Positions 1 through 64,000 of a stretch of DNA of 64,000 nucleotides are shown here, piece by piece. Position numbers and translations under genes: made by a program. The first letter of the stretch is position 1. Each line of letters opens with the position of its first letter. Source of the DNA: Vulcanimicrobiota bacterium (GTDB taxonomy: Bacteria > Vulcanimicrobiota > Xenobia > Xenobiales > QWHO01); assembly GCA_039809865.1 (NCBI GenBank), contig JBDHVW010000005.1:10671-74670 (forward strand), given 5' to 3'. The notes below the pieces were generated by a model that saw nothing but the letters and a program-made list of their open reading frames with translations, made no database searches and was not told where the DNA came from.

Positions 1-25
1 CGCGGCCTCCGCGGCCGAGCCGCTT

Positions 26-1501
26 TCAATTAGCGCCATTGACTCCTCCTAAGTTGCGTAGTGCCCCTCGGTCCACCTTGCCCAGATGGGTGCGGGGCAA
101 GCTGGTCAAAAAATAAATCTTGCGAGGATGCTTGTAGGCATCGAGTTGAGACAGGACATGGTCTTTCAAGACCTGCTCGAGCGCCGCGTCCCCCGCCTGG
201 TCGCTCACGACCCACGCGTGCGGGCGGATCAGCCCGTCGTCACAGGTCACGCCGACCACGCAGCATTCCTTGACGGCCGCGTGGGTCAGCAGGCAGCTCT
301 CCACCTCCTGGGGAGCGAGCCAGCGCCCGGCCACCTTGAGCATCTCGTCGCCCCGGCCGCAGTAGCGGAAGTACCCGTCCTCGTCCTGGGTGACCAGGTC
401 GCTCGAGACGAACCACGGCCCGCGCAGCGCCTCGTGCGACTTGTCGGCGGCCTGCCAGTAGCAGAGCCCGCGCGAATCGCCCTTGACCCACAGGCGTCCC
501 ACCTCTCCGCGCGGCACCTCGCGGCCCTCGTCGTCGGCCGCCTTCACCTCGAAGCCCGGCACGGCGACGCCCAGCGTGCCGGCGCGCGCTCCCCCGGGCG
601 GGTTGCTCAGGAAGATGTGCCACATCTCGGCCGTGCCCAGCCCGTCCAGCAGGTCCACGCCGAATATCTCGCCCCACTTGTGGAACAGCGCCTCGGGCAG
701 GGCCTCCCCGGCACTGGTGGAGAGCCGCAGGCAGCTCAGATCTTGCCGGGCTGCTTCGGGGTGATTCACCATGTGGTTCACGATCGTGGGCACGTTCACG
801 AGAATCGTGGGCCGATGCTTTTGGATTTGCTCGAACAGCACCTCGGCCGTGCATTTGTCGGGAAACAGCACGGCGCTGGCCCCGACCGAGAACGGGAAGA
901 TCAGGTTGGAGCCGGTGGCGTAGCCAAAGAACAGCTTGGGCACGCTCAAAGTGCGGTCCTGGCGGGAATACTTCAGGAACCGCTTGGCGTAGAGCTCGGT
1001 GGTGTTGTAGAAACTGCGATGGCTTTGCAGCACGGCCTTGGGCCGACCGGTGGTGCCGCCCGAGAACAGCCAGATCGCGATGTCGTCGCGGTGCGTGGGG
1101 TAGTTCACGAAACTCGTGGGCTGGCCGTCGGCTCCCTCTCCCGACTGCAACTTGAGCCGGGCGCGCGAGTAGGCCATCATGTCGGCCACTTCGGCCTCGG
1201 TGGAGGCCGGGTTCAGCATCACGACGGCGGCTCCGAGCTTGAGGGCGCCAAAGAGCCCGGCCACGTAATCCAGGCCATCGGGCATGCTGAGCAGCAGGCG
1301 ATCTTCGGCCTCCAGGCCCGCGGAACGCAGGAAGTTGGCCATCTGGTTGGCGCGCTCGTAGACCTGGCGATAGGTGTAGGTCTGCTCTCCTACGTGCAGA
1401 GCCGGCTGGTCGCCCAGCCCTTCGCTCAGACGGGCGTCGAGGCAGTATTCGGCCAGGTTGAATTGTTCGGGCGGCGGGTCAATGAGGCTTTTTGAGGACA
1501 T
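26..1501 (-). CDS. AMP-dependent synthetase/ligase (aryl-/acyl-CoA ligase family, benzoate-CoA ligase-like)
   Basis: 491-aa ORF with AMP-binding core motif (SGGTTGRPKAV) and adenylate-forming enzyme C-terminal motifs; natural amino-acid composition, unlike the antisense ORF 86..1495. Confidence 0.85.
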   Translation of the reverse strand: MSSKSLIDPPPEQFNLAEYCLDARLSEGLGDQPALHVGEQTYTYRQVYERANQMANFLRSAGLEAEDRLLLSMPDGLDYVAGLFGALKLGAAVVMLNPASTEAEVADMMAYSRARLKLQSGEGADGQPTSFVNYPTHRDDIAIWLFSGGTTGRPKAVLQSHRSFYNTTELYAKRFLKYSRQDRTLSVPKLFFGYATGSNLIFPFSVGASAVLFPDKCTAEVLFEQIQKHRPTILVNVPTIVNHMVNHPEAARQDLSCLRLSTSAGEALPEALFHKWGEIFGVDLLDGLGTAEMWHIFLSNPPGGARAGTLGVAVPGFEVKAADDEGREVPRGEVGRLWVKGDSRGLCYWQAADKSHEALRGPWFVSSDLVTQDEDGYFRYCGRGDEMLKVAGRWLAPQEVESCLLTHAAVKECCVVGVTCDDGLIRPHAWVVSDQAGDAALEQVLKDHVLSQLDAYKHPRKIYFLTSLPRTHLGKVDRGALRNLGGVNGAN

Positions 1502-2153
1502 CCTCGTCTTCCGTCATCGGCGGCGGAGGCATGAAGCCGCCGGCCTTGGGGGCGCTGAGCTCGCCTTCGTCTTCGGTCATCGGGGGGGGAGCCACGGCCT
1601 TCGGCGCCGCGGGGGGCAGCTCGGTATACTCGGGCAACGGGGGCGGGGGCGCAGGGGGGGCGGGGGCCTGCCCCGGGCTTCCCATGACCACGCCGGCTTT
1701 GCGCATGTCGAACAAGCGCTGCTCGAGCGCGCCTCCGAACTCTTCCGCCAGCTTCAGGTGCTTGTCCGTGAAGGCGCCCGCTTTGATGCGGTTGTCGACG
1801 TACAGCAGGCCCACGACCAGGCGCGAAGGATGGCGCAGGGGGACGCACAGGATGGAGCGCAGGTTGCTGAGCACCACGCTGGTGCGGTTGCCGAACTTGG
1901 GGTCGGAGCCCGCGTCCAGGAGAACGATCGATTTGCCTTCGCGGCGGACCGAGCGCAGCAGCTCCTGGCTGATCTCGGCCGTGGTGAAGACGGTTCCGGG
2001 CTCGATGCCGTGGGCGGCCTCCACCACCATCTCCTCGGCCTCTTTCTCTTGATAGAGAAAAAGGCACCGCTCTGCCGCCAGCTCGTCTCGCAAGAAGGAC
2101 AGCACTTGCTGGCACAGGGCGTCAAAGGTGTCGATGTGTGCGAGGTCCCACAT
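1479..2153 (-). CDS. GAF domain protein with Pro-rich C-terminal tail carrying a duplicated PPPMTEDE motif
   Basis: 224-aa ORF; the N-terminal ~150 aa resemble a GAF fold (LLDAGSDPKF...ILCVPL). The C-terminus holds a direct repeat PPPMTEDEGEL / PPPPMTEDEDVL, mirrored by an 18-bp DNA direct repeat at ~1504 and ~1566. Confidence 0.65.
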   Translation of the reverse strand: MWDLAHIDTFDALCQQVLSFLRDELAAERCLFLYQEKEAEEMVVEAAHGIEPGTVFTTAEISQELLRSVRREGKSIVLLDAGSDPKFGNRTSVVLSNLRSILCVPLRHPSRLVVGLLYVDNRIKAGAFTDKHLKLAEEFGGALEQRLFDMRKAGVVMGSPGQAPAPPAPPPPLPEYTELPPAAPKAVAPPPMTEDEGELSAPKAGGFMPPPPMTEDEDVLKKPH

Positions 2154-2231
2154 AGTCGGCGCATTTTCGGCGACTCCGGCAGGGGCACCTTTCGGGTGGG
2201 GAGAATAGGCGGTGCTTTACGGAGGAACGCT

Positions 2232-2615
2232 ATGTCGCTGAAAGATGTGGGCAAGACCACGCCCATCGTGGAAGTCATTCGCCGCGTGCTCGAAAAGCAG
2301 GCCAAACCGATGTCCCTGGAAGAGCTGACCATGCACGTCATGGAGTCGTGGGGTCGCGACTTCCCGAACAATCCCTACGAGGACGTCAGCTTGATCTACA
2401 AGCTGGCCACCCGCGTCCTGCAGTGCCAGGTGCACTTTGACGAGACCGGGGGCGAGCCGCCCACGGTGCAGGCCGAGGATGCCCGTCCCGAGCCGATGAA
2501 CCAGGTGCCCTTCCTGACCTCGACGCAGCTCAACGTCATCCTCGACCAGCTGCGGCACGTCAAATTGTCGGTGGGCGAGCCCGTGGCCGCCGGCACGGCC
2601 GGCAAGAAGAAGTAA
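2232..2615 (+). CDS. hypothetical small protein (possible HARE-HTH-like helix-turn-helix N-terminus)
   Basis: 127-aa ORF starting at ATG 2232, preceded by GGAGG 7 nt upstream. The N-terminal pattern TPIVEVIRRVLEKQAKPMSLEELTMHV resembles HARE-HTH domains. Confidence 0.55.
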   Translation: MSLKDVGKTTPIVEVIRRVLEKQAKPMSLEELTMHVMESWGRDFPNNPYEDVSLIYKLATRVLQCQVHFDETGGEPPTVQAEDARPEPMNQVPFLTSTQLNVILDQLRHVKLSVGEPVAAGTAGKKK

Positions 2616-2701
2616 TTCTCAAACGGATCCTGCGGGAGGCGGAGGGGAAAGGCCTCGTCGAGGCCCTGACCGAGCTTTCCCAGCGCGACTTCGATTCGCT
2701 G

Positions 2702-3604
2702 TTGCTGCACGTTTTCGAGCGGCGCACGGCGGAGATGGAGCCGGTGGAGCTGCTGCGACGCTTCGAGGAGAAGCGGACCAGCCGGCCTGTTCGGGCCGAT
2801 GCTCGCCGGCTCCATTCCTTTGAGGCCGAGCTGCTCACGTCGGCTGAAGCGTTCGAAGCTGTCGCCCTGGGGCCGGTGGTGCCGTTGGGAGCGACCCGGG
2901 CTCTGGGGGGAATCCATCCCAATAACGTGCTGGCGGGGGTGCGCGGCCACGAAGTGCAGAGTGACCCCAGCGTGTGGTTGGCGCTCGAGGCGGCGCGGCG
3001 GCGGCGGGCTTCCCGCCAGGAGGCAGTCCACCTCTGCGCCTCGCAGCGCGTGATCCGGATGCAGCCTCTGCCCAATCCCGATTTGCTGCCGCACTTCACG
3101 CTCTTCGCCTGTCTCTCGGCCAGCCGGGGCGGTTCGCCCCTCGAGGTCATGCGCCGCCACGCTGGCGTCTATTTGCGCGTCTTGAGGAGGGTGGCCCGGC
3201 GCGTGGTGCTCGAGGTTTCCGACGTCCGCCGGGTGCGCTCTTTACTGGCCTCCCACGGCGTGGAGGTGAGCGGGCAGTTCAAAGCCCACGACCTGGAGGG
3301 CTCGAAGCGCTATCTGGCCTCGCGAAATATCGAGCTGCCGCGCGGTCGCGGGCTGGACCCGGGCCTGGAGACCTCCGTGTTGGAGCCTCTGGAGCGCCTG
3401 TTCCCCGGCGTGGAGATGGTGGTCGACCTGGCGCGCACCGAGGGACTGGGCTATTACACCGGTCCGGTCATGCGCGTGATGGCCGATGGTCACCACATGG
3501 TGGATGGCGGGTTGCTCGACTGGACGGCCCGCCTGTTGTGCGACCGCTCCGAGTGGTGCTTCTCGAGCGGCATCGGGGTGGACCGCCTCGCGCTGGAGTT
3601 CTGA
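2702..3604 (+). CDS. hypothetical protein (5' end uncertain)
   Basis: 300-aa ORF with natural composition. The reading frame stays open and protein-like upstream of the annotated TTG start, so the true start or a frameshift relative to 2232..2615 is unresolved. Confidence 0.5.
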   Translation: MLHVFERRTAEMEPVELLRRFEEKRTSRPVRADARRLHSFEAELLTSAEAFEAVALGPVVPLGATRALGGIHPNNVLAGVRGHEVQSDPSVWLALEAARRRRASRQEAVHLCASQRVIRMQPLPNPDLLPHFTLFACLSASRGGSPLEVMRRHAGVYLRVLRRVARRVVLEVSDVRRVRSLLASHGVEVSGQFKAHDLEGSKRYLASRNIELPRGRGLDPGLETSVLEPLERLFPGVEMVVDLARTEGLGYYTGPVMRVMADGHHMVDGGLLDWTARLLCDRSEWCFSSGIGVDRLALEF

Positions 3605-3636
3605 ACTCTTTCAGCGCTGGCCCTTAGGGTAAGCGG

Positions 3637-4365
3637 GTGAAGATCGATCCCGTTCGGTCGTATTTGCGTGCGCCTTCGCTGGCGCGGGCCCTGCCCGCGC
3701 CGGTGGATCGTTTCGTGCAGGGAGTGCGCGCGCTGGCTCCGGTAGCCCGGGGGACCGCCATGATTGGCTCCCTACCCGCTCTCGTGATGGCCGGCGTCCT
3801 GGGGGGAGCTGTGGTCGCCTGGACGTTGACCGCGGGGGCCAACCCGGTGATGGCCGCGGTGGCTGCTGGTAGCTCGGTCGCCCTTATGGGCCAGGCCGCT
3901 GCCGCAGCGCCGGTCACGGCCAAAGCTCTCATGGTGCTGGGCGGAGCCACGGGCCTCGGTGTGTGGATGCGGGGCGGCCTCGCGGCTCATCCCGCCGCCC
4001 GCGTGGCGGCCTCCATCCTGGGCGGCTTCGGGCTGATCGCCGGCGCGACCGGGTCCGTCGTCCTGGCCGGCAGTCTCGGGATGGCGCTGGGTCCCGGTCT
4101 CATCGCCGTGGGTCTGGCGGGAGGTTTGGCCGGGGGCTACGGGGGCATGCAGTTGGCCGGCTGCGCTAGCAAAGGGATAGGCGTCTTGGTGGACCGGGCG
4201 CTCGCGCCCAAGAGGCTGGAAGCGATGAACCAGGAGCAGCTCCGCGCCTCGGTCGCCGACCTGCGCGACGGCCTGAAGCCACGGACCTCCACCGTGGTCG
4301 AGGAGTCCCAGGGCAAGGTCGTCATCGGCGGCGTCAAGCTCCGCCGCCGCGAGGTCCGCTCGTGA
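3637..4365 (+). CDS. Gly/Ala-rich predicted integral membrane protein with C-terminal IGGVKLRRR motif
   Basis: 242-aa ORF with several Gly-zipper-like hydrophobic segments. Its stop overlaps the GTG start of the downstream YwbE gene (GTGA). The alternative start is Met42 (MIGSLPAL). Confidence 0.5.
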   Translation: MKIDPVRSYLRAPSLARALPAPVDRFVQGVRALAPVARGTAMIGSLPALVMAGVLGGAVVAWTLTAGANPVMAAVAAGSSVALMGQAAAAAPVTAKALMVLGGATGLGVWMRGGLAAHPAARVAASILGGFGLIAGATGSVVLAGSLGMALGPGLIAVGLAGGLAGGYGGMQLAGCASKGIGVLVDRALAPKRLEAMNQEQLRASVADLRDGLKPRTSTVVEESQGKVVIGGVKLRRREVRS

Positions 4366-4556
4366 GCGCCCCGACCCGGGCCCAGTTGCGCGTCGGCCTG
4401 CGGGTGGCCATCGTTCTCAAGGCGGACCAGCGCACCGGCAAGCGCACCGAGGGCGTCATCGCAGAGTTCCTGACGAAGTCGCCCACGCATCCGCACGGGA
4501 TCAAGGTCCGCCTGGCGGACGGCCAGGTAGGGCGCGTGCAGGAAATCCTGGGCTAG
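4362..4556 (+). CDS. YwbE/DUF2196 family protein
   Basis: 64-aa ORF with the family hallmark ...GKRTEGVIAEFLTKSPTHPHGIKVRLADGQVGRVQEI...; translationally coupled to the upstream gene. Confidence 0.75.
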   Translation: MSAPTRAQLRVGLRVAIVLKADQRTGKRTEGVIAEFLTKSPTHPHGIKVRLADGQVGRVQEILG

Positions 4557-4595
4557 CTTCAGCCCCTTTTCAGCGCCTGATCTTAAGCTCGAAGC

Positions 4596-7022
4596 ATGGT
4601 GATCCGTCCGGACATGGTCAGCCTCAGGCTGGCGCAGCCGCAGCCCGCGGGGCTGCGCGAGGATGTGCACGCGCTGGACAAGTGGGTGCAGGCGCCGAAC
4701 CGCTTCGGCTTCCACGAGCCGCCGGCGGTGGCCGACGTGGCCCGAGAGTTGCGGTCGCGCGGTCCCGAGGAGGAGACCCTGCGGGGCGCGGCTCACCTGG
4801 CGTACACGTTTCAGGCGCACGGCCAGTCGCCCGAGCCGTTCGTGCAGATCGTGCACGACTGGCAGTCGGAGGGTCTGATCGCGGGACCGGCCGACCTGAC
4901 GCAGCGCATCCTGCAGGAGCGCGTCCCGGTGGAGGGCACCTCCGTGAGCACGCCCGCCGCTCCGGAGTTCTCGCCGCTGGCCCAGCAGTTCATCCCCGCG
5001 AAGGTCGGCTACTTCCTGGACGGCCAGGACGAGGCCAAAGCTTACGCCAAACTGGCCAAGGACGATCCCCAGACGGCCAGCCGGATCTTTCCCGCCCTGC
5101 TGCACCAGTCGGGCCTGGCGCGCGGCGAGGCGGCCGGACGGTTGCTCGTCCCCGCTCTCTTCGAGCAGGCCTCCACCTCGCCCGAGCTCAAGAAGGTGCT
5201 CGAGCAGCACGTGGACCTGATGCTGACCGTCATTCCCGAGGCCCAGGCCCGGGGTTGCCTGGGCCGCCCCAAGGTGGAGAGCCAGAACACGGTGGTCTCC
5301 AACTCGCTGGGCTACAGCGGTCTTTTCCGCGGGCTCGCCACCCTGACCCCGCTGACCGTCGAGTTCGTGGACAGCCAGGTCAAGCCGTTCCTGCAAGGTC
5401 CCGATCGCGATTGGCGTCTGGGCGGCTTCAGCTTCCTGACCCAGCAGCTCCCGAAACACCCCGAGCTGGCCGAGCACGCCGTCGAGCTGGCGCTGCCGTT
5501 CAGCGAGACCGATGACGAGCACCAGCTGATCCTGGAGGCGGCCAATCAGGGCTGGCGTCCGGACGCGGGTCAGAAGCAGCTCTTGTTCTCTCGCCTGGAA
5601 GACAAGGAGTCGGGGAGCTTCCATCGCACCGCGCGCCTGCTGGGCAAGCTGTGCGGCGAGCATCCCGACCTCCTGGACCCCTCCGAGCGGCGCCGGGTCG
5701 CCGAGACGGTGCTGGCCCGCCAGGAGCTGGCCTCGTCGCTCTGCGATCCGGACCCGCCCAGCGCTTCCTGTGTGCACGCCCTGAAAGCTTTCACCCCCGA
5801 GCTGCGCGAGCTGGCCGAAGCGCGCATCCAGACGCTCGAGCCCGCGCAGCTCTTGCAGGACGCCAATACGCTGGCTTTGACCTCGTTCGTCCAGCTGGAT
5901 CTTGGCGACATCGCGCACAAGCTGCGTCCTCTGCTCGTCAGCGGGGAGTCCGAGCCGGGCGCGGCCCGCGTGGCCGTCGGCCGGATGCGCGATCGGCTGC
6001 TGAGCGAAGGTGGGACGCCCCGCGAGCTGATGCTGCTCAACCTGGGGCGCGCCGCGACGCACGTCTCGCCGCGCGAGAAGCAGCGCGAGATGGCGATTCA
6101 CGAGCGGATCCTGGAGCTGGCGGGCGAGCTGCCGGTCGGTCCCGTGCCCGAGAAGCCGCTCAAGGAGCTGAGCGCGGTCGAGCTGGCAGACCTTGCCCTG
6201 AATCCGCCCGACCCGGATGCCCTGGCCGACCAGCTGGCCGACTACAGCCAGCCCGACCGGATGCAGATCGCCTGCGCCGGCCTGCAGCGCGTGGCGCTCG
6301 AGCGCGGCCTCGTGCGGCTGCTGTCGGATGCGCCGCCGCCCGAGCGGTTGAAGGCTTTCCGGCAGGCGGTCGTGGCCGTGAACCAGGGCGGCCTGGGCCG
6401 TTTCGAGGAGTTGCAGGAGGCCTGGCTGAGCGGCTTCCCCGACCTGACGAGTTGGGGAGACTCGAAACTTTCGGTGGCCGCCGAGCTGGCCGGGTGCTCC
6501 CCCGACCGCGACTCGCTGGACCGCCATCATTCTCGCTTGCTGCGTCTCCAGGGCCCCGACACCGAGCAGGCTCTGTCGGATTACCGCCAGCTGCGCGACA
6601 TGGCCCGGGACCTGGACGGCGCCACCGATCGCATGGCTGAGCTACGGGAGCGTTTTGGCGAGGAGGCGCGTGCGATGTCCGCCTTCATCGAGGACCGGCC
6701 CAGGCCCGAGGACGATTTCCGCCGCTACGCCGAGCTGACCGGCACCCTGGCCGACCGCGCGCTGGTCGAGAGCAGCTTCCGCCGCGGCCACTCCGAGCAC
6801 CTCGAGCACCTGACCGCCGCCACCCGGGATCGGGAGACCGCTCTGAAGACCTGGACCGCCATCCTGCCCCGCCTGGAGGCCGGCGAGCGCTACGAGGACA
6901 TCTACCTCTCCGAGCTCGGCGTCACCCTGGGCAAAGCCAGACAGGATTCCTCGAGCATCGCCCTGGGAGACAAGAACATCACGATCGGCGGCGTGCGCCT
7001 GCCGACCCGCAAGCGCGGCTGA
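4596..7022 (+). CDS. hypothetical protein (808 aa), C-terminal ITIGGVRLPTRKRG motif
   Basis: Long ORF with natural composition and an ATG start; I recognise no domain. The C-terminus resembles that of the protein at 3637..4365. Confidence 0.7.
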   Translation: MVIRPDMVSLRLAQPQPAGLREDVHALDKWVQAPNRFGFHEPPAVADVARELRSRGPEEETLRGAAHLAYTFQAHGQSPEPFVQIVHDWQSEGLIAGPADLTQRILQERVPVEGTSVSTPAAPEFSPLAQQFIPAKVGYFLDGQDEAKAYAKLAKDDPQTASRIFPALLHQSGLARGEAAGRLLVPALFEQASTSPELKKVLEQHVDLMLTVIPEAQARGCLGRPKVESQNTVVSNSLGYSGLFRGLATLTPLTVEFVDSQVKPFLQGPDRDWRLGGFSFLTQQLPKHPELAEHAVELALPFSETDDEHQLILEAANQGWRPDAGQKQLLFSRLEDKESGSFHRTARLLGKLCGEHPDLLDPSERRRVAETVLARQELASSLCDPDPPSASCVHALKAFTPELRELAEARIQTLEPAQLLQDANTLALTSFVQLDLGDIAHKLRPLLVSGESEPGAARVAVGRMRDRLLSEGGTPRELMLLNLGRAATHVSPREKQREMAIHERILELAGELPVGPVPEKPLKELSAVELADLALNPPDPDALADQLADYSQPDRMQIACAGLQRVALERGLVRLLSDAPPPERLKAFRQAVVAVNQGGLGRFEELQEAWLSGFPDLTSWGDSKLSVAAELAGCSPDRDSLDRHHSRLLRLQGPDTEQALSDYRQLRDMARDLDGATDRMAELRERFGEEARAMSAFIEDRPRPEDDFRRYAELTGTLADRALVESSFRRGHSEHLEHLTAATRDRETALKTWTAILPRLEAGERYEDIYLSELGVTLGKARQDSSSIALGDKNITIGGVRLPTRKRG

Positions 7023-7065
7023 CGAAGCTGCCCGAGCACGGGAAACGGCCGCCCAAACCGGGTCG

Positions 7066-7210
7066 GAGTCGTTCCGGAAATGTGAGATTCTTCCAAAACT
7101 GGAACGAGGTCGTTCCCAAGACGCGAGATTCTGCCAAAACGAACGGAACTCTCGCGCGCATAGAAACCCCCACGATGCCGCCGGCACGGGCTGAAAATTT
7201 CCGGGAACCT
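7066..7210. promoter_or_regulatory. cluster of palindromes and direct repeats upstream of the DoxX gene
   Basis: Four elements lie 50-190 bp upstream of the DoxX ATG: TTCCGGAA (7072-7079); a perfect inverted repeat GGAACGA-GG-TCGTTCC (7101-7116); a 16-bp direct repeat GAGATTCT(T/G)CCAAAAC (7084-7099 and 7125-7140); and TTCCGGGAA (7199-7207). Confidence 0.3.
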
Positions 7211-7262
7211 TTTTCGCAAACTTTCGTTGATCGGTTCAGAACGACATCGGAGGAGCCAAACC

Positions 7263-7751
7263 ATGCTGGAGAAACTCGATCAGAAGCTGCAATACCTCAA
7301 CGCGGTCCCGCCCCTGGCCAGCCGCATCACCGTGGGAATCGGATTCTTCCTCACCGGCTCGGGCAAGCTCGCCCACCTGGACCGGTTCACGGAGTTCCTG
7401 ACCAGCCTGCACATCCCGCTGGCGGCGCTGCAGGCGCCGTTCATCGCCGGGCTGGAGTATGTGGGCGGCATTCTGCTGCTGCTCGGGCTTTTCACGCGCC
7501 CGATCGCCTTCTTGCTGAGCGGCACCATGGTGGTCGCTCTGCTCACGGCGGACACGGCGCGCTTTCTGGACAGTTGGAAGAAGACCAGCGACATCGTGCC
7601 GACGGACGTGACCTCGTTCGCCTACCTGCTGCTGTTGAGCTGGCTCGTGTTTTACGGCGCGGGCGCAGTCAGCCTGGACCGGCTCGTGATCAAGCCGCTG
7701 GCGAAGAAACTCGCGTGGCCGTCCACCCGTGAGGCCCTTCAGCCAGCCTGA
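7263..7751 (+). CDS. DoxX family membrane protein
   Basis: Start taken at MLEKLDQ... (ATG 7263). Four predicted TM helices and a DoxX-like pattern (GIGFFLTGSGKLAHLD...GGILLLLGLFTR). Confidence 0.8.
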   Translation: MLEKLDQKLQYLNAVPPLASRITVGIGFFLTGSGKLAHLDRFTEFLTSLHIPLAALQAPFIAGLEYVGGILLLLGLFTRPIAFLLSGTMVVALLTADTARFLDSWKKTSDIVPTDVTSFAYLLLLSWLVFYGAGAVSLDRLVIKPLAKKLAWPSTREALQPA

Positions 7752-8340
7752 TCCCTCGCTCGGCCAGGCGCCCCAGGATGAGCTGGCGCGCCGAGCCCTG
7801 CATCGGAACGAGATCGGGCGCCGCGCCCGAGGCCACCTCGGCCTTCAGCCCGGCGAATTGCTCCGGACCACGCCCGTAGCCAACGGCCCCGCCGTGGGTC
7901 GCGGGCTTTCTCTGCTCGGTCGCGTCGGCGAAAAAGAAGTCCAGGTCGGAGTGCACCCCGAAGCTGCCGGTGGCGGCGCTGCCGAAGGCCAGGAACTCGC
8001 GCGGATAGGCCGGGAGCCCGGCCTTGAAGGCCTCGAAGTCGCCGTCCAGGCGCACCACGTGCTCGCCGACCTCCTGGTCGCTGTAAGGCTTGCGGATGTC
8101 GCGGCGCAGTTTCTCGAACATGCGCGACTGCTCGCGGGCGCCCGGCTCGCCTTCGTCGGCGCGACGCATGAGATCGTTGCCGGTGCGGAACAGCCAGTCA
8201 CCAAGCTCCTGACGGCTCTCGAGAGCTCCCGACGGGGGGGAGCTCGCCAGGAACGAATCGAGGTTGGCTTCCAGCACCCGGTGGCGCTCGGGTTTCAGGT
8301 CGAGGAGATTGAGGATGCGCTGGGCACCGATCCGGTCCAT
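7690..8340 (-). CDS. hypothetical protein with nucleotidyltransferase-like motif (GS-x10-DLD)
   Basis: 216-aa ORF containing FGSAATGSFGVHSDLDFFF, which matches the Pol-beta-superfamily NTase signature hG[GS]x9-13Dh[DE]. It overlaps the DoxX 3' end by ~60 bp on the opposite strand, and the antisense ORF 7729..9597 is junk-like. The call is uncertain. Confidence 0.45.
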   Translation of the reverse strand: MDRIGAQRILNLLDLKPERHRVLEANLDSFLASSPPSGALESRQELGDWLFRTGNDLMRRADEGEPGAREQSRMFEKLRRDIRKPYSDQEVGEHVVRLDGDFEAFKAGLPAYPREFLAFGSAATGSFGVHSDLDFFFADATEQRKPATHGGAVGYGRGPEQFAGLKAEVASGAAPDLVPMQGSARQLILGRLAERGIRLAEGPHGWTATRVSSPAA

Positions 8341-8346
8341 GAGAGA

Positions 8347-9555
8347 CTATTTCGCCCGCCACCGCTCCTCGATCCTGTCGCAGGCCGTCTGGACGCCATC
8401 CTCGCCGGCTATGACCCGGGCCACCTCAGCGCAGCCATCGGACGGCAGGCGTTGGAGCCGGCGCGCCAGCCGGCCCGGCGACACCCGGGCGAAGGGGAGC
8501 CAGCGGCCACAGCGCAGCCTCTCCACCCGCCCGGCGTTGTCGAACTGGTCGTGGGCGAACGGCACGACCAGCTGGGGCCGGCCGGACCGCAGAGCCTGGG
8601 CCGTGGTGCCGATGCCGCCCGAGTGCACGATGGCGCCCGCGCGCGGAAAGAGCCGGAAGTAGGGAGCCGAGGGCAGCGCGAGCACGTGCGCGGGCAGAAC
8701 CCCGAGCTCGGCCTTGCCGCTCAGCAACACGGCGCGTCGTCCCAGGCCCGCGGCCAGACGGTAGAAGTCGGAGGCCATTCGGACCGCCGTGGAGCCCAGC
8801 GTAAAGACGACCGGAGGCTCGCCGGCCGCCAGGAACTCCTCCAGGCGCTGGTCGAGGCCGGTCGCGCCGCCCAGGTCCTCATCCAGGAAAGGAAAGCCGC
8901 ATTGATGCGCGTGGGGCGGCCAGTCTGGCTGGGGAGCTGCGAGAGCGCGCGAGAACAGCACCAGCACGCCGTGGGGCGAATGCTGCCCGGTAAAAATGGG
9001 GTCCTCGCCCGGGCCGAGTCCCAGGCGCCGCCGGAAGGCACGAACCGGTTCTCCCCACGGGTGAGAGAATTTGCGCAGCTGGCCCAGCAAAAGCTTGTGA
9101 AAGCCCGGCCCCAGGGGGCGCAAAGCCCTCAGCCAGGGGGCGGGAGCCATGATGGGCGGGTCATAGGCCGACATGAGGGCGATCGGCTGCAGCACCACGT
9201 TCATCCAGGGCAGGCCCTTCTTTTCGGCCAGGATGGGTCCCGCGAAAACCAGAAAATGGGTCAGGAGCAGGTCGGCACCCTCGCAGGCGCGCTCGAGGTC
9301 AAGGTAGGTCTCGTTCAGGGCGGGCATCACCAGTTGCGAGATGACGTAGGCCGAGCCGGCTCTGGGGTCGAGGATTTTGGGCAGCAAGGTGGGATCGTCG
9401 ATGTCGATGTCGGGCCGGATGGCTACGAAGTCGATTCCCTCGCGGGCGGCCTCGGCCGCGTACTGATAGGGCGCGGCCAGCACGATGGAGTGCCCGCGCC
9501 GCTTGAGCTCGCGGCCGAGGGTAAGATAAGGGTTGACGTCCCCGTGCGACCCCAT
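8347..9555 (-). CDS. glycosyltransferase family 1 (UDP-glycosyltransferase, MGT/macrolide-GT-like)
   Basis: 402-aa ORF with GSHGDVNP (GT1 N-terminal motif), a C-terminal UDP-sugar binding region (HSGGIGTTAQAL...PQLVVPFAHDQFDNAGRVE). The conserved ...KRIVLSAMGSHG continues in frame upstream of the first ATG with no canonical start codon. Confidence 0.85.
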   Translation of the reverse strand: MGSHGDVNPYLTLGRELKRRGHSIVLAAPYQYAAEAAREGIDFVAIRPDIDIDDPTLLPKILDPRAGSAYVISQLVMPALNETYLDLERACEGADLLLTHFLVFAGPILAEKKGLPWMNVVLQPIALMSAYDPPIMAPAPWLRALRPLGPGFHKLLLGQLRKFSHPWGEPVRAFRRRLGLGPGEDPIFTGQHSPHGVLVLFSRALAAPQPDWPPHAHQCGFPFLDEDLGGATGLDQRLEEFLAAGEPPVVFTLGSTAVRMASDFYRLAAGLGRRAVLLSGKAELGVLPAHVLALPSAPYFRLFPRAGAIVHSGGIGTTAQALRSGRPQLVVPFAHDQFDNAGRVERLRCGRWLPFARVSPGRLARRLQRLPSDGCAEVARVIAGEDGVQTACDRIEERWRAK

Positions 9556-9574
9556 CGCCGACAGGACGATGCGC

Positions 9575-9823
9575 TTACTCGTGGTCGGCCGCCCTGAGAG
9601 CCGCCGAGATCTTGGCCGACAGGCCGGGCGGCAGCACCGCCGGCTGGAGTTTCGTCCGCACCTCCTCGAGCAGCGCGACCTCGAAGGTGTATTCCTCCAG
9701 GCAGACGGCGCAGGTCTCCAGGTGCTCCTTCATCTTCTCGGTCTCTTCGGCCGTCAGCTCGCGATCGAGGTAGTCGGGCAGCCGCCGGAAGAACATCTCG
9801 CAGGTATAGCGATCGGGGGTCAT
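9575..9823 (-). CDS. zinc-finger anti-sigma factor (RsrA/ChrR-like)
   Basis: Starts at MTPDRYTCEMFF (ATG 9823) with GGAGA 10 nt upstream. Contains the H-x3-C-x2-C motif (HLETCAVCLEEY) and lies immediately downstream of the ECF sigma factor gene with a 4-nt overlap. Confidence 0.7.
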   Translation of the reverse strand: MTPDRYTCEMFFRRLPDYLDRELTAEETEKMKEHLETCAVCLEEYTFEVALLEEVRTKLQPAVLPPGLSAKISAALRAADHE

Positions 9824-10395
9824 GCGGGTTGTCTCCTGTCTACCAATCCCGCTTCCAGGGCGGCATCCCACAACTGGCGTTGCAGCATCTTGCGGCCCCG
9901 GTGCAGGCGCGAGCGCACCGTCCCCACCGGCACTCCCACGACTTCGGAAATCTCGAGATAGGACATCTCCTGGACGAAATAGAGCGAGCAGACCGAGCGG
10001 AACTCGTCCGCCAGGCTCTCGAGGGCGCGCGTGACCTGCTCCTGGCTGAGGCGCCCGATGACCTGGCGGGCCGGGTCGGCTTGCGGATCTTCGAAGAGCC
10101 CGGCCCCCTTGGCGCTGCGAAAAAGGTGCAGGTCGGAGGTCTCGTCCACGCTGACGGTCACGGGGGCGCGTTTGGCGCGGCGATACTGCTCGAGGTAGAG
10201 GTTGGTCACGATGCGCAGGAACCAGGCCCGGAAGTTGGTGCCCCCCTGGAACGTGTGGAAAGCGCGGAAGGCGCGCAGCGCGGCCTCCTGCACCAGGTTC
10301 TCGGCCGCGTCTCCGTCGCCGCGCGTGAGATGGCGCGCGGTCGCGTAGGCCTGCGTAAGAACCGGCGTGAGGAGGGCCTCGAACTGCTCTACCAC
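9820..10395 (-). CDS. RNA polymerase sigma factor, ECF subfamily
   Basis: About 191 aa from a GTG start overlapping the pentapeptide gene stop. Sigma-70 region 2 (ENLVQEAALRAFRAFHTF...NFRAWFLRIVTN) and region 4 (LSQEQVTRALESL...EISEVVGVPVGTVRSRLHRGR) are both present. Confidence 0.8.
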   Translation of the reverse strand: MVEQFEALLTPVLTQAYATARHLTRGDGDAAENLVQEAALRAFRAFHTFQGGTNFRAWFLRIVTNLYLEQYRRAKRAPVTVSVDETSDLHLFRSAKGAGLFEDPQADPARQVIGRLSQEQVTRALESLADEFRSVCSLYFVQEMSYLEISEVVGVPVGTVRSRLHRGRKMLQRQLWDAALEAGLVDRRQPA

Positions 10396-11066
10396 ACGGG
10401 CCCCAGCAAGGCGGCCGAGGAGAGCGCCAATTCGCGCTCCCAGCCGCGGCAGTCGACCATGACGGTGCGCGCCAGGATGGCGTCGGCGAAGTTGCAGCCG
10501 GTCAGGTCGGCGCCGTTGAAGTTGGCCAGCGTCAGATCGGCCAGGGAAAGGTCGGCCAGGGCCAGGCAGGCCCGCGTGAAATCGGCTTCCACCAGCTCGG
10601 CGCCCTTCAGGTGCGCCCCCGCCAGGTTGGCCGAGCTGAAACGGGCTGCGGTGAGCTGAGCCCCGGTCAGGTTCGCCTCGGCCAGGGAGGCCTCGGTGAA
10701 GTCGGCTCTCGCCAGCAAAACCCCCGCCAGGCTGGCGCGGCCGAGGTTGGCCCATTTGGCCCACACCCCTTCGAGGCGCGCTCCCTCCAGGTGGGCGCCG
10801 GTCAGGTTGGTGGCCAGCAAGACGGCCCGGCTCAATTCGGCGTGGCGCAGGTCGCAGCCCGTCAGGTCGGCGGCCGTCAGCTCGGCGCAGCGCAGGTTGG
10901 CGCCGGACAGATTCGCCTCGCGCAGGTCGGCCGAGCCCAGGTCGGCACCCCGCAGGTCGAGACCGCGCAGGTCGGCGCCGCGCAAATCGGCATAGCCCAG
11001 ATTGGCGCCCGGCCCGAGAGAGCCGAGCGCCGCTCCCGTCCCCTTGTGGCGAACCTGAACGGCCAT
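10389..11066 (-). CDS. pentapeptide repeat protein
   Basis: 225-aa ORF made almost entirely of A(D/N)LxG-type pentapeptide repeats (ADLRGADLRGLDLRGADLGSADLREANLSGANL...). Confidence 0.8.
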   Translation of the reverse strand: MAVQVRHKGTGAALGSLGPGANLGYADLRGADLRGLDLRGADLGSADLREANLSGANLRCAELTAADLTGCDLRHAELSRAVLLATNLTGAHLEGARLEGVWAKWANLGRASLAGVLLARADFTEASLAEANLTGAQLTAARFSSANLAGAHLKGAELVEADFTRACLALADLSLADLTLANFNGADLTGCNFADAILARTVMVDCRGWERELALSSAALLGPVW

Positions 11067-11087
11067 CAGGCCGGCGGTTCGCGAAGG

Positions 11088-13614
<2,527 letters not shown>

Positions 13615-13634
<20 letters not shown>

Positions 13635-14664
13635 TCTTGATTCCCCCTTTGCCCAGAACTTGCGTGAACTCGGAGACCGGGTAGCGGCCGGTGATCAGGG
13701 CGTCCAGCGCCCGGGGAAACAGCTCGCGGAAGCGCCCCAGGTCGCGCACCGCGGCCTCGAAGGCGTCACGGCCCGCGTTGACCGTGCCCAGGATGACCTG
13801 ATTCTTGAGCACGATCGCGCGCATGAGCTCGCCCGACTCGAGGTTGATGACCGCCTTACGCCCCGGAACCCCGGTGAAGCAAAAGATTCCGTTGGTGCCC
13901 AGGAGTCCGAGCGCCTCGAAGGCCAGCTCCGAGGCTCCCACGGCTTCGTAGATCAGGTCCGGGGGAGCCAGCTCGGTCAGTGGCCCGGCGTGATAGCGAG
14001 CTCCCAGCGACTCGACCAGCTCGCTGCGGGGGCCGCCGGCCGGCTCGCGCGAGTAGACGACCGTCTCGAACCCTCGCGCCTTCAGCAGCATGGCCCCCAG
14101 CAGGCCCACCGGCCCGGCGCCCAGCACGAGCGCCCGGCGCCCTTTCCAGGGCAGCCGCTCCTGCACGTCGTCCACCTGGATCAGCGCCTTTTCGGCGATC
14201 GTGAGAGGCTCCACCAGGACGGCCCAGGGCCGCAGCTCCTCGGGCACCCGGATCAGGTAGCGCTCCTCTTCGACCACCAGCTCGGTATTGAAGCCGTGGA
14301 GCCCGTTGATGCCCCGTTCGGCGAACTTGCCGGTGAAGCAGAAGTCCTGACGGCCGGCGTTGCAGGCATCGCACTCGGCCAGACCGCACGGACGGCGCAC
14401 GGTCGGCACCACCAGATCTCCGACCGCCAATCGGGCCTTTGCCCCCACCTCGACCACCCGCGCCAGCGACTCGTGCCCGATCACCAGCCAGTCATCGCCC
14501 TGCGGCGGCGTGCCGTAGTGAAACCCGCAGATCTCCTTGTCGGTACCGCAGATCCCGACCTCCAGAACCCGGAGCTTGACCTGGGTGGGCGACTCGATGC
14601 CGGGCTCGGGCACCTCGATCAGCTCCACCTGGTGGGTGGACGGTTTGACAGCCAGGGCTTTCAT
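13615..14664 (-). CDS. zinc-dependent medium-chain dehydrogenase, glucose 1-dehydrogenase-like
   Basis: 349 aa from MKALAVKP (GGAGG RBS). The GHE, catalytic and structural Zn Cys motifs (GICGTD, GHESLARV, C-x2-C-x2-C...) and the overall pattern are very close to archaeal-type glucose 1-dehydrogenases. ATGA overlap with the GMC gene. Confidence 0.8.
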
Positions 14665-16223
14665 TGTTTTCCTCCATTCAGCGCGTAGGCGTGGGTTTGG
14701 GCGTTGAGTCGTCCCAGCAGGTGGTCGCCCACCCGCAAAGCGTTGGCCATGATGGTCAGGGCCGGGTTGGTGGCCGCGCTGGACGGGAAGAAGCTCCCGT
14801 CCACGCAGTAGAGGTTGTCCAGCTCGTGGGCGCGGCAGTTGCGATCCAGGGCCGACTGGCCCGGGTCGTCGCCGAAGCGCACCGTGCCGCACTGGTGGGC
14901 GGTCCCCGCCAGGGGGATGCGCTTGCCCAGGTAGAGCTCCATCGGGACGAGCTCCTCCTCGCACTGGATGTGGTTCAGCATCGATTTCAGGCGCCGTTCC
15001 AGTCGCTTGTGACCCTCCAGGTTGTTGGGGGTGTAGCTCAGCCGGATCCGTCCGTCTTTCTCGAGACCGACGCGGTTGAAAGGGTCCGGCAGGTCCTCGG
15101 ACGTCATCCAGAAGTCCAGGGCGTGGTCGGCCATCAGCTCCAGGGCCATTCCCGGCGCGATGGCCGGCGCGCCCGCCTCGAGCATCTCGCGGGTGGACTT
15201 GCCCAGCATCTGGATGTGCCCCATCGGGAACTCGAAACCGTCCTCGCCGAAGTAGAAGTCGTTCAAACCCAGCGTCTTTTGGAAACGCGTGGGGTTGGGA
15301 TGGCGCGAGATGGCCAGGAAAGCCGAGTTGTTGTGGGCCATGTAGTGGCGTCCCACCGTGTCCGAGCCGTTGGCCAGGCCCCTGGGGTGCCGCTCGTTGG
15401 CCGAGCGCAGCAGCAGGGCGGCCGAGTTGATCGCCCCGGCGGCCACCACGACGAGATGCCCGCGCACGATCTCGCCGCTTTCCAGCACGACGCCGGTAAC
15501 GTCGCGTCCGCTGGGCGAGGTCAGCAAGCGCTCCACTCTGGCTCCCGTGCGCAGCTCCACGTTCGCGTGGCGCAGAGCCGGGTCGACACAGGTGACCTGC
15601 GCGTCGGCCTTGGCGTTGAGCGGGCAGGGGAAGCCGTCGCAGGCCTGGCAACGGATGCAGGCCGACAGGTGGGGGCGCTGCTCGTCCAGTTGCAGGCCCA
15701 GCGGCAGGGGGAACGGATGCAGCCCCTGTCGGCGCAGGTCCTCGTACAGGTCGAGGATGCGCGGCTCGTGACGCACCGGCCCGTGCGGGTAGGGCGCCGA
15801 GCTGTAGGGCTCGGTGGGGTCGGCCCCGCGCTGCCCGTGCACACCGTAAAGTTGCTCGGCCTGGGTGTAGTAGGGCTCGAACTCGTCATAGCCCACGGGC
15901 CACGCGGGGGAAATTCCCCCGTGATGCTGCAGCTCGCCGAAGTCCTCGGCCCGAAAGCGCAGCAGGGCGGCTCCGAAGACCTTGGTATTGCCTCCGACAT
16001 AGTAGTGGATGCCTGGCGCGAACGCCTTGCCCTTTTTGTCCAGCCAGGACTCGTGCGCCTTGTAGCGATTGTGCACGAACACCTCGCGGGCATCCCAGTT
16101 CTGGGGCTCGCGCGGAAGATAGTCGCCCCGCTCGAGCAAGAGAATGCGCCGTCCCGAAGGCGCCAGGCGATGCGCCAGGGTTCCGCCCCCGGCGCCGGTT
16201 CCGATGATGATCACGTCGTACAT
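14661..16223 (-). CDS. GMC family oxidoreductase (FAD-dependent)
   Basis: 520 aa with an N-terminal FAD-binding GxGxxG (DVIIIGTGAGGG) and a C-terminal GMC signature (CGTVRFGDDP...VDGSFFPSSAATNP). Confidence 0.85.
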   Translation of the reverse strand: MYDVIIIGTGAGGGTLAHRLAPSGRRILLLERGDYLPREPQNWDAREVFVHNRYKAHESWLDKKGKAFAPGIHYYVGGNTKVFGAALLRFRAEDFGELQHHGGISPAWPVGYDEFEPYYTQAEQLYGVHGQRGADPTEPYSSAPYPHGPVRHEPRILDLYEDLRRQGLHPFPLPLGLQLDEQRPHLSACIRCQACDGFPCPLNAKADAQVTCVDPALRHANVELRTGARVERLLTSPSGRDVTGVVLESGEIVRGHLVVVAAGAINSAALLLRSANERHPRGLANGSDTVGRHYMAHNNSAFLAISRHPNPTRFQKTLGLNDFYFGEDGFEFPMGHIQMLGKSTREMLEAGAPAIAPGMALELMADHALDFWMTSEDLPDPFNRVGLEKDGRIRLSYTPNNLEGHKRLERRLKSMLNHIQCEEELVPMELYLGKRIPLAGTAHQCGTVRFGDDPGQSALDRNCRAHELDNLYCVDGSFFPSSAATNPALTIMANALRVGDHLLGRLNAQTHAYALNGGKQ

Positions 16224-16919
16224 CTAAGCGAGCTCCTTACGTCCGAATGCGCAGCGGAAGAGACAGGGCTGGTCGTTCAGGTGGTGCAGCTTGGCGCAGG
16301 CCACGGGCCCCCGGTAGAGCCAGCCCGCTGCCAGCATCCCCGCCAGAGGCGCCAGGAGGTAGATCCAGAGGTCGCGCAGGTCACCCGCCCAGAAGGCGGA
16401 GGCGAAGCAGCGGGCCGGATTCAGTCCCACCGGGGCGAAACAGTAGAGGTAGGTTGCGAGCAACCAGGCGGCCACCCCAGGCGTGTGCCGGTGGAAGCTC
16501 GAGTTGGAAACGGTCAGCACGGTCAGCATCATCCCCATCGCCAGGGCGAACTCGGCCACGAAGGCCAGCGCCGGGTGGGAGGCGGGATGAAGACTCAGGA
16601 AATCGACCGCGCGCAGGGCTTTGCCGGCCAGGAGGAAGGCCAGGCCGAGGCCCAGGAGCGCCCCGGCGAACTGGGCGAGCACGTAACCGGCAGCATCGCG
16701 AGGGGCGACCTTGCCCAGGCGCGTGAACGTAAGCGTCACCGCCGGGTTGAAGTGGGCGCCCGAGCGTTGGCCCCAGGGCGAAGTGGTGAGCGCGAAGGCG
16801 GTGCCGGCCAGCAGAAGGGCGCTGGCGGCACGATTCTCGTGGAGCACGAAACTCGTGACGCAAGCCACCAGCATGAAGCACCCGAGGCCGACGGCCTCGA
16901 TGAGATACTCCTTCTTCAT
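16224..16919 (-). CDS. MIP/aquaporin family channel
   Basis: 231 aa with six TM segments and two NPA boxes (HFNPAVT, GLNPARC). The stop abuts the GMC start. Confidence 0.8.
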   Translation of the reverse strand: MKKEYLIEAVGLGCFMLVACVTSFVLHENRAASALLLAGTAFALTTSPWGQRSGAHFNPAVTLTFTRLGKVAPRDAAGYVLAQFAGALLGLGLAFLLAGKALRAVDFLSLHPASHPALAFVAEFALAMGMMLTVLTVSNSSFHRHTPGVAAWLLATYLYCFAPVGLNPARCFASAFWAGDLRDLWIYLLAPLAGMLAAGWLYRGPVACAKLHHLNDQPCLFRCAFGRKELA

Positions 16920-18148
16920 CGCACCAGCACCGAGTTGAAGCCGCCGAACCCATCCTTCTCGCGGGCGGGGTTACAGGGGTCTTCTTCCCACCGCTCCGCG
17001 TCGATCAGGAACTTGTAGCTGTAGCGGCCCGGCGCGGGCGACGCGAGGCTGGCGCGCCAGAGGCCGCCCTTGCGCTCGAGCGGCACGAGCTCCTCCAGCC
17101 AGCTGGCCTGCAGCTCGACCTGGCTGGCGGCGGGCTCGAGGAATTGGAAGACGAGTCGTCCCCGGTGGAGCCTCGGGGTCGTCAGTTGCCCGAAGGACCG
17201 GGCCTGCTCGAGAGCCGCGTGGGCGTTGACGGATCCGAATCCCTGGCGCAGACGCGGCTGGCCCTCCAGGAAGTCGGCCGTGGACATCAAGATCTGTTTG
17301 ATGGCGCCGGGCGTAAGGTCGGGGTTGAGGGCCAGCATGCGGGCGGCCAGCGAGGCCACCAGCGGAGCGGCGAATGACGTCCCGTCCACGTGCTGGTAGT
17401 GGGTGCTTACCAGCTTGCGCTCCAGCAGCTCTTGCTCGAGGTCGTGCCGGGGGCGATCCAGCTGGTCGTCGGGCAGCGCCAGAAGCTCGGCCAGTCGCTC
17501 GGCGTGGCGCCACTCCGGGGTTCCTTTCACGAGGGGAGCGGCCACCCACATCGCGGGAGCGATCACCTCTGGCTTGAGCCCGTCGTCGCCGTAGCTCGAG
17601 CAGTAGAGCTCCGACCCGGCCGAGCCGCCCACGGTGAGAGCACGCGGGGCCGTCGCGGGTGGATAGGGGAGCGGATTCTGACTGCAACCCGAGTTGCCGG
17701 CCGCGACCACGACCGTGATGCCGCGGGCGACCAGGCGATCCACGGCGTCGTTCAGGCGCTCGTCCTCGCCGCCCAGCGAGATGCTGAGCACCTGGATGCC
17801 CAGTCGGTGGCCGTTTTGCTCGATCCACTCCAGGCCCTCCAGAATCGAGGCGTCGTCGCGGGGATCGACGGCGACCAGCACCACGTCGGCCTGCCAGGCC
17901 AGCCCGCGGTAAGCGCCGTCCGACAGGGTTCCGTCGCCGGCCGCCACGACCGATGTCTGGGTGCCGTGCCAGACGTTGTCACCCTGACCGTGGCGGGCCT
18001 TGATGCGCCCCTTCAGGTCGGGGTGCTCGCTGAACCCGGCGTCCAGGAACGCGATGGTGACCCCCCGGGCGCCGTCTCCCGGGGCCACTCCGAGCAACTC
18101 ACAGGTCGGCATGACGGCGAAGCGGTTGAGAACGTGAAGGTGACTCAT
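16916..18148 (-). CDS. S8 subtilisin-like serine peptidase with C-terminal CBM48/AMPK-beta-like glycogen-binding domain
   Basis: 410 aa from MSHLHVL (GGAGG RBS). The Asp/His/Ser triad motifs (AFLDAGF; HGTQTS; GTSFAAP) are present, and the C-terminal ~90 aa (LVFQFLEPAASQVELQASW...YSYKFLIDAERWEEDP) resembles CBM48. ATGA overlap with the MIP gene. Confidence 0.8.
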   Translation of the reverse strand: MSHLHVLNRFAVMPTCELLGVAPGDGARGVTIAFLDAGFSEHPDLKGRIKARHGQGDNVWHGTQTSVVAAGDGTLSDGAYRGLAWQADVVLVAVDPRDDASILEGLEWIEQNGHRLGIQVLSISLGGEDERLNDAVDRLVARGITVVVAAGNSGCSQNPLPYPPATAPRALTVGGSAGSELYCSSYGDDGLKPEVIAPAMWVAAPLVKGTPEWRHAERLAELLALPDDQLDRPRHDLEQELLERKLVSTHYQHVDGTSFAAPLVASLAARMLALNPDLTPGAIKQILMSTADFLEGQPRLRQGFGSVNAHAALEQARSFGQLTTPRLHRGRLVFQFLEPAASQVELQASWLEELVPLERKGGLWRASLASPAPGRYSYKFLIDAERWEEDPCNPAREKDGFGGFNSVLVR

Positions 18149-18588
18149 TGGACCTCCTTGAGCATGCGCTCGATTTCGTGCAGTTTGCGGTGGGTGAGCA
18201 CGCTGATCTCGTAGTCGAGCTCGGCGCGCTTGTCGGCGAAAGCGGACTGGCGGTTCTGGCTGATCATCAGCACTCCGGTGATGAAGATGGCCTCGACCGA
18301 CAGGATGATGCCCAGCAACCCGAACGGGTAAGCGTCGAAGCGCGCCGCCACGGTCAGGACCAGGGTGTTGAGCACGACCCAGAGGACGAACCACAGTCCG
18401 TGCACCACCAGGAAGTGCGGAGCACCGATGAAAGCGGCGATCCGGTCCGCCACGGCCTGATGCCAGCGGGTGTCGGCGTCGAACTCCTCGCGGGCGTAGC
18501 GCAGGCCACCCAGGGCCTTGCCGCATTCCTCGTTGGCGCAGAAGATGGCGTCGGGAGAGTTTTCCGTGCTGCAGACGGGGCAGATCAT
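18145..18588 (-). CDS. DUF1003 family membrane protein with N-terminal zinc ribbon
   Basis: 147 aa starting MICPVCSTENSPDAIFCANEECGK (zinc ribbon) followed by a DUF1003-like two-TM region; GGAGG RBS. The upstream 5' extension in the 6-frame track is R/G-rich junk. Confidence 0.65.
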   Translation of the reverse strand: MICPVCSTENSPDAIFCANEECGKALGGLRYAREEFDADTRWHQAVADRIAAFIGAPHFLVVHGLWFVLWVVLNTLVLTVAARFDAYPFGLLGIILSVEAIFITGVLMISQNRQSAFADKRAELDYEISVLTHRKLHEIERMLKEVQ

Positions 18589-19856
18589 GCCTCCACCCTC
18601 GCTTTCTCCCGCGAGGTGTCCAGGAACTGGACCAGCTCGCGCCGGAAGAACAGGTCCAGAGTCCAGTCCAGCGCGACCCGCAGCTTCTTCTCGAGCCGGG
18701 GCAGCTTGGCGAGGTAGATCGTGCGCCACAGCCACCAGGCGGGGAAGCCCGAGAAGTGCATCCCCATGACCTGGGCCACGCCGGTGCGCTTTCCCAGGGC
18801 GGCCAGCTGACCCAGCATGCGGTAGCCGAAGGCTTTCTTGGGCCGGCCGGTCAACTCGGCCACCAAATTCTGAGCCATCACCTTGCCCTGGCGCACGGCG
18901 TGCTGAGCGGTCGGTGGGCACGGCTCGCTGCTGAGCGCGTTGGGCACCAGGGCGCAGTCGCCCAGGGCCCAGACGCCGGGCCATTCCGGCAGCTGCATGG
19001 TGGCGTCCACCACCAGCCGGCCCCGCTCCTTGCGGCAGGGAAGCTCGTCGAGCAGCCGGGGAGCCTTTTGTCCGGCCGTCCAGACCAGCGTGCACGCCGG
19101 CAGCTCCTCGCCGCTCGCCAGCTGCACCGCCCCGTGGAGGTAGCTCTTCACGCGGGTGTTCAGGCGCACCTCGACACCCTGCCGGACGAGCTGTCGCTCG
19201 GTGTACTCCCCCAGGGCCCGGTCCAGCTCGGGCAGCACGCGGTCGCCCGAGTGCACCAGCACGGTGCGGATCATCTCCGGCCGCAGGTTGCGATACTGCC
19301 CCAGCGTCTCGCGGACGCAGTCATTGATGCCCGCGACCGTCTCCACTCCGGCGAACCCTCCTCCGGCCACCACGAATGTCAGCTCTTGCTTGCGCTGGGA
19401 GGCGGCGCACTCGGTATCCGCCTCCTCCAGCAGCGAGATAACGTGGTTGCGTAGCTTCAGGGCGTCGTGCAGGGACTTCATGCGGAGCGCTTGCTCCATT
19501 CCGGGAAGGCCGTAGTCGTTCGTCACCAGTCCCAGCGCCAGCACCAGCTGGTCATACGGGAGCTGGTGCGAATGGCCGTCAGCGCCGTGCGTGACCGTGA
19601 CCTCCTTGCGCATGAGGTCGATCGACCCGACCTCGGCGACCACCAGATCGCAGCTCTTGAGAAGGGTGCGGACGGGCGATACCACGTGCCCCAGCTCCAA
19701 CTCGCTCGAGGCGACCTCGTGCAGCATCGGCGTGAACAGGGTGAAGTTGTCCCGGTTGACGACGGTGATCTCGAGGTTGTGCCGCTTCTTGTGTTTCTGC
19801 AGGTGCTGGGCCACCGCCAGTCCGGCGAACCCCGCGCCCAGGATCAGGATTTTCAT
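18585..19856 (-). CDS. ndh: type II NADH:quinone oxidoreductase (NDH-2)
   Basis: 423 aa from MKILILGAGFAGL. Two Rossmann dinucleotide-binding motifs (GAGFAG..., VVAGGGFAGVE) and the overall NDH-2 pattern are present. Confidence 0.85.
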   Translation of the reverse strand: MKILILGAGFAGLAVAQHLQKHKKRHNLEITVVNRDNFTLFTPMLHEVASSELELGHVVSPVRTLLKSCDLVVAEVGSIDLMRKEVTVTHGADGHSHQLPYDQLVLALGLVTNDYGLPGMEQALRMKSLHDALKLRNHVISLLEEADTECAASQRKQELTFVVAGGGFAGVETVAGINDCVRETLGQYRNLRPEMIRTVLVHSGDRVLPELDRALGEYTERQLVRQGVEVRLNTRVKSYLHGAVQLASGEELPACTLVWTAGQKAPRLLDELPCRKERGRLVVDATMQLPEWPGVWALGDCALVPNALSSEPCPPTAQHAVRQGKVMAQNLVAELTGRPKKAFGYRMLGQLAALGKRTGVAQVMGMHFSGFPAWWLWRTIYLAKLPRLEKKLRVALDWTLDLFFRRELVQFLDTSREKARVEA

Positions 19857-19944
19857 CGTTGACCTCGCTTTCATGAAGGTCAATGACGGGGGGATGGAAA
19901 GGTTCCCGACTTTGGAAGGAATTTTGATACGGATGGATCCAATG

Positions 19945-19972
19945 AAAAAGGCCCGCCGGGGTGGGCGGGCCT
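19945..19972 (-). terminator. rho-independent terminator of the Cys-repeat protein gene
   Basis: On the minus strand: GGCCCGCC-CACCCC-GGCGGGCC hairpin followed by TTTTT. Confidence 0.6.
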
Positions 19973-19998
19973 CGTTTCTAGCGGACCGGTTGCCGAGC

Positions 19999-20430
19999 TT
20001 ATTTGGCCGAGCAGCCGTCTTTGCCCGAGCAACTGGACTTGCCGCCTTCCTTACCGCCGCAGCCGTCTTTGCCCGAGCAGCTGGACTTGCCTCCTTCCTT
20101 ACCGCTGCAGCCGTCTTGGCCCGAGCAACCCGATTTGCCGCTGTCTTTGCCGCTGCAGCCGTCTTTGCCCGAGCAGCCTGATTTGCCGCCGTCCTTGCCG
20201 TTGCAGCCGTCTTTGCCCGAGCAGCCCGATTTGCCGCTGTCTTTGCCGTTGCAGCCGTCTTTGCCGGAGCAGCCGGACTTGCCGCTGTCTTTGCCGTTGC
20301 AGCCGTCCTTACCCGAGCAGCCGTTCTTCTCTTTGTCGGTCTGAGCCAGGCCAGGCAGGGCGGCGCCTCCGGCCACCACCATTCCGGCCACCGCGGCCGC
20401 CAGCATCTTGGTGAAATCGCGTCTCTTCAT
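19999..20430 (-). CDS. TAT-signal secreted protein built of seven 16-aa Cys/Gly/Lys/Asp repeats
   Basis: 143 aa with a twin-arginine signal (MKRRDFTKMLAAAVAGMVVAGGAALPGLAQT) followed by 7 x CSGKDGCNGKDSGKSG; 14 cysteines in a regular C-x5-C-x9 spacing. Confidence 0.65.
   Translation of the reverse strand: MKRRDFTKMLAAAVAGMVVAGGAALPGLAQTDKEKNGCSGKDGCNGKDSGKSGCSGKDGCNGKDSGKSGCSGKDGCNGKDGGKSGCSGKDGCSGKDSGKSGCSGQDGCSGKEGGKSSCSGKDGCGGKEGGKSSCSGKDGCSAK
20003..20344. repeat. 48-bp tandem repeat, ~7 near-identical copies (coding)
   Basis: Direct visual periodicity (ccgtctttgcccgagcag...gacttgcc...) gives the 16-aa protein repeat. There are no spacers, so this is not a CRISPR array. Confidence 0.9.
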
Positions 20431-20514
20431 GAGGTTCCTCCACGGGTTTTCTGGGCGCCGGAGCGCTCCTTACCCCATGCAATGACGGACCCCCCGATCA
20501 GGTTCCCGGAATCT

Positions 20515-20528
20515 GTGAACTGGTTCAC
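20515..20528. promoter_or_regulatory. perfect inverted repeat GTGAAC-tg-GTTCAC upstream of the Cys-repeat protein gene
   Basis: 6-2-6 palindrome about 90 bp upstream of the ATG at 20430; operator-like. Confidence 0.3.
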
Positions 20529-20726
20529 GCGCGCTTCGTAACAGGGATCACGGAATCTCCAGCCGGCCAGAGATAAGATACGGCCATCGGAAGGAGATGA
20601 TGATGGTGAGGAAGCGCAGTCACAACACGCACTGGCGCCACTGGAGCGCCGGGCGCCCCAAACATAAAAGCTAACGAGTCTTGGAGGTCCGGTTCCCCGG
20701 GGGGAGCACCGGGCCTCTCTTCGTTG

Positions 20727-20775
20727 AGACGGTAGACGGGAGAGGGTAGACGGGAGACGGGAGACCGGAGACGGT
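20727..20775. repeat. tandem degenerate heptamer (GAGACGG)x7 microsatellite followed by CTGTCGAC x2
   Basis: gagacgg tagacgg gagaggg tagacgg gagacgg gagaccg gagacgg in intergenic DNA between 20872 and 20430. ctgtcgactgtcgac follows at ~20826-20840. Confidence 0.6.
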
Positions 20776-20871
20776 CGAACTAGAGCCCGCCCACCCATCG
20801 TCTGTCTGCCGCCGTCCCCCTGTTGACTGTCGACTGTCGACCCCCCGTCCCCTTACCCGGACCACGACTCC

Positions 20872-21513
20872 CTAGCGGCGCTTGCGCACCAGCACGCCGC
20901 CCACGTAGGTGCGGCCGCCGACCTCGCCCAGTTGGCCGCCGCCCGCGCCGTCGCGGGCGTTCTCCAGCAGGTAGCCCGCGTAGGAGTGGTCGTCCTCGAA
21001 CTCGCCGAGCTTCGCCAGGCGCGTTTTGAGAATCCCCACGCGCCCCTCGGTCTGGATGTCGGCCCCGTCGTGAATGGGGCTGAGGAAGAGATGCACGTCG
21101 TCGATCACCTCGCGAGAGCCAGGCGCCATCCCGTAATGGGGGGTGACGGCGGTCGCGATGGCGCCCATCACGGGCACGTCACGCTTGCCCAGGGGGCCGG
21201 CCAGGCGGGAGCCGAACTCGGCCAGCTTGAGCTGAGGGCCCTCCTGCAGAGCCTCGAAGGCGGTCTTGCAGAGGGTCTGGGCCAGCGGGCCCGTGCCCGC
21301 GGCCAGCAAGGCCGCCACGGCCACGTGAACCTGCTTGCTGAGGCGAACGTCGCTCGTCTGGCCCAGCGTCTTGAGCGCCGCCATCGCGAGGGGAAGAGCG
21401 TCCGGTTGCTCCATGGCCACGAACGTGTCCTGGATGAGCGTCCGCTCCACGGGCGAGAAACTCGCCGTGGGGCGGCTCATCGTCGGATAGCTCCCGATAC
21501 TCCCCGTCAGCAT
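20872..21513 (-). CDS. hypothetical protein
   Basis: 213-aa ORF with natural composition, whereas the antisense ORF 20932..21519 is Arg/Gly-rich. I recognise no domain. Confidence 0.5.
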   Translation of the reverse strand: MLTGSIGSYPTMSRPTASFSPVERTLIQDTFVAMEQPDALPLAMAALKTLGQTSDVRLSKQVHVAVAALLAAGTGPLAQTLCKTAFEALQEGPQLKLAEFGSRLAGPLGKRDVPVMGAIATAVTPHYGMAPGSREVIDDVHLFLSPIHDGADIQTEGRVGILKTRLAKLGEFEDDHSYAGYLLENARDGAGGGQLGEVGGRTYVGGVLVRKRR

Positions 21514-21553
21514 GGTTAAAATTTAACGCAAGCTTCTGAAACGGGGCTGAAAG

Positions 21554-22003
21554 CTAGGCGGCGGCCTGCTCCAACGTCGAGGTGCATTGCGGGCAGCGGG
21601 TGGCATTGAGGGGGATGGCGGTGCAGCAGAAGGGGCAATCCTTCGTGGTAGGGGCGGCTTCGGGCTCCGGCGCTTTGTGCCGCATCCGCTCGATGGCCTT
21701 CACCATCATGAAGACGGCGCCGGCCACGATCAGGAACTGGATGATGGTGTTCAGGAAGACCCCGTAATTGATGGTGGCGGCGCCCGCCTTCTGGGCGTCG
21801 GCCAGAGTGGAGTAGGCCGGCCCGCCCAGCGTGAGGAAGAGGTTGGTGAAGTCGACCCCACCCATCAGTTTTCCGATCGGGGGCATGATGATGTCATTGA
21901 CCAGCGAGGTGACGATCTTGCCGAAGGCGGCGCCGATGATCACACCGACGGCCATATCGACCACGTTTCCCCGCTGGATGAAGTCGCGAAACTCTTTAAG
22001 CAT
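21554..22003 (-). CDS. mscL: large-conductance mechanosensitive channel MscL with C-terminal zinc-ribbon extension
   Basis: 149 aa from [31 protein letters not shown] (canonical MscL TM1). The C-terminal tail [19 protein letters not shown] forms a Cys4 ribbon. Confidence 0.85.
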
Positions 22004-22175
22004 CGCCGCCGGTTCGCGAGAGTGCGGGCCCCTCCTCCCTTGCATGAAGGTCGGGAAATGTCGTGAAATTTTTTGCTGTTTGTACGATTTTCGAAAGGAG
22101 TGCCTCGAGGGGGAGAGAATTTCAATTTTGACCCCGGAGCGCTCTGGGGAAAAGAGGTGTTGCAAAGCGAGTAAC
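22004..22175. promoter_or_regulatory. divergent promoter region between mscL and thpR
   Basis: 172-bp intergenic stretch of relatively lower GC with T-rich segments (gaaattttttgctgtttgtacgattttcgaaagg). No specific motif is asserted. Confidence 0.3.
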
Positions 22176-22733
22176 TTGCGCTTGTTCATCGCCGTCGAGC
22201 TGGGCTCGGCGGTCCGCCGGCATGTGGAGGAGATTCAAGCTCTTCTCCGGTCCGCGACCACCGATGTCAGCTGGGTGCGCCCCGAGAACTTCCATCTGAC
22301 TTTGAAGTTCCTGGGAAGCACCCCGAGCGAGCAGGTCCTCCCCATCGAGCAGGCCCTTTCCCGAGCCGTCACTCGGGTCCGGCCGTTCGAGGTCGAGTTG
22401 CGCGGGGTGGGGGCTTTCCCCAGCCCGTCGCGAGCGCGGGTGTTCTGGATCGGGCTCGTTCCCGAGCGCCCGCTGGCGCAGCTGGCGGGCAGCGTCGAGG
22501 ACGAGCTGGCCCGGCTCGGATTTGCACGCGAGGCGCGCGCGTTCACGGCCCACGTCACGCTGGGGCGGAGACGCGTCCCGCGCCGAGACGATACGCTCCA
22601 GAAAAAGTTAGCCGAGCTGGCCGGCGCCGGTGGCGCCCGAGCTGGCGTGTCCGAGGCGGTCCTGATGCAGAGCCAGTTGAGACCAGGTGGACCGCTCTAC
22701 ACGCCGGTAAGCAAGCATCGACTTCAAGGTTAA
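22176..22733 (+). CDS. thpR: RNA 2',3'-cyclic phosphodiesterase (2H phosphoesterase, ThpR/LigT family)
   Basis: About 185 aa from a TTG start giving MRLFIAVEL. Two H-x-T-x motifs (HLTLKFLG and HVTLGRR) are typical of 2H phosphoesterases. Confidence 0.75.
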
Positions 22734-22750
22734 GCACAACGACGAACGAG

Positions 22751-23782
22751 GTGGAACTGATGGACAAACACAAGGCACTGGAAATGGCGCTCGGGCAGAT
22801 CGAGCGTCAGTTTGGTAAAGGCTCGATCATGAAGCTTGGCGATGCGTCCTCGCGTTACGAGGTCCCCGCCATTCCGACCGGATCGCTGGCCATCGACATG
22901 GCGCTGGGCATCGGGGGCGTCCCCCGCGGCCGCGTGACCGAGATCTTCGGCCCCGAGTCCTCGGGTAAGACCACGCTGGCCCTCCAGATCGTGGCCGAAG
23001 CGCAGAAGCTGGGCGGCGTGGCCGCGTTCATCGACGTGGAGCACGCGCTCGACCCGAACTATGCCCGCAACCTGGGCGTGGATCTCGACAACCTCTACGT
23101 GGCCCAGCCGGACACGGGCGAGCAAGGCCTCGAGATCGTCGAGACCCTGGTGCGCTCGAACGCGGTCGACGTGGTGGTGGTCGACTCGGTGGCGGCCATG
23201 GTGCCCAAGGCCGAGATCGAGGGCGATATGGGAGACTCCCACGTGGGTCTGCAGGCGCGCCTGATGTCGCAGGCGCTGCGCAAGCTCACCGGCACCATCT
23301 CCAAGACCAAGACGGCGGTCATCTTCATCAACCAGATTCGTGAGAAGATCGGCGTCATGTTCGGCAGTCCCGAGACGACCCCGGGCGGCCGGGCGCTCAA
23401 GTTCTACTCCTCGGTGCGCATCGACGTGCGCCGGATGGATACCATCAAGCAGAACGGCGAGATGACCGGCAACCGCGCCAAGATCAAGGTGGTCAAGAAC
23501 AAGCTGGCGCCGCCGTTCCGCTCGGCCGAGTTCGACATTATCTTCGGCAAGGGCATCTCGCGCGAGTCGAGCCTCATCGATGTGGGCCTCGAGGCGGGCA
23601 TCCTGTCCAAGTCGGGCACCTGGTATTCGTTCGGCGACGTGCGCCTGGGTCAGGGCAAGGAAAACTCCCGCGCCTACCTCGAGGAGCACGCCAACGTGGC
23701 CGACGAGATCGAGCGCACGGTGCGCAGCCAGCAGACCTTCAACTACCGGCCCAACGGTGAGGCCGTGGAAGTCGAGGTCTAA
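22751..23782 (+). CDS. recA: recombinase RecA
   Basis: Unmistakable RecA sequence with Walker [13 protein letters not shown] and the L1/L2 loops. The start is either GTG 22751 or ATG 22760 (MDKHKALE...). Confidence 0.97.
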
Positions 23783-23789
23783 GACGAGG

Positions 23790-24263
23790 GTGCGCGGCAG
23801 CCGACGAGACCCGGAAGCTGCCGCGTCCCCCCGCGCGCTGCGCGAGCGCGCTTACCGTCTGCTCGCGCAGCGCGACCACTCCCGCCTGGAGCTGGCCCGC
23901 AAGCTCGGGGTCCCCCCTGACGACCCCCTGCTGCTCGAGCTGCTCGGGCTCGGCTATCTCGACGATCGGCGCTTTGCCATGACCTTTGCCCGCCAGCGCC
24001 AGGAGCGCGGCCTGGGCCGCGAGCGCATCGTCTATGAGCTCTCCCTGCGCGGAATCGACCGCGCCCTGGCCAACGAGGCCGTCGGTGAAGACGACCTCGA
24101 CCGCGCCGTCGAGCTCGCCCGCAAGCGCCTTGCGGGCAAACGAACCCCCGAGCAGGTCATGCGCTTTCTGATCGGCCGCGGCTACAAGCCCGGCCTGGCC
24201 CGGCGCGCCCTGGAAGCGGCCTCGGCCGAAGGCGAGCGCCGGGTGGGCGACTTTTTCGCTTAA
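23790..24263 (+). CDS. recX: recombination regulator RecX
   Basis: About 157 aa from a GTG start 8 bp after the recA stop. It contains RecX three-helix repeats (RAYRLLAQRDHSRLELARKL...; ...RALANEAVGEDD...; ...VMRFLIGRGYKPGLARRAL). The upstream part of the 6-frame ORF overlaps recA out of frame and is ignored. Confidence 0.8.
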   Translation: MRGSRRDPEAAASPRALRERAYRLLAQRDHSRLELARKLGVPPDDPLLLELLGLGYLDDRRFAMTFARQRQERGLGRERIVYELSLRGIDRALANEAVGEDDLDRAVELARKRLAGKRTPEQVMRFLIGRGYKPGLARRALEAASAEGERRVGDFFA

Positions 24264-24676
24264 CCCCAGCGGGAGCGGTCGAAGAGCAGGTAGAGGCACT
24301 GGTAAGCCACCAGGGCCGCGAACAGAGTGCCGGCGCCGAAGAGCAGGGGGCGCACCTTCAGCCAGAGGGACCGGAAGGACGAGAGCTGGATGAGCACGTC
24401 CGGCACGTAACCCGCGCAGTAGCACACATTCGCCAGCACGGCCAGGACGATGAGCCCGGGCAGCTCGTGCACGATGAGCGCCCCCCGGCACCCGGCCAGG
24501 TCCACGATCAGCACGATGATCGTCAGAATCAGGTTGTAGCCGATCCGGCGGAGCTCCCAGTAACGGATGGCGTCGTCGAGGATGGCGCGGAAAGTGAGCT
24601 GCTCGTTGCGAGCGGGCGCATCGAGCAGGCCTCGCTGGCGAGCGATGTGAGCCGGGATGAACTCTCGCTCCTGCAT
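24260..24676 (-). CDS. hypothetical membrane protein
   Basis: 138-aa ORF with 3-4 hydrophobic helices; convergent with recX with a 4-bp overlap. Confidence 0.5.
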   Translation of the reverse strand: MQEREFIPAHIARQRGLLDAPARNEQLTFRAILDDAIRYWELRRIGYNLILTIIVLIVDLAGCRGALIVHELPGLIVLAVLANVCYCAGYVPDVLIQLSSFRSLWLKVRPLLFGAGTLFAALVAYQCLYLLFDRSRWG

Positions 24677-24731
24677 ACCTTTGTTTTATCACGGAAAGGT
24701 AGAAGAGAATGACAAAGCGAGGCAGAAACTC

Positions 24732-25283
24732 ATGGAAATGCTGGAGGAACGACTCTATACGGCCGAGGAGCTCGAGGACTTCGAGCGCCTGGACGACAAT
24801 TTCCACTACGAGTTGGATCAGGGGAGGCTCGTCAAACTGATGCCTCCCATGCCCCTTCATGGCCGCCTCTGCGCAGAGATTGCCCGCGTCCTCGGAAATC
24901 ATTGCCAGGAGACGGGCGATGGGGTGGTTCTGGGCAACGATAGCTGGTGCTTGTTGGAAAGGAAGCCGGACACCGTACGCGGTCCCGATGTTGCGGTCGT
25001 GACGCGGGCTCGCTGGGAGGCGTCCGACCCCAACAAGATGCTGGAAGGCGCGCCGGACCTCGTCGTCGAGGTCGCCAGTCCGTCCCAGACGCGAGCTTCG
25101 CTACTCAAGAAGGCCTGGCAGTACCTGCAGGCCGGAACCGCGCTCGTTTGGATATTTTATCCGGCCCAGCGAAAAGTCGTCATTTTGACTGCCGACGACG
25201 ATATCGAGCTGGTCACCGGCGTCTTGAGTGGAGGTCCCGTCTTGCCCGGGTTCAGCTGCCAGGTAGAGGATCTATTCGGGTAG
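24732..25283 (+). CDS. Uma2 family endonuclease (DUF820, PD-(D/E)xK-like)
   Basis: About 183 aa from MEMLEERLYTAEELEDFERLDDNFHYELDQGRL..., followed by PDLVVEVASPS (the D...E-V-x-S nuclease core of the Uma2 family). Confidence 0.7.
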   Translation: MEMLEERLYTAEELEDFERLDDNFHYELDQGRLVKLMPPMPLHGRLCAEIARVLGNHCQETGDGVVLGNDSWCLLERKPDTVRGPDVAVVTRARWEASDPNKMLEGAPDLVVEVASPSQTRASLLKKAWQYLQAGTALVWIFYPAQRKVVILTADDDIELVTGVLSGGPVLPGFSCQVEDLFG

Positions 25284-26004
25284 CGCGGCGCAGGACGACG
25301 CCGCCGATGGAAACCGACTGGTCCGTTTCGCGGATGCCGGTGTAGGCCAGCTTCGGGGCCGCGATCCGCTCGGCGGTCCGGGTGCTGGCCTCCATCTCCT
25401 GACGCAGGTGACCGGCCCGCAGGGCGAGGTTGGGGAAAAGCTCGGTGCGATCGCGGAAGAAGAACGTCCCCAGCGCGCCGCTGGTCCAGCAGTCCATGGC
25501 CAGGCGGAGCCCCGAAAAGAAGCCGTGCTCGGCGATGCGATCGCGCAAAGAGGTCTTGTCTTCGCTGATTTTGAGCCGATGGCCCGAGATCTCCGCCGCC
25601 ATGGGGATGGTCTTGTCGCCTCGCAGCTGCCGTCCCACCAGCTCGCCCGAAACCGTCTGCTCGGCCTGGTAGGTGCGGTCGCGACTCTGCCAGTCGTAGA
25701 GCCAGTTGCCATTGGCCCGATAGCCCTCGCAGTGGCCTCCCGAGCGCACCCCGTAATAGAGGGAGTCGGGGTGAAAGAGGACCTCTGCGGTCTGGTCCGG
25801 GCCCATATCCACCACGACCATGCCGTCGGGCCTCTGCGAGCACCCGAAGACGAAGCTCTGGTCCAGCGGGGCCTGCAGGTGGGCGGAAAGACCGGCCTGG
25901 GTCTGCTCCACGACCAGCGACTCGGGCAGATAGCTGCCCTGGGGCAGCACCGCCTTCCAGCTCCGGCCCGAGCCCTCGAATTGCACTCCGCTGGGTGTAA
26001 CCAT
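25252..26004 (-). CDS. hypothetical protein with C-terminal SIGGVVLRRATR motif
   Basis: 250-aa ORF with natural composition, whereas the overlapping alternative frames are R/G/P-rich. It shares a C-terminal motif with 3637..4365 and 4596..7022. Confidence 0.5.
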   Translation of the reverse strand: MVTPSGVQFEGSGRSWKAVLPQGSYLPESLVVEQTQAGLSAHLQAPLDQSFVFGCSQRPDGMVVVDMGPDQTAEVLFHPDSLYYGVRSGGHCEGYRANGNWLYDWQSRDRTYQAEQTVSGELVGRQLRGDKTIPMAAEISGHRLKISEDKTSLRDRIAEHGFFSGLRLAMDCWTSGALGTFFFRDRTELFPNLALRAGHLRQEMEASTRTAERIAAPKLAYTGIRETDQSVSIGGVVLRRATRIDPLPGS

Positions 26005-26079
26005 ACCGATACACCCTAGACCGGCGCGCTGAAAAAAAGCTCGCAGGAGCGTTCGCGCACGTTTCCGAATGCGCGGCCC

Positions 26080-28311
26080 ATGCTACGCAAAGTATCCCTT
26101 CTCATTTGCCTTTTGGCCCTGGCTTTCGCGCCCGCGGTAGCCCAGGCACCCACGCGAGCTCAGCTCGATAACCAGCGCGATCTGCTCCAGGCCTACAGCG
26201 CCCGACTCATGGAGGTCAATGATCGCTACCAGGTCTTCCAGAAGATCGTGGACCTGGCCAGTCAGGACCAGATCGATGCCGTCAATGCTCTCCGCATCTC
26301 TCCCACGCAGGCCATGGACCTGCTCAAGATCGTGCAGCAGAACATGCCCAGCGGCCCGATGGACGATGCCGCGATGAAGGCTCTCCAGAAGACGGTTCAG
26401 CCCCAGATGGAGCAGCTGCTCGGCTCGGACCAGTTCGACCTCATCCTGCAGCTCTTCCCGAGCCCGCAGCAGAAGGCCCAGGCCGACGCCATCATGGCCG
26501 AGGCGGCCAATACGCCCGAGGGCCAGGCGGCCTATAAGGCCTCGCAGGCCCTGAGCGCGGCCCTGACCCCGGATCAGCGCTCTTTCCTGCAGCCCTATCT
26601 GGACCTGGCCAAAGCGCCCACCGCCGCGGCCCCCGAGGGGACGACGCTGGCCCCCAGCACCGCTCCGGCCCGTCCGGCCGTGCGCAACCTGGTGAACCTG
26701 CGCCGCACCGGCGCCGGTGACTTCTTCGCCGACGTCCTGCCCGACCAGAATTACCTGGCTCACCTGCCCCGAACCTACCGCGTCCAGGGCGGCGACCCCA
26801 ACACGATGTCCGCCCTGGCCACCTCGTCGGGCATCACCGTCCGCCTGCTCGGCACCTACGAAGGCGATGTCGTCTCGGTGGCCAACGTCGGCCTGCTGGG
26901 CTCTCCGGCTCTGTTGGCCGTGGGCGGCAGCGGCACCGTCTGGCACGGCAAGCTGCCGGCCCGCGTGGTGAGCGCCAATCCGCCCACCGTCGAGCTCGAT
27001 GCCGGTCGCGGCCAGAAGATCACGGCCACCCTGGAGATGAGCTCCAAGGAGCAACAGGCTTTCCAGGCCGCCGGCCAGAGCTTCACGGTGGAGGGCACCT
27101 GCTGGATGGCCTCCGACAAGAACACCCTCTACGACGTGGAGTTCACTCCCTACCAGGCGCCCAACCAGGCCGTGCAGGCCGCGGCGCTCGTCCAGGTGTC
27201 GGAAGACTTCTTCAACCACGCCGCCAACGAGTTTCTCAAGGGTCACAAGGACAAGCTGAGCTTCGGCGGCCCAACCGACAACCTCAAGTTCCGCGTCACC
27301 GACATCGGCCTGACCTTTGCCGGCTGCCAGCCGGGGCAGGCTCGCGTTTTTGGAATGGGCGTGCTCTCCCACTCCGGTCTGGACGTCGCCTCGGCTCAGG
27401 TCGAGCTGACCGGGACGGTGACGTTCAACGGCACCAGCCTGACCCTGGCGCCGGTCCCGGGCACCCTGGCGGCCCGCCTCAACTACCCGGTGTTCGCCCA
27501 GGCCCCGGCGAACTGGGGCACCACCCTCGAGACCATCATGGGCCCCGAGTACGCCAAGGGCTTCGCCTTCGCGCTGCCCGCCGACTACCAGGACCAGCTG
27601 ACCAAGACCGGTCTCGTGACCGCCGACCAGATCAACGGCATCAAGCTGGAAACCCTTCCCACCGAGGATCGCCGCACCGCCCTGGCCTCGCTCTCGATGC
27701 CGCAGGCGGCCGGCGTGGCCGGCCCGGCCACCAACGTCCTGCAGTCGCGCATCCAGAGCCCGGGGGAGTGCGCCGTCGTGGTGCCCGAGGCGACCATCAA
27801 CAACGCCATCAAGACGAAGCTGCCCGGCATGATGCCGATCATGATCGATGTTCCGGAGAACATGCAGGAGCAGCAGGGCGGCGTGAAGTTCAAGCAGATC
27901 GAGATCGCCGAGCTGGACGTCGCCTATGCCAACGGCGCCTTCAAGATCAACAACTGCGTCCTGAATGTGCACTGGCGCTACGGGATCTTTGCCGGCGTCG
28001 AGCCGGGCATGAAGTTCTCCGGCTCGGCCACGCTCGCGTCCACGACCGACAACCCGCCCCAGGTGGTGGGGCGCCTCACGATCGACCAGGTGACCTTCCT
28101 CTCGCCGCACGTCCTGGCGATGTCGCAGCAAGAGCAGGATGACATCAAGTCCAAGTTGCTCAAGGCCGTGGCCGACTACAATCTGCCCCTGGCCAGCAAC
28201 CAGAAGTTCGCCATTCCGGCGCTCAGCGACCAGGCCAGCCTCGTGCCGGCGGGCGCGGGCGGAACCTCGGCCCCGTCGGAGCTGCTGCTGCAGGGACGGC
28301 TGGCACCGTGA
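26080..28311 (+). CDS. secreted hypothetical protein (743 aa)
   Basis: Has an N-terminal signal peptide (MLRKVSLLICLLALAFAPAVAQA); Q/A/T-rich with no recognisable catalytic motif. Confidence 0.7.
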   Translation: MLRKVSLLICLLALAFAPAVAQAPTRAQLDNQRDLLQAYSARLMEVNDRYQVFQKIVDLASQDQIDAVNALRISPTQAMDLLKIVQQNMPSGPMDDAAMKALQKTVQPQMEQLLGSDQFDLILQLFPSPQQKAQADAIMAEAANTPEGQAAYKASQALSAALTPDQRSFLQPYLDLAKAPTAAAPEGTTLAPSTAPARPAVRNLVNLRRTGAGDFFADVLPDQNYLAHLPRTYRVQGGDPNTMSALATSSGITVRLLGTYEGDVVSVANVGLLGSPALLAVGGSGTVWHGKLPARVVSANPPTVELDAGRGQKITATLEMSSKEQQAFQAAGQSFTVEGTCWMASDKNTLYDVEFTPYQAPNQAVQAAALVQVSEDFFNHAANEFLKGHKDKLSFGGPTDNLKFRVTDIGLTFAGCQPGQARVFGMGVLSHSGLDVASAQVELTGTVTFNGTSLTLAPVPGTLAARLNYPVFAQAPANWGTTLETIMGPEYAKGFAFALPADYQDQLTKTGLVTADQINGIKLETLPTEDRRTALASLSMPQAAGVAGPATNVLQSRIQSPGECAVVVPEATINNAIKTKLPGMMPIMIDVPENMQEQQGGVKFKQIEIAELDVAYANGAFKINNCVLNVHWRYGIFAGVEPGMKFSGSATLASTTDNPPQVVGRLTIDQVTFLSPHVLAMSQQEQDDIKSKLLKAVADYNLPLASNQKFAIPALSDQASLVPAGAGGTSAPSELLLQGRLAP

Positions 28312-28370
28312 GGCACCGCCAGTACTCGCGTACGTTTGACCCATCGCGCCGGTCTGGCTATAGTGGACCG

Positions 28371-29408
28371 ATGATTGCTCGAACGTTACTTCTCATGCTT
28401 GCCGTGACCCTGGTCGCCATTGCGGCCGGTCCGGCTTCTCGCAACCCGATTCCCGACCCGGCCTCGCTGATCGAAGCAGACAGCTACTCGATCGCCGTGG
28501 TGATGGCCCGGGCCGACGACGTGCCGATTCAGAACCTGCTCAAGTCGGCTCTGAACGCCATCGCCACCGGCAAGGCCAAGCTGCCCGCGTCGATGGCTCA
28601 GGCCTCCGACTACCTGGCTCAGAACAACCGCGCCGACATGCTGATCGACGGCCTGCCCTTCCAGGGCGTGCGGGTCGACCGGCTGCAGGCGTCGGGCCAG
28701 ACCTCGCCCACCTACGCCTCCACCCTCTCGGGCTGGCGTGGACTGCAGGTGCAGGTCTACAACGGTCTCACCGCGGACTCGGCCGGCAAGCCCTATCCGT
28801 CGACCACCTATCGCCGCAACGACATCGTGACGCTGCCGGCCAACAGTGATCCGACGCTGCCCACGACCGTGTCCAAGGTCAACGGAACGTTCCTTTTCAC
28901 CCCGGACGCCACCGAGACCAAGACCATCATCGACCGCCTGGTGCCGAAAGAGGACGGCAAGTCCGCTCCCAACGCCAGCGGCGCTCTGGCGAGCGCCTGG
29001 GCCAGCCTGGACAAGTCGGCCGACGCTTACGGCGTGGCCATCAACAACAAGGGCGCCTTCAGCACCCTGCTCAAGTCGATGAACAACGAGTACACCGACA
29101 AGGTTCGCCAGACGGTGGGCTCGGATCGCCTCGACAAGGGCGTGGCCGCTACCAAGATGGCGACCTGGACCGTCAACGTGGTCAGCGACGACCGCGCTGA
29201 GGCCGTGGCCATCCTGAAGGTGGACCCGGCGCAGGCGGCGGATGTCGCGGCGATGTTCCAGGAAGGCCAGAAGGGCCTGGACGCCACCAAGATCACCGAC
29301 GCGACCGTCACCCAGAGCGGCGACACCGTGACCATCAAGTTCGCGGTGATCGGTCTTCAGCAGCTGATGCTGGACATGCTCGCCAAGGGCTTCACCGGCG
29401 GCACCTAG
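28371..29408 (+). CDS. secreted hypothetical protein
   Basis: Start chosen at MIARTLLLMLAVTLVAIAAG (signal peptide). Lies immediately downstream of 26080..28311, so probably in the same operon. Confidence 0.6.
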   Translation: MIARTLLLMLAVTLVAIAAGPASRNPIPDPASLIEADSYSIAVVMARADDVPIQNLLKSALNAIATGKAKLPASMAQASDYLAQNNRADMLIDGLPFQGVRVDRLQASGQTSPTYASTLSGWRGLQVQVYNGLTADSAGKPYPSTTYRRNDIVTLPANSDPTLPTTVSKVNGTFLFTPDATETKTIIDRLVPKEDGKSAPNASGALASAWASLDKSADAYGVAINNKGAFSTLLKSMNNEYTDKVRQTVGSDRLDKGVAATKMATWTVNVVSDDRAEAVAILKVDPAQAADVAAMFQEGQKGLDATKITDATVTQSGDTVTIKFAVIGLQQLMLDMLAKGFTGGT

Positions 29409-30520
29409 GGCCGGTTGGCCAGCGACCACTCCCGATAGGCGGCCACGAACGCCGGATCCCGGCGCGCCAGGCTGTCATCATCCACTCTCGAGCTCCTGGT
29501 CATCGCCTCGTAGGCGAAGGGCAGGGGCTCGAGCTCTTTGAGGGAGCGGGCCTGCTCGAACCAGTGCCGGCTGAGCTCGCTGACCGTCTGGTAATGCTCC
29601 ACGTTGGGACGCCGGGCGGCCTCGAAAGCGGGTAGCGCGTCAGCCACGTCCGCGTGCTGGCCGAAAGCCTGCCACAGGGCGATCGAGTCCTCCAGGGCCA
29701 GCTTGGTGCCCGAGCCGATGGAGAAATGGGCCGTGTGCAGCGCGTCGCCGAGCAGAACCTTGTTCTCGAAGTGCCAGTGGCGGTTGCGCACGACCGTGAA
29801 GCGGATCCAGCGGGCATTGTTGACCAGCAGGGGATTTCCGCCCAGGTCGTCGGCGAAGACGCGCTCGAGCAGAGCCCGGCTCTCGGGCTCGGACTGGCCT
29901 TCGAGGGTCTGCCAGGTGGGCAGGTCCACCTCCACGATGAAGGTGCTCAGATCGGCGCTGTACTTGTAGGCGTGGGCCACGTAGAAGCCGTCGCCGTAGG
30001 GGCGGAAGATGAGCGTCAGCCCGCCGAAGGGTTGGGCGGTGCCGTACCAGATGTAGCGGTTGTCAGCCAGCTCCAGGGTGGGCTGGAACTTGTCCGCGAA
30101 GCGCTCGCGCATCAACGAGTTGACGCCGTCGGCGAAGACGACCAGGTCGCCGGTGGGCGGCTCGGTCAGCTCGGACGAGAAGTGCAGCGTGACGCCCAGC
30201 TCCTCGCAGCGCGTCTGGAGCAGGTCCAGCAGGGCGATGCGCGCGATACCGCTGAAGCGATTGCCGGCCACCGAGATCTTCTGGCCGTGCTGCACGATAT
30301 CGACGTCCTCCCAGGTGCGCAGGCGCTCGACCAGGCGGCGATGCGTCTCCGGGTCGGGGTCGGCCAGGTACTTCATGGTGCGGTCACTGAAGACCACTCC
30401 CCAGCCGAACGTGTTGTCGCGGGCGTTGCGCTCGTGCACCACCACCTCGTGGCCGGCCTGGCGCATCAGCACGGCGAAATACAGGCCCGCCGGCCCGCCT
30501 CCCACGATCGCGATCTTCAT
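29405..30520 (-). CDS. FAD-dependent aromatic-ring monooxygenase (group A flavin monooxygenase)
   Basis: About 371 aa from MKIAIVGGGPAGLYFAVLM (GxGxxG). A DG motif (VVFADGVNS) and a C-terminal GDALHTAHFSIGSGTKLALED are present. ATGA overlap with the upstream OYE-like gene. Confidence 0.85.
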   Translation of the reverse strand: MKIAIVGGGPAGLYFAVLMRQAGHEVVVHERNARDNTFGWGVVFSDRTMKYLADPDPETHRRLVERLRTWEDVDIVQHGQKISVAGNRFSGIARIALLDLLQTRCEELGVTLHFSSELTEPPTGDLVVFADGVNSLMRERFADKFQPTLELADNRYIWYGTAQPFGGLTLIFRPYGDGFYVAHAYKYSADLSTFIVEVDLPTWQTLEGQSEPESRALLERVFADDLGGNPLLVNNARWIRFTVVRNRHWHFENKVLLGDALHTAHFSIGSGTKLALEDSIALWQAFGQHADVADALPAFEAARRPNVEHYQTVSELSRHWFEQARSLKELEPLPFAYEAMTRSSRVDDDSLARRDPAFVAAYREWSLANRP

Positions 30521-31962
30521 GATTGCCACCGGGGCGCCACCAGGCGGCGCCGTCCATCTTCGGCCATGGGTACTCCTTCGCCCAGCTCCAGGCGGTCCCA
30601 GAGCTGGCAGGTGACCTGCTTGTGCTTCTGATCGAGGCCCTCGCAGTAGTTGGTGTATTTGCAGCGGCGGATTTCTTCTCCCCGCCCCAGCGCCATCTTG
30701 CGCCACCAGTCCGGATCGGCCAGCGACTGGCGGGCCGCCCCGATGACGTCAGCGGTGCCGTCGGCCAGCAGCTCCTCGGCCTGAGCGAAGCTGCAGATCC
30801 CGCCCGTCACCACCACGGGCACGTCCGAGACGGCGCGCACGGCCTGGCGAATGGGGCGCGCGCTGGCCACGTTGCGCCCGAACGGTCCGCGAGCGTCGCT
30901 GATCACCGTGGGCATGCACTCGTAGCCGCTCGGGCCCGTGTAGGGGTAGACCGCCCAGCCGACGTTCGGCTGCTTGGCGTCTTCGAACTTGCCCCCGCGG
31001 GACAGCGACAAGAAGTCCATGCCGGCGCGGGCGAACTCCACGCCGTAGTAGCAGGCGTCCTCCAGGGAGTAGCCGCCGGCAATGCCCTCGTGGGCCAGGT
31101 AGCGGCAGCCCAGGGTGTAGTCGTCGCCGACGGCGGCGCGCACGGCCCGGTAGACCTCGAGCGGGAGCCGCACGCGGCCCTCGCGCGTTTGCCCGTAGCC
31201 GTCGTCGCGATCGTTGCGACCCGAGAGAAAGCTGGCCATCGTGTAGGCGTGGGCGTAGTGCAGCTCGATCCCGTCGAATCCAGCCGCCCGGGCCCGTTGG
31301 CCCGCCTCGGCGAAGATGGAGGGCAGCGTGCGCGGCAACTCCCGGATATGCTCCTGGTCCAGGTCGGTGACCCGCTCGCGCCAACCCATCCGCAACGACT
31401 CCAGCTCGCGCTCGTCGAGCACGTCCTCGAGCGCGGCGTCGGGCAACGCGGCGAGCTCGCGGCGCAGCTCCTCGTCGGAGAGCCCGGGGAAACGGGCGCG
31501 GTGCCGGTCGGTCAGCGCCAGGAAGCGAGCAAAGTATTTCGCCGGCTCGGGGCGGCGCCGGATGGACAGAAAATCGATCAGCTGGATGTAGAGCCGCGTA
31601 TGACCCTCGCTGGCCTCGCGCACGGCCTGGACCAGGCGGGTGAGGCCTTCCACGAAGCGGTCGGCGCCGATGCGCAGCAGTGGACCACTGGGGATGTCGC
31701 GCACGCCCGTGGCCTCGACCACGATGGCGCCGGGACGCCCCTGGGCGAAACGGGCGTACCAGTCGAGCACGTCCTGGGTGACGAAGCCGTCCTCGGTCGC
31801 GCGCCAGGGCACCATGGCGGGCACCCAGGTGCGCTGCTCCAGCCCCAGACTCTCCAGAGGCTGAAACAAACGCGCATCCGCGGCATGGGTCGCCGAGGGC
31901 CAGACGCCCTCGGGCTTGTCATGCTTGATTCGCTCAGGCGGGGTCCACACCAGGTTGGTCAC
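30517..31962 (-). CDS. NADH:flavin oxidoreductase, Old Yellow Enzyme family (TIM barrel)
   Basis: 481 aa with an OYE N-terminal pattern (LFQPLESLGL...VPAMVPW...), an active-site region HYAHAYTMASFLSG (the OYE HxxH-Y region) and a C-terminal VVVTGGI motif. Confidence 0.85.
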   Translation of the reverse strand: MTNLVWTPPERIKHDKPEGVWPSATHAADARLFQPLESLGLEQRTWVPAMVPWRATEDGFVTQDVLDWYARFAQGRPGAIVVEATGVRDIPSGPLLRIGADRFVEGLTRLVQAVREASEGHTRLYIQLIDFLSIRRRPEPAKYFARFLALTDRHRARFPGLSDEELRRELAALPDAALEDVLDERELESLRMGWRERVTDLDQEHIRELPRTLPSIFAEAGQRARAAGFDGIELHYAHAYTMASFLSGRNDRDDGYGQTREGRVRLPLEVYRAVRAAVGDDYTLGCRYLAHEGIAGGYSLEDACYYGVEFARAGMDFLSLSRGGKFEDAKQPNVGWAVYPYTGPSGYECMPTVISDARGPFGRNVASARPIRQAVRAVSDVPVVVTGGICSFAQAEELLADGTADVIGAARQSLADPDWWRKMALGRGEEIRRCKYTNYCEGLDQKHKQVTCQLWDRLELGEGVPMAEDGRRRLVAPRWQS

Positions 31963-33106
31963 TCCTCAAAAGCTCTTTGGCCAGGATCAGGTGCTGGATC
32001 TCGGTCGTCCCCTCGTAGATCCGCAGGCTGCGCACGGCGCGGTAGAGCTGCTCGACGGGATGGTCGGCCAGCATCGCGACCCCGCCGCAAACCTGCATCG
32101 CCTGGTCGATGATCTGCTGCGCGGTCTCGGTGGCGAAGGCCTTGGCCATGGCGACCTCGCTCGTGACCCGCTCGCGGCCCTGGTCGCGCATCCAGGCGGC
32201 GCGAAAGGTCAGCAGTCGCGCGGCATCCAGCCCGATCGCCATCTGGGCCAGCTTGGACTGGATCAGCTGGAACTCGGCCAGGGGCTTGCCGAACTGCTGG
32301 CGCTGCAGCGCGTGCCGACGGGCCTCGTGCAGAGCACGCATGGCCATGCCGCAGGCGGCCGCGGCCACCGAGACGCGCAACGCGTCCAGAGTGCGCATAC
32401 CGAGCTTGAAACCCTGGCGGCACACCAGCTCGGCCGGACACGACGTGAACCCGATCCGCCCCAGAGGGTGCGGCGCGCTCATCACCTGGGGTCCCAGAAA
32501 CGCCAGCCCGGGCGCGTCCTTCTCCACCAGGAAGGCCCCGATGCCGCGGCTTGCCTGGGAAGCGTCGGTCTGCGCGAACACCACGTAAAAGTCGGCGATG
32601 CCGGCGTTGGAAATGAACGTCTTCTCACCCTCGAGCCGCCAGACGCCGTCGGAATGGTGCGCCGTGGTGCGCATGGAAGCCACGTCCGAGCCGGCTTCGG
32701 GCTCGGTCATGGCGAAAGCGGCCATGGCCTCACCCCGGGCCACCGCGGGCAGCCAGCGCTCTTGCTGCGAGGCCGAGCCTTCCAGCGAGAGGGGCGTCGA
32801 GCCCAGGCCCTGCAAGGCAAAAACAGCGTCGGCCAGGGGCGAGGTGAAACCGAGATTCTCGCGCACCAGGCACAGCCCGCGCGCGTCCTGGGGCATCTCG
32901 GCGCTGCAGAACTGGCGCGGAATCGCCGTGCCCAGCCAACCGTGGTGGCCCAGCTTGCTCAGGATCGAACGGGCCTCCAGCCGGGCCGCCGCATCGCTTT
33001 CGGGATGGGCTCCGGCCAGTTGCTCGGCGCAGAAGGCGCCAAAGCGCGCCGAAGCCTCCCGGTGGGCAGGCGTCAGGAAGACCTCGACCGCCCCGGTGTC
33101 GATCAC
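31934..33106 (-). CDS. acyl-CoA dehydrogenase
   Basis: About 390 aa from a GTG start overlapping the hydratase stop (GTGA). ACAD motifs are present (AFAMTEPEAGSDVASM..., YEGTTEIQHLILAKEL). The N-terminal 164 aa of the 6-frame ORF is out-of-frame junk over the hydratase gene. Confidence 0.8.
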   Translation of the reverse strand: MIDTGAVEVFLTPAHREASARFGAFCAEQLAGAHPESDAAARLEARSILSKLGHHGWLGTAIPRQFCSAEMPQDARGLCLVRENLGFTSPLADAVFALQGLGSTPLSLEGSASQQERWLPAVARGEAMAAFAMTEPEAGSDVASMRTTAHHSDGVWRLEGEKTFISNAGIADFYVVFAQTDASQASRGIGAFLVEKDAPGLAFLGPQVMSAPHPLGRIGFTSCPAELVCRQGFKLGMRTLDALRVSVAAAACGMAMRALHEARRHALQRQQFGKPLAEFQLIQSKLAQMAIGLDAARLLTFRAAWMRDQGRERVTSEVAMAKAFATETAQQIIDQAMQVCGGVAMLADHPVEQLYRAVRSLRIYEGTTEIQHLILAKELLRSDQPGVDPA

Positions 33107-33894
33107 TTGAAAGCCGGGGTCCGCTTGGCGGTGAACGCCTCGTAGGCTTCCCGGAAGTCCGGGTGTTGCATGCAGGCGGCCTGGATCTCGCACTCGGCGG
33201 CCATGGCGGACCGCACGTCCATATTGGCCTCGCGGTAGAGCATCTTCTTGGTGATCTCCAGCCCGAAGGACGGGCCGGCCGCCAGCTTGCGCGCCAGCGC
33301 GGTGGCCGCGTTCAGCGTCTGGTCGGCCTTGACGACCTGGTTGTAGAGACCGATGTGGACGGCTTCCTGGGCGCTGGTGAAATCGCCCGTCATCAGCATG
33401 GCGTTGGCCCGGCCCAGCCCCACGATGCGGGGGAGCAGCCAGCTGGCGCCCATATCGGCCCCGGAGAGCCCGACCTTGGTAAACAGGAAGGCGATCTTGG
33501 CCGTCTCGGCCGCGATGCGGAAATCGCAGGCCAGGGCCATCACCGCTCCGGCGCCGGCCACGGTGCCGTTCAGGGCCCCGATGATGGGCCGGCGGCACTC
33601 GATCATCGAGAGGATCAGGTCGCCGGTGCTGCGGGTGAAATCGAGCAGGCCCTGATAGTCGCGCTCGAACAGCGCGCCGATGATGTCCTCCACGTCGCCC
33701 CCGGAGCAGAACGCCCGCCCGGCCCCGGTGAGCACGATGGCGCGCACGCCCGGCTCGGTGTCGAGCGCCAGGAAGACCTCCTTCAGCTCGCGGTAGACGT
33801 CGAAGGTGAGCGCGTTCAGGCGATCGGGCCGATTGAGGGTGATGGTGGCGATCCCGTCGACGTGTTGGTAGAGAAAATTCTCGGGAGTTTTCAC
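33103..33894 (-). CDS. enoyl-CoA hydratase/isomerase (crotonase family)
   Basis: 263 aa with crotonase-fold signatures (ITLNRPDRLNAL; FCSGGDV; GALNGTVAGAGAVMALACDFRIA). Confidence 0.85.
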   Translation of the reverse strand: MKTPENFLYQHVDGIATITLNRPDRLNALTFDVYRELKEVFLALDTEPGVRAIVLTGAGRAFCSGGDVEDIIGALFERDYQGLLDFTRSTGDLILSMIECRRPIIGALNGTVAGAGAVMALACDFRIAAETAKIAFLFTKVGLSGADMGASWLLPRIVGLGRANAMLMTGDFTSAQEAVHIGLYNQVVKADQTLNAATALARKLAAGPSFGLEITKKMLYREANMDVRSAMAAECEIQAACMQHPDFREAYEAFTAKRTPAFK

Positions 33895-34286
33895 AGCACG
33901 GCGGTCCCTTCGATCTCCACGCGGGCTTCGGGCTCGAGCAGCGAAACGACCTCGAGCAGAGCCATCGTGGGATAATGGCGGCCCATCCGGGCCCGATAGG
34001 CTTCCCCCACCCTCTTGGTGGCGGCGTTGTACTCCGCCTTGTCGACCACGTAAAGCGTCAACCGGGCCAGATTCTCGGGCCCGCCCCCGGCCGCCTTGAC
34101 CACCTCGAGCACGTTCTCGAGCGCTTTGTCGAATTGCTCGGCGAAATCGCGGCTGACGAAGTGGCCGTCCCTGTCCCAGCCGACCTGCCCGGCGATGAAG
34201 AGCAGTCGCCCCCCCGGCTCGGCCAGCAAGCCGTTCGAGTAACCGCGCGGTTTGGCCAGCGTGTCCGGGTTCAGGGGAGTCAGCAT
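33891..34286 (-). CDS. RidA family protein (YjgF/TdcF-like enamine/imine deaminase)
   Basis: About 131 aa from MLTPLNP. Typical RidA pattern (SNGLLAEPGGRLLFIAGQVG..., C-terminal PTMALLEVVSLLEPEARVEIEGTAVL). ATGA overlap with the hydratase gene. Confidence 0.8.
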   Translation of the reverse strand: MLTPLNPDTLAKPRGYSNGLLAEPGGRLLFIAGQVGWDRDGHFVSRDFAEQFDKALENVLEVVKAAGGGPENLARLTLYVVDKAEYNAATKRVGEAYRARMGRHYPTMALLEVVSLLEPEARVEIEGTAVL

Positions 34287-34321
34287 GGGCGCGGGTTTGG
34301 CGCGCGGCGGGCGGGATCCTG

Positions 34322-34723
34322 CTATTTCAGGGTGGAGAGGTGGCGCGAGGCCAGTTTCCACTCTCCGTTCATTTTCACCCAGACGTGGGTGAACCGGCGC
34401 CCGGCCTCTCCGCCTCCGCCGGAAATCTGCCAGGTGCCCGTCACGATGGCGGTGTCACCGTTGTAGAGCCGCACCTCGACCTCGGAGGCCAGGATCTGGT
34501 CGATGTCCACCTGTTTGCCGTCCAGGTTATAGGAGCCGGCCATCTTGTGCTGTTTTCCGTCGCCCCAGATGCCCACGAAGTCGGGCGCCAGCAGAGCGTG
34601 GAGCGCGGTCTGGTCGGCCGCGATGATGGCCTGGCGAAACGTCTTCTCGCGCTCGAGAATGACCGGCTCCTGAGCCGAGACGCCCAGGGACAGAAGGAAG
34701 ATGAGAATCAGCGCGCGCGCCAT
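34322..34723 (-). CDS. secreted NTF2-like (DUF4440/SnoaL-like) protein
   Basis: 133 aa with a signal peptide (MARALILIFLLSLGVSAQE) and an NTF2-fold-like pattern ending ...FTHVWVKMNGEWKLASRHLS. Confidence 0.6.
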   Translation of the reverse strand: MARALILIFLLSLGVSAQEPVILEREKTFRQAIIAADQTALHALLAPDFVGIWGDGKQHKMAGSYNLDGKQVDIDQILASEVEVRLYNGDTAIVTGTWQISGGGGEAGRRFTHVWVKMNGEWKLASRHLSTLK

Positions 34724-35763
34724 GAAGCCTGCACCTTTCGCAAGATGGCCCGGCGCTTCTCCACCGGGGGATGGGTCTGTCCGCCCTGCAGGGCCGCGTC
34801 GCCGAAGCGCTGCACGCCGTATTTCTCGAGCTTGCCCAGCGCCTTGTCCAGTCCGTCGGGGTCGTAGCCGGCTCTGGCGGTCAGCTCGAGCCCTTTCAGG
34901 TCGGCATCGATCTCGTCGGCGTGATTGTATTCGCGCTCATGGTCCTGCTGGTAGCCGACGCTCTTGAGGCGGGCCTTGGCCGAGTCGACTCGCCGCCGCA
35001 CCGCGATCATCCGGTCTTTGTAGCGATCGGCGGCGTAGGGGTCACCGGCCTCCCGCTGATATTCGGCGTAGTACTTGTCGGCCAGCCGCTGGGCGTCTTC
35101 CAGCTCCTTGAGCGCCAGGTCGACCTGGTGGTCCTGGTCCGACTCGCGGAGAGTATGGCGCTCGGTGCCGTGGCAGATCTCATGGGCCAGCACTCCGGCC
35201 AGCTCGTCGTCCGTCAGGCCCAGCGCCAGCAGCGGCTCGGTCACGAACACGAATCCCTCGCCGATGGTAAAGGCGTTCGGCTCGTCGGCCTCCACCAGGT
35301 AGAAGTTCCAGGGGATGTTGCGCCCCGAGGCTTTGGCCAGCTTCTCGCCGATGCGCTTCACGCGGGCCGCGCTCTTGGTGTCGCGCGACTCGGGAAACAT
35401 GCGGAGAGCTTTGGCCAGGCTCCGCTCGGCGATGCGATACTCGTTGCTGGCCACGGGAGCGCCTGAAGCCGAGCTCGCCTGGCCGGCCGGATGCCGCAGG
35501 AAGGCGATGGAATCGCCCACGCGCGCATCGTAGACGCCGCGCAACGTGATGACGGCGCCCCCGGGAGTGACGCGGAGCACGGTGGCCTCGCCCAGCTTCT
35601 GAGCGCCCCGCGACACGGCCACGATATCCCCGGGGGCCAACGTGCCCGCGCACTGGACCCGGAAAACCCCGATGCCCGAGCGCTCCGGCGCAGTCACGCT
35701 GCCGGTCTGGGGGGAGGCCAACAGGCCGAACGAAATCCAGAGGCCCAGAATCAATCGCTTCAT
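34708..35763 (-). CDS. M48 family zinc metallopeptidase (secreted)
   Basis: About 351 aa from MKRLILGLWISFGLLASP. HEICHGTERH is an HExxH motif; an N-terminal beta-rich domain is followed by the peptidase domain. Confidence 0.8.
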   Translation of the reverse strand: MKRLILGLWISFGLLASPQTGSVTAPERSGIGVFRVQCAGTLAPGDIVAVSRGAQKLGEATVLRVTPGGAVITLRGVYDARVGDSIAFLRHPAGQASSASGAPVASNEYRIAERSLAKALRMFPESRDTKSAARVKRIGEKLAKASGRNIPWNFYLVEADEPNAFTIGEGFVFVTEPLLALGLTDDELAGVLAHEICHGTERHTLRESDQDHQVDLALKELEDAQRLADKYYAEYQREAGDPYAADRYKDRMIAVRRRVDSAKARLKSVGYQQDHEREYNHADEIDADLKGLELTARAGYDPDGLDKALGKLEKYGVQRFGDAALQGGQTHPPVEKRRAILRKVQASWRAR

Positions 35764-35836
35764 GAGAGCCAATTCTATTCGAGGCCGCCGGCCCCCCGCG
35801 TGCAAGATATTCAATCACGACCCCGAATCCCGACGG

Positions 35837-37954
35837 GTGGAGCTCATCGGCCTCGCCCCTTCCCGGCTGACCTTGCTGCGTTGCGAGTCGGCCCGGCTGC
35901 CGTTCCGGCCCACCCTGGTATTGACGCCGCGCGAGCTCGAGAAACTGGGCCGGCTGCTTCAGGAAGCCGCCGGGCAGTCCGCCGAGGTTTGCCTGGGGGC
36001 GCTGCCGGCCCGTCCGATGCGGCTCGAGGTCTGGTCCCGCCCTCCCCAGGTGGCCCTGGTTTTCTCGCAGCGCAACTGGCGCTTCGAGACCCCGGTCGGG
36101 TCGACCCTGGCCGCGGCGGCTCTCGAAGCTTCGGCCCGAGCGGCCGCAGAGCCCGTGGCCCCCTATCTCGCCGAGGTGGTCTCTCCCGAGGCCTGGTTCG
36201 TGCCCGGCCTGCCGGGCCCCGTGCCCAACCACGCTCTGTGCGCCTGTTTCGGGCCTTATGACGAGCCGCTTTCCCTCCCCGAGCTCGAGGCGGGCGAGCT
36301 GGCCTGGATCTGGCGCGGCCCCGACGACACGATCATGCGCATCGACCTGCGCGATCCGGCCCTGCCCGAGCTGCCGCCCGAGCCGCGACCCCTGCTGCAG
36401 CAAGACTACGCCGGCGTGCTCAAGCTGCTGGGACACGATACCGCGGGAACCTTGCTGCGCGCGCACTGCCTGGCCCGTCTGGGCGGGCCGGCCGACGAGC
36501 TGGACGCGGCCATGACCCGGCTCGTCAGCGAGCTCCACAATGCCCCTCCCAAGCTGTTGCGGATGGTGCTGGCCAACTGGCGCCAGGACCTGCTGCCGGG
36601 CGATTCCCTGGCCGCGTGGGAGGCTGCCTGCCAGCACTATGGCCGTCCGGTGGTGCCCGCCCACCTTTCGTTTCCACCCTTTCAGGAGAATGCTCCCGAG
36701 CCCGCGATCGTGCCTCGCCTGGAGGCCACCGGCCAGTGGCTGGACGACCGCTTCCTGTCCGCCCGGCGCTGGAGCGCTCTGCGCTCGGGTTATCTCAAGT
36801 TGTTGATGACCGTGCTGAAATACGGCGTGCTGGACCGCTTCTTGCTGGGGAAGAGCTTTCTGGGTCTGCTGCTGGTGGCCCACGGTCAGGGGCGCTCCGA
36901 GCAGGCCGGGCACCTGCTGGCCGGCCGCATCGCGGACCCGAGCCTGAAGCGCGCCCTGGACGTGGGCCGGGGCGCTTTGCGGGAGGGTCTTCTGCCCGAG
37001 GCCGACCAGTCGCTCTTCGACTTCCTGCGAGCCCGGTCAGGTCCCCTGGAGGGCTTTCCGCCCCCCGGCCCCTGGGAGCGCACTCCGACCTCCCTGGGTC
37101 CCATCCCGCTGAGCCACATGCCCCTGCCGAGCCTGGCCCCGCGCGCAGGCACGCCGCGAGGCGAGCTCGTCCACGGCCGCGAGCCGGTGGACGCCCTGGC
37201 CCTCGCGAGCTTCCTGGTCACCCGCAGTCGGGAGCGGATCTGTCTGTGGGACGCCCGGACGGGCGCGCGTCTGGGAGCGCTCGAGGGCGAGCGTCGCCTC
37301 CTGGGCCTGTCGGGCGACTATCTCTGGACCGCACGCACCGGGGAGATCGAGATCTGGCGCTGTCCCTCGCTGGTGAGCGAGCCGCCCCTCCAGTCTCTCG
37401 ACGCGCGCTGTCTCTCCGGCGACGGCTCCTGGATGGCCGGGATCTCCGACGGCAAGGTGGCCCTGCTCGACCTGGCCAGTCTCACCCTGCAGACTCTGGC
37501 TCACGCCAACCCTCACTCGCTGCTGGCGCTGAGCCACGACGGAGGTCTGCTGGCCGAGGCCGGCCCGGAGCAGCTGCACGTCTGGCACGTGGCCAGCGGC
37601 CGGCTGACCTTCGAGGCGCGCCTGGCAGCGACCGCCCTGCGTTTTCGCGGTCCGGTGCTGGTCTGTGGCGGCGCGGACGGGCGCGCCCTGCGCCTGGACT
37701 TCCGCCAGGGGGAGGAGGCCCACGCGGCCCTGGCGTTCACCCCTCTCCACTGCGTGGACAGCAGTCCTGACGGCCAGTTCCTGGCCGGTGGCCACGAGCG
37801 TGGCGTCGCGCTGGCCGACGTGATCCTGGGCGACACCTGCGCCCGTCTCGATTGCGAGCCCGCGAGCCTCGAGCTGGCCAGCCCGGACGCGCTCTGGGTA
37901 GGCCTGCGCGACGGCCGCGTGCGCCTCTACGACCTGGACCAGCCCTTTTACTGA
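35837..37954 (+). CDS. hypothetical protein with C-terminal WD40-like beta-propeller repeats
   Basis: The 770-aa 6-frame ORF would overlap the M48 gene start, so the start is placed at an internal GTG (uncertain). The C-terminal ~250 aa hold repeated ...DG..L..G..DG.V.LWD-type blades. Confidence 0.55.
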   Translation: MELIGLAPSRLTLLRCESARLPFRPTLVLTPRELEKLGRLLQEAAGQSAEVCLGALPARPMRLEVWSRPPQVALVFSQRNWRFETPVGSTLAAAALEASARAAAEPVAPYLAEVVSPEAWFVPGLPGPVPNHALCACFGPYDEPLSLPELEAGELAWIWRGPDDTIMRIDLRDPALPELPPEPRPLLQQDYAGVLKLLGHDTAGTLLRAHCLARLGGPADELDAAMTRLVSELHNAPPKLLRMVLANWRQDLLPGDSLAAWEAACQHYGRPVVPAHLSFPPFQENAPEPAIVPRLEATGQWLDDRFLSARRWSALRSGYLKLLMTVLKYGVLDRFLLGKSFLGLLLVAHGQGRSEQAGHLLAGRIADPSLKRALDVGRGALREGLLPEADQSLFDFLRARSGPLEGFPPPGPWERTPTSLGPIPLSHMPLPSLAPRAGTPRGELVHGREPVDALALASFLVTRSRERICLWDARTGARLGALEGERRLLGLSGDYLWTARTGEIEIWRCPSLVSEPPLQSLDARCLSGDGSWMAGISDGKVALLDLASLTLQTLAHANPHSLLALSHDGGLLAEAGPEQLHVWHVASGRLTFEARLAATALRFRGPVLVCGGADGRALRLDFRQGEEAHAALAFTPLHCVDSSPDGQFLAGGHERGVALADVILGDTCARLDCEPASLELASPDALWVGLRDGRVRLYDLDQPFY

Positions 37955-37979
37955 ACCGGGTTTCCCCGGCCCACTCGCA

Positions 37980-38408
37980 TCAAGAATCGACCTTCAGGAC
38001 CGTGCACTCGAGTCCCTCGATTCTCGCAAAATCGCTGTCGAACGTTATCAGGTGAGCTCGCGAGTCCAGGGCGGAGGCCGCGATCCAGATATCGTTCACC
38101 GGGAGGGGAGTGCCAGCCTGTCGAAGGCGGGCGAAGAGCTCGCCATAACGCTTGGCCACGGACTGGCTCACAGGCCGCAGTGCGACAAACGGCTCGGCCA
38201 AAAACTCGCTCAAGGCCGACGAATTTTCCTGATAGCGAGTTCCTAGCCGAAAAGCAGCTTCCAGTTCCCCGATGACTGTCGTGCTCAGGTCGACCGCGTC
38301 GGCAGCAGCCACCCAATCCAGAACTTTCTTGTGACGTCTTCGCAAATGGGAGTAAGCTGACGTATCCAGGGCGAGATGCCGGGAAGGCGGTCTATCGCCA
38401 GAGGTCAT
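37980..38408 (-). CDS. vapC: PIN domain ribonuclease toxin VapC
   Basis: About 142 aa from MTSGDRPPSRHLALDTSAY (first PIN acidic residue), followed by ...NDIWIAASAL...HLITFDSDF. It overlaps the upstream antitoxin gene by 17 bp. Confidence 0.75.
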   Translation of the reverse strand: MTSGDRPPSRHLALDTSAYSHLRRRHKKVLDWVAAADAVDLSTTVIGELEAAFRLGTRYQENSSALSEFLAEPFVALRPVSQSVAKRYGELFARLRQAGTPLPVNDIWIAASALDSRAHLITFDSDFARIEGLECTVLKVDS

Positions 38409-38643
38409 GGTCGATTTGTCTCTGGGCCCGCAAGGCTTGCTGGAACTCGAGCAAGTCGTCTTCGGTCCAGGTTCCGTAGCGTTCTGCCAGATGTTCCCGT
38501 CGCTGATCGATTCCGAGACTCTGGTCAAGAATTCGAAGAATCGTCGCGTTAACGCTGGTTCCGGTTGATTCAGCCAGGGTTTTCAGACGCTGGGCGAGTT
38601 CCGGGGAGACGTTGCGCAGCGTGATGACTTTGGACGTTTCCAT
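38392..38643 (-). CDS. vapB: antitoxin VapB-like (ribbon-helix-helix)
   Basis: 83-aa ORF whose N-terminal METSKVITLRNVSPELAQRLKTLAE has an RHH pattern; located directly upstream of the PIN toxin. Confidence 0.65.
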   Translation of the reverse strand: METSKVITLRNVSPELAQRLKTLAESTGTSVNATILRILDQSLGIDQRREHLAERYGTWTEDDLLEFQQALRAQRQIDHDLWR

Positions 38644-38703
38644 GACATCATGATTCTAGCGTGGTGATGTCATGCAGTCAACGGACTCAATCTGCGGCTC
38701 AGG

Positions 38704-41043
38704 TTATTCGACCAGGTCCCGCTCCACGGCCCATTCCCGAACCGTGGCGATCTCGGCGGCGGTCAACTCGGTGCCGCCCGCCATCAGGCGCCGGGCGTCG
38801 TCGCGGACATAACTCAGGCCCAGGTGTAGCCCCAACCCGGCCGCCAGGCACTGCGGCCCGGAGGCGGCCGGCAGCGACTGCGACACGACCAGCACCCGAC
38901 GGTGCGCGTAATAGACGCCCGGACGGCCCAACGCCGAGCGGACGAAAAAGACGTTGAGCGCCCCCGGCTCGAACTCGGGCAGCTGCGTCAGCGGAATGCC
39001 GTTGGGCACCTCGGGCGGAGGTGGGAGCGCGCGCGCCAGCACAGCGTCCTGCACGGCGGTGGGGGCGGCCCCCACGACCTCGAAAGCCAGCCCGGCCGGG
39101 GCGAAGAACTGATTGGCGTAGGCCACGCAGGCCTCGAAGAACGCGACCGGCTGGTCCACCCCCGCCTGCCGGTGTACGACCAGGTGCAGCCGCAGCGGAA
39201 TGCGCATCGGGGCCAGCGCGCACTCGGCGGGCGGAAGGTGCAGCATGAGCCTCTGCAGGCCCTGCACGCGCAGCGAGGCGCACTCGTCCGGGGTCAGCCG
39301 GGTGCCGCGGAAGCTGTTGCGGGCCAGGAGCCGCTCGGGCGGAGCATCGACGAAGCGGGCGCCCATCTGCGTGGCCAGCGTCAGCGCCAGGCACGAGCCG
39401 GCGCTGGGCACGGACTCGCTGACCAGGGTCACGCCCGGCGTCAGGTAAGCCACCCCCACCTGCAGACTGCCCGTCGCCCGGTTGCGGATCTCTTTGACGT
39501 AGAACAGGTTGTGAGCCATCGCATCGAACTCGGGCAGCAGGGTGAGGGGCGCGCCGTCGGGCGCGCTCGTGCCCGACGGCAGCACCTGCGAGAGCAGCGC
39601 GTCGCTGAGCCGGGTCTCGCTCCAAGATTGGATCTCGGCCTGGATGCCCGCCGGGGCCAGAATCGCGTTGGCGGAGCGCACGGCCTCCTCCAGCTCGCGC
39701 CTTGTGCGCGTGGCGCCGACCTCCGCGTGGCCCACGCGGTGGATGCGCAGCGGCAGGCGCAGCGTCCAGCGGTCGACGGGCTCGGGCGGGCCGAGCAGAC
39801 GCGCGGCGCGCTGGCGGGCCCAGCGCACGTCGTCCGGGCTCAGCTGGGTGCCCGGCTCGGGGAAGTTGGTCAACCGCTGCGGCGCGCCCTGGCTGGGAGC
39901 CAGCCCCAGGATCAGCCCCAGGCCCAGGGCCAGCCAGCGCTCGGATGCGTCGTGCGCCAGCAAGAGGATGCGCTCCGCCGGGTAGGCCACCATGGGCAGC
40001 GTGCGCACGGTGCCGCGCAGGGGCAGAAACGTGGCCCGGTAGAGGTTGATGCCCCGCGAATGATACCCCGCCGAGCGCCGGAGCGGACCGCAATCAGCCA
40101 GCGGAGCCTGGCTCTCGGGCTCGCGCGGGCAGGCGCGCTCGAGCGAGCCCGGCCCGGCCCCATAGCCGACCAGCTCGAACCCGATTCCGGCGGCTTTCCA
40201 CAACTCGTTGGCCCGGGTCAGGAGAGCCGCCAGCCCCTGCCCGCCGTCCAGCTCGACACCATACACCGGCAGGCGCAGCTCGGTGGCCGGGGGAGCGGGA
40301 GGGCTGGCGGCGCTGGCCGGAGAGCGAGGGTGCCAGGCCAGGAGGGGCGGCTCGAGGTCCCTGGGGCGCAGCTCCGGCGGCAGGGCGTCCAGGTCCGAGA
40401 CCATCGGACCGGCAGTCTCCGGCTCCACCACCGCCATCAAAGGGCGCTCGGGCAGGGCCGGGTCGTCGGGCCCGTGCGACTCGGAGAGTTTGGGCCCCGG
40501 CCTGAACTCGGCCCGCATGAGCCCGGCCAGCAGGCGCGAGTCGTCCAGCAACGCGGCCCGCGGCTCCTCTCTTGGAGGGGGCTCCGGACGGGCCTCGGGA
40601 GCGGTTTCCTGGGGCGTCAACCCGGCCAGGTCCAGCAGGCACCGGGCGATCAGCTCGACCTCGTTGCCGTCCAACTCGTCCGGCACCAGCGCCAGCTGCT
40701 GGAGCTTGTGCGGCACCAGCGCGTGATGAGGAGCGCCGCTCACCTGGCCGCCGATGGCCAGGATCTCGCTGGTGAAGAACAGGTTCATCGCCTGATGGTC
40801 GAACGCCGGCAGATTGGCCAGCCCCAAACCGTTGGGACGCCGCCGCGACGAGCGAATGCGCGGGTCGTTGGGGAACGCGTCATGCAGGGCCCCGATCGGC
40901 ACCGGGTCGTCGCGCACGCCGACGAGCTCGACCTCCAGGTTGGAGGGGAGATAGCGCCAGGTCGCCTTCAGCAGCGCCTCGACGTCCTCGGGCGCGCGGC
41001 TGGTGGCAGCCAGGTGAGCGACGACCGGAATCGTTACGGCCAC
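38704..41043 (-). CDS. hypothetical protein (779 aa) with four internal divergent repeats
   Basis: Natural composition, whereas the alternative frames 38699..40093 (-) and 38902..41823 (+) are R/G/A-rich. The repeated module is PxGxPLTxLPEFDxxAxNLF(F/Y)V (ANLPAFDHQAMNLFFTSE; LTLLPEFDAMAHNLFYVKE; LTQLPEFEPGALNVFFVRS; plus the degenerate INLYRATFLP). It lies 3 bp downstream of an acyl-CoA dehydrogenase gene. Confidence 0.6.
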   Translation of the reverse strand: MAVTIPVVAHLAATSRAPEDVEALLKATWRYLPSNLEVELVGVRDDPVPIGALHDAFPNDPRIRSSRRRPNGLGLANLPAFDHQAMNLFFTSEILAIGGQVSGAPHHALVPHKLQQLALVPDELDGNEVELIARCLLDLAGLTPQETAPEARPEPPPREEPRAALLDDSRLLAGLMRAEFRPGPKLSESHGPDDPALPERPLMAVVEPETAGPMVSDLDALPPELRPRDLEPPLLAWHPRSPASAASPPAPPATELRLPVYGVELDGGQGLAALLTRANELWKAAGIGFELVGYGAGPGSLERACPREPESQAPLADCGPLRRSAGYHSRGINLYRATFLPLRGTVRTLPMVAYPAERILLLAHDASERWLALGLGLILGLAPSQGAPQRLTNFPEPGTQLSPDDVRWARQRAARLLGPPEPVDRWTLRLPLRIHRVGHAEVGATRTRRELEEAVRSANAILAPAGIQAEIQSWSETRLSDALLSQVLPSGTSAPDGAPLTLLPEFDAMAHNLFYVKEIRNRATGSLQVGVAYLTPGVTLVSESVPSAGSCLALTLATQMGARFVDAPPERLLARNSFRGTRLTPDECASLRVQGLQRLMLHLPPAECALAPMRIPLRLHLVVHRQAGVDQPVAFFEACVAYANQFFAPAGLAFEVVGAAPTAVQDAVLARALPPPPEVPNGIPLTQLPEFEPGALNVFFVRSALGRPGVYYAHRRVLVVSQSLPAASGPQCLAAGLGLHLGLSYVRDDARRLMAGGTELTAAEIATVREWAVERDLVE

Positions 41044-41046
41044 GGG

Positions 41047-42234
41047 TTAACCGACCGGGGCGGGCTCCCGCCGGTGCTCGTCCTCGTAAGCCTGGATGCC
41101 GGTCAGGTGGCGGCCCAGAATCAGTTGCTGGATCTGCGACGTGCCCTCGTAAAGGCTGGCCACGCGCGCGTCGCGCCAGAGCCGTTCGGGGGCGAACTCG
41201 TTGGAGTAGCCGTAGCCGCCGTGGATCTGGATCGCTTTGTCGGCCGCCCGCTTGGCCACCTCGCTGGCGTAGTACTTGCAGACCGAGACCTCGATGGTGC
41301 TGCGGCGCTTCTCGTTCTTGGCCATCCCGGCCTGGTAGACCAGCAGCCGCGCGGCCTGCGTCTCGACGTAGAGGTCGGCCAGCATCTCCTGCACCAGCTG
41401 GAAACCGGCGATGGGCTTGCCGAAGGCCTGGCGCTCCCTGGCGTAGGCCACGCTGCAGTCCAGCGCGTGCTGGGCTATGCCCACGCACCCGCTGGCCACG
41501 CCGTAACGACCATTGTCGAGCGCGCTCATGGCGATCTTGAAGCCTTCACCCACCTCGCCCAGGCGGGCCGAATCGGGCACGCGCACGTTCTCGAGGAAGA
41601 GCTCGCCCGTGTCGGAGGCGCGCAGGCCCAGCTTGCCTTTCATTTTCTGGGCGTGGAAGCCCTGGCTGGAGGTCTCCACCAGGAAGGCCACCATGCCCTT
41701 GTTCTTCGAGCCCGGCTCGGTCTGAGCGAAGATCAGCGCCAGGTCGGCCCAGGTTCCGTTGGAGATCCACACCTTCTGGCCATTGAGGATCCAGTCGGAG
41801 CCCTGTCGCACGGCCCGCGTTGAGAGGTTCTGCGCGTCCGAGCCGGCGCCCGGCTCAGTCAGGCCGAAGCAGCCGATCAACTCGGCCGAGCACAGGCGCG
41901 GCAGATAAGCCTTTTTCTGCTCCTCGGTGCCCCAGGTCAAGATGGTCAGCTCGACGAGCGACATCTGCACCGACAGCGTGGTGCGCACCGAGCTGTCGGC
42001 ATAGCCGATCTCCTCGAAGACCATCGCCTCGCTGATGTAATCGAGCCCGGCGCCGCCGTATAGCTCGGGGATGGGCACCCCCAGAAAGCCGAGCTTGCCC
42101 ATCTCGTTGAGCAGCTCGCGGGGGTAGGCCTCGTCGATGTCCCATTGACGGGCGTTCGGGAGGATTTTGTCTTTGGCGAAGACGCGCGCGGCGTCGCGAA
42201 TCATTTTCTGTTCGGAAGTGGGGTTGAAGTCCAT
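41047..42234 (-). CDS. acyl-CoA dehydrogenase
   Basis: 395 aa with a canonical ACAD N-terminus (MDFNPTSEQKMIRDAARVFAKDKI), CFGLTEPGAGSDA, and a C-terminal YEGTSQIQQLILGRHL. Confidence 0.9.
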   Translation of the reverse strand: MDFNPTSEQKMIRDAARVFAKDKILPNARQWDIDEAYPRELLNEMGKLGFLGVPIPELYGGAGLDYISEAMVFEEIGYADSSVRTTLSVQMSLVELTILTWGTEEQKKAYLPRLCSAELIGCFGLTEPGAGSDAQNLSTRAVRQGSDWILNGQKVWISNGTWADLALIFAQTEPGSKNKGMVAFLVETSSQGFHAQKMKGKLGLRASDTGELFLENVRVPDSARLGEVGEGFKIAMSALDNGRYGVASGCVGIAQHALDCSVAYARERQAFGKPIAGFQLVQEMLADLYVETQAARLLVYQAGMAKNEKRRSTIEVSVCKYYASEVAKRAADKAIQIHGGYGYSNEFAPERLWRDARVASLYEGTSQIQQLILGRHLTGIQAYEDEHRREPAPVG

Positions 42235-42278
42235 GGTGCGCCGGGGTTTCTCGCAGGGTGTGGAGAAGCCCTTTCGCC

Positions 42279-43010
42279 ATGCGGCTTGCCGAGATGACTT
42301 ACACCGAGTTCGCCGGGCTCGATCGCTCGCGCTGCCTGGCCCTTTTGCCCGTGGGAGCGGTGGAGGCGCACGGGCCCCACCTGCCGCTCGGCACCGACAA
42401 CGTGATCGCCGACGCCATGGCGCGGGCAGCCGGCGCGGAGCTCCTCAAGCACGACTGGCTGCCCCTGGTCTTGCCCGGCCTGGACTTCACGGTGGCCGGC
42501 TTTGGTCGCAATTTTCCCGGCACGTTTTGCTTTCGCCCCGCGACGGTGCAGGCGTGGCTGCGGGACCTGATGGACGAGCTGGCGCGCTGGGGCGTGCGGG
42601 CGCTCGGGATCGCCAACGCGCATCTCGACCCGGGCCACCTCGCGTCGCTCCGCGAGGCGCTGGCCGACCCGCCGCTGCCGGTCGCCTTCCCCGACCTGAC
42701 GCGCCGCAAGCACGCCGCGCGGCTCACGGAGGAGTTCCAGAGCGGGGCCTGCCATGCCGGCCAGTATGAAGGCTCGGTCGTGCTGGCGGCCCGGCCCGAG
42801 CTGGTCCGGCTGGAAGCCGCCCGCTCTTTGCAAGACAACCCGCGCTCCCTGGTCGAGGCCATTCGCGCCGGCCAGCTCAGCTTCGAGGAAGCCGGCGGCC
42901 ACCACGCTTACTTTGGCTCGCCCAGAGGCATCAGCGCGTCCGAGGGCCATTCAACCATCGATATTCTGGGCGCCATCCTGGCCGAGGAGCTCCTCGCTCT
43001 TCTGAGCTGA
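42279..43010 (+). CDS. creatininase family amidohydrolase
   Basis: Starts at MRLAEMTYTEF. Family pattern LLPVGAVEAHGPHLPLGTDNVIADAM...ANAHLDPGHL...GQYEGSV. Confidence 0.75.
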   Translation: MRLAEMTYTEFAGLDRSRCLALLPVGAVEAHGPHLPLGTDNVIADAMARAAGAELLKHDWLPLVLPGLDFTVAGFGRNFPGTFCFRPATVQAWLRDLMDELARWGVRALGIANAHLDPGHLASLREALADPPLPVAFPDLTRRKHAARLTEEFQSGACHAGQYEGSVVLAARPELVRLEAARSLQDNPRSLVEAIRAGQLSFEEAGGHHAYFGSPRGISASEGHSTIDILGAILAEELLALLS

Positions 43011-43023
43011 CCGCCAACGAGGC

Positions 43024-43055
43024 AAAAAAAAGCGCCCCGCGTTCCGCGAGGCGCC
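43024..43055 (-). terminator. rho-independent terminator (for the minus-strand secreted protein gene ending at 43078)
   Basis: The plus strand reads AAAAAAAA-GCGCCCCGCG-TTCC-GCGAGGCGC, so on the minus strand the hairpin is followed by a U8 tract. Confidence 0.6.
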
Positions 43056-43077
43056 TTCTGCCCGAGACAGCGACTTC

Positions 43078-43677
43078 TTAGAAGCCGGTCTTGGGATTGA
43101 CGTTCCACTGGATGTTGTTGAACTTGCGCTCTTCCGTCACCTTGGAGCCGTCGACTTTCTGCGAGTGCACGATCGTGCCATCGTCGGTCGCCCAGACCTT
43201 GCAGCCGTTCGAGAAGGTGAACAGCGTGGTGGCCTGGCCCTTGTAGCTGTCGCCGGCGCTGACCTTGGGGGCGCTGCTGCCACAGTCCTTGATGATCAGG
43301 CCGAAAACGCTCTGGTAGAGGGAGGTGCCGGCCACATCTTTGTGGTCCAGGCTGCGCTTGATCTGGCCGCTGCCGACGCGGGCGACGACCTGGTTGGCGT
43401 TCTCAGAGCTGTTGAAAACGGTGACCGCACCCACGCGATCCTGGCTGCCCGGCAGCACCTTCGTGCGGACCGACAGCGGGTTGTTGATGCAGGCATACTC
43501 GAAATTGTACTTGCCTTTGGGGCCGACATACTCATAGGTGCAGGAATAATCCTTGGCTCCGGCCACCTTGGCTTTGACGGCATCCCAGGTCGTTGCGGCC
43601 TGACTCGTCGAGGCGTTGAGCAGAATAGCGCTCAGGACCCCCATGGCCATAGCGACGAACTTCGTGCGGAATTTCAT
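43078..43677 (-). CDS. secreted hypothetical protein (199 aa, Lys-rich, beta-rich)
   Basis: Signal peptide (MKFRTKFVAMAMGVLSAILLNASTSQA) and its own AGGAG RBS. Last gene of the tatD / tubulin-like / cyclase operon, followed by a terminator. Confidence 0.65.
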   Translation of the reverse strand: MKFRTKFVAMAMGVLSAILLNASTSQAATTWDAVKAKVAGAKDYSCTYEYVGPKGKYNFEYACINNPLSVRTKVLPGSQDRVGAVTVFNSSENANQVVARVGSGQIKRSLDHKDVAGTSLYQSVFGLIIKDCGSSAPKVSAGDSYKGQATTLFTFSNGCKVWATDDGTIVHSQKVDGSKVTEERKFNNIQWNVNPKTGF

Positions 43678-43719
43678 TCTGGTTTCTCCTAACTCCTTGG
43701 GAAAATGCCGGTCCGAGTT

Positions 43720-45276
43720 CTACGACGCGTTCGTAGATCCTTCGAACGGGTCGACCACGAAGATCTTGACGTCGTACTCGGGCCAATACTCTTCGCGGGC
43801 GACCACCGGTCTAACCGGCAAGCGACCCAGAGTGTTTTCGGTCAGGCAAATTTCCCGGGCTCCCGCCCCTTTTTGCACTTTGCCGGCCACGTCCAGCGTG
43901 TAATCGTAGAGGTTGCGGGTTTGGGACGCGTCGCCCAGGTCGCGCGTGAGCACCTTGCCGCTGTTCACGCCGATGCGCACCTCCAGGCCCATCTCCAGGC
44001 GGTTGTGACGGCGGTTGAAGGCGCCCAGGTGGAGCTGGATCTCCCGACAGCATTCCACCGCATCCTGGGCCGAGTCGAAGACCGCCATGGTGCCATCCCC
44101 GGCCGCGTCCTTGACGTGGCCTTTGTGGCGCCGCACCAGGTTGCCCACATACTCGTGATACTGCTGGAACGTGTAGGTCACGTTGACTTTGTCCTGATTC
44201 TGCTTCAAGCGGGTGGAGTCGACCACGTCCAGGCAGACCGCGGTGCATTCGCGGCCCTCCGAAACGGGCGCCGACACGCTCTCGGGCGCACCCACCAGCT
44301 CTTTGTACATCGCGTTGCGGATGCGGCAATTGCCGTCCTTGTCGGCTTTGATCAGCCCGATCAACTCGAGGCGCGCCAGACGAGGATTGGTCATGCGGTT
44401 GAACTTGATCTTCTCGCCCACCAGCACGCGGTCGAGCCAGGGACGCAGCTCGGGCTCGCTCTCCAGGCGGTGCACCACGTGGTCGAGGTTGTTGCAGTCG
44501 CTCATAATCTCGCGCACGGCGCGCGCGACCACCTCGGGGCCGCCGACCGGAATGCGCCAGCCGGCCAGCACGGAGCAAAGGCGCTGGGTCAGGTAGGGCT
44601 GACCTTCCGTCCAGCGATAGATCTCGTCGGGAACGTCCTCGGCGGTGGCGATTCCCAGGCGCTCGAGCAGCGTCACCAGCTTGCGCACGCCGTCGCGCGT
44701 CAGGTCGGTCATGCGCAGGGTCTTGGAGACGTTGAAAGGCGAGTTGGCCTGGTTCTTGATCAGGTCGCGGGGCGAGAACGTGCCGCAGAGGACGAAGGAC
44801 ATCCTGGCAAACTCGGGCTTGACCTGGCGATTGGAGAACACGTAGCGCACGTTGCCGAAGAACGCGTCGGTAAACTCCTCGGGCACCGAGCCGACCTCGT
44901 CGAGCATCAACACGACCCGTCCCAGGGCGCCGCCCAGCGCGCGCAGGTAGTTCAAGAACTCGAGGTGCGTCGCGGGCATTTCCGAGGGGCCGCCAATTTG
45001 CTCATGGATCGTGGTGGCGATGTAGCGGTACCACGACGGTAGCGGCTCCTCGCGGGCGGCCGAGAGGTCCACATAGGCGATCGCGTAGCCCTGGGGCGCC
45101 AGCTTGTGGCGAACCCGGTAGAGAAGGCTCGTCTTGCCCATCTGGCGCGGGCCGATGACGGTGACGAAGTCGCCCGCCGCCAGGTGCTCGGGCAACTTCT
45201 CGTCCTCGATCCGATCGCAGTAGGCGGCCGAGTCCGGCCGCAGATTCCCGCCCCAGTGAAACAGGTCAGCCTCCAT
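43720..45276 (-). CDS. AAA-like ATPase fused to class III adenylyl/guanylyl (nucleotidyl) cyclase domain
   Basis: 518 aa. The N-terminal domain has Walker A GPRQMGKTSLL and Walker B VLMLDEVGS. The C-terminal ~180 aa carry CHD cyclase motifs (AVCLDVVDSTRL...HKGHVKDAAGDGTMAVF...RIGVNSGKV). AAGGAG RBS; the start overlaps the upstream giant gene stop by 11 nt. Confidence 0.75.
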   Translation of the reverse strand: MEADLFHWGGNLRPDSAAYCDRIEDEKLPEHLAAGDFVTVIGPRQMGKTSLLYRVRHKLAPQGYAIAYVDLSAAREEPLPSWYRYIATTIHEQIGGPSEMPATHLEFLNYLRALGGALGRVVLMLDEVGSVPEEFTDAFFGNVRYVFSNRQVKPEFARMSFVLCGTFSPRDLIKNQANSPFNVSKTLRMTDLTRDGVRKLVTLLERLGIATAEDVPDEIYRWTEGQPYLTQRLCSVLAGWRIPVGGPEVVARAVREIMSDCNNLDHVVHRLESEPELRPWLDRVLVGEKIKFNRMTNPRLARLELIGLIKADKDGNCRIRNAMYKELVGAPESVSAPVSEGRECTAVCLDVVDSTRLKQNQDKVNVTYTFQQYHEYVGNLVRRHKGHVKDAAGDGTMAVFDSAQDAVECCREIQLHLGAFNRRHNRLEMGLEVRIGVNSGKVLTRDLGDASQTRNLYDYTLDVAGKVQKGAGAREICLTENTLGRLPVRPVVAREEYWPEYDVKIFVVDPFEGSTNAS

Positions 45277-48200
45277 TCGCCATCATCTCCTTGTAGAGGT
45301 CCACGCCCTCGCGAACATCCATCACCTGGGCCACCATCTCGGGGAAGGAGCGCACCGCCAGGTGGTAGCGTGGACCATGCCGCTCGAGCAAGCCATAGAG
45401 ACAGAGGTTGTCCAGGGACTCCACCAGCTCGGGCAGGCTCAGCTTGACGTCGTAATCGGCCTCCAGGCGTTTTCGTAAATCCTGGGCGGTGATCTCCTCG
45501 TCCGTCTCGAGGGTCAGCGAGGCGATCCGCTCGCGCATCCCGCCCGATCCCCACAGCGTTTCCAGGTATTCCTCGGCGAAGAGCTGGTCGGTGAGCACCT
45601 CGCGCAAGAGGTCGGTGGAGATCTGACGCGTCCGCTCACGGTTGAGGCGATCGACCAGCACGCTGCAGGCCCGCTGCACCAGGTTGGGATGCCCGGCGGA
45701 AACGTAAAGCAGCATCTCCAGCGCCGCCTGGCGGTCGTCGAAGCGAACCTCCATCTGCTCTAAGGGCTCCGTGATCAGGTTCGTGGCCTCTTCGGCGCTC
45801 AAAAAGCCCAGTTTCATGGCGTGGCTGAAATTGAAAAACGCGGAGTCGGCCTGGTGCAGCTTATGGTGCAGGGTGCGCTCGCCACAAAGGAGGAAGCTGG
45901 CCTTCCCCTCGGTGGCGGCCTGGCGGAACGAGCGCCCCAAGAACTCGGAGTTTTGCGGGTCCTGCGCCAGCATCAGGTCGATCTCGTCGAGGATGATCAG
46001 GGCCTGGCGGCCCTCGTGGCGGTGCTGGAGCTCCATCAGGATGGCCGGAAAGCTCATCTTGGGCTCCCAGTTGGGGAGGTGCTCGGCCGCCAGCGTCATC
46101 AGGAAGTCCGAGCCTTTGGAGAGCGCCTGGCAGTCGAGATAGAAGACGGGCCGGTCCTGCTTGCGCAGGGAGCTCAGCACCCGCTGCAGCACCGAGGTCT
46201 TGCCTACCCGCCGGGGCCCCACCAGGGCCACGTTGCTGTGATCGAGCCGGTAGTGGATCTCCTTGATCACGCCCTCGCGCCCGTAGAACATCGAGGCGGG
46301 CACCGGTCCCTCCGTCACGAAGGGCGACACCACCGTGAGATCGACCTGCTCGAGCACGCGCCGCACCAGTTGGGACAGGCGGTTCTTCTCGCGCATGATG
46401 GCCTTGAGGTCGTCGGGGGTGAGCGCAATGATGTCGTAACGCAGCAAGCTGGACAGTCCCTCGGACAAAAGGGCGCGGTTGGCCTCTTTGTCGCCGGTCA
46501 CGAGCAGGAACCCGAACCGGTTGTCCTGGCCGACCTGCTCGAGCAAATTGCGCAGGTTGGCCACATCTTGCGGACCCATCAGGGGCCGCAGGCATGCCAG
46601 GAAGGGAATGGTGGAGGGGATGCGGATGCGGAGCCCGTGGGTCTCCACCAGCCGGCCCCAGATCGTCCCCAGGCCGAGGGGGCGCCCGGGCGTGAAACCG
46701 AGCGTCTGGCAGCAGAAGTCGATGATCTCGCCGGCCGCGCGGGCGAAGACGTCCGGATCCATCTCCTGGCTTTCCACCAGGCGCCGGATATCCGCGTCGA
46801 GGTGGGAGAGGTCGCGGGCCGAAACCAGCTCCAGGCGCCCGGCGCCGGGGTGGAAAGCCAGGTTCTCGCCCGGGTGCGTGAGCTCATAGCGCTGCATGGC
46901 CCAGCGGCGATAGCCGGCCGGGATCTGGACCAGGTCGGCCTCGGAGAGGCTGGGCGCGTGCTTGAGATAGCTCGCCAGCAAGGGCTCCCATTCCTGCCAG
47001 GATTGCTCGAGCTGCAGGCGCAGACGGCGCGCGGCCTGATGCAGCCAGGGCTCGAGGTCCACCCCCAGCAGCATGCGCCCGGACCCGGCCATCCTGTCCT
47101 CGCTGAGCTCGAGCTGCTTGAGATAGCCCTCCACTCCTAACTCGTCCAGTTTCTCCTCCTGCCAGCGCGCCAGCGAGATGAGCAGCGTGCTCTGGGTGAG
47201 CAGACCCTCCTCGATGTCGTGGAAGAGGTAGAGGCACGAGATGACCGGCGTCATGTCGGGCCAGCGCAGGCTCTCCAGCGTGTCGCCGGCCTCGAGGTGG
47301 CCGAGCCGGACGGCTGCGGCCAGCGTTTCCCAGACCCGCTCGCGCTCGTAGTCGGAGGGGCGCGACAGAGCTCGCCAGCGCACGTCGGTGCGCGAATGAG
47401 GAGCGACTTTGGCGCCTTTCAGCTCGTTGAGGTAGGACGAATGCAGCGGACCGAGCTCGAGAGCCCGCAGCGGAAAGCCCCCCGTGACGCGCAAGAAGAC
47501 CATGCGCTCGCGGGTCAAGAACGGCACCACGCTCAGGGTCAACTCTTGCTGCAGCAAGAACTCGGCCAGCTTCTGATGGCCGGGCGTCTCCTCGCCGGGC
47601 GCGGCGTGGACGGCGACGAAGGCCACCTCCTGGCCGTGGCCCCAGCCTTCCAGCTGCTGGCGCGGCTGCAGCGCCGGCCGGGCGCGCAGGAAGAGCTGCT
47701 TGAGCTGCTCTTCGGCGGCCGCGCCGCGATAGCGCTGGAAGAACTGATCCACCGCGTCGATCCCCTCCAGGCCCCCCAGGTGGCGCGCCACCGCGCCCAC
47801 CAGGGCCGAGACGGCCTCGCGAGGCTTGTAGCGCGCCGGCAGCTCGATGGGCTCCACGTTGAGCTCGTCGCGCACCCAGCGCGGCGCTTTCTCGATCTTC
47901 TTGTCGCTGGCCCGGTCGGCCAGAAAGTCGTTGACCTCGGTGCGGCTCAGCAGCACCTCGCCGGGCACCGAGAAGACCTGGCCCATCGCCTGGTTGTGCT
48001 GGTCGTGGAAGAGCTTGCCCAGCGTGGTCAGGTATTCGAACAGGGTAGTGGTGTCCGAGCGGAACCTTTCGACCAGCAGCAGCAGCTCCTGAAAGGCGTT
48101 CCAGGCCTCGCGGTGGATGTGAAGCACGAGCCGGCTGGAGTAGAACCGCTCGATCAGCTCCAGGGCCGGGGGGGTGGTCGACAGGCCTTTCTTCTTCTTG

Positions 48201-49675
48201 AAGACGCTCTTGCTGGCCGCCGCCGTCTCGAGCTGGCGCAGCGTCTGATCCTTCTCCTGCAGCAGGCGCAGCTCGTCGAGCTCGAGCTGGGACATCTCCT
48301 CGTAGAGCGTGCGCAGGCGGTCGCCCACCGCGTCGGAGAGCTGCTCGAGGTAAGCGGCGTAGCCCAGAGTGCGCTCGGCCCGAAAAAAGGCGTTGACTTC
48401 GTCGGTGAGGGCGGCCGTGCCACGGGCCGCCAGCTCGGCCGCACGGGCGGAGACCTTGCCGAACAGCCCGTCGGGTTTGTTCTCTCCCAGAGCGCGCAGG
48501 ATGGCCTCTTCCAGCACCCGCAGTTTGGCGGCCAGCGCGGCGCCCTGAGGCGGCTTTCGCTCGAGCTGCTCGCGCACGGCGGTCACCTCGCGGTCGTGGC
48601 GGAAGGCGGTCGGGCCGCCGGCCGCGTTGGTCAGCTCCTCCACGAACACGTGACGGGCCAGGGCTTCGCGATGCAAGAACTCCAGCGCCACTTTGGGCGT
48701 CTTGTCGGGCTCCTCGGCACCCCGCGTAATGGCGGCCTGCCAGCGCTCGGTCAGCTGGTTGAGAATGCGTGAGGCCAGCGCGGTGCGGATCTCGTCGAAG
48801 GGCAGCGAAAGCGAGGACGACGCCTGGCTGAAGTAGGTCACCGGGTTGCCCCGCTCGTCGACCTGGTGGGAAAACGCGTTCTGGCGGCGCGCGACCTCGG
48901 TGGCCAGGGGCCGGTAGGGCTCCCACAGCGGCAATCCCAGGTAGGCGGTGACCTGGAGGCCAAGAGCCTCGCGCTCGTGGGCGTCCTCGAGGTCGCGGCA
49001 GCTGAACATCACCACCCGGTCGTACGGGGCCTGGTCGGTCTCAAACGTCAATCCGCCGGGAATGCTGATGCTGTAGGTCGTGTCGGGGGCCTGCCAGTGG
49101 TTGAGCTCGATCAGCGCGGCATAGGGATTCGAGGCCCCGCGTTCGTGGCGCGCGGGCCGGGCCGAGCTGACCAGCACGGCTTCCACGACGGCCTCGGAGC
49201 CGGGCCGCAGCTGCTCGATCAGACCGCGCAACAAGAAGGGCAGCTCGCACAGCAGCACGCCGCCCGTGCCGCCGGCCAGGGAGCCGACCAGCGTGACGTG
49301 CACGGCCCCGTCCTCCAGCACCTCCGTCAGCAACGGATTGAGCCAGGCCGCCAGCACGCTGTAGTTGGTCAGGAAGACGAGTCGCCCCAGCATGCGGATG
49401 GCGCCGCAGCCCGAGCGACGCAGCTCGGGGCGGACCCCCGGCGGAACCAGGCGCTCCCAGATACCGGCGTCCAGGAGCAGCTTCTCGGACGGCTGCAGGT
49501 TGAGCTGGTGGCTCAGAATTTGCTTGCCCGCCAGCATGCTCAGGCTGGCCTTGTCGCTGTCGATGGCGGCGCACACCATGCGGGAGGCGGCCAGCCGGCC
49601 CGACAGCACGTCGCAGGCCTGCCCTACCAGGGCGGTGCCCAGGCCACCCAGACCGAGAATGAGGTGACCGCTCAC
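45266..49675 (-). CDS. giant multidomain protein: N-terminal FtsZ/tubulin-like GTPase domain, long helical middle region, C-terminal AAA-like ATPase
   Basis: 1469 aa. The N-terminus has ILGLGGLGTALV (G-box 1), AIDSDKASL (compare FtsZ AVNTDAQAL) and SLAGGTGGV (compare the tubulin/FtsZ GGGTGSG T4 loop). The C-terminus has Walker A VGPRRVGKTSVL and Walker B ALIILDEIDLM, paralogous to the ATPase of the downstream cyclase gene. ATGA overlap with upstream tatD. Confidence 0.75.
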   Translation of the reverse strand: MSGHLILGLGGLGTALVGQACDVLSGRLAASRMVCAAIDSDKASLSMLAGKQILSHQLNLQPSEKLLLDAGIWERLVPPGVRPELRRSGCGAIRMLGRLVFLTNYSVLAAWLNPLLTEVLEDGAVHVTLVGSLAGGTGGVLLCELPFLLRGLIEQLRPGSEAVVEAVLVSSARPARHERGASNPYAALIELNHWQAPDTTYSISIPGGLTFETDQAPYDRVVMFSCRDLEDAHEREALGLQVTAYLGLPLWEPYRPLATEVARRQNAFSHQVDERGNPVTYFSQASSSLSLPFDEIRTALASRILNQLTERWQAAITRGAEEPDKTPKVALEFLHREALARHVFVEELTNAAGGPTAFRHDREVTAVREQLERKPPQGAALAAKLRVLEEAILRALGENKPDGLFGKVSARAAELAARGTAALTDEVNAFFRAERTLGYAAYLEQLSDAVGDRLRTLYEEMSQLELDELRLLQEKDQTLRQLETAAASKSVFKKKKGLSTTPPALELIERFYSSRLVLHIHREAWNAFQELLLLVERFRSDTTTLFEYLTTLGKLFHDQHNQAMGQVFSVPGEVLLSRTEVNDFLADRASDKKIEKAPRWVRDELNVEPIELPARYKPREAVSALVGAVARHLGGLEGIDAVDQFFQRYRGAAAEEQLKQLFLRARPALQPRQQLEGWGHGQEVAFVAVHAAPGEETPGHQKLAEFLLQQELTLSVVPFLTRERMVFLRVTGGFPLRALELGPLHSSYLNELKGAKVAPHSRTDVRWRALSRPSDYERERVWETLAAAVRLGHLEAGDTLESLRWPDMTPVISCLYLFHDIEEGLLTQSTLLISLARWQEEKLDELGVEGYLKQLELSEDRMAGSGRMLLGVDLEPWLHQAARRLRLQLEQSWQEWEPLLASYLKHAPSLSEADLVQIPAGYRRWAMQRYELTHPGENLAFHPGAGRLELVSARDLSHLDADIRRLVESQEMDPDVFARAAGEIIDFCCQTLGFTPGRPLGLGTIWGRLVETHGLRIRIPSTIPFLACLRPLMGPQDVANLRNLLEQVGQDNRFGFLLVTGDKEANRALLSEGLSSLLRYDIIALTPDDLKAIMREKNRLSQLVRRVLEQVDLTVVSPFVTEGPVPASMFYGREGVIKEIHYRLDHSNVALVGPRRVGKTSVLQRVLSSLRKQDRPVFYLDCQALSKGSDFLMTLAAEHLPNWEPKMSFPAILMELQHRHEGRQALIILDEIDLMLAQDPQNSEFLGRSFRQAATEGKASFLLCGERTLHHKLHQADSAFFNFSHAMKLGFLSAEEATNLITEPLEQMEVRFDDRQAALEMLLYVSAGHPNLVQRACSVLVDRLNRERTRQISTDLLREVLTDQLFAEEYLETLWGSGGMRERIASLTLETDEEITAQDLRKRLEADYDVKLSLPELVESLDNLCLYGLLERHGPRYHLAVRSFPEMVAQVMDVREGVDLYKEMMANGG

Positions 49676-50433
49676 AACGGGCCGAAGAGGGAGGCGGCGG
49701 CGGCGCTGGTGGCGCGGGCCACTTCTTCAGGGTCGAGCCCGCGCAGCTCGGCGACCTTGCGCGCCATCAGGGGCACGTAACCCGGCTCGTTGCGCTTGCC
49801 TCGGTAAGGAATCGGGGCGAGGTAGGGGCCGTCGGTCTCGAGCAGCAGGCGGTCGAGAGGGGCCTGCCGCGCCACTTCGTGCACTTCGTGCAGCTTGGGA
49901 AAGGTGACCATGCCGGTGACGCCCACGTAAAAACCGAGCTGCAGGAATTTCTGGGCCCAGTCCCAGCCGCCCGTGAAGCAATGGACCACGCCCCGAACCC
50001 CGCCCTGACGGCACTCTTCGTAGAGCGCCTCCTCGGCCTCGCGGCAGTGCAGGATTACGGGTTTGTCCACCTTTCGGGCCAGCTCGAATTGCTGGCGCAG
50101 GCAGCGGAACTGCTCCTCGGGCGTGGCGAAATCGTAGTGGAAGTCGAGCCCGATCTCGCCGATCGCGACGGCCTTGCCGGCCAGCTGCTCGAGCTCGGTC
50201 AGGCAGTCGGAGCTCCAGGCCTTCGCCTCGTGGGGGTGCACGCCCACGGCCGCCCGGATGCGGTCGTCGCGCTCGCTCATTCGCACGATCTGGCGCGCCG
50301 AATCCATTTGCGTGGCCGGGGCGATGACGCGTTCCACCCCCGCTTGCGTGGCGCGATCGAGCACGGCCTCCCAATCGGCCGAATAGGCCTCGGCATCCAG
50401 GTGAATATGGGTGTCGACCAGCACGGTCAGCAT
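49672..50433 (-). CDS. tatD: TatD family metal-dependent hydrolase/DNase
   Basis: About 253 aa from MLTVLVDTHIHLD. TatD motifs are present (VGVHPHEA; AIGEIGLD; ILHCREA; VHCFTGG; LLETDGPYL). Its stop overlaps the start of the giant gene. Confidence 0.85.
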   Translation of the reverse strand: MLTVLVDTHIHLDAEAYSADWEAVLDRATQAGVERVIAPATQMDSARQIVRMSERDDRIRAAVGVHPHEAKAWSSDCLTELEQLAGKAVAIGEIGLDFHYDFATPEEQFRCLRQQFELARKVDKPVILHCREAEEALYEECRQGGVRGVVHCFTGGWDWAQKFLQLGFYVGVTGMVTFPKLHEVHEVARQAPLDRLLLETDGPYLAPIPYRGKRNEPGYVPLMARKVAELRGLDPEEVARATSAAAASLFGPL

Positions 50434-50572
50434 GCTTCGGGTGTCTGCGAAGTTTTGCCTTTCCGGACGCCCCCGCCAGCCTCCCACACACCTGTTCGGA
50501 AGGTGCGAAGGAAATTCTTCAAGTCGGGAAGAATTTTCCTCGTCTGACGACTGGGAAAGGAGGAGGGATGTC

Positions 50573-50848
50573 ATGGGTCGGGCGGCTCGCGAGCATAGCT
50601 CGGCAGAACCGGTACGCCGTTTGCGGCGCAGCGTCGAGGGTTTCGAGAAGAAGACCCGGGCGGCGACTCCGCAGCGGTCCAAGACCCGTTCGGCCCGAGC
50701 CAAATCACGTCCCTCGAAGTCCCGAGCGTTGCCCTGGCGCCTTCTCCTGGTGCTGGGGCTGATCCTGATGGTGGGCTCCACCGTCTGGACGATCGTCCAC
50801 TCGCCAACGAAACGCCCCCCCTTATCCCATAGCAAATCGTCCCGTTAG
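50573..50848 (+). CDS. putative small basic protein with C-terminal transmembrane anchor
   Basis: 91-aa ORF (MGRAAREHSS...ALPWRLLLVLGLILMVGSTVWTIVHS...) preceded by a strong AAGGAGG RBS 9 nt upstream. Intergenic location between tatD and the amidase; unverified. Confidence 0.35.
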   Translation: MGRAAREHSSAEPVRRLRRSVEGFEKKTRAATPQRSKTRSARAKSRPSKSRALPWRLLLVLGLILMVGSTVWTIVHSPTKRPPLSHSKSSR

Positions 50849-50970
50849 GGGTTGAGAGTCGAGAGTTAAGAGTATCGCTGCGAAACTCTAAACTCTGAGC
50901 CCTCAATTCTCGACCGAACAGAGAAACACGATACCGGGGTTCCCTGTCTGATTCGCGGAAGGAGTGAAGG

Positions 50971-52752
50971 ATGAAGAAACTCCGCCTGTTTGCCCTGGCG
51001 GCGCTGCTGGCACTGTGTTTGCCCGTGGTCGCGCGCGCTCAGGATGAAGGCTCCGACCGGTGCGTCGTCACCCTCAAGGGGATGACCCGCCTGAATATCA
51101 AGCACTACGGCGGCAGCCTCGCGTTGCCGGCCCGCGCCACCAGCCTTCCCGACGATTTCCTGGTGGACGCCCGCTCTCCCGAGTTGGGCGAGCTGGGGCG
51201 CCCCTACGGCGCCCAGATCAGCTGGGACGGGAAGGCGCTGGTGTGCCGCAAGAACGGCCAGACCACCCGGCTGGCCCTCAATCAGGACCGCTATCCCGAT
51301 GACGCCACCGGCCGCCATCTCGACCTGGTCGCCCAGGAGCTCGACGGCGTGCCCCAGATCCCCCTCTCGATCCTCGAGGACATGTGCGGCGCCCGCCTCA
51401 CCGTGCAGGGCAACGACGCCTGGTTCGAGCCGCTGATCAAGTCGGTGCGCGTGGATGGCAAGAAGCTGCTCATCGACTCCACTCTGGCCGTGCGCTGCAA
51501 GACCTTTCGCTTGAAAGAGCCCGACCGCTACGTCATCGACATCGCCGGCGCCGTGCTGGACACCGGCTCCAACAAGCTCGAAGACCCCGACCTGGGCGTG
51601 GTGCGCCTGGGCCAGTTCACACTGGGCCCGGCGGTCAGCCGCATCGTCATCCCGACCACTCCGGGCGTCAACCTGCGCCCGACCAGCGGAGCCCCCGGCC
51701 AGCTGGCCTTCGCTCTCACGCTGCCCAGGTCGGCTCCGGTGGCCACCGCCGCCCCTGCGCCGGGCCAGTCCTTTCCGGGCGCCAAGATTACCTCGGTCGC
51801 GTTCGAGCCGATGGTGGGCGGACATCGCCTGATCGTCACCGCCGACGGCCCGGTGCAGTATGAGTGGCGTCGCTACAAGCAGCCCGACAACCGCTTCGTG
51901 CTGGACATCCCCAAGGCCGGCCTGGTTGGAGCCAAGCAAGACTTCGACGGCGACGGCGCCTTTCTGGCCAACGTCCGCGTCTCCCAGTTCTCGGCCGAGC
52001 CCGACGCCGTGGTGCGGGTGGTTGCCGAGCTCAATCGTCCCGCCCTCACCCGCATCACTCCGGGCGATGACGCCAACAGCTTCGTGCTCGAGATCATGGA
52101 CCAGGCTCCTATCGAGTACGGCCAGACCCAGGGTTACGGCGCCACCAGCTTTCCCAAGATCGGCGGCGGCGTCATCTGCATCGACCCGGGCCACGGCGGC
52201 TCGGATACCGGCGCCGTCAACCGCGCGCTGGGCATCTGCGAGGCCGACATCACGCTGGACATCTGCCTGCGGCTGGCCGAGATCCTCAAACGCGAGGGCT
52301 GGAACGTGGTGATGACCCGCACCGACGATCGCGATGTCTCCTGGGCCGGCTCCCCCGACGCCCAGGAGCTGGGCGCCCGCGTCAAGGTGGGCGACGACTA
52401 CGGCGCCGACCTCTTCGTGAGCGTGCACTGCAACAGCTCGGCCGGCTCCAGCGCCAACGGCACGTCCGTCTACTACTACAAGTCCTCCGACTACCTGCTG
52501 GCCCAGGAGCTGCACGGCAACATCGTCGCCGCCACCGGCCGGGCCAACCGCGGCATGCAGAAGAACCGCTTCTACGTGCTGGCCCACTCCAAGATCCCGT
52601 CGGTGCTGATCGAGACGGCCTTCATCTCCAACATGACCGAAGCCAGGCTGCTCAATACCCCCGAATTCCGCCAGGGCATCGCCGAGGGCATCGCGGTGGG
52701 TCTGCGCCAGTACGCCTCGCGCTACATGAACAAAGCCACCGCGAACCGTTGA
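50971..52752 (+). CDS. N-acetylmuramoyl-L-alanine amidase (Amidase_3, AmiC-like with N-terminal AMIN-like domains)
   Basis: Signal peptide (MKKLRLFALAALLALCLPVVARA). The C-terminal catalytic domain is ICIDPGHGGSDTGAV...DLFVSVHCNS...NRGMQKNRFYVLAHSKIPSVLIETAFISN. Confidence 0.85.
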   Translation: MKKLRLFALAALLALCLPVVARAQDEGSDRCVVTLKGMTRLNIKHYGGSLALPARATSLPDDFLVDARSPELGELGRPYGAQISWDGKALVCRKNGQTTRLALNQDRYPDDATGRHLDLVAQELDGVPQIPLSILEDMCGARLTVQGNDAWFEPLIKSVRVDGKKLLIDSTLAVRCKTFRLKEPDRYVIDIAGAVLDTGSNKLEDPDLGVVRLGQFTLGPAVSRIVIPTTPGVNLRPTSGAPGQLAFALTLPRSAPVATAAPAPGQSFPGAKITSVAFEPMVGGHRLIVTADGPVQYEWRRYKQPDNRFVLDIPKAGLVGAKQDFDGDGAFLANVRVSQFSAEPDAVVRVVAELNRPALTRITPGDDANSFVLEIMDQAPIEYGQTQGYGATSFPKIGGGVICIDPGHGGSDTGAVNRALGICEADITLDICLRLAEILKREGWNVVMTRTDDRDVSWAGSPDAQELGARVKVGDDYGADLFVSVHCNSSAGSSANGTSVYYYKSSDYLLAQELHGNIVAATGRANRGMQKNRFYVLAHSKIPSVLIETAFISNMTEARLLNTPEFRQGIAEGIAVGLRQYASRYMNKATANR

Positions 52753-53537
52753 CCCCGGTCCAGCAGGCCGCCCTGCTGGGGGTGATCCAGGGATTGACGG
52801 AGTTCCTGCCGGTCTCGAGCTCGGCCCACCTGCGGCTGGTGCCCGAGCTGGCCGGGTGGCCCTATCTGGGCAAGGGTTTCGACGTGGCTCTCCACGGCGG
52901 GACCCTGCTCGCTTTGATGGCCTACTTTCGGGCCGAGCTTCTCAGGTTGCTCCAGGCTCTGCTCCCCGGGCGCGAGCCGGACGTGGTGGCACGCCGCCTG
53001 CTGGCCCGCCTGGCGCTGGCCAGCGTGCCGGTGGCCACGGTGGGCTACCTGCTGGAGAAGTTCCTCGAGAGCCACTTCCAGAGCTCGCTCTCGATCGCGT
53101 TCTGGCTGGCGCTGGTGGGCGTCTTGATGCTGCTGGCGGAGCGCGGCCCCGAGCGCGCCGGGCCCGTCGGTCTGGGGCAGGCTCTGGCGGTGGGCTGCGC
53201 TCAGGTCCTGGCGCTGTTCCCGGGAGCTTCGCGCTCGGGAACGACCCTGGCGGCGGCTCGCTGGCTCGGCTTGGAGCGTCGCGAGGCGGCCCGGTTCTGT
53301 TTCCTGATGGGCTTCCCGGTCATCCTGGGCGCCACGGTCTACAAGTTGCTCAAGCTCGAGGGCGGTCCGCCCGAGCTGCTGCTGACCGGAATGGCCTGCG
53401 CTGCCCTGAGCGGGCTGGTCGCCATCCACCTCTGCCTGCGGGTGCTGCCCCGCTGGGGTCTGGCGCCGTTCGCGCTGTATCGAATCGCTCTGGCGGTCCT
53501 CCTGGTTGCGAGGTCGGCAGTTGACAGTTGGCAGTAA
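52749..53537 (+). CDS. uppP: undecaprenyl-diphosphatase (UppP/BacA)
   Basis: 262 aa starting at TTG with a 4-nt overlap with the amidase gene. Motifs GLTEFLPVSSSAHL and FPGASRSGTT (PGxSRSGxT). Confidence 0.85.
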   Translation: MTPVQQAALLGVIQGLTEFLPVSSSAHLRLVPELAGWPYLGKGFDVALHGGTLLALMAYFRAELLRLLQALLPGREPDVVARRLLARLALASVPVATVGYLLEKFLESHFQSSLSIAFWLALVGVLMLLAERGPERAGPVGLGQALAVGCAQVLALFPGASRSGTTLAAARWLGLERREAARFCFLMGFPVILGATVYKLLKLEGGPPELLLTGMACAALSGLVAIHLCLRVLPRWGLAPFALYRIALAVLLVARSAVDSWQ

Positions 53538-53540
53538 AGT

Positions 53541-54854
53541 GTGGGTGTGCTGAGGATCTGGTTGATTTTGCTGCTGTTGGGCGTGGCCCGGGGAGAGACG
53601 CGTGAGCTGACGTTCATGCCGCCCGGACCGGGGGACTCGCTGTATCAGTATGCCACTTTCGAGGTCCCGCCCGGCACCGGCCGGGTGCATGTGGCCTACG
53701 CCTACGACAGGAACGGCAACACGGTCGACATCGGTCTGTTCGACTGCCAGGGATTTCGCGGCTGGAGCGGGGGCAAGCGGTCCGAGTTCAGCGTGGCCGC
53801 GGACCGGGCGACGCCGGGCTACCTGCCGGGGCCGCTCCCGCCGGGCCAGTGGAAGGTGATCCTGGGGCTCTACCAGGTCCAATCCGAGGGGGTCACCATC
53901 CGCCTGACGATCGACGTGGAGCCCGGTTCCGCCACCCGGACCACGGCCTTTCCGCGAGCCTTCGGGGCGCGCGGCGGCCCGGGTTGGTACCGAGGCGATC
54001 TCCACATGCACACCGAGCACAGCGACGGCGACCAGACGCTGGACGAGCTGGTGGCCTACGCGCTGGGGCATCACCTGCAATTTCTCGGGCTTACCGAGCA
54101 CAACACGGTGAGCCACCACGGCGCCTTCAGCGACGAGGTGCTGCTGATCCCGGGCGAGGAAATCACCACGCGCCACGGCCATTGCAATGCCTGGGGCGAG
54201 CCCGCGGGCCACTGGCTCGACTTTCGCCAGCCCGTGGCAGCCCTCGTGAAAGAGGTCCACGAGCTCGGAGGGCTGATTTCGGCCAACCATCCCTACGCGC
54301 TCTGCAAAGGCTGCGTGTGGGAGTACGGGTTCGACCTGCCGCTCGACTCGGTGGAGGTCTGGAACGGCGCCTGGGACCCCACCGATGAGCAGGCCCTCGA
54401 GCTCTGGGTGGGCCTGCTGAAACAGGGCCGCCATCTTCCCCTGGTGGGCTCGAGCGATTCGCACAAGCTGTCCGAGCCGATCGGCAATCCGACGCTGCAC
54501 GTCTGGGCCGAGGCCCTTTCGCAGCAAGCCGTGCTGGACGCTGTCAAAGCGGGCCGCTCGTTCGTGACCGCGACCCCGGCCACGCCGCCCCTCGCGTTGC
54601 GCGCGGGCGAGAAGCAAATCGGCGACACCGTGGTGATTCCGAACCCGGACCGGGTGCGCGTGCGCGCCGAAGGTCCGGGCCTGTTGACCCTGGTCACGCC
54701 GACCACGCGGCGTCCGGTCGAGAGCGGGGCCGAGGTGGAGCTGGCCTTCCAAAGCTCCGGGTTCGTCTATCTCGAGGCTCGCGACGAAAACGGCCAGATG
54801 CTGGGGCTCACCAACCCCATCTACGTAAAAATCGCTACAATGGCTGCCCTTTGA
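53541..54854 (+). CDS. PHP-domain (CehA/McbA family) metallohydrolase, secreted
   Basis: Signal peptide, then an N-terminal beta domain and a PHP core GDLHMHTEHSDG...LGLTEHNT...NHPY. Confidence 0.75.
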   Translation: MGVLRIWLILLLLGVARGETRELTFMPPGPGDSLYQYATFEVPPGTGRVHVAYAYDRNGNTVDIGLFDCQGFRGWSGGKRSEFSVAADRATPGYLPGPLPPGQWKVILGLYQVQSEGVTIRLTIDVEPGSATRTTAFPRAFGARGGPGWYRGDLHMHTEHSDGDQTLDELVAYALGHHLQFLGLTEHNTVSHHGAFSDEVLLIPGEEITTRHGHCNAWGEPAGHWLDFRQPVAALVKEVHELGGLISANHPYALCKGCVWEYGFDLPLDSVEVWNGAWDPTDEQALELWVGLLKQGRHLPLVGSSDSHKLSEPIGNPTLHVWAEALSQQAVLDAVKAGRSFVTATPATPPLALRAGEKQIGDTVVIPNPDRVRVRAEGPGLLTLVTPTTRRPVESGAEVELAFQSSGFVYLEARDENGQMLGLTNPIYVKIATMAAL

Positions 54855-56025
54855 GCGTCTCCACCATCTTGCCCTCGAAGATCTTGGGCCTGGTCTCGTC
54901 GTAGACGGTGCCGGTCAGCGCTTCCTTGCCTTTGCCCAGAGCCCGGTGCAGGTCTTCCGTGATGGCGTTGATCGCCATGCGCGGCCGCTCGCCGGGCTGG
55001 AAGTAGGTCTCCGGCACGATGGGCTTGCCCACCAGCACTTTGGCGACGTAGCGGTTGCGCCAGGCCTCGTTCAATCCCAGCGTGCCGGCGGCGCCCAGGC
55101 TGCCCACGATGGGAGCCATCGTGTCCGGGGCGAGCGCGCAGGCCAGGCCTCCGAAGAGGCCTCCGGCCAGGGCGCCCAGCGCGCCTCCCTTCAGCATCGC
55201 GGCGAAACGGGGAGCCTGGTTGTGTTTCACGCGGGCGGGCGTGGTGTGCTTCTTCAGGCCGCCCCAGATCTTGGCGCCCGCCAACGAGCCGCTCAGGGCG
55301 CCCATGGCGGCGCGCGCGGCCAGGCCGCCGTTGGCGCCCGCATAGATGGTGGCGGTGGCCACCCCGACCGCGGCCAGCACGCCCACCGCCAGCTCGGTGT
55401 AGCGGGGCTTGTCGTCGGGAGCGTAGTGAATGGAGATCGGGATGATCGACCTGGCGCCGCCGGAAATGGCGGCCGCGGCCACGCCCTTCTTGATGGGGGC
55501 GACGGTCCCGTCGTCATACTCTTCCTGAGGGATGGTGCCCTCGGGGAAGATCACCATATCCTTGCCGCCCTCGAGGATCTCCTTGGTGTGCCGCATCGTG
55601 GCGGGCGCGGCCCCTTCGCGGTTGACGGGGAAAGCGCCGCCCCAGGTGATGATCTTGCCCCCCAGACCGCGGAAGATCTGCTGGTTGGCCATCGAGCGCA
55701 CGTCCCGGTCGAGCACCGCGAACACGACCGCCGGGTCGAACACGCTGGGATGCGTGGGGGCGAAGATGTGGCCCCCGTCGCCCTTCTCGGGCAGGTTCTC
55801 CGCGCCCTCGACCTCGATGCGGTATTTCATGGCGACCAGTCCCTTGCACAGAGGGCGCAGGATGTTCGTGAAGCGCGGGGCGGACCGGCCATCGGGCGGA
55901 CCGGAATAGTCGATCACGTCCGAGCCGAACGTGGCTTTGGGCTTCTCGGCCTCGGCCGGGGGCGCTTCGCCCTCGGCTTTCTGAGCCCGCGTATAGAGAT
56001 GAGTGGTCGCGGCGGTGACCTGCAT
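54835..56025 (-). CDS. lysophospholipid (1-acyl-sn-glycerol-3-phosphate) acyltransferase-like protein with Gly/Ala-rich C-terminal region
   Basis: Central acyltransferase blocks (IFAPTHPSVFDP; FPVNREG; VIFPEGT) are followed by a Gly/Ala-rich hydrophobic tail. Convergent overlap of 20 bp with the PHP gene. Confidence 0.65.
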   Translation of the reverse strand: MQVTAATTHLYTRAQKAEGEAPPAEAEKPKATFGSDVIDYSGPPDGRSAPRFTNILRPLCKGLVAMKYRIEVEGAENLPEKGDGGHIFAPTHPSVFDPAVVFAVLDRDVRSMANQQIFRGLGGKIITWGGAFPVNREGAAPATMRHTKEILEGGKDMVIFPEGTIPQEEYDDGTVAPIKKGVAAAAISGGARSIIPISIHYAPDDKPRYTELAVGVLAAVGVATATIYAGANGGLAARAAMGALSGSLAGAKIWGGLKKHTTPARVKHNQAPRFAAMLKGGALGALAGGLFGGLACALAPDTMAPIVGSLGAAGTLGLNEAWRNRYVAKVLVGKPIVPETYFQPGERPRMAINAITEDLHRALGKGKEALTGTVYDETRPKIFEGKMVETLKGQPL

Positions 56026-56155
56026 GGCATCGTCCCCTTTATCTAGTCGTGCCCAGAATGGGCCAGGGGGCTCAAAGGTACCTGAAACTGGCTTTTCATG
56101 AAGATTTTAGGGACCCCGAGCATGATGTCTTTACTTCCGAACAGGTGAGGCAGAT

Positions 56156-57211
56156 ATGCAAGTATTACAAGCGCAGGTTCCGGCCCTGAAGACGCTCACA
56201 AGCGCTCAGGGAGCCGCGGAGATGAAACCCGCGGCAGATGCCAACATCGACGACAAAGCTGGCGTCGACCACAATCAACTGGAGTATTACACTCCCGCTC
56301 CCGAAGAGATCGTCCCCGAGGACGTCAAAGCCAAGATCACGACGCCCCTGGCAAACAAGGTGGCGTGTGGCGCTGTGATCGGCTCGGGCGCCTGGCTGGC
56401 GGCCAACATCGTCGCCCAGGCGGTGGGCACCGGCAGCGTTCCTGGCGCAATCGGCGTCGGATTGGGAGCCGTCGCCGCGATGGCCGCGGGACACGTGGCG
56501 GCCGACCTCGGCAGCGGTATCTTCCACCACTGGATCGACAATTATCCGACCTACAAGACGCCGGTGATCGGCGACATGGCTTACGAATTCCAGGTCCACC
56601 ACCACAAGATCCACGACCTCGAGCACGAGACCATCTGGACCAACATGTCGGCGGCGGGCAAGTATATGTGGGCGCCAATGCTGGCCGTGGCGGCCACCGG
56701 CCCCCACTGGGCCATCCAGGCCTTCACGCTCGGCATGACCGGCGGCTCGTTCATCGCTCAGGGCTCGCACCGCTGGACGCACGAGAAGAACCCGCCCGCC
56801 ATCGCCAAGGTGCTGCAGAAGCTGCACATCACCCAGTCCAAGGAGAGCCACGCCATCCACCACAAGATGCCGTGGGCCGACAACTACTGCATCGTCAACG
56901 GCATGTGGAACCCGTTGCTCTCCAAGACGCACTTCTTCCGCAAGTGGGAGAAGCTGATCTTCGACGTCACCGGCAAGGAGCCGCACTGCTGGCAGGATCC
57001 CGGCGTGAAGGCCTTCGCCAAGGGCGAGATTACCGAGAGCCAGTTCCTGGCCGACCAGGGCATCAACCGCAAGATCTTCCGCGGCATCGTGAAGGGACAG
57101 TTCGACGCCGAGTACGAGCGCCGGCAGGCCCTGCGCCAGGCCAAACGCGACGAGATCGAAGCCAGGATCGAGGCCCGCACCCACAAGCCCGAGGACCTGG
57201 CCAAACACTAA
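56156..57211 (+). CDS. TMEM189/CarF-like (Kua domain) lipid desaturase
   Basis: Histidine boxes typical of plasmanylethanolamine desaturase CarF/TMEM189 (FHHWID, QVHHHKIH, HRWTHE, HAIHH) plus TM segments. Confidence 0.7.
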   Translation: MQVLQAQVPALKTLTSAQGAAEMKPAADANIDDKAGVDHNQLEYYTPAPEEIVPEDVKAKITTPLANKVACGAVIGSGAWLAANIVAQAVGTGSVPGAIGVGLGAVAAMAAGHVAADLGSGIFHHWIDNYPTYKTPVIGDMAYEFQVHHHKIHDLEHETIWTNMSAAGKYMWAPMLAVAATGPHWAIQAFTLGMTGGSFIAQGSHRWTHEKNPPAIAKVLQKLHITQSKESHAIHHKMPWADNYCIVNGMWNPLLSKTHFFRKWEKLIFDVTGKEPHCWQDPGVKAFAKGEITESQFLADQGINRKIFRGIVKGQFDAEYERRQALRQAKRDEIEARIEARTHKPEDLAKH

Positions 57212-57287
57212 GACTTCTCACTGGCCCCTTTGGAAAAGCCGGGACGTGTCAAAGCGTCGCGGCTTTTCGCTTTGGGCGCGAGCCTCC

Positions 57288-58358
57288 TCAGGGCGCTTCC
57301 CGAAAGCGAATGGCCAGCACCACCACGTCGTCGTCCTGCTGCCCGCCCGTCAGCTTGAAAAGGCGGTCGGTCAGCTCGCTGACGGGGCGCGAGCACTCGG
57401 CCAGCAGCGTCTTCTTCACCGGCTCCTCGCCCAGGCGGCCGGCCCCCGGGACCGGAGCGTTCGTCAGCCCGTCGGTATAGCACAGGAACACGTCACCCGG
57501 GGACACCTCGAAGGAGTCTTCCGTCAGTGCCAGCTCGGGCGCCACTCCCAGGGGCAGGCCCTGGCCCACCACCTCGGTCAACTCGCCGTTGCGGCAGAGG
57601 TAGGCCGGCTCGTGACCCGCATTACAGCAGGTCAGGCGCCCGGAGGGCCCGTCGTACTGGGCCGCCAGGCAGGTCACGAACATCGAGTCGGGCAGAAACG
57701 GCCCCAGGCGCTCCTGAACCATTGTCAGCAGGTGGGCAGGGCCCGTGCAGCGCGGCATGGTCTCCTCGAAGAGACCGCGCAGCACGCTCACGACCAGGGC
57801 GGCCGATGGGCCTTTGCCGGAAACATCGGCCAGCACGAGCGCGGTGCCGTTGCTCATGTTGCGCACGTCGAAGAAGTCGCCTCCCAGCGCGAACGCCACC
57901 TCGAAGCGCACCGAGCCTTCGACCCAGCGCAGTCCGCTCAGGTCCGAGCGCAGCAGGGCCAGCTGCACTCCCCGCGCGTCCGTCAAGGCCTGCTCGAGAC
58001 GCTGCTGCGTCTCGTGCAGCTGGGCCCGGCTTTCCTCGACCTGTTGCAGGTAGGCGCGTTGAGCCGCCGCGCCCATCCCCAGCACCACCCACTGCACCAC
58101 GGTCAGCGCGTCGTTGGAAAGATACAGTAAATCCTCGCGCAGCGAGGGCTCCTTGATGAACGTGGCGCCCAGATCCACGAGGGTGCACATGGCGGTGGTC
58201 CACATGACGCCCGGAATGCCGCCCGTCCAACCGCCGGCCAGGATGACCAGGGCGTAGCAGAGGGAGAGGTTGATATTGAGCCCGATTTGGTAATCGACCA
58301 GACCGATCAGCAGCGTGACCAGAACGAGGGCCAGCCGGATCAGCCGTTCGCGGCTCAC
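57288..58358 (-). CDS. PP2C-family serine phosphatase (SpoIIE/RsbU-like) with N-terminal membrane segments
   Basis: 356 aa. The N-terminal 2-3 TM helices precede a PP2C domain (FALGGDFFDV...ALVLADVSGKG...CNAGHEPAYL...YTDGLTN). ATGA overlap with the upstream coiled-coil gene. Confidence 0.8.
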   Translation of the reverse strand: MSRERLIRLALVLVTLLIGLVDYQIGLNINLSLCYALVILAGGWTGGIPGVMWTTAMCTLVDLGATFIKEPSLREDLLYLSNDALTVVQWVVLGMGAAAQRAYLQQVEESRAQLHETQQRLEQALTDARGVQLALLRSDLSGLRWVEGSVRFEVAFALGGDFFDVRNMSNGTALVLADVSGKGPSAALVVSVLRGLFEETMPRCTGPAHLLTMVQERLGPFLPDSMFVTCLAAQYDGPSGRLTCCNAGHEPAYLCRNGELTEVVGQGLPLGVAPELALTEDSFEVSPGDVFLCYTDGLTNAPVPGAGRLGEEPVKKTLLAECSRPVSELTDRLFKLTGGQQDDDVVVLAIRFREAP

Positions 58359-61009
58359 TCGATGGGAAGCTCGAGGACCTCGCGCATGATCTTCATTCGC
58401 TCGGCCAGGTTGGGCCGATCGCGGAACTGCTCGGCCAGCTTCGTGAGCATCTGCGGGTCGCAGCTACGCAACTTCTCGCGCAGCGTCACCAGCCGGGCGA
58501 AGACGAGGTTGATCTCGGACTGCACGCTGTCGAGGGTCTCGCGCGCTTCCACCGAGCTGGCCAGGGCGTGCAACCGCTCGCGCGTCATTTCCTCGACGTC
58601 TTCCTCGCGTTGCCGCAGCTTGTCGCGCAGGTTCTCGTTCCGGTCTTGCTGGGCCCGGAGCTGCTCTTTGAGGCCCCGCTCGGCATCCGATAGCGACCAG
58701 CCCTTCTGCACGGCCTCCTGCATCTCGGCCCGAGAAATGGCCAGCTGGGTCTCGAGCTCGGTCCGCTGGCTGTCGAGGCGGTCCACCAGCTCCTGAAGCC
58801 TGGCCAGCTGGCTGTCCTTGTCGGACAACTTCTGAGCCAGCTCTCCGCTTTTGCTGAGGGCCTCCTGCCGCACTTTCTCTTGCTCGGCGTCCCGGGCCAC
58901 CAGCTCGTCCTTGTCGTGGGCCACCGTGGTGCGGAGCTTGAGCACCTCCGACTCGAGCCTCTCGCCAGCGCTATACGCCTCGAGCAGCTTGAGGCGGTTC
59001 GCGGCCAGCTCCGCTTCGAGATGGGAGACCTTCTGGCGCGTCTTGAGCAGGTCGGCCTTGACCGTGGCTTCGGGCAGCTTGGACAGGTCGTCCGCCAGCG
59101 CCGTCTCGAGGTCCTCGGCCAGTGTCTCGGCGGCTTTGGCGCGCGAGCGCTCCTCCACGACATCCGACTCGAGCTGGCGCACGCGCCTGATCAGGCCTTC
59201 GGGGTCTTGCACCGAGTCGACCAGCTTCTGCAGGCCTTCCACCAGTTTGCGGGTTTTCTCGAGCTCCTCGCGGGCCTTGATCAGCTGGCGCTCTTGCTCG
59301 GGATCCTTCTTGGGCGCCTTCTCTAACTCGGCGACCCGCTCGGTGAGCTCCTTGACGCGCTTCTTCTCGGCGATGGCGTCGCCCGAATGCTGGCGGTTCT
59401 CTTCCTCGAGCTCGGCGTAGGCGGCTTCCAGGTCGGCGCGCTCTTGTTGGAGGTCGGCGTACATCCTCTCCTTAGACTCCAACTCGCCCTGGATCGTTTC
59501 CAGGGTGGCGGTCATGCTCTGAATTTCATCTTCCAGGGCGATCCGGGCCTCGGCGTCCGCCGCAGCCTCAGCGCGAGTCTTGGCCAGCTCGGCCTCCAGG
59601 CCGGCCAGTTTTTCGCCCAGCTCGCGCCGGATGGATTCGCGGGCCGCCTCGAGCTCGCTGACCGCGGAGCTCTTCTCCTCGAGCCTGGCCAGATCGTCAT
59701 TGCGGACGAGCATCACCTCGCGGTGGGCCTGGCGCTCGGCGGTCAGGTCGGCATCCAGATCGGCGACCCGCTGCTCGAGCTGCGCGATGCGCTCGTTGGC
59801 GAACACCAGCCGCGCCTCGCGCTCTTTCAGCTCGGCCTGCCGATGCGACAGATCCTGCTGCAGATGGCGCAGCTGGGCCTCGCCGCGGTTGATGATGCCT
59901 TCGAGGTTCTGAGTGCGGGCCCGCTGCTCGGCCAGGGCGCCGGCCGAGCTGTTGGAGCTCTCCTCGAGTGAGACGGAGCGCTCGCGCAGGAAGCTCAGCT
60001 CGCGGTCGGCCTCGGCCAGCAACTGTCCCAGCTCGCGTGCCCGCTCCGACTGCGACAGCGTCGCCTGCTGGAGCTTTTCGCTCTGGGCCAGGCGGCGCTC
60101 CAGTTCGGACACGTTGCTGTGGGACCGGCCCAGCTCGCCCTGCAGGTCGCCCAGCTTGCGTTGCAGCTCGTCGCGCTCGACTTTGAGCTTGGCCGCCTCG
60201 GTGCGGGTGCGCTCGAAGTCCGCCGTGAGGCGCTTGGGCTCTTCCAGCGCCCCGGCCAGCTCGGCCTCGAGCTTGCCGATGCGGCCCATCGCCTGCTCCA
60301 AACGCACGCTGACGCGACCCTCCTGGGCGCGGGCCTCGGATAAGCGGGCCGTCAGGCGCGACACTTCCTCGCGGGCCTCCTGCCCCATCGCCTCGAGCGC
60401 GGTGGGCTCGGCGACCGCCAGCTGCCCCTTCTCTTCCTCCAGCTCCTCGATGCGTTTCTGGCGGCTCTCCAGCTCGGCGCTGAGCACCTGCTCGGCCTCG
60501 CGGGCGTGCTGGAGCTTCTTCTCCAGGTCTTCGAGCCGGGCCAGCCGCGCTCGGGCCTCCTCCAGCTCGGTCTGCCCGCCCTGGAGCACCTCCAGTTGAG
60601 CTTTCAGAGCTTTGGATTCTTTGTCACGCTTGGCCAGCCGGGCCTTGACGTCGGCCAGCTCGGTCTGGCTGGCCTCCAGCTCGCTCTTGCGTTTCTCGAG
60701 CTCCTCGAGCAGCTCGGGCGAGCCCGCTCCGCCGCCCCCGGCCTCGAGCTTGGCCTGCAACGCCTTGAGCTTCTTGCCACGGGCTTTGAGCTGGTCGTTG
60801 AGCTCTTTATTCTGCTGCTCGAGCTTGAGATTGTGCTCGTCGAGCTCGTCGACCTGGTCCTCGAGCTCGTCGATCTTGTCCTGATTGGCTTCGAGCTGAT
60901 CCTCGAGCTCCTCGATGCGGTCCTCGGCCGCTTCCAACGCCTTCTTCAGCTTGGAGTCAAGGTCGACCGATTTTACGGCAGGGGCGGCTGTCGCCTTCTT
61001 AGTAGCCAT
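58355..61009 (-). CDS. large coiled-coil protein (884 aa)
   Basis: Almost entirely heptad-type E/L/R/K/A/Q-rich sequence with no globular catalytic motif; translationally coupled to the PP2C gene. Confidence 0.75.
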   Translation of the reverse strand: MATKKATAAPAVKSVDLDSKLKKALEAAEDRIEELEDQLEANQDKIDELEDQVDELDEHNLKLEQQNKELNDQLKARGKKLKALQAKLEAGGGGAGSPELLEELEKRKSELEASQTELADVKARLAKRDKESKALKAQLEVLQGGQTELEEARARLARLEDLEKKLQHAREAEQVLSAELESRQKRIEELEEEKGQLAVAEPTALEAMGQEAREEVSRLTARLSEARAQEGRVSVRLEQAMGRIGKLEAELAGALEEPKRLTADFERTRTEAAKLKVERDELQRKLGDLQGELGRSHSNVSELERRLAQSEKLQQATLSQSERARELGQLLAEADRELSFLRERSVSLEESSNSSAGALAEQRARTQNLEGIINRGEAQLRHLQQDLSHRQAELKEREARLVFANERIAQLEQRVADLDADLTAERQAHREVMLVRNDDLARLEEKSSAVSELEAARESIRRELGEKLAGLEAELAKTRAEAAADAEARIALEDEIQSMTATLETIQGELESKERMYADLQQERADLEAAYAELEEENRQHSGDAIAEKKRVKELTERVAELEKAPKKDPEQERQLIKAREELEKTRKLVEGLQKLVDSVQDPEGLIRRVRQLESDVVEERSRAKAAETLAEDLETALADDLSKLPEATVKADLLKTRQKVSHLEAELAANRLKLLEAYSAGERLESEVLKLRTTVAHDKDELVARDAEQEKVRQEALSKSGELAQKLSDKDSQLARLQELVDRLDSQRTELETQLAISRAEMQEAVQKGWSLSDAERGLKEQLRAQQDRNENLRDKLRQREEDVEEMTRERLHALASSVEARETLDSVQSEINLVFARLVTLREKLRSCDPQMLTKLAEQFRDRPNLAERMKIMREVLELPIE

Positions 61010-61175
61010 CTGTCCGCCAGCGGGAGAGTGGGGCTGGCGTTATGCCGAGGTAGCAATATAACACGATCCTGGAGGCGGTTCTCGAGCGAATTTCGAAAAA
61101 GATTCGACTTCTTTCGACCCTGTCCTTTCGGAGCATTCGAGGAATCGCGAAGGCCGCGCGAGAAGGCGCGAAGCC

Positions 61176-62348
61176 ATGTCCTTCGAGCACGAGTGGGAGC
61201 TGCCCAATGGCCAAAAGGTGCGCATGCGCCTGGCCGGCCTGCCCGATCTGGAGACCGTGCGCGGCCTCTACTTCGCGACGTACGGCGACCGCTACGGGCT
61301 GGCCGAGGTCGCCGACCCGGAAGAGACCCGCCGCGCGCTCACGAGCGAACGCATCATCTGGCTCCTGGCGGAGTGCGACGGGAAGGTCGCCGCCTCGCTC
61401 ATCATCGCCATCGCGCCCGAGAACCGGCTGGGTAAGAGCTTTGGAGGGATCGTCCATCCCGACTTCCGCGGTCAGAAGATCATGGAGGGCATGCTCAAGC
61501 GGGCGTTGGAGCACCTCATGGTCGAGGGCGGGCCGTTCGACATGATCTACGCCGTGGTCCGCACGTTCATCTCGCTCGAGTTTCACAACGATCTGCGGAA
61601 ACTCGGATTCGTGGATACGGGCATTTTCCCCAATGTCCGGAAGGTGCAGCGCTACGAAACCCACGGCCTCAAGGTCTGTCTCGGTCCCGAGGGCCTGGCG
61701 CGCCGCCGGCGCACGCCTCGTCTCATCCCTCAGGCGCATACCCTCTACGAGATCGTGCGCAGTCGCCTGGGCCTGGAGACGAACCGCATCGTGCCGGTGC
61801 GGCTGCCTCCGTTCACCGGCCGCCGGGCCGAGTTGACGGTGCGCACGGACGCTCAAGATCTGGAGAAGATCCAGTTTCTGCATTCGACCACGCGGAACAT
61901 GGTGTATGACTTCTTCCCCCTGCACCATCCCAACCTGATCCTGGCGGACTCGACCAGTAAAACCAGGGTTTTCTTGAATGTGCAGCCGAAAGACGGTCAC
62001 GCCACCGTGGTCGGTCTGACCTCCGAGGAGAAGGACCGGGTGGCTGTGCTGAACTCGGTGGGCGATCAATGCGAGGCGATGGGGGTGGTCTATCTCGAGC
62101 TGCTCGTCAGCGCCTACGAGCCGGAGCTGCAAGCTCAGGCCTACCAGGCCGGTTTCTTACCCTGCGCGTACTTTCCGGCCGCCCGCCTGAACCGCCAGGG
62201 CGAGCGCGAGGATTACCTGGTGACCTCCAAGACGTTCGTCCCGCTCCATTTCCGTGGCTTACGCTTGACCGAGGACGCCAAGCCGTTTCTGCTGGAGTTC
62301 TTCAAGCTCTATACCTCCAGTCTCTGGGAAGAGCTGATGGATGCCTGA
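61176..62348 (+). CDS. GNAT family N-acetyltransferase with ~230-aa C-terminal extension
   Basis: N-terminal GNAT motif A (GGIVHPDFRGQKIMEGMLKRALEHL). The C-terminal domain is unrecognised. Confidence 0.65.
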   Translation: MSFEHEWELPNGQKVRMRLAGLPDLETVRGLYFATYGDRYGLAEVADPEETRRALTSERIIWLLAECDGKVAASLIIAIAPENRLGKSFGGIVHPDFRGQKIMEGMLKRALEHLMVEGGPFDMIYAVVRTFISLEFHNDLRKLGFVDTGIFPNVRKVQRYETHGLKVCLGPEGLARRRRTPRLIPQAHTLYEIVRSRLGLETNRIVPVRLPPFTGRRAELTVRTDAQDLEKIQFLHSTTRNMVYDFFPLHHPNLILADSTSKTRVFLNVQPKDGHATVVGLTSEEKDRVAVLNSVGDQCEAMGVVYLELLVSAYEPELQAQAYQAGFLPCAYFPAARLNRQGEREDYLVTSKTFVPLHFRGLRLTEDAKPFLLEFFKLYTSSLWEELMDA

Positions 62349-63006
62349 CCTCGAGCGCGCCGAGCGGCTCGCGCGCCGTCTGAAGGGGGCCACCGCGACT
62401 CTGCTCGGCGGTCGGGCCGCTTTCACTTACCGCCCCTCCACCCACCGCATGTTCTTGCGGGCGATGCGCGAGTCGTTCGCCCATCACTACCTGCACAACC
62501 CGGCCTACCGCGAGCTCTGCGAGAGCGCGCCCTGGCATGTGCGCCAGCTCTCCGACCTGTCCCGGCTTCCTACCGTCGTGCTCCCGACCGGAGACCGGAG
62601 CCTGCTGGAGCTGGAGGGATTGCCCTGGGACGGCCGTTCCATCCGGCGCCTGCGCAAGCTCGTGCGCCATGTCTTCGGCGCGCTGGGGCTGTCGGACCGC
62701 CGCCGCACCCATTTCCTCTCGCGCGAGATTCCGCTGCCGGAGTTGCTGCGCAAGGCCCGCTGGCTGGCCGGCGAGCGCCGGCTCTTCTGGCCCCTGACCC
62801 ACGGCGTGCCCTACTGCGCGTGCGAGGAGGGGTCCTTTCACGTGCCGCGCTATGCGCACGTGGACGTGCAGGCGGATGGCCGTCTGCGGCTGTTCTCTCC
62901 CTGGCCGCACTCCTTTACCGGTCTCTCGGTGCTGGCGGACGAGCGTGCCGAGCGGCTGCGCGCCTGTGCCTGCGGGCTTCGCGCCCCCGCCTTCCGCCTG
63001 TTGTGA
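62341..63006 (+). CDS. hypothetical protein
   Basis: 221-aa ORF overlapping the GNAT gene by 8 nt. Natural composition; I recognise no domain. Confidence 0.5.
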   Translation: MPDLERAERLARRLKGATATLLGGRAAFTYRPSTHRMFLRAMRESFAHHYLHNPAYRELCESAPWHVRQLSDLSRLPTVVLPTGDRSLLELEGLPWDGRSIRRLRKLVRHVFGALGLSDRRRTHFLSREIPLPELLRKARWLAGERRLFWPLTHGVPYCACEEGSFHVPRYAHVDVQADGRLRLFSPWPHSFTGLSVLADERAERLRACACGLRAPAFRLL

Positions 63007-63138
63007 ACACGGCCGCAAAAGACGGCAATGTAGTTTACACAGAGTTAACTGAACATCATGTTACCTTTCAGCCATTTTTCAGGGATACTGAGGTCACAAC
63101 AGCAACGCACCAAAAAAAACAAACGGAGGACTTTCCAA

Positions 63139-63336
63139 ATGCCCGTAGCACTGCTCGCCGCCGCCACCATCGTTCCCCAGGTCATGGGCCTCGTTCAGAC
63201 GGGTATGATGATGCACTCCAACAATCAGAATCAAGAGCAGATGATGGCCCTCCTCAAAGGCGGGCAGGGCGCCCAGCAAGGCCTCGGCGGCGTCACCGGC
63301 AACCCCGTCGAGGGTGGCGGGACCTACGCGGTCTAG
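63139..63336 (+). CDS. small hypothetical protein (65 aa; hydrophobic N-terminus, Met/Gln/Asn/Gly-rich)
   Basis: ATG 63139 with GGAGG 8 nt upstream; an AT-rich segment lies upstream and a rho-independent terminator immediately downstream. Confidence 0.45.
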   Translation: MPVALLAAATIVPQVMGLVQTGMMMHSNNQNQEQMMALLKGGQGAQQGLGGVTGNPVEGGGTYAV

Positions 63337-63356
63337 AGCGCTCGGCTCCAGCCAGA

Positions 63357-63383
63357 AAGGCCTCCTGCGGGAGGCTTTTTTGT
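63357..63383 (+). terminator. rho-independent terminator
   Basis: GGCCTCC-TGCG-GGAGGC hairpin followed by TTTTTTG, 20 bp after the stop of the small ORF. Confidence 0.65.
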
Positions 63384-63406
63384 TGAGCGCGGGAAGGAAA
63401 GCCCTA

Positions 63407-64000
63407 TGCTGTGTATCCGTTGCGGCTATGACAATCGCGAAGGCACCAATTACTGCTCCAAATGCAACGCCAAGATGCTGGCCATGGCGCCCGTAGGGGT
63501 TCCCGGCGGCACGGGCGGCCTGGAGATGGATGAGAACACGACTTACATCACTCCCCAGCAGCGCTTCGTTACGGAATACATCTTCAACCTGAGCAACCGG
63601 GCCTACGAATATCTGCACCTGGGCGAGCCCGGGGAGCCCCTGCTCGAAGCCTTCGAGGTCGTCAAGCAGAAGGTCGACGAGTTCGAGTTCAACGCCATGC
63701 CCGACATCCTCAACGATCTGAAGGCCGAGCGCAACGACGACCCGGACAACGAATATCCCAAGCAGGTGCTTTACCTGGTCAACAAAGGCGTGGCGCTCTA
63801 CCGGGAAGGGATCGCCCAGTTCGAGTCCTTCGTGGCCTCGGGCGACGAGCCCACGCTGGTCGAGGCGGTGCACAAGATGCAGGACGCCAACGACAACCTT
63901 TGCCTGGCCTACCAGATGGTGGGAACGCGCAACAAGATGCTCGAGGAGAACCTTCGCCGGGCCGAGCTGGCCGAGCGTCAGGCCCAGGCTCAGGCCGCCG
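63407..64000 (+). CDS. zinc-ribbon domain protein (3' end beyond window)
   Basis: ORF from ATG 63407 running to the window end. N-terminal MLCIRCGYDNREGTNYCSKCNAKM is a zinc-ribbon motif; the rest is alpha-helical. Confidence 0.55.

What the first reader, a model, noticed from the sequence alone, without database searches (positions are those of the whole stretch)
43720..45276. AAA-like ATPase fused to a class III (CHD) nucleotidyl cyclase, paralogous to the ATPase of the giant upstream gene
The N-terminal ATPase is 40-45% similar in its motif blocks to the C-terminal ATPase of the 1469-aa protein (FVTVIGPRQMGKTSLLYRV / VALVGPRRVGKTSVLQRVL; VVLMLDEVGSV / ALIILDEIDLM). That suggests the two assemble into a common NTPase module. 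The cyclase domain retains the metal-binding Asp pair context (CLDVVDSTRL ... GDGTMAVF) and the substrate-specifying region around RIGVNSGKV. In CHD cyclases the residues in that region decide purine versus pyrimidine specificity.
Basis: partly seen in the sequence, partly recalled or inferred. Interest (0 to 1): 0.7.

Follow-up and report, generated by a model that had tools for sequence, protein, structure and literature searches.

The report
Paired ATPase switch driving a cyclase
This gene encodes a P-loop ATPase fused to a divergent nucleotide cyclase, and it is the output half of a widespread two-gene "paired ATPase" module that I did not find described in the papers I checked; here the input half is a giant tubulin-like protein, so a cytoskeleton-like scaffold may be wired to second-messenger synthesis.

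Summary
ORF 43720-45276(-) encodes 518 aa: AAA_35 ATPase (E 3e-22) plus a class III cyclase domain (E 1e-12; fold match to Ma1120, TM 0.8-0.87). It overlaps by 11 nt the 1469-aa upstream gene, which is an FtsZl1-type tubulin-like domain, a helical middle, an endonuclease-fold domain and a STAND/Arch-ATPase-like ATPase. The two ATPases are true homologues (BLASTP E 3e-10; hhalign 98.6%, 229 columns, 25% identity).

New here:
- An "A-type" ATPase gene is followed at once by a "B-type" ATPase-output gene in about 70 of 72 informative metagenome loci. Outputs are mostly PP2C, also GAF-kinase, TIR, CHAT and wHTH. Cyclase output and tubulin-like input occur only in this lineage (Candidatus Xenobia, Eremiobacterota).
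- The metal-binding Asp pair is kept, but the canonical Asn/Arg pair is Asp462/Lys466. This is invariant in the family and shared, as Asp + His/Lys, by all 148 nearest cyclase domains. It is a distinct conserved subclade, not decay.

No cNMP-binding effector lies next to it. The locus is syntenic and vertically inherited in a core chromosome. One sub-lineage lost the cyclase gene cleanly. So this is not Pycsar. The product nucleotide cannot be read from the sequence. Best reading: a nucleotide-switch hetero-oligomer that dimerises the cyclase domains.

The parts
43720..45276 (-). Gene for the 518-aa B-type ATPase-cyclase fusion (the finding).
   Evidence: ORF; Pfam AAA_35 + Guanylate_cyc; 16 orthologues at 55-81% identity.
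44302..45249 (-). B-type P-loop ATPase module (AAA_35, residues 10-325). Motifs: Walker A GPRQMGKTS, Walker B MLDEVG, FVLCGT strand, GxP motif GQPYLTQR, then a helical/winged-helix-like tail.
   Evidence: Pfam E 2.8e-22; near-invariant motifs in alignment A1; hhalign to the giant protein's ATPase at 98.6%.
43753..44250 (-). Class III (CHD) cyclase domain, residues about 343-508. Metal-binding Asp residues are D350 and D394; also R434. Asp462 and Lys466 occupy the canonical Asn and Arg positions. D390 occupies the purine-specifying Lys/Glu position.
   Evidence: Pfam E 9.6e-13; PDB profile alignments; AF2 pLDDT 85-94 and Foldseek TM 0.8-0.87; residue census of the 148 nearest relatives.
45266..45276 (-). 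11-nt overlap (ATGGAGGCTGA) between the stop of the giant gene and the start of the cyclase gene, with AAGGAG about 10 nt upstream. This indicates translational coupling.
   Evidence: Sequence read. The same 11-nt overlap appears in L001, L005, L011 and L020.
45266..49675 (-). Gene for the 1469-aa partner: tubulin-like domain, helical middle, endonuclease-fold domain and A-type ATPase.
   Evidence: ORF; Pfam Tubulin_2 E 2.9e-19 and AAA_22 E 8.5e-12; orthologue alignment A2.
48746..49675 (-). FtsZl1-type tubulin/FtsZ-like GTPase domain (residues 1-310). T1-like loop GLGGLG; T4-like loop SLAGGTG with invariant G135, G136 and T137.
   Evidence: Pfam PF13809, 70 bits against a cut-off of 27; invariant columns in A2; family definition from PMC2875224.
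46814..48745 (-). Fast-evolving, mostly helical middle region (residues 311-954), with no Pfam match. FtsZl1 proteins typically have a coiled coil followed by an alpha-helical domain in this position.
   Evidence: No significant Pfam hit; 19-41% identity to distant orthologues against 46-56% for the C-terminal module; FtsZl1 architecture from PMC2875224. Coiled coil was not tested directly.
46391..46813 (-). Pre-ATPase alpha-beta-beta-beta-alpha-beta domain with a restriction-endonuclease-like fold (residues about 955-1095). No conserved (D/E)xK motif, so probably not catalytic. It is part of the conserved A module.
45266..46291 (-). A-type ATPase with a winged-helix tail (residues 1129-1469). 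Motifs: FYGRE, Walker A GPRRVGKTS, Walker B ILDEID, FLLCGE, GxP motif GHPNLVQR.
49672..50454 (-). TatD-family hydrolase gene directly upstream. Its stop overlaps the giant gene's start by 4 nt. The true start is uncertain: the ORF as listed runs to 50835, but orthologues are 252-269 aa.
   Evidence: Pfam TatD_DNase E 1.7e-79; the same adjacency in L011, L018, L020 and L022. It is absent next to the pair in L001 and L005, so it may be only a syntenic neighbour.
43078..43677 (-). 199-aa secreted protein with a signal peptide and no Pfam match. It lies 42 nt downstream of the cyclase gene, has its own AGGAG, and no terminator was detected in between.
   Evidence: ORF; no Pfam/PADLOC/NCBIfam hit; spacer read; conserved downstream in L020 (82%), L018/L022 (62%, loci without the cyclase) and L005 (38%).

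Best explanation
The 518-aa protein is the output subunit of a two-gene paired P-loop switch. The upstream 1469-aa protein carries the input: an FtsZl1-type tubulin-like GTPase, a long helical region and an endonuclease-fold domain. It ends in an A-type STAND/Arch-ATPase-like NTPase. The 518-aa protein starts with a homologous but distinct B-type (AAA_35) NTPase and ends in a class III cyclase domain. The two genes are translationally coupled.

The proposed mechanism is as follows. The A and B NTPase modules co-assemble in a nucleotide-dependent way. Because class III cyclases form their active sites only across a head-to-tail dimer, this assembly brings the B-linked cyclase domains together and switches on synthesis of a cyclic nucleotide. 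The state of the tubulin-like scaffold would thereby be reported as a second messenger. The cyclase belongs to a large, conserved subclade in which the transition-state pair is Asp + Lys/His instead of Asn + Arg. It is therefore probably active, but its substrate and product are unknown.

Shown here: domain identities, homology of the two ATPases, the recurrent A-then-B gene pairing, retention of the metal-binding Asp pair, the conserved Asp/Lys variant, and vertical inheritance. Inferred: the physical A-B complex, activation by induced dimerisation, catalytic activity, and the biological signal.
For: - Domains: for the B protein; for the A module.
- Homology of the ATPases: BLASTP E 3e-10; hhalign 98.6%.
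- Coupling: the 11-nt overlap with a Shine-Dalgarno sequence is conserved in all orthologous loci.
- Pairing: of 80 metagenome loci with an A-type ATPase, 69 have a B-type ATPase gene directly downstream, mostly overlapping by 4-23 nt. Of the other 11, 8 have under 300 nt of downstream sequence and 1 is a scoring tie. Only the two Xenobia loci that lost the cyclase truly lack B.
- Outputs on B vary: PP2C in 29 of 46, GAF plus HATPase_c, TIR, CHAT, EAD8, PAS, and the cyclase once. A wHTH (Trans_reg_C) output is seen in L008 and L010.
- Inputs on A vary: caspase-PEGA, GAF, glycosyltransferase, BNR/sortilin, TIR, NACHT-HEAT, and tubulin-like only here.
- Within the giant protein, the A module is the best conserved part (46-56% identity against 19-33% for the tubulin/helical part), and the B-cyclase protein is 55-67% identical across the class.
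- D350 and D394 are invariant. D462 and K466 are invariant in the family, and Asp + His/Lys is found in 148 of 148 nearest cyclase domains.
- That class III cyclases need a dimer for activity is established knowledge for the family; the PycC structures described in PMC11224242 are consistent with it.
Against: - No experiment or co-fold shows an A-B complex.
- In L018, L019 and L022 the giant gene persists with no cyclase gene, leaving only an 89-nt spacer. The A protein can therefore exist without this B partner.
- The Asn-to-Asp and Arg-to-Lys changes could lower or alter catalysis, and no member of this subclade is known to me to have been assayed.
- No cNMP receptor was found in the 64-kb window. 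phmmer with E. coli CRP found nothing. Only a distant stand-alone GAF protein at 1479-2216 was seen.
- The ATPase half of the AF2 model of the B protein is only moderately confident: whole-protein pLDDT 71.7, pTM 0.38.
Confidence: 0.5

Rival explanations
1. The pair is an anti-phage or biological-conflict system, either Pycsar-like or of the NTP-dependent 'tubulin/STAND/cyclase' kind described by Kaur et al. The giant protein would sense infection, and the cyclase would make a nucleotide alarm that activates a toxic effector encoded elsewhere.
For: STAND-type NTPases, tubulin homologues and cNMP cyclases are recurrent parts of predicted conflict systems (PMC7159879; PMC8195603). Other A/B pairs carry caspase, TIR, CHAT and EAD8 domains. 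PADLOC PycC profiles hit the cyclase domain weakly (E 9e-10), and they hit its nearest relatives slightly better than generic Pfam does (best E 7e-19 against 4e-14).
Against: No gene with a cNMP-binding domain and no toxic effector lies next to the pair. The locus sits in a core chromosome (RecA, MscL, NDH2, acyl-CoA dehydrogenase, AMIN-amidase). It is syntenic across the class, and identities fall in step with the flanking housekeeping genes. The family is confined to one class, Xenobia/UBP9. There was no match in 2.9 million viral contigs. The most common output of the module is a PP2C phosphatase, which is a signalling domain rather than a toxic one. The PycC hits cover only residues 344-447, and no solved PycC appears among the PDB matches.
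Confidence: 0.2
2. The cyclase domain is catalytically dead and serves only as a nucleotide-binding or dimerisation module, as proposed for some cyclase domains fused to vWA components.
For: The canonical transition-state Asn and Arg are replaced by Asp462 and Lys466. The purine-specifying Lys/Glu position is Asp390, and the second specificity position is variable. Kaur et al. note inactive cNMP cyclase domains in related contexts.
Against: Both metal-binding Asp residues, R434, and the Asp/Lys pair itself are invariant over orthologues of 55-81% identity. All 148 nearest relatives, which have diverse architectures, keep both metal-binding Asp residues and the Asp462 equivalent, and 133 have His or Lys at 466. 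That pattern indicates selection on an active site, not decay. Lys and His can supply the positive charge that Arg normally provides (inference).
Confidence: 0.15
3. The two ATPases act independently, and their adjacency reflects only an old tandem duplication. The 518-aa protein would then be a self-contained STAND-regulated cyclase, like the mycobacterial cyclase-ATPase-HTH proteins.
For: One sub-lineage keeps the giant gene without the cyclase gene. More distant AAA_35 proteins (26-31% identity) are not preceded by an A-type gene. STAND proteins normally homo-oligomerise (established knowledge).
Against: The A-then-B order with overlapping stop and start codons is kept in about 70 of 72 informative loci, across unrelated input and output domains and down to 24-30% identity. 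That is hard to explain without a functional link.
Confidence: 0.1

Closest known systems
Class III (CHD) adenylyl/guanylyl cyclases, e.g. Ma1120, CyaC, Rv1900c, Cya2
   Same: Same fold (Foldseek TM 0.72-0.87). It has the two metal-binding Asp residues and the conserved Arg of the RIG strand, and the helix that normally carries the Asn/Arg pair is present at residues 459-470 of the model.
   Different: Asp462 and Lys466 replace Asn and Arg. Asp390 replaces the Lys (adenylyl cyclase) or Glu (guanylyl cyclase) specificity residue. The Phe two residues before the first metal-binding Asp, present in Ma1120, is Cys or Ser here. The domain belongs to a subclade of at least 148 50%-identity clusters that all share Asp + His/Lys; I know of no characterised member.
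Pycsar (PycC pyrimidine cyclase plus a cNMP-binding effector)
   Same: A CHD-fold cyclase in a small operon, with weak matches to PycC profiles.
   Different: There is no adjacent effector with a cNMP-binding domain. The residues reported to select pyrimidines in PycC (EaPycC F100/R142/Q144; AnPycC F60/K104/F109; PMC11224242) correspond by offset from the metal-binding Asp residues to Cys348, Asp390/Ala392 and Met397 here, so they are not matched. The locus is not in a defence island, is vertically inherited, and no solved PycC is among the PDB matches.
FtsZl1 / Pfam Tubulin_2 proteins (Makarova and Koonin 2010), and the GAP1-N2 GTPase-centric systems with tubulin homologues (Kaur et al. 2020)
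   Same: The giant partner has the FtsZl1 N-terminal tubulin-like domain with the GTP-binding loops, followed by a long helical region.
   Different: None of the usual partner genes (vWA, GAP1/TRAFAC GTPase, OmpA, protein kinase, HSP70, FNIII) are in the locus. Instead, the protein is fused at its C-terminus to an endonuclease-fold domain and a STAND-like ATPase, and it is paired with an ATPase-cyclase. That architecture is not mentioned in the passages I read of PMC2875224 and PMC7159879.
STAND / Arch_ATPase (PF01637) / ORC-Cdc6-like NTPases, including nSTAND1 and the two-gene nSTAND2 system of Kaur et al. 2021
   Different: This is a different pair of subfamilies (AAA_22/nSTAND1-like A and AAA_35/ATPase_2-like B). 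The order is fixed, the input sits on A and the output on B, and the dominant output is PP2C. I found no description of this A/B module in the papers searched.
Mycobacterial multidomain cyclases Rv0386, Rv1358 and Rv2488c (cyclase-ATPase-HTH)
   Same: A class III cyclase is linked in one polypeptide to a STAND-type ATPase. This is from my own knowledge; the search listing shows that papers naming these proteins exist, but no paper text confirming the architecture could be read.
   Different: The domain order is reversed: there the cyclase is N-terminal, here it is C-terminal. The ATPase subfamily differs (AAA_16/NB-ARC-like against AAA_35). Those proteins have no paired second ATPase gene and no LuxR HTH is present here.

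Membership tests
Class III (CHD) nucleotidyl cyclase | CHD catalytic fold and a Pfam PF00211 match above the gathering score | tested here: met
   48.6 bits against a cut-off of 21.9; Foldseek TM 0.8-0.87 to Ma1120.
Class III (CHD) nucleotidyl cyclase | Two metal-binding aspartates | tested here: met
   D350 and D394 are invariant in 16 orthologues and in 149 of 149 aligned relatives.
Class III (CHD) nucleotidyl cyclase | Transition-state-stabilising Asn and Arg on helix alpha-4 | tested here: not met
   The alignment to Cya2 (2w01) puts D462 on the Asn position and K466 on the Arg position. Both are invariant in the family. This is a conserved variant, not a random loss.
Class III (CHD) nucleotidyl cyclase | Purine-specifying pair (Lys/Asp for ATP, Glu/Cys or Glu/Gly for GTP) | tested here: not met
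   D390 aligns with Lys of Ma1120 and Glu of Cya2. The second position, about N455, varies among N, G, S, Q and D.
Class III (CHD) nucleotidyl cyclase | Dimer-dependent cyclase activity | not testable with these tools
   Needs an enzyme assay or a multimer model.
Pycsar | Cyclase belongs to a PycC clade | tested here: inconclusive
   The best PADLOC PycC hit is E 8.9e-10 and covers only residues 344-447. No solved PycC appears among the PDB sequence or fold matches.
Pycsar | Adjacent effector with a cNMP-binding domain fused to TM helices or TIR | tested here: not met
   The neighbours are the tubulin-like giant protein, TatD and a 199-aa secreted protein with no Pfam match. No CRP-like ORF was found in the window.
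Pycsar | Patchy, horizontally spread distribution and a defence-island context | tested here: not met
   The locus is syntenic with AMIN-amidase, BacA and TatD across one class, with identities that co-vary with the flanks. The window is core chromosome. No viral contig hits.
AAA_35 / STAND-like P-loop NTPase (B module) | Pfam PF14516 above the gathering score, with Walker A and B motifs | tested here: met
   79.4 bits against 27; GKTS and LDE motifs are near-invariant.
AAA_35 / STAND-like P-loop NTPase (B module) | GxP motif and helical/winged-helix extension typical of STAND NTPases | tested here: met
   GQPYLTQR aligns with GHPNLVQR of the A module. The A module's model matches Arch-ATPase, NLR and CED-4 structures. 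For B itself the AF2 model is only moderately confident.
FtsZl1 / Tubulin_2 (partner protein) | Pfam PF13809 above the gathering score, with T1 and T4 GTP-binding loops | tested here: met
   70 bits against 27; GLGGLG and (A/G)GGTG are conserved in all 9 aligned orthologues.
FtsZl1 / Tubulin_2 (partner protein) | Operon with vWA, GTPase, OmpA or protein-kinase genes | tested here: not met
   None in the window locus or in L001-L022.
FtsZl1 / Tubulin_2 (partner protein) | Coiled coil after the GTPase domain | not tested
   No coiled-coil predictor was run. The region has no Pfam hit.
A/B paired ATPase module (defined here) | A-type ATPase gene immediately followed on the same strand by a B-type ATPase gene | tested here: met
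   The window pair overlaps by 11 nt. 69 of 80 metagenome loci show the pairing, about 70 of 72 with enough downstream sequence.

The most novel reading that the evidence does not exclude
The A/B paired-ATPase cassette is a widespread modular signal-transduction device that I did not find described in the literature I searched. Any input domain can sit on A and any output on B. In Xenobia it would couple the assembly state of a tubulin-like (FtsZl1) cytoskeletal protein to synthesis of a second messenger by an Asp/Lys-type CHD cyclase. The altered catalytic and specificity residues could mean a non-canonical nucleotide product.
Probability: 0.25. Interest if true: 0.75.

Novelty: new variant of a known kind. 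Interest (0 to 1): 0.55.

Why it matters
Three points could be tested directly.

1. FtsZl1 tubulin homologues have no known function. Here one is fused to, and genetically paired with, a nucleotide-switch/cyclase output. That gives a concrete read-out (a cyclic nucleotide) for whatever the tubulin-like scaffold does.

2. The A-then-B ATPase gene pair appears in hundreds of metagenome loci with interchangeable inputs and outputs (PP2C, kinase, TIR, CHAT, wHTH, cyclase). If the two ATPases form a hetero-oligomeric switch, this is a general signalling architecture comparable in logic to STAND/NLR proteins but split over two genes.

3. The cyclase belongs to a large CHD subclade with Asp + His/Lys in place of Asn + Arg. 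I know of no biochemical work on this subclade, and its product could differ from cAMP or cGMP.

Tried and rejected
- **Pycsar/PycC membership.** Rejected, because there is no cNMP-binding effector, PycC profile hits are only partial and weak, and no PycC is among the PDB matches.
The relevant positions (D390, about N455, C348, A392, M397) match neither adenylyl cyclase, guanylyl cyclase nor the published PycC determinants, so no call can be made.
- **Degenerate cyclase.** Considered because of the Asn-to-Asp and Arg-to-Lys changes. Judged unlikely after the census of 148 relatives.
- **Defence island or mobile element.** The window proved to be core chromosome. The viral-contig scan was negative. 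A mobile element with an integrase sits downstream in only one variant contig (L003).
- **GAP1-N2/vWA tubulin systems and EACC1 systems.** Their components are absent here.
- **Whole-protein Foldseek of the 518-aa model.** It returned only cyclase matches, so it said nothing about the ATPase half.
- **Sequence search of the giant family against PDB.** It found only Cdc6/ORC-type ATPases and no tubulin or FtsZ.
- **Literature searches for AAA_35/PF14516.** They returned only unrelated papers.
- **PMC2447327 on mycobacterial cyclases.** The held text did not contain the body, so the comparison with Rv0386-type proteins rests on my own knowledge.
- **Promoter and terminator scan.** It gave nothing above shuffled expectation.
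- **More distant AAA_35 proteins (P0019, P0022).** They are not preceded by an A-type gene, so the pairing is not a property of all AAA_35 proteins.
Full report
**1. Observation**

The ORF at 43720..45276 (minus strand) is real and encodes 518 aa.
- Pfam finds AAA_35 over residues 10-325 (E 2.8e-22) and Guanylate_cyc over 343-486 (E 9.6e-13), both above the curated cut-offs.
- The family profile aligns with solved class III cyclases: Ma1120 E 3e-12, Cya2 E 5e-11, CyaB, and mammalian AC.
- An AF2 model built on 16 orthologues has pLDDT 85-94 in the cyclase domain. That domain superposes on Ma1120, CyaC, Rv1900c and Cya2 with target-normalised TM 0.72-0.87.
- The upstream ORF 45266..49675 (minus strand, 1469 aa) overlaps by 11 nt (ATGGAGGCTGA) and has an AAGGAG Shine-Dalgarno sequence just upstream.
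- Pfam shows an N-terminal Tubulin_2 domain (E 2.9e-19) and a C-terminal P-loop ATPase: AAA_22 E 8.5e-12, with weaker AAA_35, NACHT and nSTAND hits.

**2. Are the two ATPases related beyond chance?**

Yes.
- BLASTP gives 25% identity and 44% positives over 238 residues, E 3e-10.
- hhalign of the two family alignments gives probability 98.6%, E 8.8e-16, over 229 columns.
- The aligned region runs from the (F/Y)xxRE motif through Walker A, Walker B and the LCG strand to the GxP motif (GQPYLTQR / GHPNLVQR).
- No third copy and no second cyclase are present in the window.
- The two are not nearest paralogues. The cyclase protein's ATPase is a clear AAA_35 member (79 bits), while the giant protein's ATPase scores best on AAA_22/nSTAND1-type models. 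I call them B-type and A-type.

**3. The cyclase active site**

- In 16 orthologues (55-81% identity), D350 (LDVVDST) and D394 (GDG) are invariant, as is R434.
- The alignment to the guanylyl cyclase Cya2 places invariant D462 on the canonical Asn and invariant K466 on the canonical Arg. D390 falls on the Lys (adenylyl cyclase) / Glu (guanylyl cyclase) specificity position. The second specificity position, about N455, is variable.
- I searched 1.84 billion representative proteins with the cyclase domain alone. Only 2 clusters score at E <= 1e-30, and both belong to the family itself. There are 410 clusters at E <= 1e-10 and 4941 at E <= 1e-3.
- The 148 best non-family hits all have Asp at the position of D462. 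They have His (119) or Lys (14) at the position of K466, and both metal-binding Asp residues in every case.
- The Asn/Arg replacement is therefore the signature of a large, conserved CHD subclade, not decay.
- Those relatives mostly carry the cyclase at the C-terminus of regions with no Pfam match. A few have Response_reg, CHASE2, caspase or nSTAND1 domains. Only this family has the AAA_35 fusion.
- PycC profiles hit this subclade only modestly (best E 7e-19). The residues reported to select pyrimidines in PycC structures (PMC11224242) have no counterpart here. The product cannot be predicted.

**4. Distribution and context**

- The fusion protein has only about 16 clusters among 5.8 billion proteins. 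The labels are Candidatus Xenobium/Xenobia, Eremiobacterota, UBP9 and Armatimonadetes, plus some likely mis-binned names.
- In every locus with the cyclase gene it follows the giant gene with the same 11-nt overlap.
- The flanks are partly syntenic: AMIN-Amidase_3, BacA, TatD (whose stop overlaps the giant gene's start by 4 nt), and a 199-203-aa secreted protein downstream.
- Identities of the giant gene, the cyclase gene and the flanking genes fall together from locus to locus.
- The window itself is core chromosome, with RecA, MscL, NDH2, acyl-CoA dehydrogenase and others.
- In L018, L019 and L022 the giant gene (61% identical) is followed after 89 nt by the 203-aa gene, with no cyclase gene. 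This is a clean loss in one sub-lineage.
- No relative was found in viral contigs.
- No CRP-like receptor is present in the window.
- Together these points argue against a Pycsar-type or other mobile defence system.

**5. The pairing is general**

- tblastn showed that the giant protein's residues 893-1469 also match the C-terminus of NACHT-HEAT giant proteins in L008 and L010. Those genes are followed by AAA_35-Trans_reg_C and AAA_35 genes that are 37-38% identical to the B module.
- A short 500-aa A-type protein in L023 is followed, with a 4-nt overlap, by a B-type-PP2C protein.
- A metagenome scan with the A-module alignment found 293 relatives.
- In the best 80 loci, 69 have a gene immediately downstream whose N-terminal ~330 residues score higher on the B profile than on the A profile. 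Most overlap by 4-23 nt.
- Of the 11 exceptions, 8 have under 300 nt of downstream sequence and 1 is a scoring tie. The remaining 2 are the Xenobia loci that lost the cyclase.
- B outputs in 46 complete proteins: SpoIIE/PP2C 29, GAF plus HATPase_c 5, TIR 2, EAD8 2, CHAT 1, PAS 1, cyclase 1.
- N-terminal inputs on long A proteins: caspase-PEGA, GAF, glycosyltransferase, BNR/sortilin and TIR. The tubulin-like input occurs only in Xenobia.
- More distant AAA_35 proteins are not preceded by an A-type gene.
- Within the giant family, the A module is the best conserved part (46-56% identity against 19-33% for the tubulin and helical parts).

**6. Interpretation**

The finding is the output half of a two-gene paired-ATPase switch.
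- What the data show: domain identities, homology of the ATPases, the fixed A-then-B order with overlapping stop and start codons (which I read as translational coupling), variable inputs and outputs, a conserved but non-canonical cyclase active site, and vertical inheritance.
- What is inferred: A and B co-assemble in a nucleotide-dependent way; assembly dimerises the cyclase domains, as class III cyclases need; a cyclic nucleotide is produced; and the signal originates in the FtsZl1-type tubulin-like/helical part.
- FtsZl1 proteins were proposed to act in membrane remodelling (PMC2875224). They were later reinterpreted as parts of conflict systems (PMC7159879). Neither proposal has been tested.
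- The neighbouring envelope genes (AmiC-like amidase, BacA, a secreted 199-aa protein) fit a cell-envelope or cell-biology role, but that is only synteny.

**7. Comparison and novelty**

- Each domain belongs to a known superfamily, and STAND-linked cyclases exist.
- Three things look new: the fixed A/B gene pair as a module, the fusion of FtsZl1 to a STAND-like ATPase, and the pairing with an Asp/Lys-type CHD cyclase.
- I found no description of these in the papers I could search. That library is incomplete, so prior description cannot be excluded.
- I rate it a new variant of a known kind, of moderate interest.

Noticed in passing
window 43078-43677 (-): A 199-aa protein with a signal peptide and no Pfam, PADLOC or NCBIfam match. 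It lies 42 nt downstream of the cyclase gene. It is conserved downstream of the giant gene even in lineages that lost the cyclase gene (62% identity in L018/L022, 82% in L020, 38% in L005). It may belong to the same operon.
   Followed up: partly
L018:10749-10838, L019, L022 (also L031, L032): In one Xenobia sub-lineage the cyclase gene is cleanly absent. The giant gene is followed after 89 nt by the 203-aa secreted-protein gene.
   Followed up: yes
[not shown]
   Followed up: partly
P0057-P0204 (cyclase-domain relatives): A large subclade of CHD cyclase domains carries Asp + His/Lys in place of the canonical Asn + Arg, with the shared motifs FN..(H)N.L and (I/L)D.A(G/A)(H/K).QK. Most sit at the C-terminus of regions with no Pfam match.
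   Followed up: partly
L008:3912-11293 and L010:4199-11356: NACHT-HEAT giant proteins end in the same A module. They are followed by AAA_35-Trans_reg_C and AAA_35-only genes. Further AAA_35 or ORC-like wHTH genes lie nearby, and a CHAP-ricin lectin gene is adjacent.
   Followed up: partly
L043-L108 (e.g. L055:1081-4904): The commonest form of the module in metagenomes is a 500-aa A protein followed by a ~775-aa B-PP2C (SpoIIE) protein, with the two genes overlapping by 4 or 14 nt.
   Followed up: partly
L003:12326-21349: In one contig otherwise identical to L001, a block with a tyrosine integrase, a resolvase and small ORFs replaces the genes downstream of the Rieske gene. This looks like a mobile-element insertion next to the pair.
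   Followed up: no
L025:1491-5980: The giant gene appears split into 834-aa and 608-aa ORFs separated by 158 nt, on a low-coverage contig (coverage about 0.7). This could be a frameshift or assembly error, or a genuine split.
   Followed up: no
window 49672-50835 (-): The TatD ORF as listed has a ~139-aa N-terminal extension not seen in orthologues (252-269 aa), so the listed start is probably too far upstream. Its stop overlaps the giant gene's start by 4 nt.
   Followed up: partly
window 38704-41043 (-), 58355-61039 (-), 4587-7022 (+), 26020-28311 (+): Four long ORFs (763-894 aa) with high third-position GC, consistent with real coding regions, have no Pfam match.
   Followed up: no
window 1479-2216 (-) and 57288-58463 (-): A stand-alone GAF-domain protein and a SpoIIE/PP2C phosphatase are encoded in the window. 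These are possible signalling partners but lie far from the pair and have no evidence of linkage.
   Followed up: no
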